In this document: in pieces, positions 1-64,000 of the stretch | Layout of the letters: each line of letters opens with the position of its first letter | Position numbering within the stretch: position 1 is the stretch's first letter | Source: an uncultured Candidatus Saccharibacteria bacterium | GTDB taxonomy: Bacteria; Patescibacteriota; Minisyncoccia; Phycocordibacterales; DSPV01 | Assembly (NCBI GenBank): GCA_964617735.1 | Contig: CAZTXT010000001.1 | Span: 331,589 to 395,588 of the forward strand | DNA: 64,000 nucleotides | Direction: 5' to 3' | The notes under the pieces: model-generated | What the model saw: the letters and a program-made list of their open reading frames with translations, nothing else | What the model was told of the DNA's origin: nothing | Databases searched by the model: none | Made by a program: the position numbers and the translations under genes

Positions 1-2
1 TC

Positions 3-668
3 GTGCCGAATCTCATGCGTCTCGCGGGCGACGTGAACGGGAAGAGTGTTTTGGATATAGCCTGTGGACAAGGATTTTTCTCGGAAGTGTTCGCAAAAGT
101 GGGTGCTGCGGTTGTCGGCGTTGATCTTTCGCCGGAATTGGTGCGGCGCGCGTCTTCGCGCGCGCCGCAGGCCCGGTTCCTTGTCGGTTCCGCCGAAAGA
201 CTCCCGAACGAGGTCGCCTCAGGTTCTTTTGACCTCGCGATCTGTGTGCTCGCTCTCCAAAATATCAAAGGTCTCGATGCCTCTGTCAGTGAAGTCGCGC
301 GCTCCCTGAAGGAAAGCGGCAGGTTCCTCATCGTCCTCAATCACCCAGCCTTCCGCATACCCAAGAGCTCGTCCTGGGGCTTTGACGATGCAGCAGCAGT
401 GCAGTACCGACGGCTGGATAGGTATATGTCCGATTCTCAAATAGAGATCGAGATGAATCCGAGTAACAAAAAAGGCGAGACGACCATGTCTTTCCATCGG
501 CCGCTACAGGTATATTTCAAGTCGTTCGCCAAAAATAGTTTTTCCGTGACGCGTCTTGAGGAATGGATATCGAATAAGACGAGCCAGAGCGGGCCGCGGA
601 AGCGCGCCGAGGATACGGCGCGCAAGGAGTTCCCCCTCTTTCTTATGCTAGAGCTTCGGAAGTCTTGA
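3..668 (+). CDS. Class I SAM-dependent methyltransferase (5' partial)
   Basis: Motif I 'LDIACGQGFFS' (GxGxG-like SAM binding) near the N-terminus. The ORF runs off the window start. Confidence 0.65.
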   Translation: MPNLMRLAGDVNGKSVLDIACGQGFFSEVFAKVGAAVVGVDLSPELVRRASSRAPQARFLVGSAERLPNEVASGSFDLAICVLALQNIKGLDASVSEVARSLKESGRFLIVLNHPAFRIPKSSSWGFDDAAAVQYRRLDRYMSDSQIEIEMNPSNKKGETTMSFHRPLQVYFKSFAKNSFSVTRLEEWISNKTSQSGPRKRAEDTARKEFPLFLMLELRKS

Positions 669-765
669 AATTTCGTTAAAGATATTGCCGGAAGAGTTAT
701 GCACAGTTGAAAGCCTTTTTTGCGTCTATATAATCTTCCATTATCGAACGTAATTTTGGGGATGT

Positions 766-957
766 ATGCAGCACTTTGTGTGTACCGGAGATTGTGAAAG
801 TGAATCACCGAAGGCAGGTGTATGCGAGACGGAAGGATGCAGCAAGGAGGGCGATATGCTCGCTGAATGCAACTGCGAAGATGGATTACATGAAGGGGTC
901 GTCTCTTCATCCGATGACCTTGATATGGAAAGTATGGACGATGAAGACTCTTTCTAG
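766..957 (+). CDS. Small Cys-rich acidic protein (9 Cys in 63 aa, D/E-rich tail)
   Basis: ORF 'MQHFVCTGDCESESPKAGVCETEGCSKEGDMLAECNCEDGLHEG...DDEDSF'. A GC hairpin plus T-run terminator follows at 969-993. Confidence 0.4.
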   Translation: MQHFVCTGDCESESPKAGVCETEGCSKEGDMLAECNCEDGLHEGVVSSSDDLDMESMDDEDSF

Positions 958-968
958 GCCCAAGAAAA

Positions 969-993
969 GCCGCCCTTAGAGGCGGTCTTTTTA
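969..993. terminator. Rho-independent terminator (bidirectional hairpin CCGCC-ttaga-GGCGG plus T-run)
   Basis: Seen directly: 'agccgcccttagaggcggtctttttatt' between the convergent ORFs 766..957 (+) and 991..2142 (-). Confidence 0.5.
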
Positions 994-2142
994 TTTGGTG
1001 TCTTTGAGCGTGAACGCGAATCGTAAGGCGTATGCCATGACAAATGCAAGCACCAGAAAAAGACTCTCGATGCCGGCGAGCGGGAGTATGATGGTCGCAA
1101 GCGCTGGGGCGATCACGTTAGCCCAGGGGCGGGTGGTGCGAAAGAGACTGATATAGCCGAGGTCGGTATCTTTGACCTGCTTGAAAAAATACGTTTCACT
1201 CATCGCTTCCACCATCGAGGCTCCGATGCGGCTGACAAAGAGCAGTATAGTCCAGAAAACGAATCCGCGTGAACTAGAAAGACCCATCAAAAGCGTAGTG
1301 AAGGAGAGTATGATGAAACCCGTCGACATGATCTCCTTTTCTCCGAGCCATCGGTCGGCGATCTTTCCGAATGGCAATTCGAAGAGCGCGAACGGCAGGA
1401 GCATCACCGCGAACATCACCCCAATGTGCTTCCAATCGAACCCGAGGTACTGATGCAGATAGATCGGCGAATAGATCACCATCCATGAATAGAAGAATTG
1501 CAAAAGGAAATTGACGATGAGCACGGTCAAGATGTTCCGGTTTTTCGCTGCGGAAGCGAGCGCGTGCAGAGGATTATTGCCGCGGTATTCGCGGTCGCGA
1601 AAACGGTCGAACTGGAAACGGATGATGATAAGCACCGGAATAAGCGCAAGGGCCGCGATCCAGAATATGTTCCGATAATTGGAACCTGAAATGAAGATCG
1701 CCAGTACCACTTGCGAGATGACCCATGCGCTGTTTATGAAAACCAGGTATGTTCCCCGAATACCCCCGGTCGAGGTCTCTTTCGAGTAACGCTCGAGGAA
1801 AATGTCGAGCGGAAGGGCCAAAAGCGAGATCGAGATGATACTGACAATTTCAGCCGTGATGATCGCGGCGCTTGTCTGCCCGCTCGCCAGGGTTACCATC
1901 GCTACGAGCTCTGCCAAAATAAAGACGAGGATCGAGAAGAAGTTGCCGAAACGGTTGAGCATTTGCGGCAGAAGCGCGATCGCCGCGATGGAGAGTGCCG
2001 AGCCGATCGAGTAGATGGCGCCGACGGCAGACTCGGGAACGAACGTCCCCAAAAATGACGAAGTTATATACGCTGGCAGAGCGACATGCACTCCGATGAG
2101 GAAACCCAAGAGGTATATCGCGGTCCGTTTCGTTTTTTGCAT
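991..2142 (-). CDS. MFS-type transporter (polytopic membrane protein)
   Basis: 383 aa with about 12 hydrophobic segments and MFS-like loop motifs ('GKIADRWLG'). Confidence 0.55.
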   Translation of the reverse strand: MQKTKRTAIYLLGFLIGVHVALPAYITSSFLGTFVPESAVGAIYSIGSALSIAAIALLPQMLNRFGNFFSILVFILAELVAMVTLASGQTSAAIITAEIVSIISISLLALPLDIFLERYSKETSTGGIRGTYLVFINSAWVISQVVLAIFISGSNYRNIFWIAALALIPVLIIIRFQFDRFRDREYRGNNPLHALASAAKNRNILTVLIVNFLLQFFYSWMVIYSPIYLHQYLGFDWKHIGVMFAVMLLPFALFELPFGKIADRWLGEKEIMSTGFIILSFTTLLMGLSSSRGFVFWTILLFVSRIGASMVEAMSETYFFKQVKDTDLGYISLFRTTRPWANVIAPALATIILPLAGIESLFLVLAFVMAYALRFAFTLKDTK

Positions 2143-2151
2143 AGGATTTTC

Positions 2152-4035
2152 CTACGCTCCAATTATAACCGGTATTACGATTGGCCGCTTCGCCGTTTTC
2201 TGGAAGAGGAACCGGCTGACGTTGTCGGTGACGTGCTCTTTGACATACTCGAAGTCTATCGGCTTCATGCCGACCGCGATGTCTTCAATGGTCTTTTTGA
2301 TGATGAGGCGGGTTTGGCTCAACAGATCCTGTGATTCGCGCAGATATACGAAGCCGCGTGAGATGATATCCGGAGATTTCTTGAGCCTTCCCGTCTGGAT
2401 GCTGACGTTGGCGATGATGACGAACATCCCGTCTTGGGCGAGCATCTGCCGGTCTCGGATGACGACTTCCTGCACATCGCCGACTGAGAATCCGTCGACG
2501 AGTACAAGTCCTGACGGCGCTTTTTCTTTCAGCTTGATTATTTTCTCGCCTTGATCGCGTATCTCGATGATGGAGCCATTGTCCGGAATGATGATGTTCT
2601 TTTCAGGATTTCCCCGAGCCATTTCGATATCTGCATGCACGCGAAGCATATAGTGATATCCGTGTAGGGGAATGAAGAATCGTGGATTAATGCGGGAATG
2701 AATCCATGCGGTCTCGTCGCGATTGGCGTGACCGCTTGAGTGTACGTCGGCGATCTTGTAGTGGAGGATGCGCGCGCCCTGCCTTGAGAGGCTGTCCTTC
2801 AGTTTCTGCACCGCGCGCTCATTGCCCGGGACTACCGATGAGGAGAGCACGATCGTATCGCGTTTCCCGATCTTGACCTGTTTATGCGTCTTATTGGCCA
2901 TGCGCATGAGCGCGGCGAATTCGTCGCCCTGCGCACCGGTTGCGATCATCACGATCCGATCCGGCGGATAATCATCCATCGCTTCGACGCCGATGATCGT
3001 TTCTTTCTTCGCCTTGAGCATTCCGAGATGTTTGATGATCTCGATATTGGATTTCATGCTCCGACCCTCGATCACCACCTTCTTCCCGTACTTTTCCGAA
3101 AACTCGACGATCTTCATGATACGCTCGAGGAGCGACGAGAAGGTGCCGATGATGAGACGTCCGCGCGTATTTTTGATTATTTCCTCGAGATTTTTCTGCA
3201 CGACGGATTCGGGCGTTGAGAATCCGGGAACATCCGCGTTGGTGGAATCCGCCATGAGAAGGAGTACTTTTTGGTTCTTGAAGATGCCGTATTCCTTTTC
3301 TTCGCGCTCGGTCGGCACGCCATTTTCATGTTCGAGCTTGAGATCACCCGTGTGAACGATCCAGCCCTGCGGTGTCTCGATGATGACGCCCATCGAATCG
3401 GGGATGGTATGGGTCACGGAGAAAAATCGCACTTTCACACTGCCGATGGTGATAACCGAATCCTTCTCGACTACCTTAATATTGAGGGCGGGGTTGTGCG
3501 GGAATTCCTCTTGCCGTTTTTGAATCATCACGGTCGTCAAAAGACGGGAGTAGAGCGGTGGGTTTCCGATCTTCTCCATGATGTACGGAATAGCACCGGT
3601 ATGGTCGAGGTGTCCGTGCGTGACGATGAGCGCACGCACGCGGTCTCTGCGCTCCTCGAGGTAGCGTGTATTGGGGAGAATGTAGTCGATACCGGGTGTG
3701 TTCTCTTCTTTGAATTGCAATCCCGCATCGATGACGATGATATCCTGCCCGATCTCGATAGCAGTCATGTTCTTGCCGATCTCCTCAACGCCTCCCAAGG
3801 GGACGATGCGGATCACCCCGCTGCCCAGCGGCGGTATTTTATCGGCCGGAGCTCTCGGCGGGAGTTTCGGAGGAGGGGGCATACGGTGGCCGCGGCCTCC
3901 GCCGCGCGCCGGCTTTTTCGGACGCCCGAACGCAGGTTTGCGGTCGAAGTTGTTCAAGCGCGCGTGATAGGGCTTGCGGCGCTGGGGCGCGCCGCGCGTT
4001 CCGGAACCCGTTTGATTGGACTGTGACTCATTCAT
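2152..4035 (-). CDS. rnj: Ribonuclease J (metallo-beta-lactamase/beta-CASP RNase) with a roughly 70-aa R/G/P-rich N-terminal extension
   Basis: 'IVPLGGVEEIGKNMTAIE' and the 'THGHLDHTGAIPY' HxHxDH motif. Beta-CASP and C-terminal domain architecture. Confidence 0.85.
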   Translation of the reverse strand: MNESQSNQTGSGTRGAPQRRKPYHARLNNFDRKPAFGRPKKPARGGGRGHRMPPPPKLPPRAPADKIPPLGSGVIRIVPLGGVEEIGKNMTAIEIGQDIIVIDAGLQFKEENTPGIDYILPNTRYLEERRDRVRALIVTHGHLDHTGAIPYIMEKIGNPPLYSRLLTTVMIQKRQEEFPHNPALNIKVVEKDSVITIGSVKVRFFSVTHTIPDSMGVIIETPQGWIVHTGDLKLEHENGVPTEREEKEYGIFKNQKVLLLMADSTNADVPGFSTPESVVQKNLEEIIKNTRGRLIIGTFSSLLERIMKIVEFSEKYGKKVVIEGRSMKSNIEIIKHLGMLKAKKETIIGVEAMDDYPPDRIVMIATGAQGDEFAALMRMANKTHKQVKIGKRDTIVLSSSVVPGNERAVQKLKDSLSRQGARILHYKIADVHSSGHANRDETAWIHSRINPRFFIPLHGYHYMLRVHADIEMARGNPEKNIIIPDNGSIIEIRDQGEKIIKLKEKAPSGLVLVDGFSVGDVQEVVIRDRQMLAQDGMFVIIANVSIQTGRLKKSPDIISRGFVYLRESQDLLSQTRLIIKKTIEDIAVGMKPIDFEYVKEHVTDNVSRFLFQKTAKRPIVIPVIIGA

Positions 4036-4046
4036 GTTCTTATAGT

Positions 4047-5822
4047 CTATTGATTAGTAGTGTCGGACACCGAGAATAATCTCCACACGCGATCGGTTTC
4101 GATGAACCATTCATTGGCATTGAGGAACCGGTCGGAGGGAATGGTAACCGCAGAGATATTCAGACCCTGTATCTCTTTGGGTACGATGTAAATAAAATCG
4201 GGCGAATAAATGAAAGCTGCCGGCATATCCTTTTGAACTTCTTGGGCGAACTCGATGTATTTGTCGATGCGATCAGCGCGTGACGGCGTCGTACGGGCGG
4301 TCTCGAGCAACTTGTCGGCTTTGATATTGGTATAGAGCGCGACGTTGAGTCCTGGATCGTTGCGCTGGGATGAATGCCAGAATGCGAAGAGATCGAGGTC
4401 TCGCCCGATGACTTCGCCGAAGAAGAGGGCATCGTATTCGCGTGGCCGAATGACGTTCTGATTGAGATCGCTCGTGTCAAAGAAGTTCAGCGTCACTTTC
4501 GCGCCGATGCTCTCCCAATTCTCCTTGATGATCTTCGCTGCGGCCTTGAGCTCCGGGGTGTTCGCCGTTGCGATGGAGAATTCGAGTCGGATGGTCTCTT
4601 TTTTTACTGTTTTCTTCAATACGCCGTCGGCAGGGTCGGGCTTCCAGCCGTTGCGCGCGAGCGAGTCGCGCGCTTCCTGCACTGCCGTGGCGAGGTCGGG
4701 TTGCGTTGAAGTGCTCACGGTATTGGCGAACAAATTCTTCGGGAGCGGATTGTCCACCGGGATGCCGTAGCCGGAGAGCACTTCGGAGACGATGCGCTTC
4801 CGGTCGACTGTTTTCGACAGTGCCGCGCGGACCTCCGGGTAGATGAATGCGTGCGCTTTATTCTGATTGAAGAATACGGCAAATATCCTCGGCAATGAGG
4901 TGCTCTCGACGCGCGCGCCGAGGTTTTTGAGGGCCAGTGCCTCATGCGAAGAGATGCTGGAGAGCGCATCGATATCTTTGCGCTCATACGCGTCGATCAG
5001 CGCGACTTCAGTCGGGTAGAATTTCAAGATGATCGAACTAATATGGGCGGTGTCCAGCGCGTAGTCTTTGAACGGGACGAGCGTGTAGGAGAGGGGAATA
5101 CCACCGCTATTGCGTTTGATACTCTTTATCTTGTACGGTCCGGTCCCGATCGGTTCAACATTGAACTGGCTGAAGGCGAACTGCTCGACGTCGACGCTTT
5201 TCCATATATGCGAGGGAAGAATCCCCATCGTGGTGTTCTCAAGGAACGGAGGATAGGGGGTTTTGAGCTTGATCTTTATGGTACGGTCGTCGACCTTCTC
5301 GACGGTGATGCCGTCCCAACTCGCACGGCGGGGGCTCTTGAGGTTCGGGTCCTGCGCTTTCTTGATGGTGAATACTACGTCATCGGCGGTTACCGGTGTT
5401 CCGTCTTGGAATACTATGCCGTCTTTGAGTACGAAGGTGTATTCAAGGCCATTATCCGAGACGTCATATTTTTTTGCGAGGTCTGGTATAAGAATTCCCG
5501 ATGAAGAGACTTTCATGAGACCGGAGTAGACAAGCGACGTCATGTCGCGATCAGCATCGGATATCGCAAGGAGTGGATTGATGAATCGGGGAATGCCGAC
5601 AAGCCCCTCGGTTAACGTACCGCCATTGGCTGGTATCTCGACGGTCAACGCCCGGTTGAGTTTGACGATAAGGGAGACTGATGTGGCAGCGAAGACGCAC
5701 GCGATCGAGAAAAAGATGATCCGCTCGGTGAGAGAAAATGCCGCAAGCACCCGCGCCGCTTTTTCCAGCACCCCGATACGGTACTGTTTTGCTATCGTTT
5801 TCTTGATTTGGCCCGAAATCAC
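4047..5822 (-). CDS. ABC transporter substrate-binding protein, family 5 (peptide/nickel type), membrane-anchored
   Basis: 591 aa with an N-terminal TM segment and SBP_bac_5-like architecture. No adjacent permease genes. Confidence 0.65.
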   Translation of the reverse strand: MISGQIKKTIAKQYRIGVLEKAARVLAAFSLTERIIFFSIACVFAATSVSLIVKLNRALTVEIPANGGTLTEGLVGIPRFINPLLAISDADRDMTSLVYSGLMKVSSSGILIPDLAKKYDVSDNGLEYTFVLKDGIVFQDGTPVTADDVVFTIKKAQDPNLKSPRRASWDGITVEKVDDRTIKIKLKTPYPPFLENTTMGILPSHIWKSVDVEQFAFSQFNVEPIGTGPYKIKSIKRNSGGIPLSYTLVPFKDYALDTAHISSIILKFYPTEVALIDAYERKDIDALSSISSHEALALKNLGARVESTSLPRIFAVFFNQNKAHAFIYPEVRAALSKTVDRKRIVSEVLSGYGIPVDNPLPKNLFANTVSTSTQPDLATAVQEARDSLARNGWKPDPADGVLKKTVKKETIRLEFSIATANTPELKAAAKIIKENWESIGAKVTLNFFDTSDLNQNVIRPREYDALFFGEVIGRDLDLFAFWHSSQRNDPGLNVALYTNIKADKLLETARTTPSRADRIDKYIEFAQEVQKDMPAAFIYSPDFIYIVPKEIQGLNISAVTIPSDRFLNANEWFIETDRVWRLFSVSDTTNQ

Positions 5823-5893
5823 AACAAAAAGATCGAAGATTGAATAAAAATCAAAAGTCAGAGATACGGATCAAGATCGTGAAGGGTCTGTCA

Positions 5894-6142
5894 CTAGCGG
5901 AGCAGCAGGGTGGCGAGCGCTACTGCGGCAAAGAGAACTCCCAGGATGATGGTCCCGATGAACAGAAAACGCTCGGCTCCGCGCCGTGCATGAAAAAACG
6001 AGCTAAAATTCGAGCTCTCGCCGAACGCTCCCCCCAATCCCGCCGATGAGCGTTGGAGGAGGATGGTGGTAATCAGAAGGGCAGAGAGTACGATTTGTAC
6101 GTATGGCAGTATTGAGACTAACGATTGCATTGGAAGTAGCAT
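5894..6142 (-). CDS. secG: Preprotein translocase subunit SecG
   Basis: 82 aa with two TM helices and the 'LLQRSSAGLGGAFGESS' glycine-rich SecG signature. Confidence 0.65.
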   Translation of the reverse strand: MLLPMQSLVSILPYVQIVLSALLITTILLQRSSAGLGGAFGESSNFSSFFHARRGAERFLFIGTIILGVLFAAVALATLLLR

Positions 6143-6208
6143 AGCAGAACAGGGGAGAAATGCAAGAGAATGAAAAGAGCCGGAAACTCCGAATAAGGAA
6201 TTTCCAGC

Positions 6209-6652
6209 TCATGATTGACGCTGGTCATGCCGAGCTTCCTCGGGCAGTTTGTCGAGTATCTTAGCGGAGATATTCTCCACACCTTCTACTAGAGCTCGTA
6301 TAAGACGGTGGGTACCGTCAACAACGTCGCCTTGATAGAGCAGAAGTGGATATCGCCTATCTGCCTGATTAATTCGGCGAATATGATCAGACCAGGTTGG
6401 ATGTTCACCTGCAACCGCTTCCCATGTTCCGAGAGTTCTGTAAGCAGAAAGGAGGTCTCGGGGAGAGAAATCTTTTTGACATGAATCTTTCCAACATTTG
6501 TTGAGTATCTGAGGCTCTAGAGTGCTTATCTTCATCTCGACGTGTTCCGTGTGAGAGGTCAGTCGTATGAGCTTATACACGTCGTAAGATTTTCCTTCTA
6601 CAGTCAGTTTATGAGCATCCTTATCAGTGCTTTCAAATGGCAGGTTCTTCAT
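6209..6652 (-). CDS. ParB/Srx-like nuclease domain protein (hypothetical)
   Basis: 'VVDGTHRLIRALVEG' resembles the ParB N-domain DGxHR motif. The gene sits in a low-GC stretch (about 6150-6800). Confidence 0.4.
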   Translation of the reverse strand: MKNLPFESTDKDAHKLTVEGKSYDVYKLIRLTSHTEHVEMKISTLEPQILNKCWKDSCQKDFSPRDLLSAYRTLGTWEAVAGEHPTWSDHIRRINQADRRYPLLLYQGDVVDGTHRLIRALVEGVENISAKILDKLPEEARHDQRQS

Positions 6653-6818
6653 ACAATGTCTTTCATTTTGTTTTTGGGTGCAGACCTACCCGATAATTTA
6701 GCATATAAGTGGGAGTCTGTCAACTATTTTCAATCGTGAAGCTGACCTATAATGACCACGCCATCAATTCTTTTTATAAGGATCTGAACGGGATTGTTCA
6801 GTAATTTTCCAACTTCGT

Positions 6819-7139
6819 ATGAAGAAACATAGCGCGAAGAAAAATTCTATCAAGGTACGACCGCTCGGCGATCGGGTGCTCATCAAAGAACTTAATAAGA
6901 GCGGAGAAGGAGAAACGAAAAGCGGCATTATCATTCCCGAAACCGTCAGCGATGATAAGGGTGCCAAGAAAGGTACTGTTGTTGCTGTAGGGCCGGGCAG
7001 GATGGAAGACGGGAAGACGATCATGGTGCAGGTTTCAGTTGGGGACACAGTGCTTTTCCAGTGGGGAGATATGATCAAGATCGATGGCGAAGAGTATATG
7101 CTGGTGAGCGAGAGCAATATTATTGCCATTGTGAAATAA
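6819..7139 (+). CDS. groES: Co-chaperonin GroES
   Basis: 'KVRPLGDRVLIK...GIIIPET' Cpn10 signature, immediately upstream of groEL. Confidence 0.9.
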   Translation: MKKHSAKKNSIKVRPLGDRVLIKELNKSGEGETKSGIIIPETVSDDKGAKKGTVVAVGPGRMEDGKTIMVQVSVGDTVLFQWGDMIKIDGEEYMLVSESNIIAIVK

Positions 7140-7146
7140 ACATTAA

Positions 7147-8820
<1,674 letters not shown>

Positions 8821-8913
8821 TGTGAGCAGTCAATCGGACAGTTACGCCCGAAGCCGCCGTTATCAACACCGTATTGATAGCGGCGGTTTTGCTTTTTTCT
8901 TATAATCGAGGGT

Positions 8914-9141
8914 ATGCAAGAACCTAAAAAATCGATGACTGAAGAGGAGTGGTTGGTGTCAAAGCATCCGTCCTTCATCCTGCTTGCGCCGCGCCCGCCG
9001 ATTGTCGCAGCGATGCTCATCATCCTTGCATTGGTAAGTTTCTTGGGCGTTTACGTGGCCTATGTAAAGTATGAACAACTGAAACGGGAGATCAACACTA
9101 AATCACCGCTCGACTCGCACCGCACTCTTTCTCCTCGTTAG
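8914..9141 (+). CDS. Small membrane protein (hypothetical)
   Basis: 75 aa with a single central TM helix. Confidence 0.3.
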   Translation: MQEPKKSMTEEEWLVSKHPSFILLAPRPPIVAAMLIILALVSFLGVYVAYVKYEQLKREINTKSPLDSHRTLSPR

Positions 9142-9233
9142 TCCACCCACTTGCCTAACGGCACTTCACCTGTGCTTTCCGCAATCCACAGCTCTCGGTT
9201 GTGAATTATCGCTCTAAGCGTAAAATAATAGGT

Positions 9234-9347
9234 ATGAAAAACGATCGATATGGGATGAAAAGCGCACAGTTCATTTTGCTGGCCGTTGGGGTCATCATCG
9301 TGGTGTTCGTACTTTCGTACGGGGTCATCACCGGAAAGGCCTTTTAA
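9234..9347 (+). CDS. 37-aa single-TM micro-protein (hypothetical)
   Basis: ATG at 9234 after 'aataggt', ORF 'MKNDRYGMKSAQFILLAVGVIIVVFVLSYGVITGKAF'. Below the cutoff of the ORF track. Confidence 0.25.
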   Translation: MKNDRYGMKSAQFILLAVGVIIVVFVLSYGVITGKAF

Positions 9348-9388
9348 AGCGCGATTGAGGGCTTTTCTTTGCAACGCATTGTGCTACA

Positions 9389-9985
9389 ATGCGTTTGTCT
9401 AGCGCAATCCATAATCATAGAATCATGACTCTCTTCTCTATTCTTTTAGTCATCGTCGTTTTGGTGTTCGCATGGATCGTATTCGCCTACAACCGCTTCG
9501 TTTCTCTCATCAATCGTTCTAAAGAGGCATGGGCGGATATTGATGTACAGCTTAAGCGTCGCTACGATCTCATTCCCAACCTCGTGAACTCCGTGAAAGG
9601 CTATGCAGCGCACGAGAAATCGGCGTTCGAGAATGTTACGAAAGCGCGCGCGAGTGCAATGGGAGCCCAGAGCCTTGCCGATAAGAATCAAGCGGAGAAC
9701 GTGCTCTCGGGAGCGCTTAAATCTTTGTTCGCGGTGGCTGAAGCGTATCCGGAACTGAAAGCGAATCAGAACTTTTTACAGTTACAAAGCGATCTGACCG
9801 ACACGGAGGACAAAATACAGTCAGCCCGCCGTTTCTACAATGGCAATGTTCGCGACCTCAACACCGCGATCGAATCGTTCCCCGGCAATCTCATTGCCTC
9901 TATGTTCCACTTCGAGAAGATGGAACTCTTTGAGCTTAGCGGTGCTGATACCGCTGCGAAAGAGCCAGTTCACGTGAGCTTCTAG
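9389..9985 (+). CDS. lemA: LemA family protein
   Basis: N-terminal TM segment followed by 'NRFVSLINRSKEAWADIDVQLKRRYDLIPNLV', the LemA signature. Paired with htpX as is commonly seen. Confidence 0.8.
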   Translation: MRLSSAIHNHRIMTLFSILLVIVVLVFAWIVFAYNRFVSLINRSKEAWADIDVQLKRRYDLIPNLVNSVKGYAAHEKSAFENVTKARASAMGAQSLADKNQAENVLSGALKSLFAVAEAYPELKANQNFLQLQSDLTDTEDKIQSARRFYNGNVRDLNTAIESFPGNLIASMFHFEKMELFELSGADTAAKEPVHVSF

Positions 9986-10050
9986 CGGCAGAGGAGCCCG
10001 TTTGGCCTGCTGTTATTGTGTTTGCCGTCTCATTCCTATAAGCTATCCTC

Positions 10051-10956
10051 GTGTCTACGCTTTATACCGAGCAATCAAAGAATGTACGCAGGACATGGTT
10101 TCTCATGTCCTTGTTTTTGGCGATAATCATTTGTATCGGCTGGTTCATCAGCTATTACTATCAGAGCCCTGCGATCCTCTATGTCGCGGTAATCTTTTCG
10201 GTAGTGATGAATATCGCCAGTTTCTGGTTTTCGGACAAGATAACCCTCTCGCTCTCCCATGCGATCCCCGCTGACCCTAAGCAGTACCCGGAACTTTTTC
10301 ACATCGTCGAGAATCTTTCCATCACTGCGGGACTTCCTGAACCGCACCTCTATGTCATAAACGATCCTGCCCCCAATGCGTTCGCGACGGGGAGGGATAA
10401 AGAACACGCCGCAATCGCGGTGACGACTGGTCTTCTGCAGATGCTCGACCGCAATGAGCTTGAAGGCGTCATCGCGCACGAACTCTCGCATATCGGCAAC
10501 CGCGACACGCTGCTGCAGACGGTCGTGGTCGTCTTGGTCGGGTTCATCGCGATTTTGGCGCATATCTTCACCCGTTCATCGTTCGGGTTCGGCGGGCGCC
10601 GGCGCGAAGGAGGGAAAGGCGCTGGTATCTTAGTGCTCATCGGCCTTATCTTCGTGATTCTTTCGCCCATCATTGCGCAGTTGATCCAACTTGCTATTTC
10701 GCGGAAACGTGAATTTCTCGCCGATGCCGATGGCGCGCTGTTGACGCGGTTCCCCGAAGGTCTCGCGCGTGCGCTCAAAAAGATCTCCGCCTACGATCAG
10801 CCGATGCAGTATGCCAACCACGCGACCGCGCACCTCTATATATCCAACCCGTTCGGTCCGCATGAGGAGCAGGGGTTTATCACCAAACTGTTTATGACCC
10901 ATCCCCCGATACCGGAGCGGATCAAAGCGCTGTTAGGCAATCAGGCTGTTGTGTAG
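10051..10956 (+). CDS. htpX: Zinc metalloprotease HtpX (M48 family)
   Basis: 'HELSHIGNRD' HExxH motif and four TM segments. Confidence 0.85.
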   Translation: MSTLYTEQSKNVRRTWFLMSLFLAIIICIGWFISYYYQSPAILYVAVIFSVVMNIASFWFSDKITLSLSHAIPADPKQYPELFHIVENLSITAGLPEPHLYVINDPAPNAFATGRDKEHAAIAVTTGLLQMLDRNELEGVIAHELSHIGNRDTLLQTVVVVLVGFIAILAHIFTRSSFGFGGRRREGGKGAGILVLIGLIFVILSPIIAQLIQLAISRKREFLADADGALLTRFPEGLARALKKISAYDQPMQYANHATAHLYISNPFGPHEEQGFITKLFMTHPPIPERIKALLGNQAVV

Positions 10957-11016
10957 TTGAAAGTTGTGGCATTACAGTTTAGAGTGTGAGCGATCACCGC
11001 TGGTCGCAGAAAGACT

Positions 11017-11101
11017 GGAGGAGTCGCATAGTGGCCTAGTGCGCTCGCTTGGAAAGCGAGTAGGGGGAAACCCCTCGAGAGTTCGAATCTCTCCTCCTCC
11101 G
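11017..11101 (+). tRNA. tRNA-Ser(GGA), type II with long variable arm, no encoded CCA
   Basis: Acceptor GGAGGAG/CTCCTCC, D-loop 'agtgg', anticodon loop 'ttGGAaa', long variable arm, T-arm GAGAG-TTCGAAT-CTCTC, discriminator G. Confidence 0.85.
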
Positions 11102-11288
11102 ATGCGATTTTGAGAATACCTTTTGGTATTCGTAATCGCATTTCGTGTGAATGCGAGATTCGAAAGCCGCAGCGCACGGAGCGAGTGGAGCGAGCGAAGT
11201 CCGACCGAAGGTCGGGCGCGAGGCGGGGTCGAGAGTACTTGGATTTTTGGAGTCCGCAGGACGAACAAAAAGCTTAGTAACTCGTGAC

Positions 11289-11345
11289 CGAATCTCTCCT
11301 CCTCCGCCTGAAGAAGAAAGTATCGGAGGTATGCGAAGGCATACC
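11289..11345 (+). repeat. Direct repeat B1 (contains an 18-bp copy of the tRNA-Ser 3' end)
   Basis: Matches 14963-15019 with about 5 mismatches over 57 bp. The first 18 nt equal tRNA-Ser positions 11084-11101. Confidence 0.8.
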
Positions 11346-11409
11346 CCGGTGATGCGCTGCGGAGGGCTAAGTTGGCTTCGCTCGTAGGTTAGGAGTAATG
11401 TGAAAGTCT

Positions 11410-13338
11410 ATGGCATGGGACGACGGTTTAAGCGCAGGAACATCGGCGCATCGGATTGCGGGATCAACCCATCGGCGTATTCGGGTTTTAGCGGGTCCTG
11501 GCACGGGTAAATCCTTCGCAATGAAGCGACGTGTGGCTCGCATACTTGAAGTTGAAGGCATCGATCCTACGCAGGTGCTCGCAGTAACCTTTACACGAGT
11601 TGCTGCTGAAGATATTCAGCGTGAACTTCTGTCCTTGGGTGTGACGGGCGCTGACAGGTTGAAAGCAAAGACACTCCACAGTCTGGCGATGTCGATACTC
11701 ATGCGTAATCATGTGCTTACCGCCTTAGGTCGAGTACCAAGACCTCTCAACAAATATGAACTTGAGCCATTATTGGCAGATTTGAGTAATACACACGGAA
11801 ACAAGCGTGAGCGTAAGCGTTTGATTAGGGCTTACTCTGCCGCATGGGCACGCCTACAAACTCAGGAGCCTGGGTATACTCGCTCTCCAGCAGAACAATC
11901 TTTTGTGGACGATTTGGTTGCCTGGTTACGTTTTCACAAAGCGATGCTCGTCGATGAATTGATACCGCATCTGTACCAATACTTACGAAATAATCCGGGG
12001 GCTCCAGAAAGAAACGAATTTCGACACCTGTTGGTTGATGAATATCAAGATCTAAATCGTGCTGAACAAGACGCCCTCCATTTTCTTGGGGAGAGCGGCT
12101 CTCTTTGCGTTATTGGTGACGACGATCAATCTATTTATAGCTTCAAACACGCACACCCTGAAGGTATTCGTGATTGGAGCACGGTGCACGCGGCAGACGA
12201 TCATGCAATAGAAGAGTGTCGAAGGTGTCCGACCACTGTCGTACGAATGGCGAACGCCCTCATAGCGCGGAACACTGATCGAATTGTGGGCCGTCTGATG
12301 ACCGAGAGACCAGAAAATGGCTCGGGTGAAGTTGTAATACGCCAATACCGGAGTGCCACACAGGAAACGGAGGCAGTTGCCGAAAGAATATCAGCGTTGA
12401 TAGCAAGTGGTATTGCGCCGAGCGAGATTATTGTTCTCACTCAACGCGAAGCATTTGCTACACCAATTTTTGATCAACTGAGAACGAAAAATATCCCAAC
12501 AAAATCCTATTACGCCGAATCGAGCCTCGACACATTGGAGGCCCAGGAGCGCTTCGCGACCCTAAAGCTCCTTTTGGATAACGAGGATCGAATCGCTTTA
12601 CGTTGGCTCCTTGGCTATGGGGCGGCGGATTGGAGAACGAATGCGTATCGACGTTTAATGAATTACGTAAGAGCAAATCACACATCTCCTTGGAATGCCT
12701 TAAATGCGCTGGTGGCAGGTACCGTCAGTGTTCCTTATACAGGCGCTCTCGTGAGTCGATTCAACGTAATCAAAGCTGAACTAGACTCGTTGCAGGGCGC
12801 GGCAAATCTGGATGAATTCATTTCGCGCTGGCTTCCAGAAAACCCCAATACCGCACTTCTCAGTGAAGCTGTCACTCAAAGCAAAGAAGGACTTGAAACT
12901 TCTCAAGAACTTTACGACGCCTTATACGAAGCGATCACGCACCCAGAAATACCATCTGAAGTTTCGGAAGTAAGGATAATGAGTCTACATAAAAGTAAGG
13001 GTCTGAGTGCCCCGTTCGTATTCATTGTTGGCTGCGTTGAGGGCCTCTTACCCGCATCGGCCGATCCGGATCTAACCGAGGACGAGCAAGCCGCAAAACT
13101 CGAAGAGGATCGGCGGCTATTTTATGTCGGAATTACCCGAGTCAAAGCCGACCCTACGGCAAATATAGTAGGGTATTTGGCCCTGACCTATGCCCGTACT
13201 ATGCCTGCGGCCGAAGCATATGTTAGTCAAATTACACCCTCTCAAACCGTAGGAGGAATGGCATATTTGCAGCCGACTCGGTTCATTGCAGAAATGGCTC
13301 CTCACGCCCCTGTGGCACAGACCAACACCCCTCTCTAA
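11410..13338 (+). CDS. UvrD/Rep-like superfamily 1 DNA helicase (short form)
   Basis: Walker A 'VLAGPGTGKS', motif II 'LLVDEYQDLN', 'VLAVTFTRVAAEDIQ', C-terminal 'IMSLHKSKGLSAPFVFIVGC' UvrD_C motif. Confidence 0.8.
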   Translation: MAWDDGLSAGTSAHRIAGSTHRRIRVLAGPGTGKSFAMKRRVARILEVEGIDPTQVLAVTFTRVAAEDIQRELLSLGVTGADRLKAKTLHSLAMSILMRNHVLTALGRVPRPLNKYELEPLLADLSNTHGNKRERKRLIRAYSAAWARLQTQEPGYTRSPAEQSFVDDLVAWLRFHKAMLVDELIPHLYQYLRNNPGAPERNEFRHLLVDEYQDLNRAEQDALHFLGESGSLCVIGDDDQSIYSFKHAHPEGIRDWSTVHAADDHAIEECRRCPTTVVRMANALIARNTDRIVGRLMTERPENGSGEVVIRQYRSATQETEAVAERISALIASGIAPSEIIVLTQREAFATPIFDQLRTKNIPTKSYYAESSLDTLEAQERFATLKLLLDNEDRIALRWLLGYGAADWRTNAYRRLMNYVRANHTSPWNALNALVAGTVSVPYTGALVSRFNVIKAELDSLQGAANLDEFISRWLPENPNTALLSEAVTQSKEGLETSQELYDALYEAITHPEIPSEVSEVRIMSLHKSKGLSAPFVFIVGCVEGLLPASADPDLTEDEQAAKLEEDRRLFYVGITRVKADPTANIVGYLALTYARTMPAAEAYVSQITPSQTVGGMAYLQPTRFIAEMAPHAPVAQTNTPL

Positions 13339-14511
13339 TTGTCTATGAGTAAGGATGATTATTTCTACCAACACTTGCAGAAAAATACCCTAAAAGATAA
13401 GGATGTTTTTTTGTGGGCGGCTTTAAACATTGAAAATAGCTTTTCGGGGCGGGTTGATATTCTTACGACCGGGCTACACCGATTCTTTTTAGAATCATCG
13501 AAGTTAATACTGAATGCGATTAAGCTTTACGAAGAGGGGTTTTTTGATGCCGCCTTCTACAGCACACGCTCTGCCCTTGAACTCGCGAGAGTTGTTACAT
13601 ATTTCTCAAATGAGAATGAACTTCAGGATAGTGAGGAATATAAAAATTGGAGAAAAGGTGGAAAATTCCCTTTTGATGCAGCAATAAGAAAACAACTGGA
13701 AGCAAGTGGAAGTGTGTACACAGAGGTACACACAACATTGAAGGATTTCTTTGACGAGCAGAAGGATCGACTTTCATCCGTTCAAAAATATATACACAAG
13801 CAAGGTTATAGGACCTTTTATGAAAGAGGATTTACGAATCCAGAAAGGGATAAACAACGGCAGGAAGTAATTGCCGATGATTTCTACCAGTTTCTTAAGG
13901 GGACGTTGGCTGAAGTAGCTTTTCTACGTTTATGTATTGATCCGTTCCCAATCCTCTTACGTGATAGTCAGGTAATGTATAAAATTCATTTTCAAGGAAT
14001 GACGGAGCCTTTTAGTGACGATTTTGTTACTAAAATTATTGGAGAAAATAAAATCAAACTGTACCGTTCAACCGAATTTTACGTCTCGCATCTAAATTAT
14101 TTTAGCGACAACGAAGAACTTACCGAAGAGATGTATACATTGGTTAATAACCAATACTACGATAGAAAAACCTGGTCGATTATTCAACCGCAAGTACATT
14201 TACTTTCCAAAAACGACACCGCTGCAGTCAACATATTTAATATCTCAAATAAGATTGCGAAAATATATATGTTTGGCGGGTTTGTTTGGTACTTCAGTGA
14301 TGTTAATTCACCTGGAGACCATACAGGATTTTCTTCAGAAGACTTATTGAGGGTAAAAGAGTCAGAGATAAAAACTAACTCAAAATACAAAGAATCCTAC
14401 ATGTCTTATTTCAACTTCGACGACGATGGTTTATGGGTTGAGCACAACGAGCCGCTAAACAAACCTGAGATCATTGAAATCGAGAAAGTACTCAATCCTA
14501 AGGTTCAATAG
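13339..14511 (+). CDS. Hypothetical 390-aa protein, translationally coupled to the helicase, AT-rich
   Basis: The TTG/ATG start abuts the helicase stop (TAA at 13336-13338). Codon composition differs markedly from the flanking genes. No motif recognised. Confidence 0.55.
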   Translation: MSMSKDDYFYQHLQKNTLKDKDVFLWAALNIENSFSGRVDILTTGLHRFFLESSKLILNAIKLYEEGFFDAAFYSTRSALELARVVTYFSNENELQDSEEYKNWRKGGKFPFDAAIRKQLEASGSVYTEVHTTLKDFFDEQKDRLSSVQKYIHKQGYRTFYERGFTNPERDKQRQEVIADDFYQFLKGTLAEVAFLRLCIDPFPILLRDSQVMYKIHFQGMTEPFSDDFVTKIIGENKIKLYRSTEFYVSHLNYFSDNEELTEEMYTLVNNQYYDRKTWSIIQPQVHLLSKNDTAAVNIFNISNKIAKIYMFGGFVWYFSDVNSPGDHTGFSSEDLLRVKESEIKTNSKYKESYMSYFNFDDDGLWVEHNEPLNKPEIIEIEKVLNPKVQ

Positions 14512-14794
14512 TTACACTACCTTTTGTAATTTTAATCCTGGACTTAAAACACCCCATAAGTTCACGTTTCTCCGCTCCCGTACCTTCTTTCAGAATGTAT
14601 TTCGCGTAGGTCCGTTGATCAACTTCCTCATGTTTCGTCTTGGCTCCGGAGAACCCTAGTACGCTTCGTTGAAACTTGTTGAATCGTTGTAGTTCTTCCT
14701 CGAACTTGTATCTGATGCCCAGCTCGTTGAAATCGACCTTATCCAAGTTTACGTACGAAAGGAAGCCGTGTTTTCGGTTCAAACTTCGGGACAT
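14498..14794 (-). CDS. Hypothetical small protein (about 99 aa) convergent on the helicase operon
   Basis: Internal Met with an upstream purine-rich stretch. The longer ORF reads through repeat B2, so the short form is preferred. Confidence 0.25.
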   Translation of the reverse strand: MSRSLNRKHGFLSYVNLDKVDFNELGIRYKFEEELQRFNKFQRSVLGFSGAKTKHEEVDQRTYAKYILKEGTGAEKRELMGCFKSRIKITKGSVTIEP

Positions 14795-14962
14795 CGTCCC
14801 CGTATTTGCAAAATTGATAGCTTTTGCTATCTCATTTTGCAAACAAGTTGAGGAAGCGGAGCTTCCGTGAGATTCGAACAGCGGAGCGGTGTTTCGCCAG
14901 CAGGCGAAACCGCGAGCTGGTGCCCAGACCGAGCCGAGTGACGACGAGGCGAGAGTTGCGGG

Positions 14963-15019
14963 CGAATCTCTCCTCCTCCGCCCGAAGAAGAAAGTATCGG
15001 AGATATGCGGACGCATAGC
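14963..15019 (+). repeat. Direct repeat B2 (contains an 18-bp copy of the tRNA-Ser 3' end)
   Basis: See B1. Confidence 0.8.
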
Positions 15020-15102
15020 AGCGAGAGGCGTTATGGGTCGGTTCTTGTACATAGAAGTTCAGCCAGCTTGAGAAAGCTTCGTACTAAATGTAATAATTAC
15101 GC

Positions 15103-15526
15103 TATGGCAACAATCAATCCCTACATTAACTTCAATGGAAATGCTGAAGAAGCATTTAATTTCTACAAGTCAGTATTTGGCGGAGAGTTTACGAATATCA
15201 TTCGCTTCAAAGAACTCTCAAGCCCTGAGTTCCCGGTAGCGGCGAATGAAGCGGATAAGATCATGCGCATCGAGTTGCCGATCGGCAAAAACGTTTTGAT
15301 CGCGAATGATGTCCCGGAAAGCATGGGACGAGTGAACGAGAATGAAAACAGATCCAAGATAGCGATTATTACAGAAACTAAAGAAGAAGCCGATAAACTC
15401 TTCAAAGGTCTTTCGGAAGGGGGCAGCGTTGAAATGCCTATGGATGAAAGTCCTTGGGGTACCTATTTTGCCATGTTCAGGGATAAGTATGGCATCGAAT
15501 GGACAGTGGAGTTTAAACGAAACTAA
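15103..15526 (+). CDS. VOC/glyoxalase-fold protein (PhnB-like)
   Basis: 'MATINPYINFNGNAEEAFNFYKSVFGG' is a typical PhnB/3-demethylubiquinone MTase-like VOC N-terminus. Lies between repeat B2 and the outer repeat A'. Confidence 0.55.
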
Positions 15527-15652
15527 TGGCTAACGGCAAGATGTGATTTTGAGAATACCTTTTGGTAGTTGAGGAAGCAAGAAAATCTATTTTCTTAGAG
15601 AGCATGCTTGGTACAAGATTCGATATTCCAAGAAGTGTGCTAGAATACCATT

Positions 15653-16057
15653 ATGAAAAAACCGAGCAAAGAAGAACTGAAGAAAAAACTTTCCGAAGAG
15701 GCCTATCAGGTTACGCAAGAGAAGGGGACTGAAGCGCCCTTCAGCGGGCAATACTGGAATAATCACGATAGGGGTATGTATCGGTGCGTTGTCTGCGGTA
15801 CTGAACTCTTTTCTTCAGATGCGAAATTCGATTCCGGAACAGGGTGGCCGTCATTCACCGATCCGATGAATCTCGAACATGTAGAACTCAAACCTGACAC
15901 TAGTCACGGCATGTTGCGAACCGAAGTCGTGTGCAGAAACTGTGGCGCGCACCTCGGCCATGTCTTTGATGATGGACCGGCGGAGAAGGGAGGAAAACGC
16001 TATTGCATCAATTCTGTCTGTTTGGAATTTGAAAAAGGAGACGAAGCGAAGCACTAA
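15653..16057 (+). CDS. msrB: Peptide-methionine (R)-S-oxide reductase MsrB
   Basis: 'YRCVVCGTELFSSDAKFDSGTGWPSF' and 'CRNCGAHLGHVFDDGP' motifs, 134 aa. Confidence 0.9.
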   Translation: MKKPSKEELKKKLSEEAYQVTQEKGTEAPFSGQYWNNHDRGMYRCVVCGTELFSSDAKFDSGTGWPSFTDPMNLEHVELKPDTSHGMLRTEVVCRNCGAHLGHVFDDGPAEKGGKRYCINSVCLEFEKGDEAKH

Positions 16058-16121
16058 GAGGTTTTGTTCTTGTCCTGTTGTCAAGCCGCAGTCGCGGCCG
16101 CCGTTGTGTTAGAATTTCGTC

Positions 16122-17066
16122 ATGCGACCCTCATCGATCTTAGTCACCGGCTCCGCCGGTTTTATCGGCGGGAATTTCGTGCGCGTCTTTAAGCGCGAGT
16201 TCCCGCAGACAGCGCTGGTCGGTCTCGACATCAGGGAGAGCAAGAACGGCGAATCGGTTTTTTATCGCGGCTCGATCACCGACCCCAAACTTCTCGATGC
16301 GATCTTTACGCAGCATAAGCCGGAATACGTCTTTCACTTCGCAGCCATACCGCGCGTAACATATTCGGTCTTGCACCTTTCGGAGACGACCGAGGTGAAT
16401 GTTTACGGCACCACGGTGCTTTTAGAAAAGTCTCGGGATCATGGCGTCAAGCGATTCATCTTTTCATCGTCGTCATCCGTGTATGGCGGTGCAAAGAAAT
16501 TGCCGACCAAAGAGAGCGAGAATCCTCCCAATCCGCAGTCGCCGTATGCCGCACATAAATATGTGTGTGAGATTTTCTGCCGGCAGGCAGCCAAGCTCTA
16601 CGGAATGGACGCTCTCTCCCTGCGCTACTTCAATGTCTACGGGCCGGGTCAGTACGGGAACGCGCCGTACTCGACGGTGATCTCCGCGTGGCTCGAAGCG
16701 CTCTATTTTCCAAATGGTGAGAAACCCTACCTTGAGGGAGATGGTGACCAGTCGAGAGACTTCTCTTATGTTGATGATGTGGTGGCGGCTAATATCGCTG
16801 CGATGCGCTCTGAAAAGAGATTTGATGGGGATGTCTTCAATATCGGTGCCCAATCGCGCACCGATCTGCGCACCGTCAAACGATTGATCGAGCAGCATAC
16901 CGGGAAAACGCTCGATCTAGACCTCCGGCCGCCGCGGATAGGTGATGTGCAGCATACGTTTGCCGATATATCCAAAGCCTCGGAGCGATTCGGCTTTAAG
17001 CCAGCCTTTTCCTTCGAAGCGGGCCTCTCCCGGACAGTGGATTGGTTTAAAAACAGAACCCGTTAG
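16122..17066 (+). CDS. NAD-dependent epimerase/dehydratase (SDR family)
   Basis: 'ILVTGSAGFIGGNFV' Rossmann motif and a YxxxK catalytic pair. Confidence 0.8.
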   Translation: MRPSSILVTGSAGFIGGNFVRVFKREFPQTALVGLDIRESKNGESVFYRGSITDPKLLDAIFTQHKPEYVFHFAAIPRVTYSVLHLSETTEVNVYGTTVLLEKSRDHGVKRFIFSSSSSVYGGAKKLPTKESENPPNPQSPYAAHKYVCEIFCRQAAKLYGMDALSLRYFNVYGPGQYGNAPYSTVISAWLEALYFPNGEKPYLEGDGDQSRDFSYVDDVVAANIAAMRSEKRFDGDVFNIGAQSRTDLRTVKRLIEQHTGKTLDLDLRPPRIGDVQHTFADISKASERFGFKPAFSFEAGLSRTVDWFKNRTR

Positions 17067-17075
17067 CCATTTTCC

Positions 17076-17864
17076 ATGAACACCGAAACATTCGATCCAT
17101 CGGCGTATGTTAGGGAGAATTCCCGGCCTCTCTCCCTAACCCATAAAGGCCCGATCGGCCTGCGTTTGCGCTGTATCGACGATCGCGCGTCCGACTCGGA
17201 CGATTGCGACCGGCCGATAGCCATTCCGGGCGGCGGTTTGGGGCTCGTGATGGATGTGCTGGGAGCCTGTACGCTGCTACGACGCGCCGGCAAACACGTT
17301 TCTATCGAACCAAAAGAGGCGATAGCATTGGTCGAGCGCGCTATCGGATCCATCAACTTCCATACAGATGAAAAGAGCGTGCAGAATCATGGCGTCGTGT
17401 GCGGCGGGTGCGGTCACTGCAATGGAGCGCTCGTCGATCCCGTCAAATATCTGCTTTCGGAATCGGACGCGAGATTTTTTATGGAGAGCGGACTCGCCGA
17501 GCTCAAAGAAAAATTGAAAGCATCGGGTATCAAGCCGACAGTCTACACCGGAGCGCATGCGGCGGCGGGTGTGATGGTGGTGATGGGCGAGGATGTCGAT
17601 CTTCCCTCTGTCGGAGTGTCGGGCGAGCATGTGTATGTGTACCACCAAGATCTTCACCAGATGATCTTGAAACTGATCGCGCATGAGTTGCATCGGTCGC
17701 TTGCACATCATTCTCAACGTTTGAGCGAACAAGAATTAGAAACGGCGCTTGTGCAATCCGCACAACAGCGGCTTGCGGTCACACTCGAGAAACTCGCGAA
17801 AGATCTCCCGCAGTTTCTGGTGCACCGGAAGCCGGAGCTTGTTGTAACTACTCTCTCGCGATGA
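17076..17864 (+). CDS. Hypothetical Cys/His-motif protein ('CIDDR'...'HGVVCGGCGHC'), possibly beta-carbonic-anhydrase-like
   Basis: Motifs seen by eye only. Operonic with the epimerase and DUF192 genes. Confidence 0.45.
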   Translation: MNTETFDPSAYVRENSRPLSLTHKGPIGLRLRCIDDRASDSDDCDRPIAIPGGGLGLVMDVLGACTLLRRAGKHVSIEPKEAIALVERAIGSINFHTDEKSVQNHGVVCGGCGHCNGALVDPVKYLLSESDARFFMESGLAELKEKLKASGIKPTVYTGAHAAAGVMVVMGEDVDLPSVGVSGEHVYVYHQDLHQMILKLIAHELHRSLAHHSQRLSEQELETALVQSAQQRLAVTLEKLAKDLPQFLVHRKPELVVTTLSR

Positions 17865-18337
17865 CTTCACGCATTTTTAAAGTCGTTCTACTTATAGGTG
17901 TGCTCACGACCGTCTTTTTATTTCTGTGGCCCCGTCCTATTCAGGCTCCGGTGACCTCTCCACTGCCCCCTACAGAGCCCGAAAAGGTAGAGATTTCCTT
18001 TAAAAATAGACAGGTTCAAGCGGAAATCGCCTCGACGACCCCCGAACTGGTGAGAGGTCTTAGCGGAAGGGATGCGCTTGCCCCTGATACGGGCATGTGG
18101 TTTGAATTCGGGTGGAAAAATAAGTGGGGAATTTGGATGAAAGAGATGCGATTCCCCATCGACATCATCTGGTTCGACGAAAATCTTTCTGTCGTGACCG
18201 TTGCCGAGAAAATTTCTCCCCAAACGTATCCGAAAATCTTTTATCCGACGAACGATGCGCGATTCGTACTCGAAGTGCCCTCCGGATTTGTGGAAAACTC
18301 GGGTTTGAAGGTGGGCGACAGCGTTTCGATGCGCTAA
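17861..18337 (+). CDS. DUF192 family protein
   Basis: N-terminal TM segment and the 'MWFEFGW...MKEMRFPIDIIWFDENLSVV' DUF192 signature. ATGA overlap with the upstream ORF. Confidence 0.6.
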   Translation: MTSRIFKVVLLIGVLTTVFLFLWPRPIQAPVTSPLPPTEPEKVEISFKNRQVQAEIASTTPELVRGLSGRDALAPDTGMWFEFGWKNKWGIWMKEMRFPIDIIWFDENLSVVTVAEKISPQTYPKIFYPTNDARFVLEVPSGFVENSGLKVGDSVSMR

Positions 18338-18555
18338 AAATCTTTCTTCTTTCCAGAAAAAATATTTTTCGGTGGCAAAGCGCGCTTCTACTTGCGTTTC
18401 TTTTACCGAAGCTCTTTACATGATCGTGTTTTCGTTACCTTCATTGTTTTTAGGTCGGTTTCCCACTTTCATTCCATTCGCTGTGCGCTAAAATAGTAGA
18501 GCAAATTCTTTTTTTCTAAATCGTTTTCATTCTCAAGAAATATTTTCTCTGATCC

Positions 18556-21267
18556 ATGTCGCCGACAATCTTTATCAGCAAGCGCGATGGCACGAAGGAG
18601 CTCTTTAACGCTGACAAGATCAACCGCTCCATCGAGCGTGCCTGCGCAGGACTCTCCGATCCGGTCGCGATGGTGACGCAAGTTGCCACCGACACGCGTC
18701 TTACTCTCTATGATGGCATTACTACCGAGGAAATGGACAAAGCGACCATCAATGCGGCCGTACAAAACATAAAAGATGACATAGAATATGACAAAGTAGC
18801 TACCCGCCTCTTCCTCAAGACGATCTACCGACGGGTGATCGGGGAATACGATCTCGATGATCCTGCTGACCTTGCGAAAAAGCATCGCGCCGCATTCATT
18901 CGTTACATCCGCGACGGCGTTGCCAACCATCGTCTGCATGCATACATGGTGACGAAGTACGACCTCGAGCGGCTCGCGGATGCGCTGATGCTTGACCGCG
19001 ATGATCTGTTCCTCTACTCGGGAGTGGACACCCTGATGAATCGCTATGCGATCAAAGATGAGAACCAGCAGCCGACCGAGACGCCGCAGTTTCTGTTCAT
19101 GCGTATCGCGATGGGGCTCTCTTATCACGAAGCCGATCCGACTGCGCAGGCGATCCGCTTCTATGACAAGATGTCCAAGCATGAATATATCGCCGGCGGT
19201 TCGACGAATGTCGCAGCGGGCACGATGCGTCCGGCGCTCTCCAACTGTTTTCTACTTGAGATTCACGATGACATGGATCACATCGCGAAGTCGGTATCCG
19301 ACATCATGCTTCTCTCCAAGGGTTCGGGCGGCATCGGTGCATCATTAACCAAATTGCGCGCGGCCGGCTCTCCCCTGAAGTCGAATTTTGGTGGTGCGTC
19401 CACTGGACCTACTCCATTCGCGAAGATCATCGACACCGCGATACGCGCGATCCAGCGCGGCGGCAAGAAAAAAGGCGCGCTCTGTTTTTACATGGAGAAC
19501 TGGCACCTGGATTTTCCTGAATTCATTGATTGGAAGCACAATGCGGGCGATGACTACATGCGCATGCGCACCGCGAATACCGCCGTGTTCCTCTCCGATG
19601 AGTTTATGAAGCGCGTCGTGGGTGGGCAAGACTGGTATATGTTCGATCCGGCCGAAGCAGGTGAACTCAACGAGCTTTACGGCTCGGCGTTTTCCGAGAA
19701 ATACAAGGAGTATGTTGCGAAAGCGGAGCGCGGCGAACTGCGTGTGTACAAAAAAGCGCCGGCCCGGGAGCAATTCCGGCAGATTCTGGTTTCTCTGCAG
19801 TCAACGTCGCATCCGTGGCTGACGTGGAAGGACCCCATGAACCTCCGGGCGCTCAACAATAACACCGGTACGATCCATATGTCGAATCTCTGCACCGAGA
19901 TCTGTTTGCCGCAAGACAGAAACAACGTTGCCGTTTGTAACTTGATCTCAATAAACCTTGCTAAGCATGTCTACAATCGTGAGATGAACTGGGCGAAGCT
20001 CGAAGAATCGGTACGACTTTCCGTGCGGCAACTCGATAACCTGATCGACATCAACCAACTCGCGATCCCCGAAGCACGCCGTTCGGATTCCGAGAATCGC
20101 GCGATCGGGCTCGGGGTGATGGGATTTTCGGATACAATCGAGCAGTTCGGTATGAGCTACGACAGCACGCATGCGCACGATTTTGCCGACCGGATTTTTG
20201 AATTCATCAGCTACATGGCGATCGACGAGAGCGCGAACCTCGCCCGCGAGCGCGGTGCGTACAAGAATTTCCCCGGCTCACGCTGGTCCTTGGGCATGGT
20301 ACCGTTCGACACTATCCAAGTTCTTGAAGATGACCGCGCCCGTCCCGTAACCGTATCGCGGGAGAGCAAACACAAAGGACTCAACTGGGATCTGCTTCGT
20401 GCGAAAGTGAAGTCAGGTATCCGCAACGCAACCCTGATGGCGGTGGCACCGAACGCGAACATCGGACTGGTCGCCGGCACGACGCCGGGCATCGATCCGC
20501 GGTTTGCACAGGTCTTCTCGCGCAACAAAATCTCCGGCAAGTACATCGATATCAACCATAATCTTGTCAAAGATCTTAAAAATATGGGACTGTGGGACAA
20601 GGTGAGGCACGCGATCATCGAAAGTCAAGGAGACATATCGTTGATCGAGGGAATCCCCGAGCACATCAAGGGAATGTACAAAACATCGTTCACAACCTCG
20701 CCGTATGCATTTATCGAAGTTGCCGCACGTGCACAGAAATGGGTTGATCAAGGGCTCTCGCGCAATATGTACCTTGAGACGCGTGACATCGACGAGACGA
20801 TGCAAATTTACACGGCCGCGTGGGAGAAAGGCGTCAAGACTACCTATTACTTACACATGAAGCCACGCCATACCGCCGAGCAGAGTACCGTGCGTGTCAA
20901 CAAAGCAGAGAAGATCGGCAAGATCGGTTTCGGAGCCGTTGCGGCGAAGATGGCTGAACGGAAGCTCGGCTTCGCAGCGCCTTTACAAAAGTCCCTTGAA
21001 ATAGAGACGCCGGTTGAAATCCCGGTCGCTAAGCCTGCGTCTCTCCCACAGGCGGTAAAAATCGAGGAAGTGATCTCGGTAGCGGTTCCAGTTGCGGCGG
21101 CTGCGCCAGCTATAGAGGCAGTTCCGGTGACCGTTCAGCCGCGCCCGAAGCTTACGCCAGAGCAGGTTCAGGAGTTATTGAAAGATTTTGGGAAGAAACC
21201 GATACACAATCCTGGAGATGGTCCGGTGGATCCGGGGGCAGACAATATTTGCATCGGTTGCGAATGA
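18556..21267 (+). CDS. nrdA: Ribonucleotide reductase class I alpha subunit NrdA with ATP-cone and a roughly 110-aa A/P/V-rich C-terminal extension
   Basis: ATP-cone 'ISKRDGTKELFNADKINRSIERA' and catalytic 'NLCTEI'. Followed by nrdB. Confidence 0.9.
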   Translation: MSPTIFISKRDGTKELFNADKINRSIERACAGLSDPVAMVTQVATDTRLTLYDGITTEEMDKATINAAVQNIKDDIEYDKVATRLFLKTIYRRVIGEYDLDDPADLAKKHRAAFIRYIRDGVANHRLHAYMVTKYDLERLADALMLDRDDLFLYSGVDTLMNRYAIKDENQQPTETPQFLFMRIAMGLSYHEADPTAQAIRFYDKMSKHEYIAGGSTNVAAGTMRPALSNCFLLEIHDDMDHIAKSVSDIMLLSKGSGGIGASLTKLRAAGSPLKSNFGGASTGPTPFAKIIDTAIRAIQRGGKKKGALCFYMENWHLDFPEFIDWKHNAGDDYMRMRTANTAVFLSDEFMKRVVGGQDWYMFDPAEAGELNELYGSAFSEKYKEYVAKAERGELRVYKKAPAREQFRQILVSLQSTSHPWLTWKDPMNLRALNNNTGTIHMSNLCTEICLPQDRNNVAVCNLISINLAKHVYNREMNWAKLEESVRLSVRQLDNLIDINQLAIPEARRSDSENRAIGLGVMGFSDTIEQFGMSYDSTHAHDFADRIFEFISYMAIDESANLARERGAYKNFPGSRWSLGMVPFDTIQVLEDDRARPVTVSRESKHKGLNWDLLRAKVKSGIRNATLMAVAPNANIGLVAGTTPGIDPRFAQVFSRNKISGKYIDINHNLVKDLKNMGLWDKVRHAIIESQGDISLIEGIPEHIKGMYKTSFTTSPYAFIEVAARAQKWVDQGLSRNMYLETRDIDETMQIYTAAWEKGVKTTYYLHMKPRHTAEQSTVRVNKAEKIGKIGFGAVAAKMAERKLGFAAPLQKSLEIETPVEIPVAKPASLPQAVKIEEVISVAVPVAAAAPAIEAVPVTVQPRPKLTPEQVQELLKDFGKKPIHNPGDGPVDPGADNICIGCE

Positions 21268-21272
21268 GGCTC

Positions 21273-21401
21273 GGGAGGTTATTTTGAAAGACCGGAAAAA
21301 TCCCCCAGCGGGGATTTTTCCTAATCCGCTCGGCTCGCTCTCAGGTGCCCAGGATAGGGCACCTGAACCGGCCTCCTCGCCGTCTTTCAAAATAACCTCC
21401 C
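21273..21401 (+). repeat. 129-bp structured inverted-repeat element with embedded intrinsic terminator (copy 1)
   Basis: Terminal inverted repeat 'gggaggttattttgaaagaccgg' / 'ccgtctttcaaaataacctccc'. Inner hairpins 'gaaaaatcccc-cagc-ggggatttttc' and 'caggtgccc-aggata-gggcacctg'. A second copy lies at 51427-51548. Confidence 0.75.
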
Positions 21402-21598
21402 TCGCTTTGAGGGTTTATACAAGTAATTTGTGCGCGTTTTTCAATTGCGACGGTTAAGTAAAGATGCTACTATTTCAATCACTATGAAAGTTCAGAAGTT
21501 ACTGGAGATGCTTTCTGAGCGGAATAATAATTTTATCTTTTATAGCCTCTTTGTTTTCTCGGTCATAATTTATTACTCCTAATTCTTAACCCATTCCC

Positions 21599-22603
21599 AT
21601 GCTCATCGGGAAAGCATCGCCGGAGGATATGAACCTTCACCCACTGCGCTACAAGTGGGCGTATGATTTGTACAATCAGGCCGTGAGGAACACGTGGTTC
21701 CCGCATGAGATCGCACTCAAGGAAGATTTAGACGATTGGCAGAAGATGACCGAAGACGAGCGGCATGCAGTCAAATTTACGATGGCGTTCTTCAATCCGG
21801 CGGAGCTGATCGTCAATCGCTCAATAGCTCTCGGCATCTATCCGTACCTCAAGTCGCCCGAGTGCCATCTCTACCTTGCCAAACAGATGTGGGAGGAGGC
21901 GAACCACTGCGTCGCATTCGAGTATGTGCTCGAGACGTTCCCCTTTGATCGCGAGAAGATCTTCACTTTGCACCTCGAAGTTCCCTCGATGCACAAGAAA
22001 GAAGAATATGTCACGCGCTACACCAAGCGCATGACGGAGGAAAACTTGGATATTACAACGACCGAAGGCAAAAAAGATTTTATCCGAAACCTGGTGGCCA
22101 CTAACATTGTGATGGAAGGTGTCTGGTTCTATTCGGGTTTCATGGTCTCGCTTAGCTTTCGCCAGAGAAATCAATTGCGCAACTTTGGCTCCATGATCAA
22201 CTGGGTACTGCGCGACGAGTCTTTACATCTGAAGTTCGGCATTAACCTCATCCACAATATCTTGGAAGAGAACTCTGACCTCTTGACCGAGGAATTTGCC
22301 GACGAGATACGCACTATCATCATTGAAGGGGTTGATTTGGACACCGCGTACAACCGTGACCTCTTTCCGAATGGCATCCTCGGTCTCAACGCTGACTATG
22401 TCAATCAATACGTCCAATATGTCGCCGACCGCCGGCTTGAAGAGCTAGGGCTCCCCAAGCACTACAATGTCACTAACCCCGCCAAGTGGATGTCCGCTGC
22501 GACCGATGTCTTTGAACTCGTCAATTTCTTTGAAGCGCAAAACACGTCGTACGAAGTGGATTCTCACGCGCACGAGACGAAGAAGAAAGAAGAAGCAAAA
22601 TAA
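21599..22603 (+). CDS. nrdB: Ribonucleotide reductase class I beta subunit NrdB
   Basis: Diiron ferritin-like motifs 'EEANHCVAFEY', 'EGVWFYSGF' and 'DESLHLKFG'. Confidence 0.9.
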   Translation: MLIGKASPEDMNLHPLRYKWAYDLYNQAVRNTWFPHEIALKEDLDDWQKMTEDERHAVKFTMAFFNPAELIVNRSIALGIYPYLKSPECHLYLAKQMWEEANHCVAFEYVLETFPFDREKIFTLHLEVPSMHKKEEYVTRYTKRMTEENLDITTTEGKKDFIRNLVATNIVMEGVWFYSGFMVSLSFRQRNQLRNFGSMINWVLRDESLHLKFGINLIHNILEENSDLLTEEFADEIRTIIIEGVDLDTAYNRDLFPNGILGLNADYVNQYVQYVADRRLEELGLPKHYNVTNPAKWMSAATDVFELVNFFEAQNTSYEVDSHAHETKKKEEAK

Positions 22604-22656
22604 AGACACCCCGACTCTAAGCGAGTCAGGGTGAGTGTAGAAGCAGAAGACTCTTT

Positions 22657-23469
22657 TTATTTTTCTCGGTTCAGTTCTTCCACCAGGGTTGCAGCCTTTC
22701 GGTGTTTTAGTTTGTCATGTTGTCGCCTGTATATATCGATTAACAGTCTTTTTGCTGATGCTCGAGCATCATTTGAGAGCCTTCTTCTACCTACAAAAAG
22801 ACATTTGCCAGTCATTGCTGCACCATAGCCATAGCGAACAGAACTTTCGCCTCTAAATGCTAGGGGTTCCTCAAGCCGGACAGAGAGGGTGTCATCCCAA
22901 GCTGAGACGATGCGTCCTTTGAGGATAATCGACCCAAAATTTGTTTGGATCGGTATATTAGAGTTTCTCTCGAACTCTTCGTCTTTTCTACGTTTTTTAT
23001 CCTCCTTTGCGATGTAACCTTTGACTCGATTTTTCACATAGGTGAGTACAGCTTTTTTGCTACGCTGGACTATGTTGGCTGGCACTATCCCCTTGAGAGA
23101 ATAGATATAATGCGCTCTGGAATCAGGCACTGGTATATCTTCGTTGTATTTGAATGTCACTTTTCCACCCTTACGTTCAAACTCAATGTCTTCCCCAAAA
23201 GCTCCCCATATCGGGATATTAAGTTCTATTCTCAGTTTTTCGATCTCTTCGCTGCTTGGACTTTGGTGTGGCCATTCAGCCCGCTGAACCATAATCGATG
23301 TTTTCAGTTCAACAAGGCGTCTGACGCATGTCTCATCAGCCATAATCTCTGTGAAGGAGAAACCGTCAGTCTCAAAATTGCGTTCTGAGAGAACTGTGTC
23401 TTTTCCGAACAGTTTTTCGACTTCAAACCGTTTGTCAATCGATGGGAACCGAATTTTTATGAGTCTCAT
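22657..23469 (-). CDS. Hypothetical protein (270 aa), lower-GC
   Basis: Long ORF with no recognised motif. Composition differs from the core genes. Confidence 0.45.
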   Translation of the reverse strand: MRLIKIRFPSIDKRFEVEKLFGKDTVLSERNFETDGFSFTEIMADETCVRRLVELKTSIMVQRAEWPHQSPSSEEIEKLRIELNIPIWGAFGEDIEFERKGGKVTFKYNEDIPVPDSRAHYIYSLKGIVPANIVQRSKKAVLTYVKNRVKGYIAKEDKKRRKDEEFERNSNIPIQTNFGSIILKGRIVSAWDDTLSVRLEEPLAFRGESSVRYGYGAAMTGKCLFVGRRRLSNDARASAKRLLIDIYRRQHDKLKHRKAATLVEELNREK

Positions 23470-23764
23470 TATTTTCCTTTCAACGAACTAAAAACACTCC
23501 CGAGAGGGGAGTACATCAAGTAGGTTTCCGAACAAACGAAAAATAGTTTCGTTGTATCTTTTCCGCCGGAGGCGGACTGGAATTGGCACTTCATTCGCCC
23601 TAGGGCGGACAAGTTGCCGATGGAGATTGGGCCAGAGCCCTTAACACTCCATACTCTTGATACACTGTGTTTGCTGGTGGGTAGTCTATACAAGGTCATG
23701 TATTTTGTCAAATTAAGAAAAGAAAAGCCCAGCTGGTTGAACCGGTTGGGCTTTTTGAGTTTCG

Positions 23765-24466
23765 TTAGAGTTTTCCTTTCCATGGAACGAAAGCTTGGTC
23801 AACCAAGGTGAGCCTTGAATAATTATTCACCGCCATACCTTGGTAAATAGTGACTGAAGCATTTTCGAAAACTCCCTCTTGGTATCGTCGAAGCACTTCT
23901 TCAATTGAGAGGTGGTGTACTAGTCGTTGAAAAAGATTCAGCCAATGACCATGTACTACTATTAGTACATTTTGGTCGCCATAGTCACGGTTCAGGGTCC
24001 CCATGAAGCTGTGGATGCGAAGTTCGATGTCGGGCCAATTTTCTCCTCCGAGCGGTCGGTAATGGTAGAGTCCTTCGCGTTCTCTACGTTCTAATTCTTC
24101 AGGAAACCGAGTTCGAATCTGTTCAAGTGTCATCGTATGGAAGATTCCACGCTGGCCTTCTGCAAGGCGGGGGTCTTCATACGTTTTCACTTCTGGATAC
24201 ATGATTTGCATTGTTTCTTTTGAACGTTCGTAATACGAAACGTAATAGGCGTCAAAAGAACCGAATGTATTGTGTAAATATTCCCCGGTGATCTTTGCTT
24301 GTTCTCGTCCACGGGACGTGAGAGGATAGGCATATGTTGCCATCCCAAATTGTGCACGCTCATCAACCCCGCGAACATTTCCCTCAGATTCTGCGTGTCT
24401 AACCAAAACTAACTGTGTAGGCCAAGCCATAACTACCTTTCTGTTAAAGTTCAAATTTATTTGCAT
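23765..24466 (-). CDS. Histidine phosphatase family protein (phosphoglycerate mutase-like)
   Basis: 'LVLVRHAESEGN' RHG motif near the N-terminus. Confidence 0.7.
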   Translation of the reverse strand: MQINLNFNRKVVMAWPTQLVLVRHAESEGNVRGVDERAQFGMATYAYPLTSRGREQAKITGEYLHNTFGSFDAYYVSYYERSKETMQIMYPEVKTYEDPRLAEGQRGIFHTMTLEQIRTRFPEELERREREGLYHYRPLGGENWPDIELRIHSFMGTLNRDYGDQNVLIVVHGHWLNLFQRLVHHLSIEEVLRRYQEGVFENASVTIYQGMAVNNYSRLTLVDQAFVPWKGKL

Positions 24467-24520
24467 ACTACTTGAGTGGCATTTGATGTCAAATGAAAAA
24501 CTCCGCCTTTGGGGCGGAGT

Positions 24521-24987
24521 CTCTCATGTCTACCTTGCGTCTATAAGCCGAATTCTGTCGTTCAATCTTGCGATTGAACGGATAGCCATTTATCTAGGCA
24601 CTCCATTACTGAAGAGCTCAAGCGGCACTCCCCATGAACACTTCCATGTTGGGGCTCGACCTTGCAGCTGGGTAAGGATTTAGCCGTTTCACTTCTTCTG
24701 TTGCCAAAAGAACTCGCCCCATGAAGTAGACTTTCGTCACTTAACGGGGCGGTCATTCGCTTTCGCTCATGACCGTCTCTGTTCGCACCTCGCACTTTGC
24801 AGTGGACGGGCGTTACCCGCTACCTTCTTAACCGAGCACCTTTCAAGTCATCTTAATCATCTTGATCAACACGACCTAAAAGGTGCTCGGTAGCAGTTCG
24901 GACTTTCCTCCGAGCACCTTTCAAGTCATCTTAATCATCTTGATCAACACGACCTAAGAGGTGCTCGGCGGCTACCCGACGCAGGGC
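24521..24987 (-). ncRNA. rnpB: RNase P RNA (bacterial type A) carrying a duplicated 59-nt P3-like hairpin module
   Basis: On the minus strand: 'GGAGGAAAGTCCGAAC' (P4 5'), 'GGTAACGCC', 'GCTTGAGC', 'CCTAGATAAATGGCT', 'ACGACAGAATTCGGCTTATAG' (P4 3'). A terminator hairpin plus T-run sits at 24496-24519. A sigma70-like promoter (TTGCAG-17-TACAAT) sits at 24994-25022 on the minus strand. Confidence 0.75.
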
Positions 24988-24993
24988 AGGGGA

Positions 24994-25022
24994 ATTGTAC
25001 AACATTTGTTTTGCGTCTGCAA
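24994..25022 (-). promoter_or_regulatory. Sigma70-like promoter for rnpB (-35 TTGCAG, 17-nt spacer, -10 TACAAT)
   Basis: Read on the minus strand. The -10 lies about 7 nt upstream of the predicted RNase P RNA 5' end. Confidence 0.45.
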
Positions 25023-25114
25023 TGCTTCATGAACTGTGAGAAAGTCATTGAAAGCGAAGCAGAGCTAGTATATACTTTCCGAAAGCGTAATTAACAGCCT
25101 CTCGTTATTTTGTT

Positions 25115-27571
25115 ATGGAAAAAATCAAAGTGAGGATAGAGGAGTCGATGGACAGCGTGTCACGTCTCGAGAATATCGCCTATTACATCTTGTTAGTGGC
25201 CGCATTTTTGTTGCCTATCTTCTTTATCCCCTCGGCGTCGTTCCCGTTCCAGTTTAGTAAAATAGTCTTTGTATCGTTAACGGTGCTGGTCTCCTTCGCC
25301 CTCTGGCTCATCGCGCGTCTCAAAGACGGCAAGTATCTTCTGCCCAACAATTCAGCATTCATAGCGGCAGGTCTCGTGATACTGGCGGTACTACTCTCGA
25401 CTCTGACCTCTCCCGCCTTGAGCGTTTCCTTCATCGGCCAAGGTTTTGAGATTGGCACATGGACCAATGTCGTTATTCTGTTCCTAGTGATGTTCCTTTT
25501 TTCGGCGCTGTTTAGGCCCAAGGAGCGCGTATTCTATCTCTATCTTTCTCTCTTTGCCTCGTCGTTCCTCATCGTCGTGTTCCATGCCCTGCGTTTCGTG
25601 TTCGGTCCGCAGTTTTTGAGCTTTGGGATCTTTACCGACATCACCTCGAATCTTATCGGGAAATGGAATGACCTCGGTATCTTCTTTGGGCTTGTCGCGT
25701 TGCTCTCGCTCATCACGCTCGAGCTCATGGAGTTCAATCAGATCTTCAAGGTGCTTCTCTGGATCGTCTTTGTACTCTCGGTCATCTCGTTGATCATCGT
25801 GAACTTCCCGACGCTCTGGTATGTGCTTGCGGCGCTGTGCCTCTTTTATTTCGTATACGCGTATGCCTTCAAAAGGGATTTCTCGGCGGTTTCTTCCGCT
25901 GGAACAGTCGAGGAAGAGATGTCGTCGATGCAGGATGCAGGAACCTCAAGCCCCGTCCGCAGGTGGCGCGGCAGTATCCTCGCGCTTATCCTTATCGTCA
26001 TCTCGGTAGCACTGTTGACTGATTACTATACTCCGAGCCGGAATTTCGCCAATTGGGTATCGGGTAAATTCAACATCGCGCAGCTTGAGGTCCGTCCGAA
26101 CTGGACTTCAACGACGAAGGTCGCTATTGCGACACTTAAGAGCGATCCAGTGTTCGGTTCTGGTCCGAATCGCTTCGTCAATGAATGGCTGATGAACAAA
26201 CCCGAAGGCATCAATCAGAGCATCTTTTGGAACACCGATTTCTCGTTCGGCATCGGCTATCTCCCGACCCAACTTATCTCAAGCGGGATCGTTGGTTTCC
26301 TTGCGTGGCTCGCTTTTATCCTCTCGATCGTCTATTTGGGAGTGAAGAATCTGCTCACGCCGATCACCGACCGCTTGCACCGCTATCTCTCGGTCTCTTC
26401 CTTCTTCGCATCGCTTTTCTTGTGGACTTTCTTTATCTTCTATATACCGAGCGCGGTAATCCTGACGCTGACGTTTCTGTTCACGGGAGTTTTTATCGCT
26501 TCGCTCTATAACGAGCGTCTGCTGCGCGCAAAGACCATTTCGTTCACGGATGAATCGAGAGTCGGCTTTGTCTCCGCGCTCGTGCTAACGGCCTTTTTGG
26601 TAGGCGTCGTCGCACTCTCGTACGGTTTTGGAAGAAAATTCGTCGCGTCAGCCTATTTCCAAGGAGCAGGCATCGCGTTCAACAATGAAGGCAATGCGGA
26701 TAAGGCCGAAACCCTGGCCGTCAAGGCAGCCAGTCTTTCGAAGAACGATCTGTATGATCGATTCTTAGCTGTGCTCACGCTCAATAAGATCAACACCTTG
26801 CTCTCCAATCCTCCCACGGGTGTTTCCGCCGATCAGATCCGTTCTGATTTCCAGTCGCTGATGGGTAAGGCACTCAATTATGCGCGCGCCGCAACCGAGC
26901 TCGACAAGACCAACTATCAGGATTGGGTTTCCCTCGGCCGAGTGTACGAAGCGGTAGTACCCCTCAATATCCAGGGGGCGTATGAAAGCGCAAAGACTGC
27001 CTATGACCAAGCGTCCCTTCTTAATCCGCACAGTCCGGAGATCGAACTTATTAAGGCCCGGCTCGAGCTTGCACGCAATGACCGCACCAAGGCAAAGGAG
27101 CATATCGATGCCGCTCTTAAGATGAAGAATAACTATACCGAAGCGATCTTCCTGCTCTCGCAGATCCAGGCTGCTGACGGAAAGGTGAAAGATGCGATCG
27201 CTTCAGTTGAATCTGCAGCGGTCCTTGCGCCGAATGATCCGACGGTATTCTTCCAACTCGGTCTCTTGAAGTACAATGCCCACGATTATCGCGGCTCGGT
27301 ACAGGCACTCGAGCGCGCGGTCTTTCTTGCCCCATCGTATTCGAACGCTAAATATTTCTTGGGCCTTGGCTATTATCAGATCGGGAAGACGAGCAACGCG
27401 CTCACGCAGTTCAACGATATACTCACCTTAAATCCGGGCAATGCGGATATTCCGGTCATCATAAAGAATATCCAGAATGGGCGTGATCCTTTTAGCACGC
27501 TGAAAGATTCTGAAAAGCCTGACAAACGCGAGACTCTGCCGGTCGAGGAGAAACCGGTGAAGGACGAATAG
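25115..27571 (+). CDS. O-antigen ligase-like polytopic membrane protein with C-terminal TPR repeats
   Basis: About 12 TM segments followed by TPR-like repeats ('...AHDYRGSVQALERAVFLAPSYSNAKYFLGLGYYQIGK...'). Confidence 0.6.
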   Translation: MEKIKVRIEESMDSVSRLENIAYYILLVAAFLLPIFFIPSASFPFQFSKIVFVSLTVLVSFALWLIARLKDGKYLLPNNSAFIAAGLVILAVLLSTLTSPALSVSFIGQGFEIGTWTNVVILFLVMFLFSALFRPKERVFYLYLSLFASSFLIVVFHALRFVFGPQFLSFGIFTDITSNLIGKWNDLGIFFGLVALLSLITLELMEFNQIFKVLLWIVFVLSVISLIIVNFPTLWYVLAALCLFYFVYAYAFKRDFSAVSSAGTVEEEMSSMQDAGTSSPVRRWRGSILALILIVISVALLTDYYTPSRNFANWVSGKFNIAQLEVRPNWTSTTKVAIATLKSDPVFGSGPNRFVNEWLMNKPEGINQSIFWNTDFSFGIGYLPTQLISSGIVGFLAWLAFILSIVYLGVKNLLTPITDRLHRYLSVSSFFASLFLWTFFIFYIPSAVILTLTFLFTGVFIASLYNERLLRAKTISFTDESRVGFVSALVLTAFLVGVVALSYGFGRKFVASAYFQGAGIAFNNEGNADKAETLAVKAASLSKNDLYDRFLAVLTLNKINTLLSNPPTGVSADQIRSDFQSLMGKALNYARAATELDKTNYQDWVSLGRVYEAVVPLNIQGAYESAKTAYDQASLLNPHSPEIELIKARLELARNDRTKAKEHIDAALKMKNNYTEAIFLLSQIQAADGKVKDAIASVESAAVLAPNDPTVFFQLGLLKYNAHDYRGSVQALERAVFLAPSYSNAKYFLGLGYYQIGKTSNALTQFNDILTLNPGNADIPVIIKNIQNGRDPFSTLKDSEKPDKRETLPVEEKPVKDE

Positions 27572-27591
27572 CTCATGACCGGCGGATTGTA

Positions 27592-29271
27592 ATGGTCAAA
27601 AAGATATTCGCCGTTCTGGGCAGGGAGATACGCGGCCTCCATGAGGCCGCGTATCTTCTCGCCACGTTTGCATTCCTCTCGCAGTTGCTCGCGCTCCTGC
27701 GCGACAAACTACTCGCGTTCACCTTCGGCGCTGGACATGCGCTCGATGTCTACTACGCTTCATTTCGGATCCCCGACCTCATCTTCGCATCCATCGGGTC
27801 GCTGGTCTCTGCATCGATCCTCTTGCCCTACTTCATCGAGCGCTTTGAGGTCGACCCGGCACGGGGCAGGGCATTCGCCGATCAGATGTTCACCGTTTTT
27901 TTCGCCGCCATGGCCGCGGTCAGCATCGCGGTCTTTTTTCTTGTACCTCTGCTCGTGCCGTATCTTATGCCCGGGTTCGCACATGATCCAGCGCTTCCCA
28001 CGCTCATTGTCTGCGTGCGCATCATGCTACTCTCGCCGTTCCTCTTGGGGCTCTCAAATCTCTTCTCGAGTCTGACGCAGATGCATCACCGGTTCTTGGT
28101 GTATGCGGCGAGCCCTGTGCTCTATAATGCGGGTATCATCGCCGGCGTGCTCTTGTTCTATCCTATCTTGGGCATCCCGGGACTTGCGTGGGGCGTGGTG
28201 GTCGGGGCATTCCTGCATATGGCAGTGCAGCTTCCTTTTATTGCGAGCGAACGACTGCTACCGCGTTTTACGGCGGTGTTTAGCTTAGGGAGCATCAAAC
28301 AGATCGTGCTGACCTCGCTGCCGCGGACGGTAACTTTGTCAGCAAATCAGCTCGCATCTTTCTTTCTGATATCGCTCGCATCCTTGATGAGTGCGGGCTC
28401 GATCTCGGTGTTCAACTTCGCCTTCAATCTGCAGTCGGTGCCGCTCACTATCATCGGCGCGAGCTACTCCTCGGCAGTATTCCCGACACTGTCACGTTTG
28501 TATGTAAAAGGGAATACGCAAGAGTTTCTGGATAAAATGATCGCGTCGGCACAGCATATCATCTTTTGGTCGATGCCCCTGATGGTACTCTTCGTCGTCT
28601 TGCGCGCGCAGATCGTGCGCGTGATACTCGGCGCAGGAAAATTCGATTGGGCGGATACGCGCCTTACCGCGGCCGCGCTCGCGCTCTTCACCGTCTCGAC
28701 CATCGGCCAGTCTCTTATCGTGCTCTTCGTCCGGAGCTTTTACGCGGAAGGGAAAACTGCGCGGCCGCTCTTCATTAATGCGATCTCGGCGGCGCTTATC
28801 GTCGTGTCGGGATATCTGCTGACCAAATTGTTCTACGCATTCCCGCTTTTCCGATTCTTTATCGAGGATCTGCTCAAGGTCAGTGGACAGAGTGGAACGA
28901 GCGTTCTGGTCCTCTCCCTCTCCTATACGCTCGGCGTGCTCGTCAATACGATATTGCACTGGTGGGTCTTCGAGCGATCCTATCGGGGGTTCACAGCGCC
29001 GGTGTTCTCGACCCTTTTCCATACATTCTGTGCGGCGGTTATCACGGGATATGTGGCGTTCATCGGTTTGCGCGTCTTCTCTTTTTTTCCGCTTGAGAAA
29101 GTCTGGGGTATCTTCATGCAAGGTTTCTGTGCCGGTATCATGGGTCTTCTTGCGGGTGTCCTCGTATTGACCATGCTTAAGAATCGCGAGCTCGCCGAAG
29201 TGCGCCGGACGCTTCATCAAAAGATTTGGAAGAGTGCCGTGCCGCCAGCGGAAGTGGAGCATCTTCCGTAA
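27592..29271 (+). CDS. murJ: Lipid II flippase MurJ (MviN family)
   Basis: 559 aa, 14 TM segments, 'FGAGHALDVYYASFRIPDL' MurJ N-terminal signature. Confidence 0.85.
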   Translation: MVKKIFAVLGREIRGLHEAAYLLATFAFLSQLLALLRDKLLAFTFGAGHALDVYYASFRIPDLIFASIGSLVSASILLPYFIERFEVDPARGRAFADQMFTVFFAAMAAVSIAVFFLVPLLVPYLMPGFAHDPALPTLIVCVRIMLLSPFLLGLSNLFSSLTQMHHRFLVYAASPVLYNAGIIAGVLLFYPILGIPGLAWGVVVGAFLHMAVQLPFIASERLLPRFTAVFSLGSIKQIVLTSLPRTVTLSANQLASFFLISLASLMSAGSISVFNFAFNLQSVPLTIIGASYSSAVFPTLSRLYVKGNTQEFLDKMIASAQHIIFWSMPLMVLFVVLRAQIVRVILGAGKFDWADTRLTAAALALFTVSTIGQSLIVLFVRSFYAEGKTARPLFINAISAALIVVSGYLLTKLFYAFPLFRFFIEDLLKVSGQSGTSVLVLSLSYTLGVLVNTILHWWVFERSYRGFTAPVFSTLFHTFCAAVITGYVAFIGLRVFSFFPLEKVWGIFMQGFCAGIMGLLAGVLVLTMLKNRELAEVRRTLHQKIWKSAVPPAEVEHLP

Positions 29272-29342
29272 CTGCTTCGTGGTGCAGTGGGTTGACTGAA
29301 GAGTTGCAAAACGCTTATGATTGGGGAAGAAAGGATATCCGT

Positions 29343-29651
29343 ATGCACACATCTCTTCAGCAACGAATGGCAGCACTACCGTCTCGTGAACTTTTAAGCC
29401 CGCTTCGCGAGCAATGGCCAGACCTCTGCGGGTGCAGTTATCAAATAAAGGACACCGTATGGGCCGTGGTCATTTTTTCAACGGACCGCCACGATAAGAT
29501 AGCAGACATCATCCCTCAGGTAGATGGCCTGCTCGAAAGACTCCGTCTTTCGCAGTTTGTTCGTTGCAAGGAGATTGCAGCGGAGCACTATACGTTCCAG
29601 TTGGTTGATGCCCCGGGAGCAGCCCCACCGATCCCGACAAGTCTTTTGTAG
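29343..29651 (+). CDS. Hypothetical protein (about 102 aa)
   Basis: Internal ATG with a GAAAGGA Shine-Dalgarno sequence. Followed by the terminator at 29658-29690. Confidence 0.35.
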   Translation: MHTSLQQRMAALPSRELLSPLREQWPDLCGCSYQIKDTVWAVVIFSTDRHDKIADIIPQVDGLLERLRLSQFVRCKEIAAEHYTFQLVDAPGAAPPIPTSLL

Positions 29652-29657
29652 AGCACA

Positions 29658-29690
29658 CCGCCCGATCAGTTCGGGCGGTTTTGTATTTTT
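29658..29690 (+). terminator. Rho-independent terminator
   Basis: 'ccgcccga-tcagt-tcgggcgg' followed by ttttgtattttt. Confidence 0.6.
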
Positions 29691-29720
29691 TAGACCCATC
29701 CTGTACTATACGAGGACGAA

Positions 29721-31508
29721 ATGGAAAACATAAGAAATTTCTCAATCATTGCACATATCGATCATGGGAAATCGACGCTGGCCGATCGGATGCTTGAGAT
29801 AACCCAAACGATCGAAAAGCGCCAGATGCGCGAGCAATTTCTGGATTCGATGGAGCTTGAACGCGAGCGCGGTATCACGATAAAAATGAAGCCGGTACGC
29901 ATGCTCTATACCCACAATAATGCGCGCTACACGCTCAATCTTATCGATACTCCGGGCCATATAGACTTCTATTATGAGGTCTCGCGTGCCTTGAAAGCGG
30001 TTGAAGGTGTCGTGCTTCTTGTGGATGCGACCCAGGGCGTCCAGGCGCAGACCTTGACGACGCTTGGCATGGCGCGCGAGGCAAAACTCTCGATTATCCC
30101 CGTTGTTTCAAAGATCGATTCGCCCCTTGCGCGAACGGCAGAGGTCAAAAAGGAGATCGCAAAGATCGTCGGGTGCACCGAACCCGAAGTTCTTGAAGTT
30201 TCCGGTAAAACGGGGGAGGGAGTGGAGAAACTTCTACAAGAGATCATCGCACGGGTGCCGCCGCCCCGGGCAGAGTCGTCAGAGCGAGGTTTCCGCGGTC
30301 TTATTTTTGATTTTCACTACTCAAATCATACGGGTGTCATCGTATACCTGCGGGTGTTCGACGGATCGGTCAATGCCCGCGAACCCTTAAAATTCTGCGC
30401 TTCGGGTACTCGTTTCGTGCCGATAGAGGTTGGTGTCTTCTCGCCCAACGAAACACCGGCGGACACGCTCTCGGCGGGGGAGATCGGCTACGTCGTCACC
30501 GGCATCAAAGAGCCCGGCATTGCATCAGTCGGCGATACCATTACCTCGTTCAAGCACTCCCTGCCGGCGCTTCCCGGATACAGTCAGCCAAAGCCGGTCG
30601 TTTGGGCCTCGGTGTATCCCGAGAGCCAAGATGATTTTGATGCACTACGGCAAGCGATCTCACGCCTCAAACTATCCGATTCATCGCTTACCAGCGAGGA
30701 AGAGAGCTCGGGAGTCCTCGGGCGCGGCTTCCGTTGCGGTTTTCTCGGTATGCTTCATTTAGAGATTATAACCGAACGCCTGCGGCGCGAGTTCGGTCTG
30801 ACGCTCGTGGTTACGACACCCAGCGTCACCTATGACGTTGTCCTCAAAGATGGGAAGCGCATCACGGCATACTCTCCGATACAGTTCCCTGACTATGGAC
30901 AAATTGCCAAAGTCTACGAGCCTATGGTGGACGTTACGATCATCACACCGCCCGATTACCTCGGGCCCATCATGCAATTGCTTTATGAGCATGAAGCGCA
31001 GGTGGGAGAAACCATGGATTTCAGTGACAATCGAACATCTATTGCGCTTACAATGCCCTTACGCGAGCTCATGCGGAATTTTTTTGATGAGATAAAGAGC
31101 ATTACCTCCGGCTTTGCGTCGCTCTCCTACACACTCTCGACTATGGCCGAAGCTGATGTGGTCAGGCTCGATCTCATGGTCGCCGAGGAAGTGGTCCCGG
31201 CGTTTTCCCGTATCATCTCGCGCCGGAAAGCAGAGCAAGAGGCGGAAGCCGTGGCGGAAAAATTGTTCAAAATCTTGCCGAAGCAGCTTTTTGTCACCAA
31301 GATCCAGTCGGTTGCGTTGGGGCGCATCATCGCCGCGCGCCGGCTTGCAGCCCTTAAAAAAGATGTTACCGGATATCTCTATGGCGGCGATAGGACGCGG
31401 AAAATGAAACTATGGCAGAAACAGAAGAAAGGGAAAAAGAAGCTCCTTGAGCGGGGCAGAGTGAGCATCTCTCACGATGTTTTTCTCAAGATGATGCAAA
31501 AAGATTAG
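29721..31508 (+). CDS. lepA: Translation elongation factor 4 (LepA)
   Basis: 'NFSIIAHIDHGKSTLADR' G1 motif and an EF-G-like domain series with the LepA C-terminal domain. Confidence 0.95.
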   Translation: MENIRNFSIIAHIDHGKSTLADRMLEITQTIEKRQMREQFLDSMELERERGITIKMKPVRMLYTHNNARYTLNLIDTPGHIDFYYEVSRALKAVEGVVLLVDATQGVQAQTLTTLGMAREAKLSIIPVVSKIDSPLARTAEVKKEIAKIVGCTEPEVLEVSGKTGEGVEKLLQEIIARVPPPRAESSERGFRGLIFDFHYSNHTGVIVYLRVFDGSVNAREPLKFCASGTRFVPIEVGVFSPNETPADTLSAGEIGYVVTGIKEPGIASVGDTITSFKHSLPALPGYSQPKPVVWASVYPESQDDFDALRQAISRLKLSDSSLTSEEESSGVLGRGFRCGFLGMLHLEIITERLRREFGLTLVVTTPSVTYDVVLKDGKRITAYSPIQFPDYGQIAKVYEPMVDVTIITPPDYLGPIMQLLYEHEAQVGETMDFSDNRTSIALTMPLRELMRNFFDEIKSITSGFASLSYTLSTMAEADVVRLDLMVAEEVVPAFSRIISRRKAEQEAEAVAEKLFKILPKQLFVTKIQSVALGRIIAARRLAALKKDVTGYLYGGDRTRKMKLWQKQKKGKKKLLERGRVSISHDVFLKMMQKD

Positions 31509-31669
31509 CGTAGGTACGTCCGGTCGGTCTCAACTTCTGTCTCGGCTGCATTAGCGGAACAGTGCCGGGAAGTAGAGTAGTATCATGCTGATGACCATCA
31601 GGACACATACGATCGCCCACGCGGCGCGGATCATTTTCTGATGTTTCCGGTTCGTAAACATTTTGGTGG

Positions 31670-31678
31670 TGCTATAAT
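31670..31678 (+). promoter_or_regulatory. Extended -10 promoter element (TGcTATAAT) 8 nt upstream of the ftsB-like ATG (probably a leaderless or near-leaderless mRNA)
   Basis: Seen directly in 'ggtgctataatagcacacaATG'. Confidence 0.4.
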
Positions 31679-31686
31679 AGCACACA

Positions 31687-32064
31687 ATGAAAGATTTTAA
31701 ACGCCGACGGAGCCTCAAGCGTCTTCTGAAAAAACCGTGGATAATCGGCATCTTGGCAGTGATATTCTTTTTTCTTGCGCGCGCGGCGTTTGGAGTCTAC
31801 AAAAGTGAGCAGATAAGCCAGCAGGAGCTTGAGAACGCGCGGCGACAGGAGCAGGAATTGAGCGATCGGGAGGCGTTTTTGCAAAGTCAGATACAGAAAT
31901 TCGGCTCCGAGCGCGGATTGGAGGAAGAACTGCGGACAAAATTCCCGGTTGTCAAAGAGGGAGAGAAGATGGTAATAATAGTTGAGCCGGAGGAGCAAAA
32001 TCCTGGCTCTACCGATTCCGGGAACACTTCAGTATGGCAGAAGTTTATCAATTTCTTCAGATAA
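31687..32064 (+). CDS. Septum formation initiator-like protein (FtsB/DivIC family)
   Basis: N-terminal TM segment followed by a coiled-coil region 'QQELENARRQEQELSDREAFLQSQIQKFG'. Confidence 0.5.
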   Translation: MKDFKRRRSLKRLLKKPWIIGILAVIFFFLARAAFGVYKSEQISQQELENARRQEQELSDREAFLQSQIQKFGSERGLEEELRTKFPVVKEGEKMVIIVEPEEQNPGSTDSGNTSVWQKFINFFR

Positions 32065-32084
32065 TCGGCAGCAGTGAATAGCAC

Positions 32085-32155
32085 GCGAGCGTAGTTTAGT
32101 GGCAAAACGAGTGCTTCCCAAGCATTAGTTGCGGGTTCGATTCCCGCCGCTCGCA
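32085..32155 (+). tRNA. tRNA-Gly(CCC), no encoded CCA
   Basis: Acceptor GCGAGCG/CGCTCGC, anticodon loop 'ttCCCaa', T-arm GCGGG-TTCGATT-CCCGC. Confidence 0.85.
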
Positions 32156-32225
32156 GCGGGTGTATAGAAGCACTATAGAACAATTGTTTTTGATTGTGCA
32201 CAAGGTATTTCTGGCGGTATAATGT

Positions 32226-32507
32226 ATGGCAACCAACGAGCCAATTGATATGCCAGAAGCAACAGCGACAAAAAAGGTAACCATCTATTCGACTCCGACC
32301 TGCGTATTCTGCGGTGCGGTGAAGAAATTCTTTAAAGCGCATAGTGTTGCGTACGAGGAATACAATGTTGCGTCGGATCTCGCGCGGCGGCAGGAAATGG
32401 TAGAGAAAAGCGGGCAGCTCGGAGTACCCGTCATCGACATCGGAGGTGACATCGTCGTTGGATATAACGAGCGCAAGATCGCAGAGCTTTTGGGTATCGG
32501 GCGATAA
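32226..32507 (+). CDS. Glutaredoxin-like protein
   Basis: 'KVTIYSTPTCVFCGAVKKFF' CxxC thioredoxin-fold motif, 93 aa. Confidence 0.7.
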   Translation: MATNEPIDMPEATATKKVTIYSTPTCVFCGAVKKFFKAHSVAYEEYNVASDLARRQEMVEKSGQLGVPVIDIGGDIVVGYNERKIAELLGIGR

Positions 32508-32514
32508 AGATTAA

Positions 32515-32546
32515 AAACTGCCGCTTTCCAAGCGGCAGTTTTTGTA
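32515..32546 (+). terminator. Rho-independent terminator
   Basis: 'ctgccgct-ttcca-agcggcag' followed by ttttt. Confidence 0.6.
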
Positions 32547-32567
32547 CTACATTGGTGACGTTAGTCT

Positions 32568-32639
32568 GCCCCTGTAGTTAAATGGATATAACAGCGCCGT
32601 CCTAAGGCGTTATTGCATGTTCGATTCATGCCAGGGGCA
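32568..32639 (+). tRNA. tRNA-Arg(CCT), no encoded CCA
   Basis: Acceptor GCCCCTG/CAGGGGC, anticodon loop 'gtCCTaa', T-arm GCATG-TTCGATT-CATGC. Confidence 0.8.
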
Positions 32640-32676
32640 ATTGAGAAAACCTCCGGCATTTGCTAAGATTCCTTTT

Positions 32677-32916
32677 ATGGAGGAAAAAGATAGGGAATTG
32701 CTTCGGGCGACCCTGAAGCTTGCCGAAGAGAACAATCGAATACTTGCGAAACTTTATCGGAGCTGGTGGTGGTCGCGAGCATGGAAGTGGTTCTATTGGT
32801 TGGTCATTGTCGGCGTCGCACTCGGGGCGTTCTATTTCCTTCAGCCATACGTTGATCGCCTCAAACAGCTCTACTATTCTTCGGAGAGCCAACTTGAGAA
32901 CGTTCGTCCCAAATAA
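32677..32916 (+). CDS. Small membrane protein (hypothetical, about 79 aa)
   Basis: Start taken at the internal Met 'MEEKDRELL' because the longer ORF would begin inside tRNA-Arg. Trp-rich TM helix. Confidence 0.4.
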   Translation: MEEKDRELLRATLKLAEENNRILAKLYRSWWWSRAWKWFYWLVIVGVALGAFYFLQPYVDRLKQLYYSSESQLENVRPK

Positions 32917-32943
32917 TAGAGGTTGGTGGAGAAACGTATCCTT

Positions 32944-33020
32944 GCCGGGGTAGCTCAGTTGGTTAGAGCGTCCGCCTGAAGAGCGGTAGGTCGCCAGTTC
33001 GACTCTGGCCCCCGGCACCA
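32944..33020 (+). tRNA. tRNA-Phe(GAA) with encoded CCA
   Basis: Acceptor GCCGGGG/CCCCGGC, D-arm 'agctcagttggttagagc', anticodon loop 'ctGAAga', T-arm GCCAG-TTCGACT-CTGGC, CCA at 33018-33020. Confidence 0.9.
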
Positions 33021-34475
33021 GTTGGGAAAAGTCAAAGAATCTTTATTCGCCTCGCTTCGCTCGGCGAGCACTTCGCGCGGCCTGTTCAGCGTAAAATGCA
33101 GTTTCCGATCTTCCAGACAAAAGTTCGAGCCGATGGTTTTAAGAAATGTTGTCATTCCTGCAAAGTTCTCCGAACTTTGCAGAATAAAGGCTTGATTCAA
33201 GGATTTTACGAACTCACGAGCTAGTTCGAGCCACGACAATCCTTTCTGTTCAAAATCAGTGATTTGTTCCTGAAGTTGTAACTTTTGGGAAATGAATTTT
33301 TCTTTTTTCCTCGCGTACTCTTCATGCGTCAACCCCTCACTCAAATACAAGTCTACAAGCTTGTCCAGCTTTTTCTCGACATCGGCTAACTCGACTTTAA
33401 GATTTTGAACAGAAAGGACAGCTTGTTGCCTTGCTCGCCTTTCGTCTTTTTCAAGTTCTGCTAATACCTTCTCCATGTCGTGGCTCGGCAAGGAAACTTT
33501 TCGTAAGAGATTTCTGATTTGCTCGGCTAACTTTTCCTCCCGCACAAAATGCTTTTCTTGGCAGTTTCCTTTTTTCTTGGTGCATCGGTAGTAGTGGTGT
33601 CCTTTCTGTATTTCGGCGGTGATTGAACATCCGCAACTTTTGCATTTCATAAGTCCAAGAAAAGCAAAGTGGTGTTTCTTTATCTCGCAGACCTTGCCGC
33701 GTTTTTCCAAAACCTCCTGCACCTTGTCGAAAAGTTTCTTTGATATGATCGGCTCGTGAGTTCCTTCGAAAATTTCCCCCTTCCACCTCATGAGTCCGGT
33801 GTAGAAAATATTTTGTAGCATGACAGGAATATGGCTCATGGCGATATTGCCGTTTGTATTGCTTTTCAGACCATTTTCCTTGCACCAATTTGCGAGAGAG
33901 TGGAGAGTGTAGTTTCCGGTGGAATACAGTTCAAATAACCTCCTCACTTTTGGGGCTTTCTCCGCATCAACATCAATTCCTCTCGTCTTTGGGTTGTTCA
34001 GGTATCCCACCGGAGCCCAGCCAGGCCAAACGCCATTTCGTATTTTTTGTCTCAAACCTCGCTTCACATTCTCTCGCAAATTGTCTACAAAATATTTTGA
34101 TTGGCCGAAAGCGATATTGAGCATAAACGAACCTTGCGGTGTCGGTTCGAACCAGAAGGTGGGAAATTTCAAAGATCTAATCAAGCCTTTATCAATCATG
34201 TAAATGATGCGTCCACCATCTACACTGTTTCTCGCAAGACGATCGGGGTGCCATGAGACAATACCCTCGGCTTTTCCTTTCTCAATCAATGACAACATTT
34301 CTTGAAACTTGGGACGGCCAGTCTCTTTGGCTGTTTGTGCCTCGCAAAGCGAGGCGACAATTTCAAGTTTTTCTTTGGCGCAATACAAAGACAGCTCAGC
34401 AAGCTGAGCTTGAATTGAAAGCACTTGTCGGTCATCTTCCTCGGTTGATTTCCGAGCGTAGAGGATGTATTTCAT
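32955..34475 (-). CDS. Large serine recombinase (resolvase catalytic domain, recombinase domain and zinc ribbon)
   Basis: N-terminal 'YARKSTEEDD' catalytic Ser motif, zinc-ribbon 'CKSCGCS...YYRC'. The last roughly 20 codons run antisense through tRNA-Phe. Confidence 0.85.
   Translation of the reverse strand: MKYILYARKSTEEDDRQVLSIQAQLAELSLYCAKEKLEIVASLCEAQTAKETGRPKFQEMLSLIEKGKAEGIVSWHPDRLARNSVDGGRIIYMIDKGLIRSLKFPTFWFEPTPQGSFMLNIAFGQSKYFVDNLRENVKRGLRQKIRNGVWPGWAPVGYLNNPKTRGIDVDAEKAPKVRRLFELYSTGNYTLHSLANWCKENGLKSNTNGNIAMSHIPVMLQNIFYTGLMRWKGEIFEGTHEPIISKKLFDKVQEVLEKRGKVCEIKKHHFAFLGLMKCKSCGCSITAEIQKGHHYYRCTKKKGNCQEKHFVREEKLAEQIRNLLRKVSLPSHDMEKVLAELEKDERRARQQAVLSVQNLKVELADVEKKLDKLVDLYLSEGLTHEEYARKKEKFISQKLQLQEQITDFEQKGLSWLELAREFVKSLNQAFILQSSENFAGMTTFLKTIGSNFCLEDRKLHFTLNRPREVLAERSEANKDSLTFPNWCRGPESNWRPTALQADALTN
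33014..33094. repeat. Inverted repeat a, left copy (includes the tRNA-Phe CCA end)
   Basis: Reverse complement of 34530-34610. Confidence 0.8.
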
Positions 34476-34529
34476 GGTTTTGGTGAGAGTTAGTTGATAA
34501 AAATGTTCTTGTATTCTTCCCTAGGGAAT

Positions 34530-34610
34530 TTCACGCTGAACAGGCCGCACGAAGTGCTCGCCGAGCGAAGCGAGGCGAATAAAGATTCTTTGACTTTTCC
34601 CAACTGGTGC
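34530..34610. repeat. Inverted repeat a, right copy
   Basis: Contains a copy of the recombinase C-terminal coding segment (ORF 34494..34679 shares '...FTLNRP.EVLAERSEANKDSLTFPNWC'). Confidence 0.8.
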
Positions 34611-34695
34611 ACTACTCTTGAATTAGTCCGAACGCATTTTGCCGCCGCAGGCGGCGAGGACTGTCCGCGCGAGAATTGAGCGGGCGGAGCCCGCA
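34607..34695. repeat. Inverted repeat b, left copy
   Basis: Reverse complement matches 35995-36085 over about 55 bp at the outer ends, with a variable centre. Confidence 0.7.
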
Positions 34696-35008
34696 TCTTT
34701 TCAAACAGCCAAAGAGGACTAATTCAAGAAAACCATCGACTCGAACTTTTGTCTGGAAGATCGGAGGGAAGAACACAAGAACATTTTTATCTGATTTAAC
34801 GGCCTAGAAAGGCCGTATTTTGATGGTTGTTCTGTACCTTGACTAAACACAAGCTATATGTTATTCTCTCTGCAGTTCGTTGTAAGCGAGTATTTTTGGA
34901 ATTGCCGTAGCATTTGCGGGCTTGTTGGCTTTGTCTAACACGTTTAACTAACAAAGGACTATCGCATGTGAAAGATGACTTGAGTGAGTCATCTAAGTCA
35001 ACGTAGCA

Positions 35009-35722
35009 GTGCACTATAAGCCTATGGATCCAAAAAAGACTCATAGGTTACCTCATCTCCCTCGTCGTCCACGTCCGGCTGGAGAAGCTGAACGCTTGTC
35101 TCGCTGGTTTCGTGACAGGGATATGGAGCTGCAGATTCGCCGAAACCAGGAACGTCGTGGAGAAATACACAACGTTCCGGTCCCTCTAAAAGATCGGATT
35201 CGAAAGAAGACTGATCCGAAAGAGTGGGCTGGCCCTTTTCACAAGGGGGTCAAGGTTGGTGAGATCCGCTCACTCGTGGTTGGGTATACCGCAGTAATGG
35301 TAGACCCAGTGTTTGTTGCAGTGCTGAGCGAATGGCCGCCGAACCCAGAAGTTAAGGAACCCTACTCGAAAGAGAAACGGTTTCTGATCGCAAAGTTCAG
35401 CAGCAAGCGCTACAGTGAACCCGCAACAACAACCGAGTGGATTACTGGCATTGAGAAGCGACCGTGGCTACACGTTTTATCCGTGTGGAACAGTTGCGAC
35501 GTCAGTGCCGGTTTCCTTGAGGAAGGTTGGGTCGAGGGGAAACTCTCGACTGAACAGCTCGCTGACGCATGGGAAGTATTCAGACATGCGTTGACGGGAG
35601 TTCCTCTGTCTGATCGAGTTCGTGCTCAAGTGGGTGCGCCAATAATTCACCCACGAGATCCACGCATTCAGTATCAGATCGAGGAGGCTTCAAGGTTTGC
35701 GGTTCTCTGCGAAGGCAGCTAA
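35009..35722 (+). CDS. Hypothetical 237-aa protein (cargo of the tRNA-Phe element)
   Basis: ORF enclosed by the inverted repeat b pair. No motif recognised. An upstream sigma70-like 'TTGACT...TATATG' lies at about 34840-34868. Confidence 0.45.
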   Translation: MHYKPMDPKKTHRLPHLPRRPRPAGEAERLSRWFRDRDMELQIRRNQERRGEIHNVPVPLKDRIRKKTDPKEWAGPFHKGVKVGEIRSLVVGYTAVMVDPVFVAVLSEWPPNPEVKEPYSKEKRFLIAKFSSKRYSEPATTTEWITGIEKRPWLHVLSVWNSCDVSAGFLEEGWVEGKLSTEQLADAWEVFRHALTGVPLSDRVRAQVGAPIIHPRDPRIQYQIEEASRFAVLCEGS

Positions 35723-35994
35723 CCCATGTGAGGTAACCAATACTGGGAGATCAGAGCATCTGATCGGTTGAACCAGCGGGGGACGGAGAAAACGCCCTGG
35801 CAACAGAAGCTAGTACGGGATCATAAGCTACATACATTCCCGAAAGCACAACTAGGTACGGCAACTACCTCAATCGTTGCATTCAAGGAGCGAGGTTCTA
35901 TCCCAAACTCCGCCGCACACATAAGTGTGCGGTTTTTCGTATTCGCTTGGCGAATGCTAGAATTAGTTTGCGCCAAAGAAAAACTTGAAATTGT

Positions 35995-36085
35995 CAAAGA
36001 TCGCGGGCTCCGCCCGCTCCGTTTTTACGGGGGGTGTCCTCGCCGCCTACGGCGGCGAAATGCGTTCGGACTAATTCAAGAGTAG
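35995..36085. repeat. Inverted repeat b, right copy
   Basis: See inverted repeat b, left copy. Confidence 0.7.
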
Positions 36086-36226
36086 TGCACAAGAAAATCG
36101 GCGCAAGCCGATTTTGCGTGATGGGGGCCAGAGGGGGAAGGGGTCGGGGAACAGGGACGTTCCCCGATGAGGAGAGCAGTCTGCCGAAGGCGAGACGTTG
36201 AGAACCGCGGGTTCTCAAGGAGCGTA

Positions 36227-36248
36227 GCGACTCTGTGCCCCGGCACAA
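36227..36248 (+). repeat. Partial copy of the tRNA-Phe 3' end (attR-like)
   Basis: 'gcgactctgtgccccggcacaa' vs tRNA 'ttcgactctggcccccggcacca' (20 of 22 identical). Confidence 0.6.
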
Positions 36249-36268
36249 GAAAATCGGCGCAAGGATAT

Positions 36269-36739
36269 TTAAGTAGTTTTTACCCGGAGCTTCGTCTGCC
36301 TGCCTTTATCTACTTTCGGCAAACGAATGATGAGAAGCCCGTGCTTTTCTATCGCTTCCGCTTCCTCGACTTCGATTTCCTGCGGCAGGACTATCGTGCG
36401 TGAAAAAGTCCCCCAGTAGAGTTCCTTGAAGAAGAAGTTGTCTTCGGTAACTTCGTTAGCAGCCTCGCGCGTGCCTTTTATCGTGACCATATCGCGCGTT
36501 ATCGAAATGTCGAGATCCTCGGGTCGCACGCCGGCCACCATCGTTTTAATGACGATATCCTCCGGTGTTTGATACACATCAACACCCAATTGGCCGGTCT
36601 CTCCATTCTCGTCTTCTTCCGCCCAGCCATTTTTCTGTGGTTGAAGAATGACTTTCGAATTTTCAGCGGCTTCTTCGGCCTCCGCAAGATTGACGGCTCC
36701 GGTCAATCGTTCAAAAAAAGATCGTTTTCCTTTAGCCAT
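36269..36739 (-). CDS. Small heat-shock protein (Hsp20/alpha-crystallin family)
   Basis: Alpha-crystallin domain '...DVYQTPEDIVIKTMVAGVRPEDLDISI...LPKV'. Confidence 0.85.
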   Translation of the reverse strand: MAKGKRSFFERLTGAVNLAEAEEAAENSKVILQPQKNGWAEEDENGETGQLGVDVYQTPEDIVIKTMVAGVRPEDLDISITRDMVTIKGTREAANEVTEDNFFFKELYWGTFSRTIVLPQEIEVEEAEAIEKHGLLIIRLPKVDKGRQTKLRVKTT

Positions 36740-36749
36740 AGTTGTGTGG

Positions 36750-37463
36750 TTATGAGTAATCCTTGGTAGGGTGGATCTTTTTCACTTTTTCCAAGAGCAG
36801 TATGATAACGATGATCGCGATCCAAACCAGTGAAGATACCAGAAGATTATTCTCACCCATCATTATAGATAAGTTGAATGCCGCGTGCAATACGAATGCG
36901 AGGATAAGTCCGAAGGCTATATGAAGATATTTTGAAACGCGATTCTTGTAGAACGCAAGGGCCATTGAAATGCCCATCGCCGATGACGCACCGATATGCA
37001 GGAGTGTGGGGCCCAAGAAGCGTTCTACGCCGACGAGAATAGTAGCGCTGGTCGCGAAACCGTGGGAAAGGGGATTGAAGATGAAGAGCGTATTCTCTAC
37101 CGCCGCGAAACCGAGCGCTGTGGTAACGAGATAAATAACGTAGTCGATCGGCTCATCGACCTCCTTTCTCCAGAGCACGATGACCGCTGCCGCCGTGAGT
37201 TTCCCAACCTCTTCGATGAGAGACCAGAGGATGATCCATGCGGTTTGATTCTGTAAGTTCTCATAGACGATCGTTTCGAGTTTAAGCACGGGGATGACCA
37301 TGAGCATCCCGGTTGCAAATGTCAGGAACAAAAGCCGCTTCGGTTCAGGATGTTTCCGGTCTTCTTCGAGCCAGAAGAGAAGCCAAATGAGCGCCGGCAG
37401 AATGCCGCCGAGTGCCGAGATCAAGACTTGTTGCGAGAACATCATGCGATTGTACGAGGCCAC
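36750..37463 (-). CDS. PrsW-like intramembrane metalloprotease
   Basis: Multi-TM protein with an 'EEVGK' motif and 'FxxxH'/'HAAFN' motifs consistent with PrsW. Confidence 0.5.
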   Translation of the reverse strand: MASYNRMMFSQQVLISALGGILPALIWLLFWLEEDRKHPEPKRLLFLTFATGMLMVIPVLKLETIVYENLQNQTAWIILWSLIEEVGKLTAAAVIVLWRKEVDEPIDYVIYLVTTALGFAAVENTLFIFNPLSHGFATSATILVGVERFLGPTLLHIGASSAMGISMALAFYKNRVSKYLHIAFGLILAFVLHAAFNLSIMMGENNLLVSSLVWIAIIVIILLLEKVKKIHPTKDYS

Positions 37464-39718
37464 GACCGAGCTATCAGCAGCGTCTTTTCTTCTCTAGGAG
37501 CGTTTTTTGCGAGGACCGACCATAACTCCTCGGTGATAAAAGGCATAAAAGGGTGGAGTAAGATAAGTATATCGATAAGTGTCTCGCGCAGAAAGTGGCG
37601 GCGTGAACTCTGTTCGAGCGCTGTTCCGTTTCCGAGGACCAGCTTGCTTTCTTCGAGGATCTTGTCTGCGAACGTATGCCATACGTACTGATAGAGCTTG
37701 TCCGCAGCAAGGTGCAGTCGGTACTGCTGCATATCTTCAGTCACATCGGCGATCAGCGCATCGAATTCCGCGCGTAGCTTAAGGTCAGTCTCGCTTTCTT
37801 CTGACCTCGGCTCGGAGGAAGGGGCGTTGTGCAGCACGAACCGTGTGATATTCCAGAGCTTGTTGGCGAAATGCTTGTACGCTTTCAATTTTTCTTCTGA
37901 TAGCTTTGAATCGTTCCCCGGCCCGGTCCCTATGATAAGGCTCATGCGCATCGCGTCGGCGCCGTACTTGGCGATGATCTCTTGAGGATCGATATTGTTG
38001 CCCAGCGACTTGCTGATCTTGTTCCCGTTTTTATCGCGCACAAGCCCATGCAGATAGACCGTTTCAAAGGGAATGTCGCCGAGCAGGTAAGTGCTCATCA
38101 GTATCATGCGGGCAACCCAGAAGAATAAGATATCGTAGCCGGTTTCGAGCACTGTCATCGGATGGTATCTTTCTAAGTCGGCAGTCTCCTCGGGCCATCC
38201 TAAGGTCGAGAATGTCCAGAGACCCGATGAGAACCACGTATCGAGCGTGTCCGGGTCTTGCTCCCAACCTTCTCCTTCTGGTTTTTCGATCCCGCAGTAC
38301 ACTTCCTGTCCACTCTTGCCATCGGCGCTTCGATACCAGACCGGAATCCGATGTCCGTACCAGATCTGTCGAGAGATGCACCAATCCCTCAAGTTTTCTG
38401 CCCAATGGAAATATACTTTCTCGAAACGCTCGGGGACGATCCGTATCTGCCCGTTTTTTACTGGAGCGAGGATGAGTTCTTTGAGCGAGACCTGCTGTCC
38501 CTTTTTGATACCCTTGATCTTTTCGCTTTGATTCTTGAATTTCTTGTTGACGTCGATGAACCATTGGAGCTTGGGCAGCGGTTCGACGATGCCGCCGGTC
38601 CGCTCGGCTGTGGCCACGTTGTGCTCTATCGCTTCCTGTTTTTCTATGAGTCCTTCTTTGGTAAGCCAGTCGACGACGATGCTCCGTGCTTCCGATGCTT
38701 TCTTCCCCTGCAGGGCTTCGGAGGTGACAGCCATGCGTGCATATTCATCTATAACGGGAACGAGCGGCAAGTGATGGCGCGCGGCTATTTCCCAGTCAGC
38801 CACTGAATGGGCTGGGGTTACCCCGACTGCGCCGGTGCCGAACGCCGGATCTACTGCCTCGTCCGCGACAATCTTTAGGTGCAGCATCTCGCCCGCGAAT
38901 CGCACGTCGAATTCCTTGCCGACGAATTTCTGGTACCGCTTATCCGAAGGATGCACTGCAACGGCAGTGTCCCCAACCTTCGTTTCGGGACGGGTCGTGG
39001 CGATTGCGATCGGGAAATCTTTCGAATATCTGAAGGTATAGAGCGTGGTCTTCTCCGGCTGATAAATGATCTCGTCGTCGGAAATAGTGGTCTGACCTTT
39101 CGGGTCCCAGTTGACGATCCGATATCCACGATAGATCAAGCCGCTTTCATAGAGGCGTTTGAATGCAGTGCGCACCGCGAGGCTCCTCTTTTCGTCGAGT
39201 GTGAATGCTTCGCGACTCCAGTCTATCGAACAACCAGTCTTTCTGATCTGCCCGATGATAGCATCGTGACTTTCCGTGGCGAACGCCTCCACGCGCTTGA
39301 GGAATGCTTCCCGTCCAATATCATGACGGCGCTTGTGTTCTTCTTTATAGAGCATAGTCTCGACCTTTGCCTGCGTCGCTATAGCTGCATGGTCGGTTCC
39401 CGGTATCCAGAGTGTCGGACGCCCCTGCATTCGCGCAAAACGCACCATGACATCTTCGATAGCGAGCATGAACGCCGAGCCCATATGGAGGCTGCCGGTT
39501 ACGTTGGGGGGAGGTAAAACCATCGCAAAAGGAGGGCGCGAGAGGTCGGCGACCCCGTCCTTGATGCACTGCTCGGGATTGAAATAACCGCTTTTCTCCC
39601 AGAGCTGGTAGATCCGATTTTCGACTTCGGAAGGGTTATAGGGTTTGAGCAGACGCTCGTCTATATCGGCGGCCCCTGCTCGTTTCTCTGGCTCTGGCAT
39701 GATGTTGTATAGTAGCAA
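37442..39718 (-). CDS. valS: Valyl-tRNA synthetase (short form lacking the C-terminal coiled coil)
   Basis: 'PPPNVTGSLHMGSAF' HIGH region and 'KISKSLGN' KMSKS motif. Confidence 0.9.
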   Translation of the reverse strand: MLLYNIMPEPEKRAGAADIDERLLKPYNPSEVENRIYQLWEKSGYFNPEQCIKDGVADLSRPPFAMVLPPPNVTGSLHMGSAFMLAIEDVMVRFARMQGRPTLWIPGTDHAAIATQAKVETMLYKEEHKRRHDIGREAFLKRVEAFATESHDAIIGQIRKTGCSIDWSREAFTLDEKRSLAVRTAFKRLYESGLIYRGYRIVNWDPKGQTTISDDEIIYQPEKTTLYTFRYSKDFPIAIATTRPETKVGDTAVAVHPSDKRYQKFVGKEFDVRFAGEMLHLKIVADEAVDPAFGTGAVGVTPAHSVADWEIAARHHLPLVPVIDEYARMAVTSEALQGKKASEARSIVVDWLTKEGLIEKQEAIEHNVATAERTGGIVEPLPKLQWFIDVNKKFKNQSEKIKGIKKGQQVSLKELILAPVKNGQIRIVPERFEKVYFHWAENLRDWCISRQIWYGHRIPVWYRSADGKSGQEVYCGIEKPEGEGWEQDPDTLDTWFSSGLWTFSTLGWPEETADLERYHPMTVLETGYDILFFWVARMILMSTYLLGDIPFETVYLHGLVRDKNGNKISKSLGNNIDPQEIIAKYGADAMRMSLIIGTGPGNDSKLSEEKLKAYKHFANKLWNITRFVLHNAPSSEPRSEESETDLKLRAEFDALIADVTEDMQQYRLHLAADKLYQYVWHTFADKILEESKLVLGNGTALEQSSRRHFLRETLIDILILLHPFMPFITEELWSVLAKNAPREEKTLLIARSWPRTIA

Positions 39719-39750
39719 ACTGAAGGGCTGTTTTCAAAAAAGAAAGATAA

Positions 39751-39784
39751 AAGAAAAAGGCGCCGTCGCGTGCGACGGCGCCTT
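39751..39784 (-). terminator. Rho-independent terminator downstream of tsaD (GC stem 'ggcgccgtcgc'/'gcgacggcgcc', T-run on the minus strand)
   Basis: Seen in 'aagaaaaaggcgccgtcgcgtgcgacggcgcctt'. Confidence 0.55.
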
Positions 39785-39931
39785 GGCCTGCAGGCAAGCG
39801 CCTCTTATAGTCAGTGAATCCCCTTAGTATGGGATCTTGGTTTAGTCGAGTTATTTTGCAAACTCGTACGGCGATGCCAGGCGGACCTTAGATACACCTG
39901 ATGGATCATTGTAGGCGGGCGGCGGAGTTTG

Positions 39932-41098
39932 TCAAGCGTGCAGTTTGAGATTTCCCTGTGCGCGAATCTCGGGATTTTGGTGCAAAGTCGAGGGTATGCA
40001 GTGCAGGTATCCGGCGGCCGCGATCATGGTCGCGTTGTCAGTTGAGTGTTTAAACTGCGGCACAAACAGTTTCACTTCGGGCATTTCTTTGAGGAGCCGT
40101 GCAAATGAATTTCTTAACCATTCGTTTGCGACAACGCCACCTCCGATGACGAGGCTTTTAGCGCCATATTCGACGATCGCGCGCCTAGTTTTTTCTACGA
40201 GCACTTGTGTGACCGCGTCTTCGAATTCGCGTGCAATGGCGGCTTTTTGTTCATAAGAGAGCACACCGAGCTTTCTCATCTGGTAGAGCACCGACGTTTT
40301 GATCCCCGAAAATGAGAAATCGTAATCTTTTGAATGTAGCATCGGCCGCGGCAGAGCAAAGACCATCGGAAGGTCCCTTTCGCGTGCTTCTTTCGCCAGT
40401 CGCGAGATCTGGGGACCACCGGGGTAGGGGAGGTTCAGCAAGCGCGCAACCTTGTCGAATGCTTCACCGACCGCATCGTCGTGCGTTTGTCCGATGAGAG
40501 AATAGTGCAGAAGGTCTCTGATCGCTATCAATTCCGTATGGCCTCCGGAGATCAGCAATGCGACGGCGGGAGTGACGAGCTCGGTTGTCTCTCGACCGGC
40601 ATCAGGCAAGAGCACTGAAGCGATATGCCCTTCCATATGGTTAGTCGGGATCACGGGAATACTCCAGATCGCACCCAATGCGGTTGCGAAGTTGATGCCA
40701 ACCCAGAGCGCCGGCTCGAGCCCGGGGCCGTGAGTGACCGCGATCGCGTCTATAGGCGGTTTTTCGATCGAGGGAATTGATTCGAGGAATTGTTTGAGCA
40801 ACTCCGGCTCCCGCTTGAGCGTTGCACTGATACGCTTAGTATCGTAGACATGCGGTGATGGAGAGATGGTAAGCCATCCTGCTTTGATGAGGAGTTCTTT
40901 GAAGAGCGGTATGAGATTTTTGGCATGCTCGCGCTTTGCCATCATAGGGAACACGCCGCCGAACGGTTTATGGGTTTCTATCTGGGAATGCACGACTTCC
41001 GCGCGCACCGTAAAATGCGGTTTGGGAAGTTGACCGGCACCTTCAAGCAATGCCAGCGCGGTCTCGTCGCAGGATGTTTCTATTCCTAAGATTTTCAT
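39932..41098 (-). CDS. tsaD: tRNA N6-adenosine threonylcarbamoyltransferase TsaD (Kae1 family)
   Basis: 'MKILGIETSCDETALALL' N-terminus. Start placed at the internal Met 13 codons into the longer ORF. Confidence 0.85.
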   Translation of the reverse strand: MKILGIETSCDETALALLEGAGQLPKPHFTVRAEVVHSQIETHKPFGGVFPMMAKREHAKNLIPLFKELLIKAGWLTISPSPHVYDTKRISATLKREPELLKQFLESIPSIEKPPIDAIAVTHGPGLEPALWVGINFATALGAIWSIPVIPTNHMEGHIASVLLPDAGRETTELVTPAVALLISGGHTELIAIRDLLHYSLIGQTHDDAVGEAFDKVARLLNLPYPGGPQISRLAKEARERDLPMVFALPRPMLHSKDYDFSFSGIKTSVLYQMRKLGVLSYEQKAAIAREFEDAVTQVLVEKTRRAIVEYGAKSLVIGGGVVANEWLRNSFARLLKEMPEVKLFVPQFKHSTDNATMIAAAGYLHCIPSTLHQNPEIRAQGNLKLHA

Positions 41099-41199
41099 GG
41101 CGTTTGTTACTCTACCGCGCGTTTTTTGCAAATGCAATTAATAGCAGGATTGCTGTAAATATATTCTAGATGTAATATGAGTATGAAAACGTTCTTTTC

Positions 41200-41529
41200 A
41201 TGAGCGTCAAACGAGAAAGGATAGTTATGGATATCTATATTCCTATTCCTACTAAAGAAGAGGCAGGTGAGTTATGGCAGGAGGTCGAGACCTTGCGGAG
41301 GAATCTCGACGAGGTGCTCAAACATCCGGGCGAATTTGTCCTGATCAAGGGTGATGACATCATTGGTTACTATAAGGATTTCAAGGCGTGCATGGAGGAG
41401 GGTTATAGGCGATTCCTGAATGAGGTCTTTATGGCGCAATCGGTGGATGCAATTACAAATCCAATCATCCATCGTTTGGGTGCGCGGTCCTTTTTACCGC
41501 CTAAACATTTTGAAGCCCCGCCCGCGTGA
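41200..41529 (+). CDS. Hypothetical protein (109 aa)
   Basis: ORF followed by the terminator at 41554-41587. Confidence 0.4.
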   Translation: MSVKRERIVMDIYIPIPTKEEAGELWQEVETLRRNLDEVLKHPGEFVLIKGDDIIGYYKDFKACMEEGYRRFLNEVFMAQSVDAITNPIIHRLGARSFLPPKHFEAPPA

Positions 41530-41553
41530 CTCTTTTTCACGGCGTTATCGTAC

Positions 41554-41587
41554 AAAGCGGCGACCTTTGGTCGCCGCTTTTATATTC
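41554..41587. terminator. Bidirectional rho-independent terminator
   Basis: 'aaagcggcgacc-tttg-gtcgccgcttt' followed by tatatt, between convergent genes. Confidence 0.6.
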
Positions 41588-42338
41588 AGTATCCCTCGAT
41601 GAGACGCTCCAGTGTTTCCAGTTGTTCCGGGGTGTTCGCTCCGAGCGCGGTCATGGGGTCGATCGAGACACTAGTGATGGGCTCACCGTGTCTGCGCGCC
41701 ATTTCCGGCAGGGCCGTCAGATAGTATTCGCCCTGGGCATTGTCGGTGTCCAAGAGCTTCAGGGCATTCCACAGCCACGATGCGCGGAAGCAGAAATAGG
41801 AAGGATTTACCTCGGTTATCAGAAGTTCTTTTTCATTTGCATCTTTAGTTTCGACGATGCGCTCCACGTCTCCTTCGGCGTTTCGTATGATACGCCCGAA
41901 GTCTTTAAACGATGCCCGCCAGCCATCGAAATCTTCGAGGGGAACGGTTGCCATAGTGATCGGGGACTGTTTGGCAAGGTGCGCTTCGGCGATGCGGTTT
42001 ATCGTCTCGGTATTCATCAGCGGATGATCTCCGTAGAGTACCATGATGTGTTCAGCTACTCCTCGGAGGGATTTTTCGGCACAGAGCACGGCGTGCCCCG
42101 TACCAAGTTGTTCCGACTGCAGTACATAGTGGTATTCAGGGCCGCAGGCAGCTTTCACCTGCTCGCTCTCGACGCCAACGATGATCGTTGCTGGTTTTGA
42201 GACTCGTGCGGGTGTGAGCGCCTCAAGAAGATGCGTTATCAGCGATTTTCCGCGCATCGGCAGAAGCACTTTGGGCAATTCAGAGCGCATCCGCTTGCCC
42301 TTTCCTGCGGCTAAGATGATTGGTTTGATTGAATCCAT
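41586..42338 (-). CDS. Sugar-1-phosphate nucleotidyltransferase (GlmU N-terminal uridyltransferase-like domain only)
   Basis: 'ILAAGKGKRMRSELPKVLLPMRGKSL' and 'EQLGTGHAV' motifs, 250 aa, no acetyltransferase hexapeptide domain. Confidence 0.7.
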   Translation of the reverse strand: MDSIKPIILAAGKGKRMRSELPKVLLPMRGKSLITHLLEALTPARVSKPATIIVGVESEQVKAACGPEYHYVLQSEQLGTGHAVLCAEKSLRGVAEHIMVLYGDHPLMNTETINRIAEAHLAKQSPITMATVPLEDFDGWRASFKDFGRIIRNAEGDVERIVETKDANEKELLITEVNPSYFCFRASWLWNALKLLDTDNAQGEYYLTALPEMARRHGEPITSVSIDPMTALGANTPEQLETLERLIEGY

Positions 42339-42342
42339 TTTG

Positions 42343-42364
42343 GTGCGCGGTGAGGGACTTGGTC
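42343..42364. repeat. Direct duplicate of the tRNA-Val 3' end (att-like remnant)
   Basis: 'tggtgcgcggtgagggacttgg' vs 'tgtgcgcggtgagggacttga' at 42491-42511. Confidence 0.6.
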
Positions 42365-42493
42365 ACCCATAATCTTCTGGTGAAGATTTGTGCGACCCCG
42401 CCTCGCGCGCCGTCGCGCTCCGGCTTTCAAGTCCCGGATGAAGCTTACTAATGCCCCCTCGGACAGCCATCTGGCTGTCCTCGCGGATCATTG

Positions 42494-42566
42494 TGCGCGG
42501 TGAGGGACTTGAACCCCCGACCCTCCCTACGTCAAAGGGATGCTCTACCAACTGAGCTAACCGCGC
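42494..42566 (-). tRNA. tRNA-Val(GAC), no encoded CCA
   Basis: Minus-strand read 'gcgcggttagctcagttggtagagcatccctttGACgtagggagggtcgggggttcaagtccctcaccgcgca'. Confidence 0.85.
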
Positions 42567-42608
42567 ATTTTGTTATCAAACCGCACGTTCGAATCAGGAG
42601 CTATCCTA

Positions 42609-43034
42609 TCACAAATTCTTTAACTCAAACAAGACGTTATGAAAGAACTCTTTGTCTCTAGGGTGGGTCAGTAACGCCGAAACATCTTCTTTGTTGACCC
42701 AGCGAGCTTCCGGGTTGTCCGGGTCTTGCGGTGCAAGCTTGATCTGCGTGGTCTTGAACAAGAACATATGGATGAGCTTGAGCTCATTTTTATCTTCGCC
42801 TCCGTCTTTCCCGATCTTATACCGCTTGTAACTCCCGAGCGCCTTTATGAACGTGACTTCATTGATTCCGCTTTCTTCACCGATCTCGCGCTTCGCCGCC
42901 GAAAGGGCATCCTCGCCCTCGTCGATGTGTCCTTTAGGCAGAGACCATGAATTGCCATGCTGACTTACAACCAGAATCTCTCCGTTGGGATTCACTACCA
43001 CCCCGCCCGCAGATTTTGTTTCTCGCGAGTACAT
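42609..43034 (-). CDS. NUDIX hydrolase
   Basis: Nudix box 'GHIDEGEDALSAAKREIGEESGI'. Confidence 0.8.
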   Translation of the reverse strand: MYSRETKSAGGVVVNPNGEILVVSQHGNSWSLPKGHIDEGEDALSAAKREIGEESGINEVTFIKALGSYKRYKIGKDGGEDKNELKLIHMFLFKTTQIKLAPQDPDNPEARWVNKEDVSALLTHPRDKEFFHNVLFELKNL

Positions 43035-43071
43035 CAGAGCTTCTTTATGGGCGAGATTGGATTGATTCGTC

Positions 43072-43377
43072 TCATTTTTTAGCTCTTCTTTTGAGTACAG
43101 ACTTCTGCGAAGGACTCAATGCCTTATCTGTTCGATGAGTGCAACCATACCAACAACACGGACGGCGCATCCCTTCCTTTAGTTCCGAGATAACCCTGTC
43201 GACATGCTCTTTCCTTTTCTCTGGAGTCTTAACGGAGATAGTCCAACAAATCCATTCATTGCGGGAAAGTGGTGTAACGTCTTCCCAAGCCTCCAAAGCT
43301 TTAGAATCAGACGACAGCGCTTTCCGCAAGTCTGACGGTAGTTCATGCACTACTCCACTGGAGATTTTTCTGCTCAT
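43072..43377 (-). CDS. YdeI/OmdA-domain protein (hypothetical)
   Basis: 'WEDVTPLSRNEWICWTISVKTPEKRKEHVDRVISELKEG' resembles the OmdA family signature. Confidence 0.45.
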   Translation of the reverse strand: MSRKISSGVVHELPSDLRKALSSDSKALEAWEDVTPLSRNEWICWTISVKTPEKRKEHVDRVISELKEGMRRPCCWYGCTHRTDKALSPSQKSVLKRRAKK

Positions 43378-43634
43378 ACATTCATTATACCAATTCCGAG
43401 GTTCTTGGGTCTGTCGATCTGTCTGCTAGCAGGCAGGTACAAAAGTCTTCGGGTGGAGAGAGTGGGTTAAGTACTAGAGTGGTGAGACACCACAAAGTTA
43501 TTTAGTAGAGTTTTGAGCATTGAAATGATGTGTGTGGGTCAGGTTCGATTTCTGGCTATTTCAAACAATTCTTGGTAGTATCCAGCGCAGACAGCAAACC
43601 ATCAACCAGAAAGGACAACAACGTGGGAGTCAGC

Positions 43635-44015
43635 ATGATTACCGCCCTGGAAATATTCACGAATCCAAGCGACCTTGAAATCACTATCGAGCAGGAGAAG
43701 GAAGGAGCGAAGTTCGCCGTTGGGATCTTCCGTGGCCCCGGCCACAACTTCAAGCCGATGCTCACCTCACAGCCGTTCGCCGAAAAGCTGGAAGACGCTG
43801 TGGAAACGATCAAAAGAACGCTCGAATCAATCCATGAAGCCCTGACAAAGGATTTCGCGGACCGCAAGAGCCTTCCATCGCAATACCTAAATCCTGACGG
43901 TCTGGAAATCGATCAGTCAAAAGTCTTGAATCCCAAGCTGATCGCCCGGATTCTCAACGAGCTTCGGCAACACCGAGTCGCGAGCACCTACAAGATGCTC
44001 GCTTCAGTGGGTTGA
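43635..44015 (+). CDS. Hypothetical protein (about 126 aa)
   Basis: GGGAG Shine-Dalgarno sequence before the internal ATG. No motif recognised. Confidence 0.4.
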   Translation: MITALEIFTNPSDLEITIEQEKEGAKFAVGIFRGPGHNFKPMLTSQPFAEKLEDAVETIKRTLESIHEALTKDFADRKSLPSQYLNPDGLEIDQSKVLNPKLIARILNELRQHRVASTYKMLASVG

Positions 44016-44140
44016 ACAATCCCTACGAACATACAAAGCCAGTAATGCAAAATTGTTACTGGTCTTTTTTTATTCATTTATATGTTTATAGGTTGCCCCA
44101 CCGTCCCAACCACTCGGATCATGCCGATAATATGTTTTAT

Positions 44141-44230
44141 TGGCGGAGGAGGTGAGATTCGAACTCACGAGAGGATTTCTCCCCTACCGCATTTCGAGTG
44201 CGGCGCGTTAGACCACTCTGCCACTCCTCC
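44141..44230 (-). tRNA. tRNA-Ser(CGA), type II, with encoded CCA
   Basis: Minus-strand read 'ggaggagtggcagagtggtctaacgcgccgcactCGAaatgcggtaggggagaaatcctctcgtgagttcgaatctcacctcctccgcca'. Confidence 0.85.
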
Positions 44231-44307
44231 TTCATACTGCACAGACCGAAAGAATATAGCATTTTTTGCGGAATCTTCAAAAAATGTTATTATTTTCCAG
44301 CCGAAGC

Positions 44308-44382
44308 GGCCCTATCGTCTAACGGTTAGGACGTGGGCTTTTCAAGCCTAAAATCCGGGTTCGATTCCCGGTAGGGTCACCA
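44308..44382 (+). tRNA. tRNA-Glu(UUC) with encoded CCA
   Basis: Acceptor GGCCCTA/TAGGGTC, anticodon loop 'ttTTCaa', T-arm CCGGG-TTCGATT-CCCGG. Confidence 0.85.
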
Positions 44383-46084
44383 GTTGGGTTTTATCCCGTT
44401 TGAAATCTTCAGATAGCTTGAAGAGTGGCTGTAATTTTGGTGTTCCATTAACTATCTCGGAGTAGGTCGGAACTTCCTCAAAAAATAAGCTCAATAGGGC
44501 TCGGCGTGACTGCAGATTGTCTGCGTTTGCAATGATTTCTGCGGGGTGTTCCATTATGCGTCGCGCGTAGCTAATAAACCCTTTGATGCTTCTCTCGGTG
44601 ATTTCAATCTGACCGCGTTTGCTTTCTGCCTCCTTAATACGGGCATCAAGCTCGTGCACTTGCTCTTCGAGCATGCGCCGCACTGTCGCATTGTCGGTCA
44701 ACGTAAGTGCATCAAGTTTGCGGACTTGTTCGGCTTTTAAATCTCCAACGTTGTGGCTAATTCGAGAGGACTGTTCAACGATTTCCTTCTCACGTTCGCG
44801 GTATTTTTTAATCAGCTTTTCGTGTAGCTTGTCGATAAAAGATTTATCAAATCGCAAACTGTCCAAATAATTCTTGATATTTTCTTCGAACTCTTTCTTT
44901 GGGACTCTGAAGCCGACATGCGCTCGCTTACTAACTTTTGCGCCGCCGCAATGATAAGCGGGAAACGTCTCACCGGATTTACCTCGAGACGCGCTCCCGA
45001 GGCATTCGGCTCTGCAGTGAGGGCATGGAATCACTTTCCATGGATATAAGGGATTGTCCTTCATTCGCTTCACTTTGCCCCATGGAGTGTAGTTATGAAC
45101 GACTTGAACGGTATTGTCGGCATTTTCTTTAATAAAAATTGCTCCGCGGTTTGCGCGATTAAACTTGTCGATGGAAACGATGCCTGTGAATTGCTGCATC
45201 CGTACGGGTTGGTGCTTTGTCCATTTTTCGTAATTTATTCCCGCATATTCTGTCTGAAGCACGAAACGCTGAAGCTGCTTCACTGTTAAAGATTTGCCCC
45301 CTCTTTTGCCGACGATTTTATAGTTCTCTACGTCACTTCTATCCCAACGCCTGTATGCGCGTGTCTTAAAGCCCTCTGCGTTTAGTTGCTTAACAATTTC
45401 TTTGTCGTCAACGCCAGCCGCTCGCAAGTCAAACATTTTGACGAAGAAATGTGCTCTTTCGGGGTCTGCCTCTCGGACAACGCGCTCTCGTCGGCCAATG
45501 ATAATCTTTTTATTTTTGAGACCGTCAGGAGCACGTCTCCCAGCGTAACCATCACGTACGTAACCAATTTCTGCCCCGACCATTCGCGTAAGGATATCTC
45601 TTGCTTCGGCCTTGCCTCTATGCGCTTCTAGCATCTCGGCTGCTTCACTCGGGTAGAACCTACTCCACTCGTATTCAACTCCAAGATGCTCCAGCGTATT
45701 CTTTTCAGGTTGGATTATTCCGTAGCTATCGCAAATTTGTACGCCGATTTTCGCAAAATCTTTTTTTAGGCGGTCGTATTCTGGGAAACCCTCGCGCGTG
45801 AGGCGGTCGATGGATTTAAAAATATAATACTGGATTGGTCTTGAAGCGTTCTTGCGGTTCCATCCTGAAATAAATTGCTTAATCATTTCGATATCTTCTC
45901 GCTCTGCGGTCGTCGCAGAGTGCGGTTTCTTAAAGACCTTGGCAACATCCCAATTACGACCCTCGGCATAACGACGTCCGATAATTTCTTGGTCTTCCAA
46001 ACTGCTTCCGCCCACTTGGCTGATATCACTCACGCGACAGTCGATTACGCAGTATTCTTTTTTGTCTTCAGTCGCCATACTCAA
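44348..46084 (-). CDS. Large serine recombinase
   Basis: N-terminal 'CVIDCRVSDISQ' catalytic Ser motif, recombinase domain and a Cys-rich zinc ribbon ('CPHCRAEC...YHCGG'). The C-terminus overlaps tRNA-Glu antisense. Confidence 0.85.
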   Translation of the reverse strand: MSMATEDKKEYCVIDCRVSDISQVGGSSLEDQEIIGRRYAEGRNWDVAKVFKKPHSATTAEREDIEMIKQFISGWNRKNASRPIQYYIFKSIDRLTREGFPEYDRLKKDFAKIGVQICDSYGIIQPEKNTLEHLGVEYEWSRFYPSEAAEMLEAHRGKAEARDILTRMVGAEIGYVRDGYAGRRAPDGLKNKKIIIGRRERVVREADPERAHFFVKMFDLRAAGVDDKEIVKQLNAEGFKTRAYRRWDRSDVENYKIVGKRGGKSLTVKQLQRFVLQTEYAGINYEKWTKHQPVRMQQFTGIVSIDKFNRANRGAIFIKENADNTVQVVHNYTPWGKVKRMKDNPLYPWKVIPCPHCRAECLGSASRGKSGETFPAYHCGGAKVSKRAHVGFRVPKKEFEENIKNYLDSLRFDKSFIDKLHEKLIKKYREREKEIVEQSSRISHNVGDLKAEQVRKLDALTLTDNATVRRMLEEQVHELDARIKEAESKRGQIEITERSIKGFISYARRIMEHPAEIIANADNLQSRRALLSLFFEEVPTYSEIVNGTPKLQPLFKLSEDFKRDKTQLVTLPGIEPGF

Positions 46085-46326
46085 ATGTTATCAGTTTCTA
46101 CCGGAAGAGCGGAACCGTTTTTTAGCTCGCGTAGCCACGAGTCGAAAAGCACGTCGGATAGTTGTTCCAACAATAAATCGACCCGTTCGACCGACGGAAA
46201 GTCGCTGCTGCCTTTGATTTCGTCTTTAGGTGCCACAGAAGCCCGCTCATGGCCTTGCAGGTGTCGGGAGAGACCCACAAAGCCATAAAAGGGCTTCGGT
46301 TCTCCCAACTTCTTGAAATGGGGCAA
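46081..46326 (-). CDS. Small protein translationally coupled to the recombinase (possible RDF/excisionase-like)
   Basis: ATGA overlap with the recombinase start. No motif recognised. Confidence 0.3.
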   Translation of the reverse strand: MPHFKKLGEPKPFYGFVGLSRHLQGHERASVAPKDEIKGSSDFPSVERVDLLLEQLSDVLFDSWLRELKNGSALPVETDNI

Positions 46327-46439
46327 TAAAAAAGCCCCGACCTCAAATCGGCATTTCTCAGGCCAGAGCGGACTCTGCGAGAAATAGCCGATTTCCTTGG
46401 CGTGGCTCGCTTTGTCCTGTGGCAGTTAGTCCAATTCTA

Positions 46440-47195
46440 TCACGCAGCGTGGGCAGCTGTCACTGCGCCCTTTTGTCGTTCATAGGCGCGTATTATGGCC
46501 TCCTTCAATTCATTCGGCTTAACCTCGTATATTTGGAAATCTTTGATATTGTCCTCCTTCAAGTGCAATTGGCCTTCTCCAACGTTCCCGCGATGCTGCC
46601 CCTTGGAATAGTATTTATTGCTCTTTACCTCATCTGAAGATAAGACCCAGTACTTGATAACGTCGCGCCAAACGGCTACCCATACAAAAACGTCACAGTG
46701 TGCCGGCTTGATTTGCTGAAAATTCATCCAAAACGAATGCTTACTTTCAAAAGAAAGGGCTTTAACGTAAAGCGCCTCTGAACTATCGCCATTGACAGCA
46801 CGGGACGCTTTAACCTCAATGCGTATCAAATTACTGCCATCATTGAGCAAAAAGTCGTAGTCACCTTTGTAATTTTGCTCAATTTTTTTCGTGGGCTTAA
46901 CTAGGTCAGGAACAAGCTCCTTTAAATGACCTTGTGCCCACTGTTCGCCAAATCCTCGTGGTGAACTTATCTCGAATATGTAAAGGTACATATTTCGAGC
47001 AATATATTCGTCTCTGATTTCGTAATAATCGTCCAGCGTTATTTTTCCAAATCCCATGAGTGACGAAATGATGTATTCGTACTCGTTAAATGGGTACACT
47101 GACACCAAGTCAGTTAAGCGTGAGCGAATAATTTCCCGCTTATCTGCCGACAGCTCGTCAATCAGCTTGTTCAGTTTTTCTTTCAGGTACTCCAT
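46440..47195 (-). CDS. PD-(D/E)xK nuclease-like protein (candidate restriction endonuclease)
   Basis: 'GDYDFLLNDGSNLIRIEVKAS' fits D...(E/D)xK. Lies immediately downstream of the MTase with a 3-nt gap. Confidence 0.45.
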   Translation of the reverse strand: MEYLKEKLNKLIDELSADKREIIRSRLTDLVSVYPFNEYEYIISSLMGFGKITLDDYYEIRDEYIARNMYLYIFEISSPRGFGEQWAQGHLKELVPDLVKPTKKIEQNYKGDYDFLLNDGSNLIRIEVKASRAVNGDSSEALYVKALSFESKHSFWMNFQQIKPAHCDVFVWVAVWRDVIKYWVLSSDEVKSNKYYSKGQHRGNVGEGQLHLKEDNIKDFQIYEVKPNELKEAIIRAYERQKGAVTAAHAA

Positions 47196-47198
47196 TGT

Positions 47199-49136
47199 TT
47201 ATTCGTATGTTAATAATTTCTCGGATGATTTAATGCCTTGCCTGACAAACTCCTGCTCACCCTTGGTTAGGTTAAACAGTTCCATTATAGAACAGTCGAG
47301 TTTATTGTGCATTTCTGCGCGTTCCTGTGCAGGGGTCTCTTTTCGCAGGAGTACTTCAAGCATTTTTGCAATTATTTTATGCTGACTTTCAGAAATAAGT
47401 GGTAGGGGCAGCTTCTCGACATCGCTTCGCAAAATCTTTATCGAGCGGAATTTCTTTTGATATACAAACTGGTAAAGAGAAGAATTAAATAATGCGAGTA
47501 CGGTCTTTATAGGATAGTTGGGAACTTTTGGAATTAAAATGTTGGCACTATTCAGAGTAAGCGTCTGCTTGTCGTCATAAGCAAAAACCAAATCCTTCGA
47601 AATGAATTTGTATATCAGTTTCTCCGCCGCTCTATATTTGCCTACGGGTGCTACCTGTTGAAATTTATCTGGCTCGAACTTAATGAAATGTTTTGGTGAA
47701 TTAAACAAGTATCGCTTTATCTCCTTACCGGTCAAAATGGCTTCGCTTCCAGCTTCTTTTTTGGGAAGAAGATACTTCTTATTATCACCAGTTACTACTC
47801 CAAGAGCCCACTCCGATTGACCTGCAAGTGAGGTGTGCTTTACGGCGAAAAACTTGTCGATGATGGCAAGTTCGTTGTTTCCGTTGAACACATCGAACGT
47901 AAAGTCAGGGTTCGACTTTAGCCGTGCTTGCAGCACTTTGTGAACAGTGCCGTTTTCCACCTCAAATTCGGAATTTTCGCTTGGCATTTTCTTGCGGACG
48001 TCCAAACGTATTACCGGTGTGAATACTTTCTTAAAAACGCGATTTAGGTGCTTTACTCTCGCGATTTCTGTCTGATGCAGTATTAAATTTCGAACATCCC
48101 TATGGATTTTTACGTGGAGGATTGCTTCGGGCAATATATAAGCCAAAACCCCACCATCCTTAAGCATGTCACGCCCCTTTGATATAAAAAGTGAAAATGC
48201 TTCGTCGGAGCTTATGTGCGGATAATTCTCCTGAATTTGTACAATCTCCGAGGGAGAGAAATGGACTCCCCATGGTGGGTTTGTCATCACAACATCAAAT
48301 TCTGGGAGCGCTTCCGAGTCAGAAAATAGAGTGTCTTTTAAAAATATATTTGGTTCGAAATCTGTGTCAGCAAATTTAATCAGAAGGTTAATACGTGCAA
48401 TTTTGACGGCAGTTTCGTCGATATCAAACCCCCACAATTGTGATGGATGTTTTACTGCGGTCGCAGCAGAAAGTAAAAATTGTCCGGTGCCACAGCATGG
48501 GTCTAAAACGATGCCAGAGGGTTGGACATATTCCTGCACGATATCTTCTACGACCCAGCGTGGAGTATAGTAAGACCCGCCTTGTGCCTTTTTTCCTTCC
48601 AACGAAAGAGATTGGTAAATGAGTCCGAGAAAATCACCGGTCTTTGGCAACTTATATTTGAGCAAGTCAGAATATTCAGTTTCAGAAAAAGTATTTTTTG
48701 TCCGCTCTTTCCACCAATTCAGTTCTTGCTTTAAACTTTTGCTTTTGAGCCCAGCTGCTTTAACTGCATTGAATACAAGTGCATAAAGCAGCGCATGTTT
48801 ATCTAATTCTCGGGAATGAAATTCATCCAGTACGTACTGAACAAAATGCAACATTTCCTCGCTGTCCGCGTATTCTTCGGGGATAAACATGCCTTGAGCA
48901 TGCTTTTTGTTCGCTCGCTTATTAAGTCGACCGAGTTCGCCATTGGCTATCTTTTCCTTCAGGTCTCGAACTTGTTGGTAGTCGAATAAAACCTTTCTTC
49001 CTTGGGTTGTCGGGACAAGATAATCGTGCCTTATCCAATTACGAACAGTGGCCGAAGAAACGCCTAAAAGCGACACTGCTTCTTTAAGGTCTATTTCTCT
49101 TTGTGGCGCACTTTGCATGTAACCATTGTAATACAA
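47199..49136 (-). CDS. N6-adenine DNA methyltransferase (gamma class) with N-terminal HTH_17/MerR-like domain
   Basis: Motif I 'VLDPCCGTGQFLLSA' precedes motif IV 'VVMTNPPWG'. N-terminal 'LKEAVSLLGVSSATVRNWIRHDYLVP'. Confidence 0.8.
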   Translation of the reverse strand: MYYNGYMQSAPQREIDLKEAVSLLGVSSATVRNWIRHDYLVPTTQGRKVLFDYQQVRDLKEKIANGELGRLNKRANKKHAQGMFIPEEYADSEEMLHFVQYVLDEFHSRELDKHALLYALVFNAVKAAGLKSKSLKQELNWWKERTKNTFSETEYSDLLKYKLPKTGDFLGLIYQSLSLEGKKAQGGSYYTPRWVVEDIVQEYVQPSGIVLDPCCGTGQFLLSAATAVKHPSQLWGFDIDETAVKIARINLLIKFADTDFEPNIFLKDTLFSDSEALPEFDVVMTNPPWGVHFSPSEIVQIQENYPHISSDEAFSLFISKGRDMLKDGGVLAYILPEAILHVKIHRDVRNLILHQTEIARVKHLNRVFKKVFTPVIRLDVRKKMPSENSEFEVENGTVHKVLQARLKSNPDFTFDVFNGNNELAIIDKFFAVKHTSLAGQSEWALGVVTGDNKKYLLPKKEAGSEAILTGKEIKRYLFNSPKHFIKFEPDKFQQVAPVGKYRAAEKLIYKFISKDLVFAYDDKQTLTLNSANILIPKVPNYPIKTVLALFNSSLYQFVYQKKFRSIKILRSDVEKLPLPLISESQHKIIAKMLEVLLRKETPAQERAEMHNKLDCSIMELFNLTKGEQEFVRQGIKSSEKLLTYE

Positions 49137-49145
49137 CGCCTAAAT

Positions 49146-49598
49146 TCATGCCTTTTGTTTACGACCCCAGACAAGCTTTTGACGCAGTTTTTCTTCAAAT
49201 TCATCCACAAGGGCTTGAACTTCAGGACTAGGTGAAGGGTCGCTATGGGCGTCTCGACTTGTAATCTCTACTTTTTGCCGTACCCCAAATTCATATGGTC
49301 TTTTACGCTCAAGATACCGAAATGCGTATACCGGATTATCAAGATTTTGTACCATTGTTTGCCGAGCTTTTAATATTGGCTGCGTTCGTATGGCTTCAAA
49401 CCTCTCCAAAAGGTCTCTATTTTGACTTATCCAGTGATAGTAGGTTGAAGGGGAGATGTTGGCATAAAAACAAGCTTCTTCGACTGTTGCGTCGAGCGCA
49501 AATGCTTGTTCGAGCTTTTGTATGGTTTCGGGTTTGAACTTACTCACTGCTCGCGAGATTCGCTGTCTTCGAAGCTGTTCGTTAGATGGCCTAGTCAT
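49146..49598 (-). CDS. Terminase small subunit-like HTH protein
   Basis: 'KFKPETIQKLEQAFALDATVEEACFYANISPSTYYHWISQNRDLLERFEAIR' resembles the Terminase_2 (TerS) N-terminal HTH pattern. Confidence 0.45.
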   Translation of the reverse strand: MTRPSNEQLRRQRISRAVSKFKPETIQKLEQAFALDATVEEACFYANISPSTYYHWISQNRDLLERFEAIRTQPILKARQTMVQNLDNPVYAFRYLERKRPYEFGVRQKVEITSRDAHSDPSPSPEVQALVDEFEEKLRQKLVWGRKQKA

Positions 49599-50160
49599 AG
49601 TGTTCTATTACACAATGGTGAGAATCTTTAATCGAAAAAAGTCGACTTTACGCGGGCGATAAGTTCAACGCGTTGGTGGTTTCAAACACGCGGTTCCAAG
49701 AAATTATCATGCTTTCCATAGTGTTCCATTGGAAGTACACTGGGCTCAAAAAGCGTCAGAAATCGCAAAGCAATTTGCGATTTTAGCTTTTGACGGGCGC
49801 AGTGATGTTTCGTTAGCAAACGAAACCACGAGCCGGGGTCGCGAAATTTCCGAGCGACGGCGAGGAAATATTCGTGACCATATATAATCTGTAAAAAATT
49901 ACCCAACCGAGGTTGGGTAATTGACTGGCTGTGTCAGTGCCGCAGCCGAGCTTTTTGTTTACGCTCAATCAGTTTGGTCGCCGTTGCAACGAGCCAGGCG
50001 TAGCAGTAAACGAACAGTAGCATACCGGCGTCTATCACGGAATGTCGGCGCATCTTCATAGAACCTCCGTTGATATTCTAGTCTCTGGAATTCTTTTTTC
50101 AAGAAGCCCCCTGATGATGCAGAGACTGTATGCATCGGTCCTAGATACTCTTCTATCCGA

Positions 50161-51120
50161 TTATTTCGCGTGCAGATATAGGTAAATATCCTCCAATGCT
50201 TTGACCGCGTCCCCAGCGGCGATGTTGTTCTGGTGGTAGAGACCATCGGTTGAATCGCCAGCGGCCCAGACGCCTGCCACAGAAGTGCGTTGGGTTCGAG
50301 GGTCTACGATGATATGTGCCCACTGATCTAGCTTCACGAGGTTTTTGACGAAATCAGTCGAGGGGATAAGGCCGATCTCGACAAAGATGCCATCCATCGG
50401 CATTTCTTTCGTCTCGCCGGTCTTAGTGTTCTCATAGACGATCGATGAGACGAATTTTTCGCCTTTGACCTCCGCGACTCGAGCATTCTTGAACAGCTTG
50501 AATTTCGGGTTGGCAGAGACTTTCTGTACGGTTATCTCATCAGCGCGGAAATTCTCGCCGCGAATGAACATCGTCACGCTTTTGCAATAGGCGAGAAGTT
50601 GAGCAGCACTCTCGAATGCGGAGTTGCCACCGCCGACGACGAGGACGTCTTTGTCGCTGAAGAGTGGTCCGTCGCAGGAGGCACAATAGGTCAGCCCCTT
50701 ATTTTCGAACGCAACTGCATTTTTCGCATCTAACTTGCGGCGGGTTGAGCCCGTCGCGATGAGCACGGTTTTTGCGCTGAAATCTCCATCGGAAGTCTTT
50801 ATAGAGAACCCATCTTTCGCTTTTTCAACCGATTCTACCCAGAGGCCGTCTTTGATATCAACAGCGCCTTTCGCGTATGCCTCAAGGTGGTTTTTGAAGT
50901 TAGCGGCGAGCTCTACACCTGGAATGGAGACTGTTCCTATCCAGTTCTGTACGTCCAAAGACTCGGTGCTCTGCCCGCCAAAATCTTTGGTGAGAAAAAC
51001 GGTTTTCAGGCGCTTGCGCGCGGCGTACACCCCCGCCGCAACGCCTGCCGGACCGCCGCCGATGATCGCAAGATCATAAAACATAGCGTATAGCGTACAG
51101 CGAATGTCAGTGGGGGGCAA
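50161..51120 (-). CDS. trxB: Thioredoxin-disulfide reductase
   Basis: 'DLAIIGGGPAGVAAGVYAAR' FAD motif and the 'CASCDG' redox-active CxxC. Confidence 0.9.
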   Translation of the reverse strand: MPPTDIRCTLYAMFYDLAIIGGGPAGVAAGVYAARKRLKTVFLTKDFGGQSTESLDVQNWIGTVSIPGVELAANFKNHLEAYAKGAVDIKDGLWVESVEKAKDGFSIKTSDGDFSAKTVLIATGSTRRKLDAKNAVAFENKGLTYCASCDGPLFSDKDVLVVGGGNSAFESAAQLLAYCKSVTMFIRGENFRADEITVQKVSANPKFKLFKNARVAEVKGEKFVSSIVYENTKTGETKEMPMDGIFVEIGLIPSTDFVKNLVKLDQWAHIIVDPRTQRTSVAGVWAAGDSTDGLYHQNNIAAGDAVKALEDIYLYLHAK

Positions 51121-51183
51121 GGGATTTGACCCCCGTTCACTGCTTATGTAGAGTGATACTGAACCTCAACAGAAAGGAACGAT

Positions 51184-51354
51184 ATGTGGGTGTTCATTGC
51201 CATGAGTGCGTTTCTCGCGGGATTGGTGTTAGGACGCGCAAGTAAGGAGCCTGATAAAAATATTGGCCCCTGTCCGAACTGTGGTACCGCGATGAACTTG
51301 GAAGAGCGGAAATGCGGATCGTGCGGTAATATTCTGCACGCGCATGAACCGTAA
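51184..51354 (+). CDS. 56-aa membrane-anchored zinc-ribbon micro-protein (hypothetical)
   Basis: AAAGGAA Shine-Dalgarno sequence, ORF 'MWVFIAMSAFLAGLVLGRASKEPDKNIGPCPNCGTAMNLEERKCGSCGNILHAHEP'. Confidence 0.35.
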   Translation: MWVFIAMSAFLAGLVLGRASKEPDKNIGPCPNCGTAMNLEERKCGSCGNILHAHEP

Positions 51355-51426
51355 TTCACTGTCCCCATCGAAAAGGCCGAAAGCGGAATCCGCGAGTAGG
51401 TCTTTTTCTTTCAAACTCTAACCGAG

Positions 51427-51548
51427 AAAGTTATTTTGAAAGACGGCGAGGAGGCGAGCGGGCATGGTTTTTGCGAAGCAAAAGAGCAAGCCGAGCGGAT
51501 AAGGAAAAACTGCCCGCTGGGGCAGTTTTTCCGGTCTTTCAAAATAAT
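51427..51548 (-). repeat. 122-bp structured inverted-repeat element with embedded intrinsic terminator (copy 2, inverted relative to copy 1)
   Basis: 'gttattttgaaagacggcgaggaggc...ggaaaaactgcccgctggggcagtttttccggtctttcaaaataa'. Same architecture as 21273-21401 with compensatory stem changes. Lies 15 nt past the ftsZ stop. Confidence 0.75.
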
Positions 51549-51562
51549 CTTTTGAGCGGCCT

Positions 51563-52726
51563 TTATTTTTTGCGCCGCAAGAAAGCGGGAACTGCTCCCC
51601 AGTCATCCTCATCTTCACCTGCGCCTCCGGGAGCTGGTACTTTGAGCTCTTTTTTGTCTTCCATCTTCGTTTCTTCTTTTTCCCGCGAAGATGCGCCCGT
51701 CAATGCGTTGAAAATACTGCCGCCCTTGCGTTCCGGTACGGCTTCGCTGAATAGTTTTCGGTGTCCGACGTTTTCAGGGAAACCCGAAGCGATAACGGTG
51801 ATCTTGATCTCGTCTTTCTTCAGCCGGTCGTCGCGGACCGTGCCGAAGATGACCTTAGCTTCCGGATCAACCGATTCAGTGATGACCTTCGCTGCGTCTT
51901 GTATTTCAAACATAGTGAGATCGTCGCCGCCGGCAATGGAGAAGAGCACGCCCTTCGCACCCTGAATGGAGAGGTCGAGGAGAGGAGAATTGATGGCGGT
52001 TTTGGCGGCTTCTTCCGCGCGCTTCTCTCCCGATGCGCTGCCGATGCCCATCAGTGCCGAGCCCGCATTCTGGAGGATGGATTTGATGTCCGCGAAGTCG
52101 GTATTGATGATGCCCGGGATGGTGATGAGGTCGGAGATGCCTTCGACTGCTTGTTTAAGTACGTCATCACACATGGCGAACGCGGTCTTCGCCGTCGTTT
52201 CTTTGCTGACGTTGGCGAGCAAGCGGTCGTTGGGGATGACGACGGTCGCATCGACGGCCTTGCGCAGTTCGTTGAGGCCCTGTTCCGCGAATCGAGAGCG
52301 CTGCTGGCCTTCGAATGCGAATGGTTTGGTGACAACCGCTACAGTCAACGCGCCGAGTTCCTTGGCGATCTTCGCGACGATCGGTGCCGCGCCCGTGCAG
52401 GTGCCGCCGCCCATTCCGCCGGCGATGAATATCATATCGGCTCCCTTGATGGCTTCCTGGATCTCTTCGCGATTTTCCTCGACCGAGCGTTTGCCGAGCT
52501 CCGGGTCCATGCCCGTGCCGAGACCGTGGGTCAAATTCTTTCCGATGTGGATCTTTTTCTTGGGAAGGGAGTTTTGAAGATCTTGCGCGTCGGTGTTTAT
52601 GGCGATGAATTCAACGCCGCGGACCTTCGAATTTATCATATGGTTGACCGCGTTCTTGCCGGACCCGCCGATACCTAAGACTTTGATCCGTGCGAACGCT
52701 TCTACCTCTGGTTTGATTTGTGGCAT
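51563..52726 (-). CDS. ftsZ: Cell division GTPase FtsZ
   Basis: 'GIGGSGKNAVNHM' tubulin signature and an acidic/K-rich C-terminal tail. Confidence 0.95.
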   Translation of the reverse strand: MPQIKPEVEAFARIKVLGIGGSGKNAVNHMINSKVRGVEFIAINTDAQDLQNSLPKKKIHIGKNLTHGLGTGMDPELGKRSVEENREEIQEAIKGADMIFIAGGMGGGTCTGAAPIVAKIAKELGALTVAVVTKPFAFEGQQRSRFAEQGLNELRKAVDATVVIPNDRLLANVSKETTAKTAFAMCDDVLKQAVEGISDLITIPGIINTDFADIKSILQNAGSALMGIGSASGEKRAEEAAKTAINSPLLDLSIQGAKGVLFSIAGGDDLTMFEIQDAAKVITESVDPEAKVIFGTVRDDRLKKDEIKITVIASGFPENVGHRKLFSEAVPERKGGSIFNALTGASSREKEETKMEDKKELKVPAPGGAGEDEDDWGAVPAFLRRKK

Positions 52727-52916
52727 ACGTGAGATACACCTCGGCTAATCATATCAGCCAAAGCGCAGTTTTAGTGTTAAGACTGGCGCTACTTTGATAT
52801 TTGCCCGTATCATACTGGAACCAGTCAAAAAGAAAAGGGTTGCGCCCTTTTGAGTATGTGTCGTAGTTTATGTTCAACGAAATGCCGTTCTTCGGGGGAA
52901 ACACCGGAGGGTAACG

Positions 52917-54107
52917 TTAGGGCAAGAGCTGACGCAGAAGGTTTTTGAGCGTACCGCGGGCTTTATGCGCGAGCCCGACGCCGAGCGTCTGCTCCTCATC
53001 TTCCTGTGAAAGTCCGATCCGGCAGAGCCCGTAGGCAACGGACCATGATGCGTCCTTGATGGGCTCGCGCATGCCGCCGCTCCAATTCATTGACGCGATG
53101 CGCGAGGGAAGATTGAGGGAGGATCTCGCGAGCTCTTCGAGCGCAGAAATTCCCGAGCCACCGCCGGTGAGAATGATCCCCGCCGGTAGCAGTCCGCTCC
53201 GTCCGATCTTTTTTAAATGCGCTTCGATAAGATCGAGAATGTCCGAGAGGCGCGCTTCGATAATGTCGTCGAGTTTTTTCTTCGGATACGTCGCGCCAGT
53301 GATCGCTCCCAATTTTACACGCTCCGCCTCTTCAAGCGGGATCTTGAGACCCAGTGCGATATCGTTCGTGATATCGTTGGAGCCGATCGGGAACGTTTCG
53401 AGCGAGATAGGGATGTTGTTTTCGAATACGACGATGGAGACCGTTTCTGCGCCGATGTTGGCGAGGACCGAGCCCGCGATCTTTTGGCTCTTAGTGAGTG
53501 TGACGAGACTGGCCGCCAATGGCGCTGCGATCACCTGTGGCACTTCAACACCTGCGTCCTCGACCGCTTGTATGAGGTCTTGGAGATGATTTTCGATGGC
53601 GGTAACGAAGAGTACTTTCGCTTCGAGTTTGTTGCCTTTCATGCCGGTCGGTTTGTTGCCAAGAACTGGTTTTCCATCAACGCGATACTGGATGGGAATC
53701 GTGTGGATGACTCGACGATTGACCGACAGCGATGCCGGTATCGCGGCGCGACTTGCGTCGATTGCTTTATCAACGTCGAGGTCGCTGATCTCGGAGTCTG
53801 CCCGCGACACCGCGACCGTGCCGGTCGAAGTCATGGATGAAAGGCCGATGCCGCCAACGGAGAGATAGGCGCTTTTAATGCGAAACCCCGATGTTTTCTC
53901 GGCCTGCGCGACAGCGGCTTGGATTGCCTTGGTGACGTCGGTTTGATTGATGATATAGCCGTGGCGAAGGCCTTTGGATTCGGCGAATCCAGTCCCCGTG
54001 ACGCGGGGTGCTATGCGCTCACCGACGTGCGCGTTCTCGGCGGCCATGACCTTTACCTGGTATGTGCCGATGTCTATTCCTGCGGATATCTTTTTTGCCA
54101 TGGACAA
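52917..54107 (-). CDS. ftsA: Cell division protein FtsA
   Basis: 'MAKKISAGIDIGTYQVKV' actin-fold N-terminus, upstream of ftsZ. Confidence 0.9.
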   Translation of the reverse strand: MSMAKKISAGIDIGTYQVKVMAAENAHVGERIAPRVTGTGFAESKGLRHGYIINQTDVTKAIQAAVAQAEKTSGFRIKSAYLSVGGIGLSSMTSTGTVAVSRADSEISDLDVDKAIDASRAAIPASLSVNRRVIHTIPIQYRVDGKPVLGNKPTGMKGNKLEAKVLFVTAIENHLQDLIQAVEDAGVEVPQVIAAPLAASLVTLTKSQKIAGSVLANIGAETVSIVVFENNIPISLETFPIGSNDITNDIALGLKIPLEEAERVKLGAITGATYPKKKLDDIIEARLSDILDLIEAHLKKIGRSGLLPAGIILTGGGSGISALEELARSSLNLPSRIASMNWSGGMREPIKDASWSVAYGLCRIGLSQEDEEQTLGVGLAHKARGTLKNLLRQLLP

Positions 54108-54519
54108 AATAGGGAGACTTCGTTTTTTCCAGAAACTGCGAGCAAAACTCGTTCTCCTTTTGCTCCATTGTACTACCGTGGTGGTATCCCTTCAAATGCA
54201 AGAGACCGTGGATAAATAGGTATCCGATAAAATCTTTCTTCGAGCGGCCGAAACCCGCCGCTTGCCGGTTCGCGTACCGGGAACAGATGACGATCTGCCC
54301 CTCGCGCCTTGCGAGCGGGAAGGCCAGCACGTTTGCCGGCTTGTTCTTTCCGCGGTAGATGCGGTTTAAGTTCCGTGATTGCGTCTCGTTGACGAATATC
54401 AGTTCGAGCGAGAAGCTTTTCCCCAACACGGCGTTTTTCGTGGGCTCAAAAGGCAACCCCGCTTCGGCGGGGTTGGTTGCAGTGAGGTGTACGATCGAGA
54501 ATCTTTTTTCCGTCCGCAT
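54019..54519 (-). CDS. ybeY: rRNA maturation endoribonuclease YbeY
   Basis: 'HGLLHLKGYHH' H3xH5xH zinc motif. The 3' end overlaps the ftsA start by about 88 nt in another frame. Confidence 0.7.
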   Translation of the reverse strand: MRTEKRFSIVHLTATNPAEAGLPFEPTKNAVLGKSFSLELIFVNETQSRNLNRIYRGKNKPANVLAFPLARREGQIVICSRYANRQAAGFGRSKKDFIGYLFIHGLLHLKGYHHGSTMEQKENEFCSQFLEKTKSPYFVHGKKDIRRNRHRHIPGKGHGRRERARR

Positions 54520-54530
54520 TCTCCGTGAGG

Positions 54531-54776
54531 CTAGTTCGAGCGGCCGCTCATCCTATCCGGTAATTTCCCGAGCTTAACGAGCGTCAGTACTTCATGCCGC
54601 CGCGCGAGGGAATTGAGCGCGCGCTTTTTGCGCGTGAGACGCGATCTATTGCGTTCTTTGTATCGGTTGCCGCGGACTACTTTGACCATGCCCGCTCCCT
54701 GGACGCGCTTGTTGAAGCGTCGCAGAAGCGAGAGCGAGTTTTCGTTGCTATTCCGTTCGACTTGGACGTTTATCAT
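54531..54776 (-). CDS. rpsU: 30S ribosomal protein S21
   Basis: 'MINVQVERNSNENSLSLLRRFNKRVQGAGMVKVVRGNRYKERNRSRLTRKKR' bS21 pattern. Confidence 0.75.
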   Translation of the reverse strand: MINVQVERNSNENSLSLLRRFNKRVQGAGMVKVVRGNRYKERNRSRLTRKKRALNSLARRHEVLTLVKLGKLPDRMSGRSN

Positions 54777-54835
54777 GTGAGCGCAAAATATAACACAGCC
54801 GTTTGCGTTTTGCAAAGTGGCCCTAGGAACCTGCC

Positions 54836-56089
54836 TTATTTGAGCTTCTTTAAATAGTCTGCGAGCCCTACGATCGGGACGATTTCCTGGAATCGCGTCA
54901 TCATATCCCGGACGATCACGCTCCCTTCAAGCGCCTCTTTTTGTCCCATGATGAGCACATAGGGGATCTTGAGATTTTCGGCAGTCTGTATCTGGCTCGT
55001 GAGCTTGTCTTTCGCGAGTGCCTGGTAGAGCGGGATCTTCGCGTGCCGCAAGACTTCGATGACCTGCAAACTTTTAAGCTTGGCTTCAAAACCGAGCTGA
55101 ATGAAATAAACTTTCGGTTTCTTAGGCATGCGGCACTTTTTCTGCTTGCTCGCACTGCGCTTGAACAAAAGTGTTACGCCTATCGCAGGAATCTCCCGCT
55201 TCATATCCAATTTCTTCGCGAGTCCGTTGTAGCGGTATCCGAGGGCCAGTGTCTCTTCGGGCGCCTCGGCCGAACCGGAGGCGTTGAGGGTTTTTATGAG
55301 AAAGATCGTATGCGAACAGATGCGGCGATTGCCGAGCACATGGTTGTCTATCTTGTACGGGATATTCATGGACTCGAGATATTCGAGCACTTCCTTGAAG
55401 TGCAGGCGGCTCAATTCGGTGAGCGTCGCGATGGATTTAGGCGCCGATTCGGTGACCTCGCGACACTTTTTATTGTCGCATTCGAGCGGTGCGAACAAGT
55501 CTTTTTTCATTTGTGCGCGGCAGTGAGCCAAGTCCTGCATGTGGGAGCGGTAATACTGATTGAGCTCGCGGACGAAGTATGCGGCCGAGTCCTTATCCCC
55601 GATGCTATTGAGGTCTACATAGAGATCTTCGAACCCTTCATCTTTCAAGATCTCGATGGAGGTTTTGATGAGCTCAGCTTCTGCAATGCTTTTGGCAGTT
55701 CCTACGATGTCGAGATTGATCCGTCGCAGAGAATTGTGCGTTGCGCGCTCTCCGTCGCGCAGCGGCGCCCCTTCGGAATAGAGCAACGCTGGCTGGGAGG
55801 GATTGAGTAGTCTTTTCTCCTCGGTATAGCGCAGAAGCGCGATCTTTTCTTCGGCGGAGATACGCAAGGGGCATTCCGTTGAACCGTAATTCTTGTCATG
55901 GTGTTCGTATTCGAGCACATGCTTCGCTTTGGAAATATCGTCCTTGCTTATCGGAGGCGTTTTGATGGGCATGAAGCCGTAATAGTAGGCGATCTCGGCG
56001 GAACGCTGTAGTTGGGTGAACGGCAAAAAGGGAGAACGCTCGTCCGATGACGCGCTCCGGCTGACGGGTTTTGCGGGTGCGACCGGCAT
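54836..56089 (-). CDS. Histidyl-tRNA synthetase-like class II protein (HisS/HisZ family, divergent)
   Basis: Class II core with 'GYRYNGL' (motif-3/HisA-like) and a C-terminal anticodon-binding-like domain 'VYFIQLG...IPYVLIMGQKE'. Confidence 0.5.
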   Translation of the reverse strand: MPVAPAKPVSRSASSDERSPFLPFTQLQRSAEIAYYYGFMPIKTPPISKDDISKAKHVLEYEHHDKNYGSTECPLRISAEEKIALLRYTEEKRLLNPSQPALLYSEGAPLRDGERATHNSLRRINLDIVGTAKSIAEAELIKTSIEILKDEGFEDLYVDLNSIGDKDSAAYFVRELNQYYRSHMQDLAHCRAQMKKDLFAPLECDNKKCREVTESAPKSIATLTELSRLHFKEVLEYLESMNIPYKIDNHVLGNRRICSHTIFLIKTLNASGSAEAPEETLALGYRYNGLAKKLDMKREIPAIGVTLLFKRSASKQKKCRMPKKPKVYFIQLGFEAKLKSLQVIEVLRHAKIPLYQALAKDKLTSQIQTAENLKIPYVLIMGQKEALEGSVIVRDMMTRFQEIVPIVGLADYLKKLK

Positions 56090-56091
56090 GA

Positions 56092-56673
56092 TTAGGGATT
56101 AGCGGAACCAGGTGTCCACGAGATCCTCGAGACCGGCAGGAGCCGTATGACGGGGCGACCGACGATATCCCCAGCAGGAAGGGGACCCCAGCGTCGCGAG
56201 TCGGAGCTCGCGGCGCGATTATCTCCAAGCACATAATATTCGTCGTCTTTGAGCGTTACCGTGATGAAATCACTGCGCTCATTTTTCACATACGATTCGA
56301 TGAGTGTGATCTTCTTCCCCTCGGTGGTAGTCACCGTGATCTCTGACCCGTTGAATGAGAGCGTTTCCCCCGGAAGCCCAATGATGCGTTTGATGAAGAA
56401 TTTTGAAGGATCTACCGGATAGCGCAGGATGATCACGTCTCCGCGGGAGGGTTTCTCGAAGCGATAGGAGATCTCATCTACCACCAAATAGTCGCCGTCC
56501 TGAAAGGTGGGGATCATCGAATCGCCGCTGACAATAAATGGCTGGGCTACGAAATAGCGAAACCCGAGGACAAGGGCGAGCGAGATCAAAATAAAACGGA
56601 CCGTGTCGAGAAGACCAGTCTTTTTGGATGAGCTTTCAGCGGAGGCCACTTCGGGCGTCTCGGGGGGATTCAT
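56092..56673 (-). CDS. lepB: Signal peptidase I
   Basis: 'VSGDSMIPTFQDGDYLVVDEI' Ser/Lys dyad region and an N-terminal TM segment. Confidence 0.85.
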   Translation of the reverse strand: MNPPETPEVASAESSSKKTGLLDTVRFILISLALVLGFRYFVAQPFIVSGDSMIPTFQDGDYLVVDEISYRFEKPSRGDVIILRYPVDPSKFFIKRIIGLPGETLSFNGSEITVTTTEGKKITLIESYVKNERSDFITVTLKDDEYYVLGDNRAASSDSRRWGPLPAGDIVGRPVIRLLPVSRISWTPGSANP

Positions 56674-56863
56674 GATGGTCTCTATCTTAGTATATAAGCC
56701 TATTTGACACCATAGGAGTGCTTGTGTTCCTTATCTGTATGGATGAGTTTGAACATAGAGGCGACGTATTTGTCCAATGCCGCATGCGCTGATGCTAGCC
56801 GTACGCTTCGGTCGTAATCTTGATTCAAAGAACGCTCCACTATACGCTATAGGTAATATGCGA

Positions 56864-57454
56864 TATGTAATTCTTGGTTTAGGAAATCCTGGAGAAGAGT
56901 ATGAGGGGACGCGGCACAATACGGGACGCATGATCGTCTCCGCTTTCTCGCGTAAGCAAGAGTTGCCGGATTTTGAATTTGACCAGAAGATCAATGCAGA
57001 GGTCGCAGAGGGAAAGATCGGAGGCGAGAAGGTCACAGTGGTCCTACCCGATACCTTTATGAATAAATCCGGCGCCGCCGCGGCCAAGTTTGTACCATCG
57101 AAAAAGGCGGCGGAGACTCTCGTGGTCGTCCATGATGATCTGGATCTTCCGCTGGGGCGTTTCAAAATATCGTTCAATCGTGGCTCCGGTGGGCACCGCG
57201 GCGTTGAGTCCATCATTCGCGCGTTGAAAACCGAAGGTTTTGTTCGCATTCGTGTTGGTATTTCGAAAGACGCCGGAAAGGGGAAGGTCAAGAAACCGCA
57301 GGGTGAAAAAGCGGTGGGAGATTTCATTCTGGGTACATTTACCCCGGATCAACAGAAAGAATTCAAGAAAGTCTCTAAAAAGATCGGTGAGGCACTGGAG
57401 ATGCTTGTGTCCGAAGGCCGCGAAAAGGCGATGGGAGAGTTTAACGGCCTCTAG
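56864..57454 (+). CDS. pth: Peptidyl-tRNA hydrolase
   Basis: 'MRYVILGLGNPGEEYEGTRHNTGR' Pth signature. Start taken at the internal Met. Confidence 0.9.
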   Translation, partial: YVILGLGNPGEEYEGTRHNTGRMIVSAFSRKQELPDFEFDQKINAEVAEGKIGGEKVTVVLPDTFMNKSGAAAAKFVPSKKAAETLVVVHDDLDLPLGRFKISFNRGSGGHRGVESIIRALKTEGFVRIRVGISKDAGKGKVKKPQGEKAVGDFILGTFTPDQQKEFKKVSKKIGEALEMLVSEGREKAMGEFNGL

Positions 57455-57470
57455 AGAAAGAAAAAAGAAA

Positions 57471-57495
57471 AGCCGAGCGCTCGCTCGGCTTTTTC
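57471..57495 (+). terminator. Rho-independent terminator after pth
   Basis: 'agccgagcgctcgctcggct' followed by ttttcg. Confidence 0.6.
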
Positions 57496-57936
57496 GCTCT
57501 CGCTAACCGCACTCACTTCTTTTTCCCCTAGGTGATAGGATCGGGGTCGGGATGTTTCTTGTCCCATTTTATGGCGCATACTTGGAGATGCTCGTGACGA
57601 GCTAGTGCCCGTAATAGCTTCTTGTTTTCACGTTCCCTTTCTGCTTCGCGGATTTTTCTGCTTTCTGCTATAGGTCGGTAGTTTTCGGCACGTATAATCT
57701 CCGCGAGCTTTTCGGGGAGCGGCTCTCCAGGGTTTTTTGTAGGTGTTGTTTGATTTGACCGCAGAGGTCCTCAAGGAATTCAACCCTGCATTCATTGTGG
57801 TAAGTGCTGTTAACAAGAGTCCGGTTGCAATATATGCATGTGTAGATCTTTGCCATAGAACGTTTCCTTTCCTTGCCACAGCCTACGTGGTCCGGCTCCT
57901 TTGTCAAACATAAAGTCCGAGGAAAACCCTCGGACT

Positions 57937-58161
57937 TTAGGTTTGAGACGCGCTCTGGACGAGCCAGAACTGGTTTATGTGTTCCCAGGGAATAACTGAC
58001 GATTCGGCCTTCCCGTTGATCCTGATGAGAATACCTTTATCGACTTCACCGATAAAGGTAACGTCCTTGCCGTTGCCAACGGTGGTGGTACGCAGGTGCA
58101 CCAAATCTCCCGCTCGTATACCGGATGCGCGCAACTCATCCACATCGAGTATGTTTTTCAT
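57937..58161 (-). CDS. Hypothetical 74-aa protein
   Basis: Strong Shine-Dalgarno sequence 'aaaggaga' 7 nt before 'ATGaaaaacata'. ORF 'MKNILDVDELRASGIRAGDLVHLRTT...'. Confidence 0.4.
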   Translation of the reverse strand: MKNILDVDELRASGIRAGDLVHLRTTTVGNGKDVTFIGEVDKGILIRINGKAESSVIPWEHINQFWLVQSASQT

Positions 58162-58249
58162 ACGTCTCCTTTCTGCTTTAAGCATAGACAAAGTAGGATG
58201 TGTGTCAACCAAAAGCCGCCTCTTCTGTCTCGGGCGGCTTCGGGTTTTC

Positions 58250-59398
58250 CTATTTGTTGATGTACGAGAGGGTCATCCGCTGTTCTTTGGGTTCGAAGAG
58301 CGTGATTTTGAAATTGTAAGTCTTGCCGAGCTCGAGTTTCTCGCGCAGTTTGTCTTCGCCGCCGAACTCGGAGACGTGCACCAGCCCCGCGACACCCTCT
58401 TCGATCGAAGCGAGCGCGCCGTGCTTGTTGAATTTGATGACGACGCCTTTGACCTCGTCTCCCTTTTTATATTTCTTTTCAGCCGGTCCCCACGGATTTT
58501 CCTTCAGCGCTTTGATCGAAAGCGAGACCTTCCCGTCTTTGATCTCGATGATGCGCACGCGCACCGCGTCGCCCACCTTGAAGCGCGCCCGCGGGTCGTC
58601 CACCAGCGCCCAGTCTATCTCGCTGATATGCACGAGTCCTTCAAGGCCTTCTTCGAGTTTTACGAATACCCCGAAGTCGACGGCGCCGGTGATCGTGCCT
58701 TCGAGTTCGTCACCGACCGCATACTTCTCAATGATCTTCTCTTTTTCTTTTTCCGTCTGATTTTTCTCCGAGAAGATGAGTTTTCCTTCCTGCGGCGAGG
58801 CGGTGATGATGGAGACCGAAAGATGCGTGCCCACGAGCTTCTTCAGTTCATCGAGGATGCGGTCTTTGTTTCCATCAGTGACGCGCGGATAATGTTCGGG
58901 TTTAAGTTGCGAAGCAGGCAAGAATCCCTGCAGTCCCTGCCATTCAAGAATGAGACCGCCCTTGTTCGCCTCCTTGACGATCAGATCCATGACCGTCTTT
59001 TCTTTGATCGCTTGTTCGGCTTCGCCCCAGACGAGCGCCTTGCGCGCTTCTTTGAGTGACAGCTCGATATAGCCGTCGGTATTGTCGAGCCCGACGATCT
59101 TGGCGGCGATGACGTCGCCGGGATTTATCTTTTTGATGAGGTCGCGGGCGTTGATGTACTCGCGGCCGTAAATGATGCCCGTGCCAAACGGCGGCAGGTC
59201 CACGAAAACCGCGGCGCGCGCGATGCCAAGCACTTTTCCTTCAACGACGTCGCCGAGAGAGGGCGGGGTCGAAACCGTATGAATCATTCGCCCCATCAGT
59301 GTCTCCTTTTGGCGGCGAGCTTCGAGTTCTTCTAAGGTTGGTTCTTCTGCGTTCCGTTCCGTTTCTGCGGAAGTCAGCGTTTTCTGATTGCTATGCAT
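58250..59398 (-). CDS. rpsA: 30S ribosomal protein S1 (four S1 domains)
   Basis: Repeated S1 OB-fold motifs ('GDVVEGKVLGIARAAVFVDL', 'GDELEGTITGAVDFGVFVKL', 'GDEVKGVVIKFNKHGALASI'). Confidence 0.85.
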   Translation of the reverse strand: MHSNQKTLTSAETERNAEEPTLEELEARRQKETLMGRMIHTVSTPPSLGDVVEGKVLGIARAAVFVDLPPFGTGIIYGREYINARDLIKKINPGDVIAAKIVGLDNTDGYIELSLKEARKALVWGEAEQAIKEKTVMDLIVKEANKGGLILEWQGLQGFLPASQLKPEHYPRVTDGNKDRILDELKKLVGTHLSVSIITASPQEGKLIFSEKNQTEKEKEKIIEKYAVGDELEGTITGAVDFGVFVKLEEGLEGLVHISEIDWALVDDPRARFKVGDAVRVRIIEIKDGKVSLSIKALKENPWGPAEKKYKKGDEVKGVVIKFNKHGALASIEEGVAGLVHVSEFGGEDKLREKLELGKTYNFKITLFEPKEQRMTLSYINK

Positions 59399-59609
59399 TA
59401 TAAAAACTTCAGAAAAGGGGCTCTGGCCTAAGACTGCGAGAGGTTACTCCTTCTCTATATGTTGTTAATCGCCTTGGGTATTGACCGAGAGAAATCCTCG
59501 GCAGGCGCAGAAGGGTAAGTATACTCATTTTCTTTTGGATGGCAAGGTGGCTTTTTCTTCGCGTTTGCGCTACAGTCCTCGCAGAAATCTCTAAAGAGAA
59601 AGGATTGTT

Positions 59610-59873
59610 ATGGTTGAGGATTCTTATGATTCTCAAGATCACCGGTATATACTCAAATTGACACCAGGCGCGCAGGAGCAGATGCAATTGCTTCAGCAGA
59701 AGACCGAGCAGAGAAATTTGTCGCTTTTGATTCAAAGCGCGCTGTCCCTTTACGATCAGCTTGCCGATATCGTTCTTGAAGGAGGTAGATTATATGTCGA
59801 GAATTCGGATGGTGTTCGGCGGGAAGTTATCATTCGCGGACTCTCCGGATCCGATACTGAAAGGTCCGGCTGA
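59610..59873 (+). CDS. Hypothetical 87-aa protein
   Basis: ORF only. No motif recognised. Confidence 0.3.
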   Translation: MVEDSYDSQDHRYILKLTPGAQEQMQLLQQKTEQRNLSLLIQSALSLYDQLADIVLEGGRLYVENSDGVRREVIIRGLSGSDTERSG

Positions 59874-59961
59874 AAGACCGGGAGTGCGCCCGCGGCGACA
59901 ATACTGTCGCCGCGGGCTTCTTCGCTTGCCTCTGCACGCTTTAGGCTATAGGCTATAGCGT

Positions 59962-60603
59962 ATGATCATCACCTTTGAAGGCGCGGAGTTTTTCAAAGTG
60001 CAGTACGGCGACGTGACGCTCGCGTTCAATCCTATTTCTAAACGCTCGAAACTCAAGGGTTCTCGGTTTGGCGCTGACCTTGCGCTGATCAGTGCCAATA
60101 ACCCGGATCTCAACGGCGCGGAGTCGGTGTCGCTCGGTGATAAAAAGCCCTTCGTCATCTCCGGTCCCGGAGAATATGAGTATAAGGGTGTGCTGGTCCG
60201 CGGATTTACTTCTGAAACGCAGTACGGTGGCGAGAAAAGCATCAACACGATTTATGTGGTGTCGCTTGAGAATATCAATCTCTGTTTCTTGGGTGCGCTT
60301 TCAAAAAAAGATTTGCCTGCCGAGACGTCCGAGGGCATCGACGAGGTGGATATTTTGTTCGTGCCGATCGGCGGGAGCGGAGTGCTTGCCCCGACCGAGG
60401 CATATGAGCTTGCCGTCTCCCTTGAACCGAAGCTCATCATCCCGATGCACTTCGGTGCCGTGGGGGCAAAGAATGCTCTGGAGGTCTTTCTGAAAGAAGG
60501 TGGCATCAAGAACGGCTCTGACAAGACCGACAAGCTGACGATAAAGAAAAAGGACTTGGAGGGAAGGGAGGGGGATATTGTCGTACTATTTCCCGTGAGT
60601 TAA
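59962..60603 (+). CDS. MBL-fold metal-dependent hydrolase (UPF0173-like)
   Basis: 'VDILFVPIGGSGVLAPTEAYELAVSLEPKLIIPMHF' resembles the C-terminal region of UPF0173/UlaG-like MBL-fold hydrolases (His of the second metal site). Confidence 0.55.
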   Translation: MIITFEGAEFFKVQYGDVTLAFNPISKRSKLKGSRFGADLALISANNPDLNGAESVSLGDKKPFVISGPGEYEYKGVLVRGFTSETQYGGEKSINTIYVVSLENINLCFLGALSKKDLPAETSEGIDEVDILFVPIGGSGVLAPTEAYELAVSLEPKLIIPMHFGAVGAKNALEVFLKEGGIKNGSDKTDKLTIKKKDLEGREGDIVVLFPVS

Positions 60604-60612
60604 TTCGCCGCT

Positions 60613-60945
60613 ATGTTTAAGTTTATCGAACGATTGAGGCAGGAATCCGAACCGCACCGGCGACGGACGGCGCTTATAAGCGCGCTTTCGATAACCGGAG
60701 TTATCTTTATCGCATGGCTTATGCTCGTGACGAGCGGTTCGATCGAGACTTACCACCGAACCGCCGATGTCATCTCTACGAGCACCTCTCCGGTAGCGGC
60801 CGCGCGCGCGGCGCTCCTTGATACGGTAGGTGCCTTCAAGGATTTCGTCGGTATGTTCAAAGAAGCGAAAGTCATATTCGATGCCGCAAGCTCTTCGAGT
60901 CCTGTGATCGCGTCGTCTACCATACCCGCTTCGCTTCCCCGATAG
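60613..60945 (+). CDS. Hypothetical membrane-anchored protein (110 aa)
   Basis: One TM segment followed by an Ala/Ser-rich tail. Confidence 0.35.
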   Translation: MFKFIERLRQESEPHRRRTALISALSITGVIFIAWLMLVTSGSIETYHRTADVISTSTSPVAAARAALLDTVGAFKDFVGMFKEAKVIFDAASSSSPVIASSTIPASLPR

Positions 60946-61032
60946 TGACCATTTCTCGGGAGATTAAGAGAGTGCTTTGTACAGCCGCAACGGCTTTATT
61001 TTAGGGTTGTTTTTTGATACAATAGAGGCACT

Positions 61033-63486
61033 ATGGCAGAAAAGAAGGAGCCATCCAAAGAGGCCCCCAAGCTATCGGTTTTGCCCCGCAGTATCACCGC
61101 CGAGATGCGCGAGTCGTATCTCGACTACGCGATGTCAGTCATTACCGCGCGCGCGCTGCCTGACGTCCGTGATGGCCTCAAACCGGTCCATCGCCGCATA
61201 CTGTATGCGATGCAGGAAGCGGGGCTCACCGCCTCGGCGCGTTTTCGCAAATCGGCGACTGTGGTCGGCGATGTGCTCGGCAAATATCATCCTCACGGCG
61301 ACATGGCCGTGTATGACGCGATGGTCAAAATGGCCCAGGATTTTTCGTTCCGCTACCCACTGATCGTTGGCCAGGGAAATTTCGGTTCGGTTGACGGGGA
61401 TTCTCCGGCAGCCATGCGTTACACCGAGGCCAAGATGTCGCGACTTGCGGGCGAACTCCTCAAAGATCTCGATAAAGAAACCGTTGAGTGGAGACCCAAT
61501 TACGACGGACGGCTGAAAGAGCCCTCCGTGCTTCCCTCGGCAGTTCCGAATCTGCTTCTCAATGGCACGCTCGGTATCGCGGTTGGCATGGCAACCAACA
61601 TTCCCCCGCACAACCTTCGCGAGGTCGCGCAGGCGCTCACGCATCTCGTCGACCACAAAGACGCCACCACAGAGGACCTCTTAGAATTCGTCAAAGGACC
61701 CGATTTTCCGACCGGCGGCATCGCGTACGGGCAGAAAGATATCAGCCATGCCTATGCTAACGGCAAAGGAGGTGTCGTTGTGCGTGGCGAGGCCGAGATC
61801 ACCGAGGCGAAAAGCGGTGCGTTTCAGATCGTTATCTCATCGCTGCCGTATCGGGTGAACAAAGCCGATCTCATTGTTTCTATTGCTGATCTGGTCCGCG
61901 AGAAGAAGCTCGAGGGCATCAAGGCCCTGCGGGATGAATCCACCAAAGAGATACGTATTGTCATAGACCTCAAGTCGGGCAGCCACCCGCAAACGGTGCT
62001 CAATTACCTCTACAAACACACCCAGCTTGAGGAAGCGTTCCACTACAACTGCGTCGCGCTCGTGGACGGCGTTCCCCAGACGCTCTCTCTCAAATCCCTG
62101 CTTGAGAATTTCCTCAAACATCGGCGTGAAGTCATCCGTCGCCGGACCGAATTCGAACTCAAAACCGCACAGGCGCGCGAGCATATCCTCTTAGGCCTCA
62201 CCAAAGCGCTCGATCACATCGACCGTATCATCAAGCTCATCAAAGCGGCCAAGGATGTTGATTCCGCCCGCGCGGCGCTCATGAAAGAATTCAAATTCAG
62301 CGATCTACAGGCCAACGCGATCTTGGATATGAAGCTTCAGAGGCTTGCAGGCCTCGAGCGCAAGAAGATCGAGGATGAGCTCAAAGCGGTGCAGGTTCTC
62401 ATCAAGGACTTGAAAGACATTTTGGCCAATCCCAAACGCATCCCGGCTATCATCAAGACGGAACTCTCTGAACTTTCGGAGAAGTACGGCAATGATCGGC
62501 TCACCAAGATCGTCAAACACGAGGCCAAAGCGTTTTCCATCGAAGACACGATCGCAGACACCGACTCGGTACTGGTTTTGACCTCCGGTGGGTATGTCAA
62601 ACGGACCGACCCCGAAGAATACCGCAAGCAGCGCCGCGGCGGGGTGGGCGTCGTTGACCTCGATACTAAAGAAGAGGATTTCGTCTCCATCTTTTTGACC
62701 GCTTCGACACACTCCGATCTCCTCTTTTTCTCGGATAAGGGAAAGGCGTATCAGATAAAGATGTACGAGATCCCCGAAGGCAGGCGCGCGACTAAAGGCA
62801 AGTCCATTATGAATTATCTCGCGCTCTCGCAAGGCGAGCAGATCACGTCGATATTGCCCATGCCCAAGGTGGCAAAGCAGTCCAACCTTTCTTTGATGAT
62901 GGTCACTACGCATGGTGTCGCTAAAAAGGTAGATGCGAAAAGTTTCCATGATGTTCGGCGCTCGGGGCTCATCGCCATCAAACTCGATTCGGGGGATGCG
63001 CTCCAAGTGGTCGCGTTCGTCGATAAAGGCGATAGCATCGCGGTCGCGACGGCGCACGGACAATCCATACGATTCAAGGAATCCGACGTCCGGGCGATGG
63101 GGAGAGCCGCGGGTGGCGTCCGGGCGATTAAATTGAAGAAGGGGGACAAGGTGGTGGGCGCCGATATCGTCAGGAAAGACGAGAAAGATCCGCTCTTTTT
63201 GGTCGTCTCATCCAACGGCTATGGCAAAGTCACCCCCCTCAAAGAGTATAAGATCCAGCGCCGTGGCGGCTCGGGTATCAAGACTGCGAAGGTTACGGCG
63301 AAGACTGGCCCGCTGATCGCCTCAAAAGTGCTCTCCGACGAGATGGAGATCGTCGCGATATCGAAAAAGAGCCAGGTTATTCGCGTGGATGCCAAAGAGA
63401 TTCCGGAGCTCGGGCGTCAGACGCAGGGCGTTCGCATCATGCGCCTGCGTGAGGGGGATAGCCTCGCGTCGGTTACCTGTTTGTAA
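61033..63486 (+). CDS. gyrA: DNA gyrase subunit A
   Basis: '[15 protein letters not shown]' and the active-site Tyr region, 'GKYHPHGD', C-terminal beta-pinwheel repeats. Confidence 0.95.
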
Positions 63487-63559
63487 TAAGGCCTAAGCTT
63501 CGGTGCCAACAGACTTCCGTTATACACACCAGCTCTCCTTCGTACACGATATAATAGAT

Positions 63560-64000
63560 ATGCCAGCCGCGGTTGGCATAGCGATGTTCGCTCGTCCAGG
63601 CTCCAACTTAGTGCAGTTCGACATCTATCCGGGGGCGCACGTTGCCGATCTGGGTGCCGGATCAGGTTTTTATGCTCTTGCCGCTGGACGTATGGCAGGT
63701 CCTCGGGGCAAGGTCTTTGCGATAGATGTCCAGCAGGAGCTCTTGGATCGCATCAAGAAAGAAGCGGATCACGAAGGCTTGCGCAACATAGAAGTCATTT
63801 GGGGAGATATCGAGCAGCCGGGAGGCACCCGTTTGCGCGATGGTTCGGTGGATCGGGTCATTCTCTCCGACGTACTCTCGCAGGCGGATGATAGGGGAGG
63901 AGCGCTCTCGGAGAGCTTCAGGATCTTAAAGTCCGGCGGAAGGCTTCTGATCGTTGACTGGTCCGATACATCCGATCTTTCCGGTCCTGACGCAGCCCAT
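63560..64000 (+). CDS. Class I SAM-dependent methyltransferase (3' partial)
   Basis: 'VADLGAGSGFYALAA' motif I and 'LLIVDW' motif. The ORF runs off the window end. TATAAT at 63549-63554. Confidence 0.55.
   Translation, partial: MPAAVGIAMFARPGSNLVQFDIYPGAHVADLGAGSGFYALAAGRMAGPRGKVFAIDVQQELLDRIKKEADHEGLRNIEVIWGDIEQPGGTRLRDGSVDRVILSDVLSQADDRGGALSESFRILKSGGRLLIVDWSDTSDLSGPDAAH

Follow-up and report, generated by a model that had tools for sequence, protein, structure and literature searches.

The long inverted repeat in the 64-kb window (the whole stretch of 64,000 nucleotides analyzed) belongs, with a probability of about 75%, to an integrative element of approximately 3.07 kb (33015-36090), inserted by a large serine recombinase (LSR) in the 3' end of a tRNA-Phe gene. 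The whole attP region of about 200 bp (P' arm R, core and P arm X) is present twice, in inverted orientation. The copy overlapping the 3' end of the recombinase gene was used for integration and is now split into attL (tRNA/R) and attR (X'/host, 36087). The long inverted repeat thus results from the doubling of the attP region in inverted orientation and the use of one of the two copies. Evidence for the element was obtained from junction comparison, empty sites of related genomes and about 55 homologous loci.

The repeat search delimited two arms of 83 nt, at 33015-33097 and 34528-34610, which are 98% complementary with 2 mismatches and lie 1430 nt apart. With 97.6% identity by blastn (E = 1.7e-35), the match is far beyond chance for 64 kb. 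The near-perfect repeat of about 80 bp proposed in the first-pass annotation is real, its coordinates (33014-33094/34530-34610) being off by 1-3 nt, and the CCA end of the tRNA does lie inside the left arm. The first six bases of this arm, gcacca (33015-33020), are the last six of tRNA-Phe (anticodon GAA; 32944-33020, forward strand), an intact integration target identified by ARAGORN and Rfam (RF00005, 70 bits). The left arm, R, is the P' arm of attL and also encodes recombinase codons 460-487. The right arm is the P' arm of an intact, inverted spare attP, with the core gtgc at 34607-34610.

The recombinase ORF (32955-34475, reverse strand) encodes a protein of 506 aa with resolvase catalytic, Recombinase and zinc ribbon domains, in agreement with the large serine recombinase proposed at first. 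The resolvase catalytic domain (PF00239) spans residues 4-150 (E = 5.7e-22), and matches to PF07508 (E = 1.1e-17) and to the zinc ribbon PF13408 (E = 2.6e-7) were also found. The YARKST motif with the catalytic serine was read from the translation at residues 6-11, and the nearest solved structure is the C-terminal domain of A118 integrase (4kis/6dnw; residues 169-413, E about 1e-6). The ORF runs antisense through the tRNA, as first described, covering 66 nt of it. The right repeat had been taken to duplicate the last 25 or so codons of the gene; codons 460-487 are indeed duplicated, but 19 more codons follow, which are antisense tRNA. The native C-terminal tail and stop codon are located in X (ORF 34494-34679), so that the last 20 or so codons of the recombinase and its native terminator are replaced on integration. 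Upstream of the recombinase ATG, no consistent sigma70 promoter match was found, only the conserved a1' motif, GGGGGAAGAAAATTTTTTAAT.

The extent of the insertion was determined from empty sites. In related Taylorbacteria without the element, tRNA-Phe and Hsp20 are separated by about 340 nt, compared with 3.25 kb in the window, and therefore the inserted DNA is about 3 kb and not 1.6 kb. The right end of the element is X' (35996-36090, reverse strand), which forms the P arm of attR and includes the core GCAC of this site at 36087-36090. Its sequence is unlike R, and only the 4-nt core is in common with the tRNA junction. The host flank beyond it (36091-36263, forward strand) starts with Y (36091-36107), within a hairpin. 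Further on, it contains the decayed remains of a tRNA-Phe-like sequence (about 36172-36246) and GCAC plus Y once more (36243-36263), the latter forming an attB-like junction. The Logan assemblies SRR12313479 and SRR12313480, independent of each other, contain both the tRNA/repeat junction and the far junction (36087), indicating that the layout is not an assembly chimera. Only the occupied site, and no empty-site allele, was found in these two Logan sets of the same population. The Rfam scan of the region between 31 and 38 kb returned tRNAs and no other RNA family, and full-text literature searches gave no published description of the element.

Inside the element, the spare attP (R/X, 34528-34728) is intact and inverted, 20 nt upstream of the recombinase start. 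Its P arm, X (34611-34728, forward strand), mimics a tRNA T-arm, with CCGAAC placed 5 nt further out than in the tRNA, and also contains, besides the native tail and stop of the recombinase, a terminator-like hairpin (34680-34694). X and X' are mutually inverted and 87% identical (repeat 34604-34700/35996-36093). Several shorter repeats, absent from the first-pass annotation, belong to the same structure. The a1' motif (34496-34522), located between the start of the recombinase gene and the spare attP, recurs in inverted form as the a1 motif (34765-34791). The latter closes the module together with an inverted copy (34729-34765) of gene segment C (33104-33140). Segment D (33136-33156) pairs with N1 (34288-34308) within the gene. 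Two further segments of the 5' part of the gene (34288-34383) have their inverted copies next to the P arms: that of N2 (34323-34337) adjoins X (34702-34716), and that of N (34356-34383; recombinase codons 31-40) abuts X' (35968-35995).

The attL core GCAC (33015-33018, forward strand; tRNA nt 71-74) is the sole sequence common to attL, the internal attP and attR, and the only one shared by the four junctions tRNA/R, X/R, X'/Y and tRNA-like/Y. When the three junctions were compared in about 40 loci, the shared sequence was 3-8 nt long, usually GTGC, with a minimum of TGC. Such a minimum would accommodate a 2-nt crossover at tRNA nt 71-73. The core co-varies with tRNA type (Ala GTGG, Asn GCTC, Gln CTGC), and within one core class the element is not bound to a single tRNA. 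The exchange point thus lies within tRNA nt 71-74 and the tRNA is left intact; the element side starts with the CA of the CCA end (33019-33020), directly past the core, followed by the trailer.

Around this core, all 38 loci compared have TCGAAC at +33 toward the tRNA and at +38 toward X, a 5-bp offset, and attP has the symmetry TTGACT-N14-core-N14-AGTC(C/A). Each site consists of two half-sites, inverted about a short core, and the outward shift of the distal motif by 5 bp in attP is typical of LSR attP/attB pairs. This spacing agrees with the A118 structure, in which the motif likewise stands farther from the center in attP. On the host side of attR, the information content across loci is about 0 bits. 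From what is known of LSR structure, the T-arm and acceptor end of tRNA genes probably act as the B half-site and X as the matching P half-site, with the host-side B' arm left unread; recognition of the universal T-arm and acceptor end alone would lead to insertion at many different tRNAs. The first-pass annotation had contrasted the long repeats with the short att sites expected of LSRs; the repeats are unusual for such enzymes, but short sites are present as well, in the form of half-sites and a 4-nt core.

Homologues of the recombinase (E<=1e-20) amounted to 7,916 sequences, all from Patescibacteria. A phage origin was rejected, with only 2 partial matches in IMG/VR. Of 73 genome loci, 61 have a convergent tRNA 3' end at the junction, and the tRNAs concerned represent 22 anticodon classes and 13 amino acids. 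The gene 3' end lies at a tRNA in at least 90 of 120 homologues, a strong orientation bias, and the C-terminal tail is antisense tRNA in 88/120 and the native X tail in 2/120. Such antisense-tRNA tails account for the variable C-termini of many Patescibacteria recombinase ORFs. A chance duplication, proposed at first for the case that homologues lacked the repeat, is contradicted by its presence in 53 of 55 eligible loci (median length 100 nt, median identity 99%, 26 perfect), which makes it a conserved feature of the family. It is kept with fixed boundaries across lineages about 30% diverged in protein sequence. X, the short repeat copies, cargo and X' accompany the gene in about 40 loci, and the same layout recurs in dozens of assemblies, which come from separate studies and were made with different programs. 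The elements have a median size of 2.7 kb (range 2.3-3.5 kb) with one variable cargo gene, and co-resident copies within one MAG are 74-81% identical. Since the repeat is longer than k in de Bruijn assembly, contigs tend to end at these genes.

A sigma70-like promoter sequence lies over the core of the spare attP (34590-34618, forward strand), with a -35 box TTGACT (34590-34595), a 17-nt spacer and a -10 box TACTCT (34613-34618), directed into X and the cargo. The pattern TTGnnn-17-nAnnnT is found in the same register in 41 of 46 loci, with a mean score of 8.5/12 compared with 6.2 for attL and 6.8 for shuffles; the -10 hexamer varies across loci, with A2 and T6 kept. Integration splits such a promoter-like sequence over the core of the attP copy that is used, and the spare attP retains one that faces the cargo side. 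In the window, the -10 hexamer TACTCT is weak. Terminator-like hairpins inside X stand between the attP promoter and the cargo gene. The cargo ORF itself (35009-35722, forward strand) encodes 237 aa of no known family, for which the 80 loci gave no homologue, Pfam no family and the contig index no entry. A promoter-like site precedes it at 34839-34867, and a terminator-like hairpin follows at 35912-35933. No conserved extra ORF, as a candidate directionality factor, was found in the element.

Rearranged states were observed among homologous loci. Up to the core, the loci L082 and L012 agree in 99.0% of their sequence; beyond it, L012 continues into tRNA-Arg and L082 into X, and the same contrast between tRNA-joined and X-joined was found for L037 and L081. 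In near-identical elements, the gene 3' end can therefore be found on a tRNA or on X. L082 is an array, and the upstream end of L081 is absent. The search for near-identical elements at different tRNAs, as a mark of recent transposition, yielded only two pairs, both tRNA-joined vs. X-joined. In addition, a tRNA-Ala occupies the position of the spare attP in L063, alternating R-gene-R'/X-cargo-X' arrays occur, and L082 contains tandem mini-units N2-C-R/X. The metagenome scan for a circular form with the C-R/X'-antiN pattern returned 5 loci, all of them tandem arrays of different copies with 86-93% identity. Arrays and hybrid junctions hint at relaxed site rules, though homologous recombination could give the same. 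The two repeat pairs of a locus can also differ in identity, with about 81-83% for one and 99-100% for the other in some loci. The mismatches between arms have no G:U bias (51 vs. 52) and include 66 transversions (39%). These data suggest that arm identity is upheld at the DNA level, by recombination and gene conversion.

Regarding the role of the spare copy, the most likely proposal, to which slightly less than an even chance is given, is that the element consists of two modules bounded by inverted half-sites, R-recombinase-R' and X-cargo-X', in which every R/X junction would be a full recombination site. The recombinase segment would thereby be invertible, and the junctions could recombine with other tRNAs or with other elements, resulting in arrays and cargo exchange. 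Candidate roles of the spare attP are gene inversion, cargo expression, further recombination and cassette exchange. Excision is predicted to leave an empty site in which CCCCGGCAC is joined to AAGAAAATCGGCGC, preceded by the true tRNA-Phe body, and the circle joint is predicted to be ...TTCCCAACTGGTGC followed by ACTACTCTTGAATTAGTCCGAACGCATTTCGCCGCCGTAGG, with X'-specific bases. A canonical LSR acts on attP and attB and on no other pair of sites, except together with a directionality factor. Inversion between attL and attP, or exchange between two attP sites, would break this rule, and RecA-mediated recombination could yield the same products as LSR inversion or exchange. Given the strong orientation bias (at least 90/120 with the gene 3' end at a tRNA), free flipping is unlikely. 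The conserved short repeats N, N2, C and N1:D fall outside the account given by the two-module model. The copy in the window may be old, given the 87% identity between X and X' and the weak -10 box.

A further extension is doubtful: the element might be a serine-recombinase counterpart of an integron or shufflon, in which any R/X junction would be at once a site and a promoter, exchangeable with any other junction. If true, an LSR would operate without a directionality factor on sites of the same type and with only one target arm read, the tRNA T-arm and acceptor end would be a generic chromosomal docking half-site, and cassettes would be shuffled and inserted at most CPR tRNA genes and, in principle, at tRNA genes of any organism.

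Among the explanations that compete with the two-module model, a dedicated switch, in which the repeat serves recombinase- or RecA-driven flipping of the recombinase gene, survives best and is still unlikely. In one orientation, the gene would converge on the tRNA with a swapped tail and without terminator, presumably silent; in the other, it would follow the tRNA promoter in the same direction and possess the native tail and terminator. Nearly identical elements do occur in both configurations (L081 and L082 vs. L037 and L012), the arms are kept identical, and the native tail and terminator-like hairpin lie in X just past the right arm. However, the native tail was found in only 2 of 120 homologues, L082 is an array rather than a simple flip and L081 lacks its upstream end. 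Moreover, we know of no LSR recombination of attL with attP.

Two other explanations are improbable to a similar degree. In the first, the repeats would function as RNA: antisense copies of R, C and N2 upstream would bind the recombinase mRNA in the 3' and 5' parts of its coding region, by 5'-3' pairing or in a three-way junction, and control its translation or stability. The module folds far better than shuffled sequences on both strands (z = -6.1 and -8.6), the pairs antiC-antiN2, N2-N1 and D-C form a formally nested three-way junction, and N2, C and N1:D co-vary among loci. However, on neither strand are G:U pairs in excess among the mismatches, of which 39% are transversions, and the arcs R:antiR, a1:a1' and N:antiN cross the three-way junction; an RNA helix was rejected as the account of the repeats for the absent G:U bias and the crossing arcs. 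Furthermore, Rfam gave no match, perfect pairing over 100 nt is atypical for RNA regulation, and no promoter was found upstream of the module. In the second, the module would be an inert relic, an internally deleted and inverted second copy fixed in the family ancestor and subject to gene conversion. Its reverse complement, R/X-N2-C, is a circular permutation of a gene copy missing nt 159-1334, and the tandem mini-units of L082 agree with such an origin. A functionless relic is difficult to reconcile with a module retained in 53 of 55 loci, its boundaries fixed and its arms almost perfectly identical, across lineages with about 30% protein divergence, with the intact site and conserved promoter signal (A2 and T6 kept in a varying -10), or with the recombination of the module with other partners.

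The IS-like unit of the first-pass annotation, with 33015-34610 mobile as such and 83-bp terminal inverted repeats around the recombinase gene, is very improbable. The repeat brackets the gene exactly, some gene-only contigs end in both arms (L023, L035), and in L063 the gene lies between two tRNA junctions. However, the right arm is internal to an insertion of about 3 kb relative to empty sites; what lies beyond it is conserved element DNA and not host, X, the short repeats, cargo and X' accompany the gene in about 40 loci, and 33015-34610 has no flanking target duplication or direct repeat, only the 4-nt core recurring. Gene-only contigs are expected from de Bruijn assemblers at a repeat longer than k. 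Finally, a chimeric join of integrated and excised forms, conceivable for a window taken from a metagenome-assembled genome where attP-like and attB-like junctions coexist with attL and attR, has a negligible probability, given that dozens of assemblies, from various studies and made with various programs, agree in the layout and that Logan contigs of two runs reproduce the outer junctions.

LSRs are valued for genome engineering since short sites suffice, each enzyme usually having one natural target. The chromosomal target of this family of more than 7,900 members appears to be defined by one half-site, the T-arm and acceptor end of the tRNA, which may be called the most conserved sequence in biology. 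If confirmed in vitro, this would provide ready-made landing sites in any genome, as well as a natural experiment on attP/attB discrimination with a single specific arm. The family also appears to be a major, so far undescribed, CPR vehicle of single accessory genes (transporters, redox enzymes, methyltransferases), and it may be a source of rearrangements between tRNA genes. To our knowledge, a doubled inverted attP with an embedded promoter has not been reported for the LSR class, and this design raises questions on inversion, expression control and site rules.

Compared with known systems, the element shares with phage LSRs (A118/LI, phiC31, Bxb1) the domain set, similarity to the C-terminal domain of A118 integrase, an attP quasi-palindromic around a short core and the lack of target duplication. 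It differs from them in its general targeting of tRNA 3' ends (22 anticodon classes), where the B' arm is free of information, in the position of attP within the integrase ORF, in the inverted doubling of attP together with conserved flanks of about 100 nt on either side, and in its size of only 2.3-3.5 kb with one cargo gene. As in Tn4451/Tn4453 (TnpX) and Tn5397 (TndX), the LSR is the sole mobility protein. Those transposons are thought to move via a circle whose joint is the donor site, and owing to their relaxed site rules they need no separate directionality factor. Similarly relaxed rules would be required for the arrays and hybrid junctions described here. However, the TnpX/TndX elements have a GA crossover and joint-like targets, compared with the GCAC-type core found here, and have no tRNA targeting, internal spare site or 100-bp repeats.

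Integration at a tRNA 3' end with the tRNA left intact, as well as small variable cargo, is also known from tRNA islands and tycheposons. These use a tyrosine integrase, and tRNA islands leave a long direct repeat of the 3' part of the tRNA (tens of nt); the serine recombinase and the core of only 3-8 nt found here exclude a tyrosine-type tRNA island. Hin/Gin/Pin and the 2-micron plasmid (Flp/FRT) likewise have the recombinase gene within or near a segment flanked by inverted repeats with a crossover site, and the predicted circle, repeat-gene-repeat-cargo, would be similar to the 2-micron plasmid. However, Flp is a tyrosine recombinase, and Hin and Gin, although serine enzymes, are small invertases (about 190 aa, C-terminal HTH) that act on sites of about 26 bp with a Fis-bound enhancer. 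The 506-aa LSR rules out an invertase of the Hin/Gin type, and the strongly biased orientation is a further difference.

With respect to the promoter and the exchanged gene end, two precedents are relevant. In IS911, the Pjunc promoter is formed only when the ends are joined and is lost on integration, and in the immunity system of mycobacteriophages BPs and Brujita a gene is truncated depending on integration. The promoter-like site of attP resembles Pjunc in its layout, with the -35 box on one side of the joint and the -10 box on the other, and in being split on integration, and, as in BPs/Brujita, integration alters the C-terminus of a protein of the element. Unlike in these systems, the gene-proximal promoter-like site of attP faces away from the end of the recombinase gene, and a permanent, intact second copy of attP faces the cargo.

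The window carries an inverted repeat with arms, here R and R', at 33015-33097 and 34528-34610 (83 nt with 2 mismatches in a repeat search; blastn E = 1.7e-35), and the left arm opens with gcacca, the final six bases of tRNA-Phe (32944-33020, + strand). Between the arms lies a recombinase ORF (32955..34475, - strand, 506 aa) that extends antisense across 66 nt of tRNA-Phe. Resolvase, Recombinase and Zn_ribbon_recom domains were found in it, and it shows a recognisable resemblance to the A118 serine integrase C-terminal domain. The first-pass annotation had read this region as an IS-like unit around a large serine recombinase. Its enzyme class, its repeat with about 2 mismatches, the tRNA-Phe 3' end within the left arm and the antisense run through the tRNA were all borne out, and its repeat coordinates were right in location and 1-3 nt off at the exact ends.

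The same structure contains further repeat pairs: inverted pairs at 33104-33140 / 34729-34765 (segment C) and 34496-34522 / 34765-34791 (a1'/a1), a perfect 28-nt pair at 34356-34383 / 35968-35995 (segment N), and pairs at 33136-33156 / 34288-34308 (D / N1) and 34323-34337 / 34702-34716 (N2). In addition, a 95-nt element, X (34604-34700), has an inverted copy, X', at 35996-36093 with 87% identity, and a 21-nt direct repeat occupies 36087-36107 and 36243-36263. R also holds a GC-rich palindrome, tcgccgagcgaagcgaggcga (33045-33070 / 34555-34580), translated as AERSEAN. Since the peptide at this position varies widely among homologues (AEPAEAGEA, ERRVSRREA, AAAGGGG), the constraint may act on the palindrome as DNA instead of on the protein.

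Reading of the sequence gave four junctions with only GCAC in common. J1 (33015; ccccg GCAC cagttgggaaaagtc) joins the tRNA to R as attL, J2 (34610, minus strand; gagtagt GCAC cagttgggaaaagtc) joins X to R and is attP-like, J3 (36087; gagtagt GCAC aagaaaatcgg) joins X' to the host flank Y as attR, and J4 (36243; ctgtgccccg GCAC aagaaaatcgg) joins tRNA-like sequence to Y and is attB-like. By sequence, this is the attL/attP/attR/attB pattern of site-specific recombination, which sets the element at 33015 to 36090, about 3.07 kb. Ahead of J4 lies what resembles a decayed tRNA-Phe by local alignment (score 33 vs 21 ± 3.7 for shuffles), so that an attB-like junction lies 156 nt from attR; the tRNA-like stretch, at about 36172-36246, adjoins the second GCAC+Y copy (36243-36263).

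Proteins flanking the site place the organism close to Candidatus Taylorbacteria. In relatives whose Hsp20 is 82-84% identical, the order glutaredoxin, tRNA-Arg(CCT), tRNA-Phe, Hsp20 is retained, with about 340 nt from tRNA-Phe to Hsp20 vs 3.25 kb in the window, and no recombinase was found between these two genes. A chimeric assembly was ruled out as the source of the layout, since both J1 (contigs ending at 33044, 30 nt into the repeat) and J3 (contigs ending at 36061) recur in Logan assemblies of the same population, from two sequencing runs. It can be said with good confidence that the feature is a large-serine-recombinase element targeting a tRNA 3' end, that its left repeat arm is attL, and that the right arm is a spare attP, internal, inverted and still intact.

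Recombinase homologues number 7,916 at E<=1e-20, all in Patescibacteria, the best being about 70% identical; a phage integrase was rejected, with only two partial matches in IMG/VR. Element contigs also occur in MAGs labelled Gammaproteobacteria, Spirochaetia or Latescibacterota (loci L005, L010, L014, L019, L026, L028, L036, L046 and L051), which probably reflects mis-binning and not a wider host range. For comparison, 80 genome loci were retrieved. A convergent tRNA 3' end lies <=12 nt from the junction in 61 of the 73 loci extending past it, and the junction tRNAs span 22 anticodon classes and 13 amino acids. Among the 120 best proteins, 88 have antisense T-arm peptide tails (...WC xx [DE]SN...), 20 stop within 3 residues, 2 have the X-encoded tail (SILELVRTHF...) and about 8 have other tails.

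The homologue search that the first-pass annotation had proposed showed the repeat to be a family character, found in 53 of 55 loci with enough sequence (median length 100 nt; 26 perfect, 44 with an identity of >=97%). The median distance from the start codon to the inner end of the repeat is 44 nt, and the repeat sequence is not the same from locus to locus. The layout is conserved: X adjoins the upstream arm, a second, inverted X' lies 0.75-1.7 kb upstream of the start codon, and three stretches of the gene, nt 92-120 (N), 138-158 (N2) and 1335-1361 (C), have inverted copies at fixed positions. Elements have a median size of 2.7 kb (2.3-3.5 kb), and the interval from X' to the module holding the spare attP contains a single cargo gene in divergent orientation to the recombinase. 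The cargo differs in nearly every locus, and includes a sodium:solute symporter, FAD oxidoreductase, radical SAM protein, short-chain dehydrogenase, methyltransferases, DUF218, HNH nuclease and secreted Ig-like proteins; an HNH endonuclease is the sole cargo gene of one member (L081, 1664-2326).

When attL, internal attP and attR were aligned in about 40 loci, only 3-8 nt were common to them. On the recombinase strand the core is usually GTGC, that is GCAC in the tRNA sense (nt 71-73 plus C74), and it tracks tRNA type (GTGG at tRNA-Ala, GCTC at tRNA-Asn, CTGC at tRNA-Gln). The smallest shared core is TGC, so the exchange falls within tRNA nt 71-73. It leaves the tRNA sequence unchanged, and CA of the CCA end (33019-33020), followed by the trailer, opens the element side of attL. 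From position-wise information content, the attP consensus is TTGc.aTTTCCT.a.TGGTGC.GTATtcTtGAAaTAGTtCGAACgcATTTCGCCG; attL has the same left half and then ..GGA.TCGAAC of the antisense T-arm, and the host-side arm of attR has essentially zero information. Counted from the anchor, TCGAAC is at +33 on the tRNA side vs +38 on the X side in 38/38 loci. In the half-site model of Rutherford, Van Duyne and colleagues and the structure of A118 integrase bound to DNA, the distal zinc-ribbon-domain motif of attP reportedly sits 5 bp farther from the centre than that of attB, and this offset is the hallmark by which large serine recombinases distinguish the two sites. By this analogy, X looks like a P arm imitating the tRNA B arm, and an enzyme that reads the tRNA arm alone would account for the broad range of tRNA targets.

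X also codes the native end of the recombinase ORF (window ORF 34494-34679 ends ...FPNWC TTLELVRTHFAAAGGEDCPREN and a stop) and contains a terminator-like hairpin (34680-34694); therefore, integration via the gene-proximal attP exchanges the final ~20 codons and takes away the terminator. Intact attP carries a sigma70-like promoter in fixed register over the core, with TTGnnn in R, a 17-nt spacer and nAnnnT in X; by motif match, the window copy is at 34590-34618, directed into X, toward the cargo. TTGnnn-17-nAnnnT is present at attP (J2) in 41/46 loci, with a mean match of 8.5/12 vs 6.2 at attL (shuffles 6.8 ± 0.9). The -10 hexamer is variable (TATTCT, TATATT, GATAAT, CATAAT, GACAAT and others), with A2 and T6 kept. 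Being absent from attL, the promoter can exist only where R joins X, and integration splits its other copy.

Observations across loci say that R|X-type junctions do recombine. L082 and L012 share 99.0% identity over the 1,686 nt leading to the core, past which L012 runs into tRNA-Arg and L082 into X-N2-C-cargo; L081 and L037, 98.7% identical in whole-contig comparison, show the same contrast. In L063, an intact tRNA-Ala(CGC) replaces X at the spare site, and the 3' end of the gene adjoins part of a tRNA-Ala, beyond which comes tRNA-Ala(UGC); this looks like the footprint of a tRNA-to-tRNA inversion. The tRNA-Ala genes there (5799-7595) flank the recombinase gene in inverted orientation, the 3' fragment before the complete tRNA-Ala(UGC) being 40 nt long. 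In L082 (1-4377), L096 and L098, R-gene-R' units alternate with X-cargo-X' units, the units come from different lineages and adjacent copies are 86-93% identical; these arrays also contain gene-less mini-units, N2-C-R|X. Over 41 loci, the R/R' and X/X' pairs each have a median identity of 100%, and in 7 the two pairs have diverged to very unequal degrees (L034 R 81%, X 100%; L058 R 99%, X 83%; window R 97.6%, X 87%), as would be expected if partners swap at the core. Finally, in L008 (7461-7532) and L025 (5700-6796) the element gene end abuts X-like sequence of a different recombinase element, ..TACCAA[AG][TC]CGAACCTATTTTC; in the longer contig, L025, that element has, besides an XRE-type HTH gene, a different serine recombinase. 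Apparently, the X mimic can itself serve as an integration target.

The short inverted copies of recombinase coding segments form a conserved network of 18-37 nt at fixed places; N is nearly invariant in nucleotide sequence throughout the family, and C contains a T-loop-like CTCGAAC. The module (34496-34791) folds strongly on both strands, three short pairs make a formally nested three-way junction, and N2, C and N1:D co-vary among loci. Maintenance at the RNA level was nevertheless rejected, since the long repeats cross the three-way junction and the 169 mismatches in 8,836 repeat positions (51 G:U-type, 52 A:C-type, 66 transversions) show no wobble signature on either strand. From these comparisons, we conclude that repeat identity is maintained at the DNA level; no model accounts for the short repeats (N, N2, C, N1:D).

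A second large serine recombinase (44348..46084, - strand, 578 aa; Resolvase + Recombinase), unrelated to the first (BLASTP E = 0.31), ends antisense inside the tRNA-Glu 3' end (44308-44382, +), with the junction caccaGTTGGG as at tRNA-Phe. CPR serine recombinases may therefore tend more widely to target tRNA ends with a site that lies within their own ORF. No long inverted repeat comparable to that of the tRNA-Phe element was found at this locus (44308-49600); the duplicated attP is special to the family of the first recombinase. The low-GC island past the second recombinase has an Eco57I/TaqI-like DNA methylase of restriction-modification type (47199..49136, -) and an HTH protein. Another low-GC stretch (0.42-0.44), at 13000-15000 shortly past a UvrD-like helicase gene, has two ORFs without Pfam match (13339..14511, +, and 14498..15052, -).

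The spare attP may owe its presence to a two-module design, each module bounded by inverted half-sites, a reading which fits most observations. Each R|X junction would be a full recombination site plus promoter, the recombinase gene segment would be invertible and the cassettes exchangeable, and the excised circle would be repeat-gene-repeat-cargo, an order resembling that of the 2-micron plasmid. Against this design, gene orientation is ~95% biased, a metagenome scan found arrays of the L082/L096/L098 type only and no excised circle, and, to our knowledge, canonical large serine recombinases recombine attP with attB only. RecA-mediated recombination between the 100-bp arms could explain rare flips and the concerted evolution of the arms. 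The literature searched, of limited coverage such that an earlier report elsewhere is possible, described neither the family nor any tRNA-generalist serine integrase of CPR bacteria. Compared with known systems, the enzyme chemistry and half-site logic of the tRNA-targeting element are standard. Not standard are its targeting of a universal RNA-gene motif through a single informative arm, the location of attP within the recombinase ORF, and a conserved inverted second attP with embedded promoter.

Follow-up and report, generated by a model that had tools for sequence, protein, structure and literature searches.

What kind of DNA is bounded by the paired inverted repeats downstream of the tRNA-Phe gene of an uncultured Candidatus Saccharibacteria bacterium, and how did the single gene enclosed by one of these pairs come to lie there? 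The locus is part of a 64,000-nucleotide stretch (GCA_964617735.1, contig CAZTXT010000001.1, positions 331,589 to 395,588 of the forward strand), hereafter the window, to which all coordinates refer. An initial annotation, based on the letters alone, described an inverted pair enclosing a 237-aa orphan ORF, abutting a first inverted repeat and sharing a GTGC junction with it, and proposed a composite or modular integrative element of unknown cargo whose far boundary is marked by a tRNA-Phe 3′ fragment and a 21-bp direct repeat. The observation itself holds: each of these sequence features is present at the locus. The interpretation is only partly supported, since the modular integrative element carrying a gene is upheld and extended by comparative data, while the boundary, the origin of the direct repeat and the independence of the two repeat pairs were misread. 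The element appears to be a 3-kb integrated unit with a large serine recombinase (LSR), belonging to a widespread and apparently undescribed family of Patescibacteria.

Repeat architecture at the tRNA-Phe locus

The inverted pair found by the initial annotation (here the Y arms, IRb) aligns over 95 columns at 87% identity (BLAST E 2.9e-26 within a 3.5-kb self-comparison). The outer 55 nt match at 53/55, about 17 nt in the centre are diverged, and the inner ~24 nt match again apart from one gap; this inner match had been missed. The pair abuts IRa (the A arms, 83 nt, 98% identity) and overlaps it at GTGC. The direct repeat GCACAAGAAAATCGGCGCAAG is exact (21/21) at 36087 and 36243 (E 5e-6). The tRNA-Phe 3′ copy at 36228-36249 matches 33000-33021 at 19/22 rather than the 20/22 first given, and the best −10 of the promoter-like site is TATTCT, with TG upstream, rather than TATATG. 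The ORF at 35009-35722 exists, but its likely start is the ATG at 35024, which is the form held in the protein database and the start shared with homologues. It has no Pfam, PADLOC or Rfam match. None of these repeats has another copy in the 64-kb window. In addition to the two long pairs, there are five pairs of short inverted patches (b-f); pair c lies within the LSR coding region, and the others have one copy in the LSR gene or its leader and one copy beside the enclosed ORF (Table 1). A single large RNA structure formed by all inverted pairs is ruled out because the pairs cross each other (y/e, f/b/d) and cannot all nest, and Rfam finds only the tRNAs.

Table 1. Features of the tRNA-Phe locus (window coordinates; functional roles of arms and junctions are inferred from sequence).
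Coordinates	Strand	Feature	Basis
32944-33020	+	tRNA-Phe (GAA), occupied attachment site; GCAC 33015-33018 is the shared core; the CA of CCA (33019-33020) comes from the element	ARAGORN; Rfam, 70 bits; att alignment; empty-site reconstruction
33015-33097	−	A arm next to the tRNA (IRa left); on the minus strand it encodes the last ~28 conserved codons of the LSR; P-type half-site side of the split attP copy (attR-like junction A|tRNA)	
32955-34475	−	LSR gene, 506 aa (Resolvase, Recombinase and Zn_ribbon_recom domains); the ORF reads through the A arm into the antisense tRNA, where it stops	
33104-33156		Patches b (33104-33140) and c (33136-33156) in the LSR 3′ coding region; inverted copies of 34729-34765 and 34288-34308	
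34288-34383		Patches in the LSR 5′ coding region: c partner 34288-34308; d 34323-34337 (inverted copy 34702-34716); e 34356-34383 (inverted copy 35968-35995, 28/28)	
34496-34522		Patch f in the LSR 5′ leader; inverted copy 34765-34791	
34528-34700	+	Intact internal A·core·Y unit (attP-like, inverted relative to the split copy): A arm 34528-34610, core GTGC 34607-34610, Y arm 34607-34700 (left arm of IRb); includes a terminator-like hairpin 34680-34694	nhmmer E 3e-44
34702-34791	+	Block of LSR-sense patches d, b and f upstream of the cargo, plus a 14-nt copy of the Y outer end at 34716-34729	
34799-35023	+	Cargo transcription signals: hairpin 34799-34816, promoter-like TTGACT-17-TATTCT 34839-34867, ~155-nt leader	Equivalent promoter in the relative L001
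35024-35722	+	Cargo ORF, 232 aa from the ATG (237 aa from GTG 35009); uncharacterised family; predicted central domain with a MazF/PemK-like fold	
35723-35933	+	Conserved non-coding trailer with a predicted multi-helix RNA structure, ending in the terminator 35912-35933	5 compensatory pairs against L001
35968-35995	+	Patch e copy (LSR codons ~31-40 in sense orientation), directly inside the right Y arm	
35996-36090	−	Y arm at the far end (right arm of IRb); P′-type half of the split attP copy (attL-like junction Y|flank), core GCAC 36087-36090; distal boundary of the element	
36091-36118	+	Original downstream flank of tRNA-Phe, the hairpin AAAATCGGCGCAAGCCGATTTT; the first copy of the 21-bp repeat is the core plus the first 17 nt of this flank	
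36228-36263	+	Copy of the unoccupied attachment site, outside the element: tRNA-Phe 3′ end (17/19), GCAC, and the flank (17/17)	34/36 match; 0 chance matches in 100 shuffles

The LSR contains the N-terminal resolvase-type catalytic domain (PF00239, E 5.7e-22 over residues 4-150) with the motif YARKS and Ser10 as the nucleophile, followed by the recombinase domain (PF07508, E 1e-17) and the zinc ribbon (PF13408, E 2.6e-7). Residues 169-413 align to the C-terminal domain of A118 integrase, the closest solved relative (4kis/6dnw, E ~1e-6), including the coiled-coil region.

The distal boundary is the Y arm with its GCAC core, not the tRNA fragment and repeat. The unoccupied site rebuilt from the two flanks (full tRNA-Phe followed by ...CCCCGGCAC|AAGAAAATCGG) recurs over 36 nt just beyond the element, and this copy contains the second 21-bp repeat (Table 1). 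A target duplication is therefore rejected: the first repeat copy starts at the core that ends the Y arm, and the two copies flank only 135 bp (36108-36242) without element homology. Moreover, serine recombinases make no target duplication, and a tRNA-3′-end-like fragment beyond the far end occurs in only 3 of 41 related loci, so it is not a family feature. Although direct repeats of a tRNA 3′ end classically flank tRNA-integrated islands, and the exact repeat forms a 36-nt unit with the tRNA fragment, an island ending at this fragment is very unlikely. The repeat is better read as attB-like sequence left by an older event, for example a decayed tyrosine-integrase island at the same tRNA. In the same way, a terminal-inverted-repeat transposon does not fit, because the ends of the whole element are an A arm and a Y arm that are not repeats of each other and the flanks carry only the shared core, even though each module taken alone does have inverted ends.

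A recombinase family at tRNA 3′ ends

At least 576 relatives of the LSR were found; the best 80 are 66-74% identical and almost all lie in Patescibacteria MAGs. The same seven inverted pairs recur at the same relative positions (a in 60, b in 49, e in 49, f in 47, y in 45, d in 43 and c in 33 of 81 loci). These loci were chosen by LSR similarity and their repeats detected by BLAST thresholds, which biases the within-locus identities upwards. In 63 of 70 loci with enough downstream sequence the LSR gene runs antisense into the 3′ end of a tRNA gene that abuts the A arm, covering 13 amino-acid types and 24 isoacceptors. A three-way alignment of att sites in 41 loci, in which the attP is the internal copy of the element and not an observed circle, gives a common core of 4-8 bp, mostly GTGC or TGGTGC, and the core changes with the tRNA 3′ end. 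The two inverted pairs are thus not independent but are halves of one ~175-190-bp repeated unit that carries the inferred recombination core. In the metagenome contig L100 (loci are numbered with the prefix L), A and Y appear as one continuous 189-nt inverted repeat. Across loci, A arms are joined to tRNA ends, Y arms are joined to non-tRNA flanks, and inside the element an A arm is joined to a Y arm. A TCGAAC-like motif sits 12 nt from the core in the tRNA and 17 nt from it in the Y arm; the recombinase probably reads the T-arm there. A TTGnnn-17-TATTCT motif spans the core.

Natural variants of this arrangement exist. Fourteen metagenome contigs carry the alternative A′·Y adjacency: in L089, L093, L097 and L101 the LSR segment is flipped, L099 and L100 contain an A′·Y·e junction (tandem or circle type), and L097 (2,702 bp) is exactly one element. 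L061 has both A arms on tRNA-Ala genes, L072 is a solo LSR module and L055 is an empty slot. L100 is not a circular contig, because its two ends are only 93% alike, and is more likely a tandem of diverged copies or a strain chimera. L021 was rejected as a tandem array since it holds two different LSR subfamilies (44% identity) at neighbouring tRNAs. Loci L009 and L013 are 93% identical exactly from the Y outer end to the A outer end, next to different tRNAs; however, they also share their left flank at 87%, so this pair does not prove transposition of the whole unit.

The recurrence of the layout in dozens of independent assemblies from different projects makes an assembly artefact highly improbable, although short-read contigs do break at these repeats (L004, from SRR12313479, L012, L027 and L046). 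A prophage remnant is equally improbable: only 2 partial LSR hits occur among 2.9 M viral contigs (IMG/VR), and there are no phage genes in or beside the 3-kb element. A phase-variation switch, in which the recombinase flips the Y-bounded segment to turn the gene on and off, is suggested by an inverted-repeat-bounded segment beside a recombinase gene and by both orientations of the neighbouring LSR segment in metagenomes, but is very unlikely. The promoter, ORF and terminator all lie inside the arms, so that flipping would not uncouple them. Every GTDB-derived locus in which Y arms were detected has the same configuration; flipped variants appeared only in the targeted metagenome scan, and where the tRNA junction can be read (L093) it is the LSR segment that is reversed. 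The enzyme is integrase-type rather than a small Hin/Gin-type invertase, and the link to tRNA ends and variable content is not needed for a local gene switch.

Between the Y arms, the slot always holds about one gene in the same orientation, between the same patches, in 45 loci. These 45 slots give 41 unrelated clusters, including SDR, methyltransferases, radical SAM and a symporter.

The predicted element and its enclosed gene

Taken together, positions 33019-36090 (3,072 bp) are best explained, with fairly good confidence, as an integrated mobile element built from two modules whose ends are recombinase half-sites in inverted orientation. Module A is the LSR gene flanked by A arms, of which the one next to the tRNA doubles as the last ~33 codons of the recombinase; module B is a one-gene cargo slot flanked by Y arms. 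In this view an A arm, a core (here GTGC) and a Y arm form an attP-like site, and the matching attB is the 3′ end of a tRNA gene. The excised circle, whose junction would read ...GAGTAGT-GCAC-CAGTTGGGAAAAG, would carry two inverted attP copies separating an LSR segment from a cargo segment, and integration through one copy would split it, which explains why the two inverted pairs abut and share GTGC. The architecture, the cores, the tRNA association, the variable cargo and the flipped, A′·Y·e, solo and deleted variants are directly supported by the sequences. That the LSR catalyses these events, that a circular intermediate exists, where the 2-bp crossover lies within GTGC and that cargo modules move are inferences. 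There is no direct evidence of excision, a circle or inversion in this genome, and a Logan contig that ends at the Y arms is explained by repeated k-mers. The Y arms are only 87% identical here, against 97-100% in most loci, so this copy may be old or immobile. Since canonical serine integrases do not recombine attP with attR, the flips could instead be RecA-mediated across the 100-bp arms. The model also does not explain the short patches and their concerted evolution. They read as a circularly permuted mini-copy of the LSR gene (order d, b, f, cargo, e), but no parsimonious series of events starting from a simple inverted or tandem duplication followed by deletions was found.

The enclosed gene is a self-contained transcription unit with its own promoter, leader, structured trailer and terminator. 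Its status as cargo is not settled for this locus. Conservation of the gene at this position without repeats had been named beforehand as evidence against a mobile cassette, and this condition is half fulfilled: in L001/L002, the only close relative with the gene (72% aa, 76% nt), the whole unit from promoter to terminator is again the first thing after tRNA-Phe, and the upstream small membrane-protein gene is syntenic, yet there is no LSR and there are no inverted repeats. Neither BLAST (word size 7) nor an nhmmer profile of the internal unit detected element remnants around the L001 copy. The gene may therefore be an ancestral neighbour of tRNA-Phe that was enclosed secondarily when recombinase-element sequences landed on both sides of it, possibly through rearrangement between the internal site and a pseudo-site such as the tRNA-like fragment just downstream. 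Unlike most other cargo genes, this unit has its own promoter and does not start right after patch f, and many slot genes in other loci look like ordinary housekeeping or metabolic genes. This alternative is nevertheless considered unlikely, because of the uniform one-gene slot in 45 loci, its position between att-type junctions and the slot with its gene that lies between two LSR copies in L100. In addition, no simple series of site-specific events was found that places the Y·e block beyond a resident gene, and downstream synteny between the window and L001 is broken exactly at this gene, as expected for an island.

A more far-reaching possibility, which remains tentative, is that Patescibacteria carry a phylum-wide gene-cassette system built on a serine recombinase. 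Non-autonomous one-gene cassettes bounded by inverted Y half-sites would be docked, flipped, exchanged and moved between the 3′ ends of many different tRNA genes by autonomous LSR modules bounded by A half-sites, as a functional analogue of integrons and a driver of tRNA-to-tRNA chromosome inversions. The conserved, co-evolving 18-37-bp patches would then be a programmed regulatory or rearrangement device, such as antisense control of the recombinase or directed deletion, rather than debris.

CPR/Patescibacteria have tiny genomes for which few mobile elements have been described. A single recombinase family with hundreds of copies that docks one-gene payloads at many different tRNA ends would be a major and so far unnoticed route of gene flux and genome rearrangement in these bacteria. 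Full-text searches of PMC and bioRxiv returned no description of this architecture, which is absence of evidence only. The data also yield computationally defined attP and attB pairs for hundreds of natural serine integrases whose target is a near-universal tRNA feature, which is of practical interest for genome engineering. The double inverted attP design and the co-evolving patches pose a clear mechanistic question, accessible to simple recombination assays.

Comparison with known systems

For the enclosed protein, which is toxin-like but of unknown function, the closest counterparts by predicted structure are MazF/PemK (CcdB/MazF superfamily) toxins. Residues ~78-175 are predicted to form the same small β-barrel, and the top 50 PDB Foldseek hits are all MazF-family (best E 1.8e-3, target TM 0.74). 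However, there is no sequence or profile similarity: no Pfam hit at E ≤ 0.1 was obtained, and hhalign of the 28-sequence family profile against B. subtilis MazF gives a probability of 0.1%. The protein is twice as long, with an N-terminal helix and a highly conserved C-terminal helical region. No adjacent antitoxin gene is present, as the transcription unit contains no second ORF, only the structured non-coding trailer. Longer homologues sit in four-gene operons with a giant STAND NTPase.

The element as a whole is closest to serine-integrase elements, such as those of phages A118/LI, phiC31 and Bxb1. It shares the enzyme architecture, short att sites with a small common core, the absence of a target duplication, and a ~5-nt outward shift of the distal motif in the attP-type half-site relative to the attB-type half-site, as is reported for A118 (Rutherford et al., 2013). 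In contrast to these, it is a 2.4-3.3-kb non-phage element, attB is the 3′ end of many different tRNAs with only one recognisable half-site conserved, the recombinase ORF crosses the att site, a second, intact and inverted attP copy is kept after integration, and no candidate directionality factor gene is present in the 3 kb. SCC elements (SCCmec), moved by Ccr large serine recombinases, also dock at the 3′ end of a conserved gene without destroying it and carry variable cargo; a tandem or composite arrangement may occur here too, but only L100 (and possibly L099) suggests it. SCC elements are 20-60 kb, target rlmH, have one attSCC site per circle and lack both the A/Y double inverted-repeat design and the one-gene slot.

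Tycheposons of Prochlorococcus (bioRxiv 10.1101/2020.12.28.424599) are likewise cargo-carrying elements that integrate at several tRNA genes in streamlined genomes and leave partial tRNAs and remnants. However, 910 of 937 tycheposons and related elements use tyrosine recombinases, many carry replication genes, and each integrase is tied to one tRNA; the integrase class found here is the minority one in that family. Here a single LSR family covers 24 isoacceptors, and the elements are minimal, lack replication genes and are flanked by inverted rather than direct repeats, with direct partial-tRNA repeats in only 3 of 41 loci. In integron gene cassettes, each unit is similarly a single promoter-poor gene bounded by imperfect inverted recombination sites, with hypervariable content and expression from element-supplied signals (here the copy of the LSR leader). 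Integrons use the tyrosine recombinase IntI, single-stranded attC hairpins, arrays at attI and direct insertion, none of which is present; the only recombinase is the LSR, and no tyrosine recombinase ORF lies in the region. The yeast 2-micron plasmid, with FLP and its two inverted repeats, and the Hin invertible segment resemble the predicted circle, in which two inverted repeats containing the recombination site would delimit two segments, one encoding the recombinase; both relative orientations occur, and as with hin the recombinase gene lies inside the flippable segment. FLP is a tyrosine recombinase, and Hin is a small (~190 aa) serine invertase with a C-terminal HTH that acts on ~26-bp inverted sites with an enhancer. 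Here, the enzyme has 506 aa, the arms are 83-100 bp long and tied to tRNA ends, no replication role is known, and the repeats would also serve as integration sites.

Repeats and genes at the tRNA-Phe locus

The inverted pair described in the initial annotation (IRb) is real. The outer 55 nt of its arms match 53/55, about 17 nt in the centre differ, and the inner ~24 nt match again. The left arm overlaps the right arm of a second inverted pair, IRa, at a shared GTGC. The 21-nt direct repeat is exact, and a copy of the tRNA-Phe 3′ end lies beyond the far arm; none of these repeats occurs elsewhere in the window. Converging on tRNA-Phe is an ORF with Resolvase, Recombinase and Zn_ribbon_recom domains, a large serine recombinase (LSR) whose closest solved relative is A118 integrase. 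This ORF runs through the tRNA-proximal IRa arm and stops inside the antisense tRNA. Besides IRa and IRb there are five short inverted pairs (patches b to f), 15-37 nt each, which link the LSR leader, three places in the LSR coding sequence and the LSR 3′ end with two short stretches, one containing patches d, b and f and the other patch e. Downstream of the region lie HSP20 and PrsW genes on the other strand. An independent short-read assembly of the same sequence (L004, the Logan contig of SRR12313479, equal to window 34610-36079) breaks exactly inside both Y arms (the arms of IRb), as expected from the shared 33-nt identical k-mers; this is not evidence of inversion.

Features of the tRNA-Phe locus, in window coordinates
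Feature	Coordinates	Strand	Description
tRNA-Phe	32944-33020		
LSR ORF	34475 to 32955	minus	506 aa
LSR read-through into the antisense tRNA	32955-33097	minus	
IRa (A arms)	33015-33097 / 34528-34610		83 nt, 98% identity
IRb (Y arms)	34607-34700 / 35996-36090		95 alignment columns, 87% identity, E 2.9e-26
GTGC shared by IRa and IRb	34607-34610		
Intact A·core·Y unit	34528-34700		
Promoter-like site spanning the core	34590-34618		-10 is TACTCT
Patch c	33136-33156 / 34288-34308		Both copies inside the LSR ORF
Block with patches d, b and f	34702-34791		
Patch e	35968-35995		
Promoter-like site of the cargo gene	34839-34867		TTGACT-17-TATTCT
Cargo ORF, most likely start	35024		ATG, giving 232 aa
Cargo trailer	35723-35933		Counterpart at 6697-6915 in L001
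tRNA end and flank joined to predict the empty site	33000-33018 and 36091-36107		
Direct repeat	36087 and 36243		21 nt, exact
Inverted copy of the tRNA-Phe 3′ end	36118-36133		14/16
Copy of the tRNA-Phe 3′ end	36228-36249		19/22
Copy of the predicted empty site	36228-36263		36-mer, 2 mismatches

Distribution of the architecture and its attachment sites

A scan of one genome per species found more than 576 relatives of the LSR, of which the best 80 are 66-74% identical and lie almost entirely in Patescibacteria/CPR MAGs of many classes. With the LSR placed on the plus strand, the same set of inverted pairs recurs at the same relative positions (primed arms and patches are the LSR-sense copies, unprimed ones their inverted copies). 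A arms of ~100 nt flank the LSR, whereas Y arms of ~90 nt flank a segment 580-1750 nt long, upstream of the LSR. Patches f, b and d lie just inside the Y arm nearest the LSR (Y′), patch e lies just inside the distal Y arm, and patch c pairs two places inside the LSR ORF itself. In 81 loci the pair counts are a 60, b 49, e 49, f 47, y 45, d 43 and c 33, figures limited by the many short contigs that break at the repeats. Repeat partners are 97-99% identical within a locus, although detection by similarity inflates this figure somewhat, but only 67-87% identical between loci for a, y, f, b and d (96% for e); they therefore evolve in concert. The design is broader than the family sampled: in L021 (116-1863) a second LSR subfamily, only 44% identical, has its own 126-nt inverted arms and sits at tRNA-Lys, immediately next to a typical element at tRNA-Leu.

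Read on the cargo strand, the patches around the cargo (order d, b, f, cargo, e) are sense copies of LSR nt 137-157, the LSR 3′ region, the LSR leader and LSR nt 85-119. Together they form a circularly permuted mini-copy of the LSR gene with the cargo in place of its first 85 nt, and on the LSR strand they are all antisense to the LSR mRNA. They co-vary with the gene (97-99% within a locus; 69-87% between loci, and 96% for e). Patch c is an 18-21-nt perfect inverted repeat, conserved in 33 loci, that pairs codons ~58-63 (FQEMLS) with the start of the C-terminal tail (MTTFLK). These co-evolving short patches are a real feature that the present model leaves unexplained.

In 63 of 70 loci with enough downstream sequence, a tRNA gene lies antisense immediately after the A′ arm, and these tRNAs cover 13 amino-acid types and 24 isoacceptors. 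In nearly all intact copies the LSR ORF does not stop before the attachment site but continues through a conserved tail (...TFLKNIGSN...VAERSEA...FPxW) into the antisense tRNA, so that its last 3-40 residues depend on which tRNA it sits in. Three junctions were aligned in 41 loci: A′+core+tRNA; A′+core+Y, which is the internal junction read on the other strand; and flank+core+Y. They share a core of 4-8 nt, mostly GTGC or TGGTGC, the reverse complement of the tRNA's ...GCAC(CA), and this core changes with the tRNA end, for example GTGG for tRNA-Ala. This is the classical relation of attR, attP and attL. IRa and IRb are therefore the two halves of one A·core·Y unit, of which one copy stays intact inside the integrated element and the other is split by integration into the tRNA. 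In metagenome contig L100 the two halves do appear as a single continuous 189-nt inverted repeat. A T-loop-like TCGAAC motif lies 12 nt from the core on the tRNA side in 28 loci, and 17 nt from it in the Y arm in 29 loci. A118-type integrases are reported to show a similar ~5-bp offset between attB and attP half-sites (Rutherford et al., 2013), which is consistent with this reading but does not prove it. In the family consensus of the A·core·Y unit, a promoter-like TTGnnn, 17 nt, TATTCT spans the core, with the -35 in the A arm and the -10 in the Y arm, followed ~60 nt later by a terminator-like hairpin inside Y. The intact unit could therefore make a short Y-arm RNA, and integration would destroy the promoter of the split copy; in the window the -10 is weaker.

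In the window the far junction retains only GTGC. The tRNA-Phe gene therefore originally lacked most of its CCA, and the element now supplies the CA. Joining the tRNA end to the flank predicts an empty site that recurs downstream as a 36-mer, against 0 matches in 100 shuffles. The tRNA fragment plus direct repeat is thus a copy of the unoccupied site, lying 137 nt beyond the element, and not a target duplication. Comparable tRNA-3′-end fragments exist in only 3 of 41 loci. An inverted copy of the tRNA-Phe 3′ end lies directly after the tRNA's terminator hairpin, between the element end and the empty-site copy, and also suggests older events at this tRNA; a decayed tyrosine-integrase island is one possible origin. 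The locus holds several relics of tRNA-end sequence. The interpretation in the initial annotation is partly supported: its modular reading is broadly right, but the far boundary that it placed at the tRNA fragment, and its view of the repeat as a target duplication, are wrong.

Natural variants and cargo

A pattern scan of metagenomes for the alternative adjacency (LSR 3′ end, A′, core, Y) found 14 contigs. Four of these (L089, L093, L097 and L101) have the LSR segment flipped, in the order tRNA, A, leader, LSR, A′, Y, patches d-b-f, cargo. L093 shows the tRNA-type 3′ end joined directly to A, and L097 (2,702 bp) is exactly one element from end to end. In flipped copies the LSR ORF reads on through the Y arm and reaches 509-547 aa (...WCSILELVRTHF...). 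Contigs L099 and L100 have A′·Y followed by patch e, the junction expected in a circle or a tandem array, and in L100 a complete slot lies between two LSR copies that are 93% alike. The remaining contigs are deletion derivatives joined at patches (L094 at d|b and L095 exactly at c/c′), plus LSR-less forms. Four further variants occur among the genome loci. L061 (about 5790-7500) has its LSR module flanked on both sides by tRNA-Ala genes (cgc and tgc), each joined to an A arm; this is the product expected if the internal site recombined with a second tRNA gene, which would invert the chromosome segment between the two tRNAs. L072 is a solo LSR module with one non-tRNA flank, L055 has an empty slot, and L087 is deleted at patch d. 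These variants fit a modular rule in which A arms join tRNA ends, Y arms join ordinary flanks, and A joins Y internally. They also show that the arms are active recombination substrates, whereas catalysis by the LSR is only inferred; the flipping may be due either to this enzyme or to homologous recombination. The LSR is nearly absent from 2.9 M viral contigs, with only 2 partial hits.

In 45 loci the Y arms enclose about one gene, divergent from the LSR, and the longest ORFs fall into 41 clusters, almost all singletons. Of the 33 longest ORFs submitted to a Pfam search, some match known families, including three methyltransferases, an SDR, a NAD(P)HX dehydratase, a radical SAM enzyme, a solute symporter, AHSA1, a FAD enzyme and an HTH protein, while others have no match. 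In many loci the cargo ATG follows patch f, a copy of the LSR leader, within a few nucleotides. Two loci, L009 and L013, carry the same element at 93% identity exactly between the outer ends of Y and A′, next to different tRNAs; because their other flank is also homologous, this pair shows rearrangement at the tRNA junction rather than clean transposition.

For the 232-aa protein of the window, a word-indexed search found only 8 homologues, whereas an exhaustive profile search found 837 cluster representatives, typically 330-350 aa long. None has a Pfam or PADLOC assignment. The longer homologues examined (363-399 aa) sit third in a conserved four-gene operon that ends in a 1,500-1,900-aa STAND (NACHT/AAA_16) NTPase, in mobile contexts. 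In the three operons examined (contigs L005-L008, around 6660-14800), the genes encode 151-157 aa, 279 aa, the homologue (371-391 aa) and a 1,544-1,887-aa STAND NTPase, next to relaxase or integrase genes, which looks like an uncharacterised conflict or defence system. An AlphaFold model built on 28 sequences is confident (pLDDT 83, pTM 0.80). Its predicted central β-barrel matches only MazF-family toxins among PDB chains (the top 50 hits, best E 1.8e-3, target TM up to 0.74), but there is no profile-level support for this. The most conserved residues lie in the C-terminal helices. The gene has its own promoter-like site, a ~155-nt leader and a ~190-nt non-coding trailer that is more conserved than the coding region against L001, a contig of the only close relative that has the gene. 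The trailer has a predicted multi-helix fold with five compensatory pairs, although only two sequences were available, and may be a structured RNA partner of the protein with the predicted MazF-like fold. Taken together, a conflict-system or toxin-like protein is proposed from sequence and structure prediction alone.

In that relative (contigs L001 and L002), the same transcription unit is again the first thing after tRNA-Phe and the upstream gene is syntenic, yet there is no LSR, no repeats and no profile hit to any element part. Either that lineage lost the element cleanly, or the gene is an old neighbour of tRNA-Phe that became enclosed in the window, an alternative considered unlikely.

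Comparison with known systems

The structure is one member of a large, apparently undescribed form of LSR element, found almost entirely in CPR bacteria; full-text literature searches of PMC and bioRxiv returned no description of it. It does not satisfy the criteria that define Hin-type invertons, classical IS elements or integrons. By enzyme and att logic, it is a serine-integrase integrative element. By behaviour it resembles SCC/Ccr cassettes, which dock at the 3′ end of a conserved gene, and tycheposons, which carry cargo into several tRNAs. The predicted circle, with two inverted site-bearing repeats around the recombinase gene, recalls the 2-micron plasmid.

Follow-up and report, generated by a model that had tools for sequence, protein, structure and literature searches.

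Serine integrases are major genome-engineering tools, and they normally depend on separate cofactor proteins for the direction in which they act. Patescibacteria have tiny genomes, and their mobile elements are little known. Elements that move by large serine recombinases (LSR), such as those of phiC31, Bxb1, A118, SCCmec Ccr and the PLE integrase, have in common a resolvase catalytic domain with a serine nucleophile, a recombinase domain and a zinc ribbon. They use short attachment (att) sites with a tiny identical core, have no flanking direct repeats and carry the integrase gene at one end of the element. In a survey published in 2020 the use of tRNA genes by serine integrases was regarded as previously unreported and as needing proof (PMC7192596). 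The 'suicidal' tyrosine integrases of the SSV type have their att site within the integrase gene, target tRNA genes and have their open reading frame (ORF) partitioned on integration; they have been described as exclusive to archaea (PMC8371274).

The locus reported here lies in a stretch of 64,000 nucleotides (the window, to which all positions refer) from an uncultured Candidatus Saccharibacteria bacterium, and shares all of the above properties of the LSR elements. Junction analysis delimited an integrative element of 5369 bp (44380-49748) at the 3' end of tRNA-Glu(UUC). It is very probably an intact 5.4-kb element, inserted by a large serine recombinase that has its attP site inside its own coding sequence.

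The target tRNA and the split recombinase gene

The target, tRNA-Glu(UUC), is located at 44308..44382 on the plus strand, as determined by ARAGORN, by its sequence and by junction analysis. Positions 1-73 of the tRNA are host DNA, and the CCA (44380-44382) and everything beyond it are element DNA. The GC content amounts to 0.41-0.43 over 46500-49500 and to 0.46-0.49 over the recombinase gene, against 0.50-0.56 in the flanks, which bears out the lower-GC block reported in the initial annotation of this DNA. The ORF list and ARAGORN also agreed with that annotation in the presence of a serine-recombinase element at tRNA-Glu with five genes, all on the minus strand, and in the antisense overlap between the recombinase gene and the tRNA. 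This overlap is no accident of position; it represents the attL of a recombinase with attP in its own coding sequence.

In its integrated form the recombinase gene (44348..46084, minus strand) encodes 578 amino acids, or 576 if the alternative ATG at 46078 is used. It was recognized from the ORF list, Pfam, phrog_95 and about 200 homologues, and a look-up of its exact sequence found no database record. The protein matched the phrog_95 integrase (5.5e-23) and the Pfam Recombinase model PF07508 (2.1e-5, exceeding the curated cut-off), and its residues 16-118 matched the Pfam Resolvase model (1.9e-4) with 22.0 bits, slightly under the curated cut-off of 23.3. In an alignment of 31 homologues (A1), C16 and the catalytic residues R17 and S19 were nearly invariant, while the catalytic R94 and R97 and the zinc-ribbon residues C354, C357, H378 and C379 were invariant; the zinc-ribbon model PF13408 is recorded for some homologues. 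Judged by its catalytic, recombinase and zinc-ribbon domains, the enzyme is a large serine recombinase. Codons 1-569 (44378-46084) are encoded by the element, and the first two bases of codon 570 lie within the crossover core. The last 9 codons and the stop codon are antisense tRNA-Glu, and the C-terminal LVTLPGIEPGF* (the last 11 codons and the stop) is the antisense of the part of the tRNA that runs from the anticodon stem to the CCA.

The original 3' end of the gene was found at the other end of the element. A profile of 30 positions, derived from 10 homologues with C-termini that do not stem from a tRNA, was compared with six-frame translations. It matched the window only once (49755-49651, minus strand; E 2.3e-10) and gave one match each in the related loci L005, L007, L009 and L011, in every case on the strand of the recombinase gene and 3-6 kb upstream. 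The detached 3' end thus delimited by the profile and by alignment of the rejoined protein (49648..49746, minus strand) consists of 32 codons, SPVYFQWNTMESMIISWNRVFETTNALNLSPA, and a stop, and has no start codon of its own. Rejoined, the recombinase comprises 601 amino acids and aligns end to end with uninterrupted homologues (residues 2-584 of 587 in P0052 and 7-589 of 594 in P0071). The 32-codon tail, which is untranslated when the element is integrated, remains an open and conserved reading frame. From these alignments it can be concluded that the recombinase gene is split by integration and that only its last ~5% is exchanged, all recognized domains being kept in the integrated enzyme.

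A small companion ORF of 81 amino acids (46081..46326, minus strand) abuts the start of the recombinase gene. A related ORF of 48-59 amino acids occupies the same position in five of the six other loci read. The motif FKK(A)LG...L(A/S)xxLFxxW is common to L001, L009, L011 and L103, and L005 and L007 have only its C-terminal part, L(A/S)xxL(F/L)xxW. Searches of Pfam, PADLOC, PHROG and NCBIfam assigned the 81-aa ORF to no known family; it is a candidate cofactor or directionality factor of the recombinase. Consensus scans, the only source for both signals, gave a terminator-like hairpin (46337..46351, minus strand) between the restriction-modification (R-M) unit and the recombinase unit, and a promoter-like site (46463-46434, minus strand). 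Promoter-like sites were not enriched over shuffled sequence and therefore no promoter is claimed.

Relatives, attachment sites and the proposed integration cycle

The recombinase belongs to a family with hardly any members outside the Patescibacteria. Antisense-tRNA peptides such as LVTL(P/R)GIEP(G/R)F form the C-termini of 94 of the 120 homologues listed. The gene runs into an antisense tRNA at ~63 of 79 related genome loci, nearly all from Patescibacteria: its stop codon lies within the antisense tRNA in 51, and in 12 more it reads right through one. tRNA-Glu is the dominant target, and tRNAs for Leu, Lys, Arg, Trp, Ala, Gly, Ser and Tyr are used as well. In 30 independent related loci the detached tail could be located, at a distance of 4-11 kb upstream, and the elements so delimited measure 4.1-10.9 kb. 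Cargo varies by locus and is rich in defence genes, including Type II and III R-M systems, SMODS (CBASS-type), reverse-transcriptase and KAP NTPase domains, and matches to the Mokosh and Hhe models; the description of the locus as a mobile defence island in the initial annotation fits this cargo. Some uninterrupted homologues lie on long contigs that were binned outside the Patescibacteria and adjoin conjugative coupling-protein genes. Therefore, an uninterrupted gene does not always represent an unintegrated element. Supply of the CCA by the element was rejected as a general feature, as the CCA is encoded in 28 of 64 occupied tRNAs and in 23 of 63 other tRNAs. No description of a split-gene, tRNA-targeting family was found in the searchable literature, the coverage of which leaves out most subscription journals and does not prove absence.

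At attL the crossover core (44377..44379) reads TCA on the plus strand (tRNA positions 71-73) and TGA in the sense of the recombinase. Junction analysis placed the attR core, again TCA on the plus strand, at the right end of the element (49746..49748), and host DNA restarts at 49749 (AAAAGCGTCAG...). In a junction alignment of five loci the TGA core comprised the sole bases common to attL and attR, and across 19 tRNA-Glu loci the information content of attR rose from ~0 bits in the host flank to 2 bits at TGA and beyond. As read from these junctions, the exchanged dinucleotide is TG or GA within the 3-nt core. A crossover in the T-loop, with the element supplying the 3' half of the tRNA, was rejected, as TGA at positions 71-73 is all that attL and attR have in common. 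Repeat searches revealed neither a copy of the tRNA 3' end at attR nor a direct repeat at the ends, which is expected because the inserting enzyme is a serine recombinase. The initial annotation was right in that no repeat marks the boundary, and had set the right end at 49650; it lies at 49748 because the segment 49648-49746, with the recombinase codons cut off by integration, is part of the element.

A natural attP was found in L103. Its uninterrupted recombinase gene reads CCCAACTGG-TGA-GCCCATTGTCC..TGGAAC, which equals the left arm of the attL in the window, the core and the right-arm consensus of attR, and on this comparison it matches the prediction. The L103 contig contains no tRNA, and genes flank the recombinase on both sides; it is linear, 5.3 kb long and without terminal overlap, and a circular form is thus not proven. 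For the window element attP is predicted to be CCCAACTGG-TGA-GCCCAGTGTAC. Metagenome contigs contained no exact match to the reconstructed empty site CCGGTAGGGTCAAAAAGCGTCAG, and none to a degenerate pattern for the attP junction, which was too strict and would miss the real attP of L103; these scans thus yielded neither an empty attB nor a circular junction of the window element.

In the proposed cycle attP lies inside the recombinase coding sequence, ~32 codons ahead of the stop codon, and exchange occurs at the 3-nt core that is identical to tRNA positions 71-73 (TCA). From this position of attP it follows that integration leaves the mature tRNA body (positions 1-73) unchanged and adds an element-encoded CCA trailer, that it fuses the recombinase ORF with the antisense tRNA to give an integrated enzyme ending in ...QLV-TLPGIEPGF, and that the native last 32 codons (SPVYFQWNT...VF...) are left behind at the opposite end of the element. 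Excision would join 44379|49749 and 49745|44380 and would restore the 601-aa gene on a circle with all five genes co-oriented.

A more speculative idea, which we think unlikely to be correct, is that the C-terminal exchange serves as a built-in directionality or commitment switch of the recombinase. The full-length 601-aa enzyme with its conserved WNT..E....W..VF tail would then be encoded by the circle only and the tRNA-tailed 578-aa enzyme by the integrated element only, and the two forms would differ in whether they favour attP x attB or attL x attR, in stability or in partner binding. The physical state of the element would set the direction of recombination, either unaided by a classical directionality factor or in concert with the small conserved ORF, and the family would consist of natural serine integrases directed at universally conserved tRNA 3' ends.

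Cargo genes and the terminase-small-subunit homologue

The R-M pair comprises a 251-aa Type II restriction endonuclease (REase) with a PD-(D/E)xK core (46440..47195, minus strand) and a 645-aa gamma-class N6-adenine DNA methyltransferase (MTase) with an N-terminal HTH_17 and a TaqI-like target-recognition domain (47199..49136, minus strand). The MTase gene is upstream, and the 3-nt spacing noted initially is present (47196-47198). That the two form a Type II pair had been proposed as putative and is now supported by matches to the PADLOC Type II models, of the REase over its full length to REase_II PDLC03414 (1.8e-73) and of the MTase to MTase_II PDLC03348 (9.3e-130). In Pfam the MTase matched N6_Mtase (6.9e-25), TaqI_C (1.7e-22), Eco57I (1.5e-16) and HTH_17 (3.9e-6); its motif I, DPCCGTGQF, stands ahead of motif IV, NPPW, and NPPW and FxGxG occur in gamma order. 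The PD-(D/E)xK fold suggested earlier for the 251-aa protein was checked on a predicted structure of moderate quality (AF2, pLDDT 75), and the best Foldseek matches were PD-(D/E)xK nucleases, with NhoI, I-Ssp6803I, Hjc, the SPARDA nuclease and HincII at the top (prob 1.0, E 2.5e-4). D114 and E127-x-K129 (here E127-V-K129) are invariant in alignment A2. A PDB sequence search with the REase gave nothing useful. There is no Pfam model for its family, and the source-named members among the database matches listed are all called 'hypothetical', most being unnamed; NCBIfam gave no match for four of the five element proteins and sub-threshold matches only for the MTase.

An orphan MTase conserved at this locus is ruled out, the R-M pair being found in no related locus. 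A matching REase-MTase pairing occurs in L102, and a copy of the cassette (REase 87% identical) lies on an unrelated LSR element at tRNA-Asn. The module is presumably active and would most likely provide anti-phage defence and post-segregational stabilization, and the N-terminal HTH of the MTase is probably autoregulatory.

The 150-aa protein encoded at 49146..49598 (minus strand), an HTH followed by a long helix, is a terminase-small-subunit (TerS) homologue. Only its N-terminus had been likened to TerS; a match to phrog_4102 'terminase small subunit' (2.4e-14) and phage homologues that adjoin TerL identify it as a true one. Its AF2 model (pLDDT 79) had Sf6 TerS gp1 (prob 0.99, with a weak E of 0.036) and 2ao9 (weak E) as top PDB folds, and a PDB sequence search gave nothing useful. 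No TerL was found in the element or the window region by ORF, Pfam and PHROG searches, TerL adjacency being seen for the phage homologues only.

Phage-satellite behaviour through TerS is possible, if unproven. The element would be a minimal satellite in which TerS directs the TerL of a helper to excised element DNA, packaged as concatemers in helper capsids, with the R-M pair as interference or defence cargo; we hold this to be somewhat doubtful. Some published satellites use serine recombinases, and sizes from under 5 to 17 kb are packaged as concatemers (PMC9618062). TerS homologues lie directly upstream of TerL-like genes in the phage contigs L016 (phrog_5909/9/38) and L018 (phrog_675, 3.9e-88), two Streptococcus satellite phages are among the tblastn matches, and the best fold match is a phage TerS, albeit with the weak E mentioned. 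TerS also recurs in five other elements of the recombinase family, on the recombinase strand, and the TerS of the window scores 54-62% to phage TerS versus 46% to that of the sister element L020, as expected if TerS tracks helper phages. However, none of the five genes is a replication, primase, regulator or capsid-redirecting gene, and Pfam, PADLOC, PHROG and NCBIfam gave no match to a replication module, a primase or a repressor (helper-responsive regulator). TerS is present in only ~6 of ~85 family elements, and others hold an unrelated ~225-aa protein with a weak HTH match at its position. Relatives of the recombinase in IMG/VR number two among 2.9 million viral contigs, a collection biased against elements without viral hallmark genes.

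The same observation on the ~225-aa protein agrees with a role of the TerS-like protein outside packaging, as a DNA-binding regulator or LSR directionality factor, alone or with the 81-aa ORF. The HTH (HTH_Tnp_1, 1e-4) would suit this role, and in L020, L029, L032 and L083 TerS directly precedes the unit of small ORF and recombinase, in the same orientation. A 2024 preprint states in its abstract that phage proteins can be scavenged by large serine integrases to act as directionality cofactors (10.1101/2024.08.21.608926). In the window, however, the R-M pair stands between TerS and the recombinase unit, and the closest relatives of this TerS are genuine phage TerS genes adjoining TerL, and we regard such a role as rather unlikely.

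Mobility and comparison with known systems

We infer that the intact element described above is still mobile. In the nearest relatives the recombinase identity (58-61%) is close to that of housekeeping proteins (55-70%), and therefore a long residence at the tRNA with turnover of cargo is possible. It could even be imagined that the locus is a fixed, no longer mobile island, with the recombinase resident at tRNA-Glu since before the lineages diverged and the R-M pair as ordinary host defence. Relatives with the neighbourhood tsaD ... tRNA-Ser, tRNA-Glu / element / trxB, ftsZ, ftsA indeed carry a family recombinase at tRNA-Glu, and the negative metagenome scans for empty site and circle would agree with this as well. 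Against it, every ORF is intact with conserved catalytic residues, and the 32-codon tail is open and conserved here and in the 30 independent related loci, which is unexpected after long neutral decay. Similarities of host and recombinase also disagree: the host of L042 is the most similar by trxB, ftsA and tsaD (64, 55 and 53%) and second by ftsZ (68%), yet its recombinase is only 43% identical, whereas less similar hosts have recombinases that are 60-61% identical. Moreover, cargo is different at every related locus, and copies of the REase in unrelated contexts have 87-90% identity to it, pointing to recent acquisition. A fixed island is thus considered distinctly improbable. The reading as a cryptic-prophage remnant was rejected, as the element is compact, neither junction and none of the ORFs is damaged, and the circle would be a closed five-gene unit.

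With Type II R-M systems that have a gamma-class N6A MTase (TaqI-like TRD, HTH-bearing) the mobile element shares an adjacent, co-directional MTase and PD-(D/E)xK REase, and differs in the lack of a Pfam model for the REase family. Small satellites (PICI, PLE and the marine virion-encapsidated integrative mobile elements) resemble it in small size, integrase, TerS homologue and defence cargo, but it is without a replication or regulatory module, and TerS is not universal in its family. The 4-11 kb elements of this family look like a main vehicle of defence exchange in Patescibacteria, and the detached 32-codon tail provides annotation with a precise marker of element boundaries where repeats are absent.

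From the known LSR elements the window family differs in targeting the tRNA 3' end and in an attP inside the integrase coding sequence, the last ~32 residues of which are exchanged on integration; the Pfam matches of the window enzyme are very weak, and nearly all members of the family come from Patescibacteria. The family closes a gap noted in the literature, where serine integrases that target tRNA genes had been regarded as unproven (PMC7192596). The att site within the integrase ORF and the partition of this ORF at a tRNA are shared with the SSV-type integrases of archaeal viruses and plasmids. The latter are tyrosine recombinases whose gene ends up in two large pieces and is presumably inactive, whereas the window enzyme is a bacterial serine recombinase that swaps its last 5% only, and the resemblance is one of analogy, not of membership. 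Integrases with the att site in their gene were held to occur only in archaea and only among tyrosine recombinases (PMC8371274), which is the other side of the gap that the window family closes. A large natural family with the att site in its own gene, aimed at an invariant tRNA 3' end, would represent a new design for specificity and directionality.

A split recombinase gene at tRNA-Glu

The block contains five co-directional ORFs on the minus strand: the recombinase (44348..46084), an ORF of 81 aa (46081..46326), a restriction endonuclease (REase) of 251 aa (46440..47195), a methyltransferase (MTase) of 645 aa (47199..49136) and a TerS homologue of 150 aa (49146..49598). The called tRNA-Glu(UUC) gene lies on the plus strand (44308..44382). 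The recombinase ORF overlaps it by 35 nt, and the C-terminal LVTLPGIEPGF of the recombinase is the antisense of tRNA-Glu from the T-arm through the acceptor stem to the CCA. The GC content is 0.41-0.43 across the three middle genes versus 0.50-0.56 outside the block. The initial annotation had described the block accurately, with its five minus-strand ORFs, antisense tRNA overlap and lower GC, and profile or fold matches agreed with all of its gene calls (recombinase, REase, MTase, TerS-like).

The recombinase matched the Pfam family Recombinase weakly, above the curated cut-off, and Resolvase just under it (22.0 against 23.3 bits); phrog_95 'integrase' was matched at 5.5e-23. In an alignment of 31 homologues the RxS and DRxxR catalytic motifs and four zinc-ribbon residues were invariant or nearly so. 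By these sequence criteria the enzyme is a large serine recombinase (LSR). Its approximately 200 homologues belong to Patescibacteria almost throughout. The motif FKKALG...LAxxLFxxW characterises a small ORF (48-81 aa) that lies ahead of the recombinase, both in the window and, with 48-59 aa, in five of the six other loci read; in the related locus L009 the motif is visible in translation where no gene was called. Its recurrence at this position makes it a candidate cofactor.

Most of the homologues listed (94 of 120) end in LVTL(P/R)GIEP(G/R)F-like peptides, which are antisense tRNA 3' ends, and in a minority the C-terminus is a conserved tail some 30 residues long, SPLSLEWNT.E....W..VF. A profile built from this tail was run against the six-frame translation of the window and gave a single match (minus strand, 49755-49651, E 2.3e-10), where the peptide reads SPVYFQWNTMESMIISWNRVFETTNALNLSPA and is followed by a stop. 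The match lies just beyond 49650, the right end given by the initial annotation. Four independent integrated relatives likewise gave one match each, which in every case lay a few kb upstream on the strand of the recombinase. The 569 element-encoded residues and the 32-residue tail add up to 601 aa, which align over approximately the full length with uninterrupted homologues. This indicates that the recombinase gene of the element is split by integration, a feature that the initial annotation had missed. The right end is thus to be moved to 49748, beyond the detached tail, and the boundary previously left undefined is defined by the split gene, with the attR core at 49746-49748. Repeat searches found no direct repeat flanking the block, as had been reported for its right side.

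Further uninterrupted members in L001, L060, L064 and L104 lie amid conjugation-type genes (TrwB/TraG-like coupling proteins, ArdC), which shows that the family has the long tail as its native C-terminus. Four loci with the native WNT tail (L060, L064, L066 and L079, at about 10000-11760 in each) are on contigs of 31-265 kb with a GC content of 0.41-0.61, binned as Verrucomicrobiia, Alphaproteobacteria, Gemmatimonadaceae and Saprospiraceae; in L060 and L064 the coupling-protein genes are downstream of the recombinase. They may represent conjugative elements from other phyla, or the contigs may have been binned wrongly.

Crossover site and distribution

Read in the sense of the recombinase, attL is ...CAA CTG G-TG-A CC CTA CCG GGA ATC GAA..., where the tRNA starts at the core, and attR is (variable host flank)-TGA-GC CCA KTG TAC TT. 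... TGG AAC. Over 19 tRNA-Glu loci the information content of attR rises from about 0 bits in the host flank to 2 bits at TGA and beyond. As TGA (TCA on the tRNA strand, positions 71-73) is the only sequence common to attL and attR, the exchange is placed there, at 44377-44379 and 49746-49748, which gives an element of 5369 bp. In loci at other tRNAs the three bases of the core vary with the target. Positions 1-73 of the tRNA stay host sequence after integration, and the CCA and trailer of tRNA-Glu are supplied by the element in this genome; the reconstructed empty site, ...GGTAGGGTCA|AAAAGCG, encodes no CCA. The predicted empty site is ...TTCCCGGTAGGG-TCA-AAAAGCGTCAGAAATCGC... and the predicted circle junction ...AAAACCCAACTGG-TGA-GCCCAGTGTACTTCCAATGGAAC.... 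A natural uninterrupted gene, that of the homologue P0052 in L103, reads CCCAACTGG-TGA-GCCCATTGTCC..TGGAAC, i.e. the left arm of attL in the window, the core and the right-arm consensus of attR. L103 is a 5.3-kb contig with genes on either side of the recombinase and no tRNA.

Among the 79 genome loci that contain the 3' end of the gene, the stop codon lies within an antisense tRNA in 51 and the gene reads right through the tRNA in a further 12. The targets are in majority tRNA-Glu (UUC, CUC), with Leu, Lys, Arg, Trp, Ala, Gly, Ser and Tyr also used; in L045 the stop is closely followed by a tRNA-Ile. In 30 independent related loci the detached tail could be placed, and the related elements measure 4.1-10.9 kb (median 7.2 kb). 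Our main result is that a serine-integrase variant with attP inside its own gene is widespread in Patescibacteria, a mechanism for which the sequence comparisons provide solid support.

The other recombinase element of the window has an LSR (32955..34475) of a different family (BLASTP E 0.3 against the tRNA-Glu recombinase) that also ends within an antisense tRNA-Phe (32944..33020). Inverted repeats of 83 nt (98 %; 33015-33097 and 34528-34610) and 37 nt (97 %; 33104-33140 and 34729-34765) flank the recombinase gene. On the opposite strand the far repeat arm encodes the last 27 residues before the junction (FTLNRP.EVLAERSEANKDSLTFPNWC) a second time and diverges from there on. The organisation of this region (32944-34800) could result from inversion between two att sites, or be one that is able to invert. 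Both recombinase/tRNA junctions share the 11-mer CACCAGTTGGG (33015-33026 and 44377-44388), which the two unrelated recombinases read in different frames (PNWC versus QLV). CCA is encoded in three of the seven tRNA genes of the window, the two at these junctions and tRNA-Ser(CGA). Another tRNA, tRNA-Ser(GGA) (11016..11102), is followed by a UvrD-type helicase (11410..13338) and a 390-aa protein without family (13339..14511), with GC down to 0.37; this region (11016-14511) may be another island. Beyond attR, about 410 nt of non-coding host DNA with no evident gene (49749-50160) extend to trxB, with a hairpin and T-run seen by eye (49896-49920, minus strand) and a scanner-called terminator-like site (49926-49948, plus strand).

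Restriction-modification cargo and the TerS homologue

The REase has no Pfam family; a match to the PADLOC Type II REase model PDLC03414 (1.8e-73) covers it from end to end. Its residues D114 and E127-V-K129 do not vary among homologues, and the best PDB matches of its AlphaFold model (pLDDT 75) are the PD-(D/E)xK nucleases NhoI, I-Ssp6803I, Hjc, the SPARDA nuclease and HincII, in agreement with the PD-(D/E)xK fold proposed initially. Its partner is a gamma-class N6-adenine methyltransferase (N6_Mtase, Eco57I, a TaqI_C recognition domain and an N-terminal HTH_17), with motif I preceding NPPW and a match to PADLOC MTase_II of 9.3e-130. As is the case for comparable methyltransferases that bear an HTH, this domain probably serves operon autoregulation. 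The PADLOC models and invariant catalytic residues bear out the assignment as an R-M pair.

This pair was absent from all related elements examined and is found on an unrelated LSR element at tRNA-Asn, with an REase 87 % identical; REase homologues at 70-90 % identity occur across several phyla. This marks the R-M module as an exchangeable cargo of recent acquisition. In that second element (L102:5832-12536) a separate 58-aa HTH_17 protein is followed by the MTase (only 55 % identical), a 3-nt gap and the REase. Its LSR belongs to the family of the tRNA-Phe element and has its stop within the antisense tRNA-Asn, so that at least two LSR families in Patescibacteria target tRNA 3' ends. The cargo of 26 delimited family elements (140 ORFs) is varied and rich in defence genes: Type III R-M, C5 and N6 methyltransferases, SMODS, reverse-transcriptase, KAP NTPase, AbiEii-like ATPase, UvrD, PIN-TPR and SNase domains, and matches to Hhe and Mokosh models. 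Of the initial interpretation, the R-M pair, the TerS homology and the mobile defence island stand; the undefined boundary and the reading as a remnant do not.

The 150-aa protein matched phrog_4102 'terminase small subunit' (2.4e-14), with Sf6 TerS gp1 as best fold match (weak, E 0.036). Many of its approximately 180 homologues are on contigs of 30-45 kb; one overlaps the start of a TerL-like gene (L016) and another is 1.7 kb upstream of a clear TerL (L018; phrog_675, 3.9e-88), which confirms the TerS-like assignment. Homologues occur in five other family elements (L020, L029, L031, L032 and L083). They share the strand of the recombinase in every case, and in four of the five the small ORF follows directly downstream. 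The TerS homologue is not random cargo. This recurrence fits a satellite-like use of helper-phage packaging, as does the greater similarity of the window's protein to phage TerS (54-62 %) than to a sister-element copy (46 %). Precedents exist for small satellites that are packaged as concatemers, and for satellites that use serine recombinases (PMC9618062). However, a replication or regulatory module is missing from the element, TerS is absent from most family elements, others carry a different protein with a weak HTH match at its position, and the recombinase family is nearly absent from viral contig collections. A role as regulator or directionality protein is an equal alternative. In elements that lack TerS at this position, another backbone gene that recurs, about 225 aa long, lies just upstream of the small ORF and recombinase (L009:9020-9688, with a weak HTH_11 match; L021:8947-9609; L031:8941-9627; L034:8967-9653; L035:5038-5730). 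The closest full-length TerS homologue outside this genome, P0124 (54 %), stands alone without TerL in L014:6001-11884, where its neighbours are tRNA-Ser(GCU), a Type III R-M pair, a PemK toxin and an NYN nuclease; the locus resembles a further small island in which TerS and R-M are linked.

Mobility and relation to known integrases

The element is probably active, or was so until recently. Its ORFs are all intact, as are the catalytic residues, and the untranslated tail is still open, with a conserved frame, in the window and 30 independent related loci. Cargo is different in every relative, and host and recombinase similarities conflict: the host of L042, which ranks first in similarity by trxB, ftsA and tsaD and second by ftsZ, has a recombinase only 43 % identical. 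Against mobility, metagenome pattern scans found neither an empty site nor a circle for this element, and the recombinase is 58-61 % identical to its nearest relatives, near the 55-70 % of host proteins.

The searchable literature, a scope outside which most subscription journals fall, held no description of this recombinase family. The element works like a serine-integrase integrative element, from which it differs in its target, the tRNA 3' end; a genome-wide survey of 2020 regarded tRNA gene use by a serine integrase as unreported and needing proof (PMC7192596). It also differs in having attP within the integrase ORF, a property known for the SSV-type 'suicidal' tyrosine integrases, which are exclusive to archaea according to a 2021 review (PMC8371274). 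In the present recombinase the exchange is confined to the final 5 % of the protein and all recognised domains are kept in the integrated enzyme, which implies that suicide is not a necessary consequence. The C-terminal swap could have no effect, or could change the activity in a state-dependent manner.
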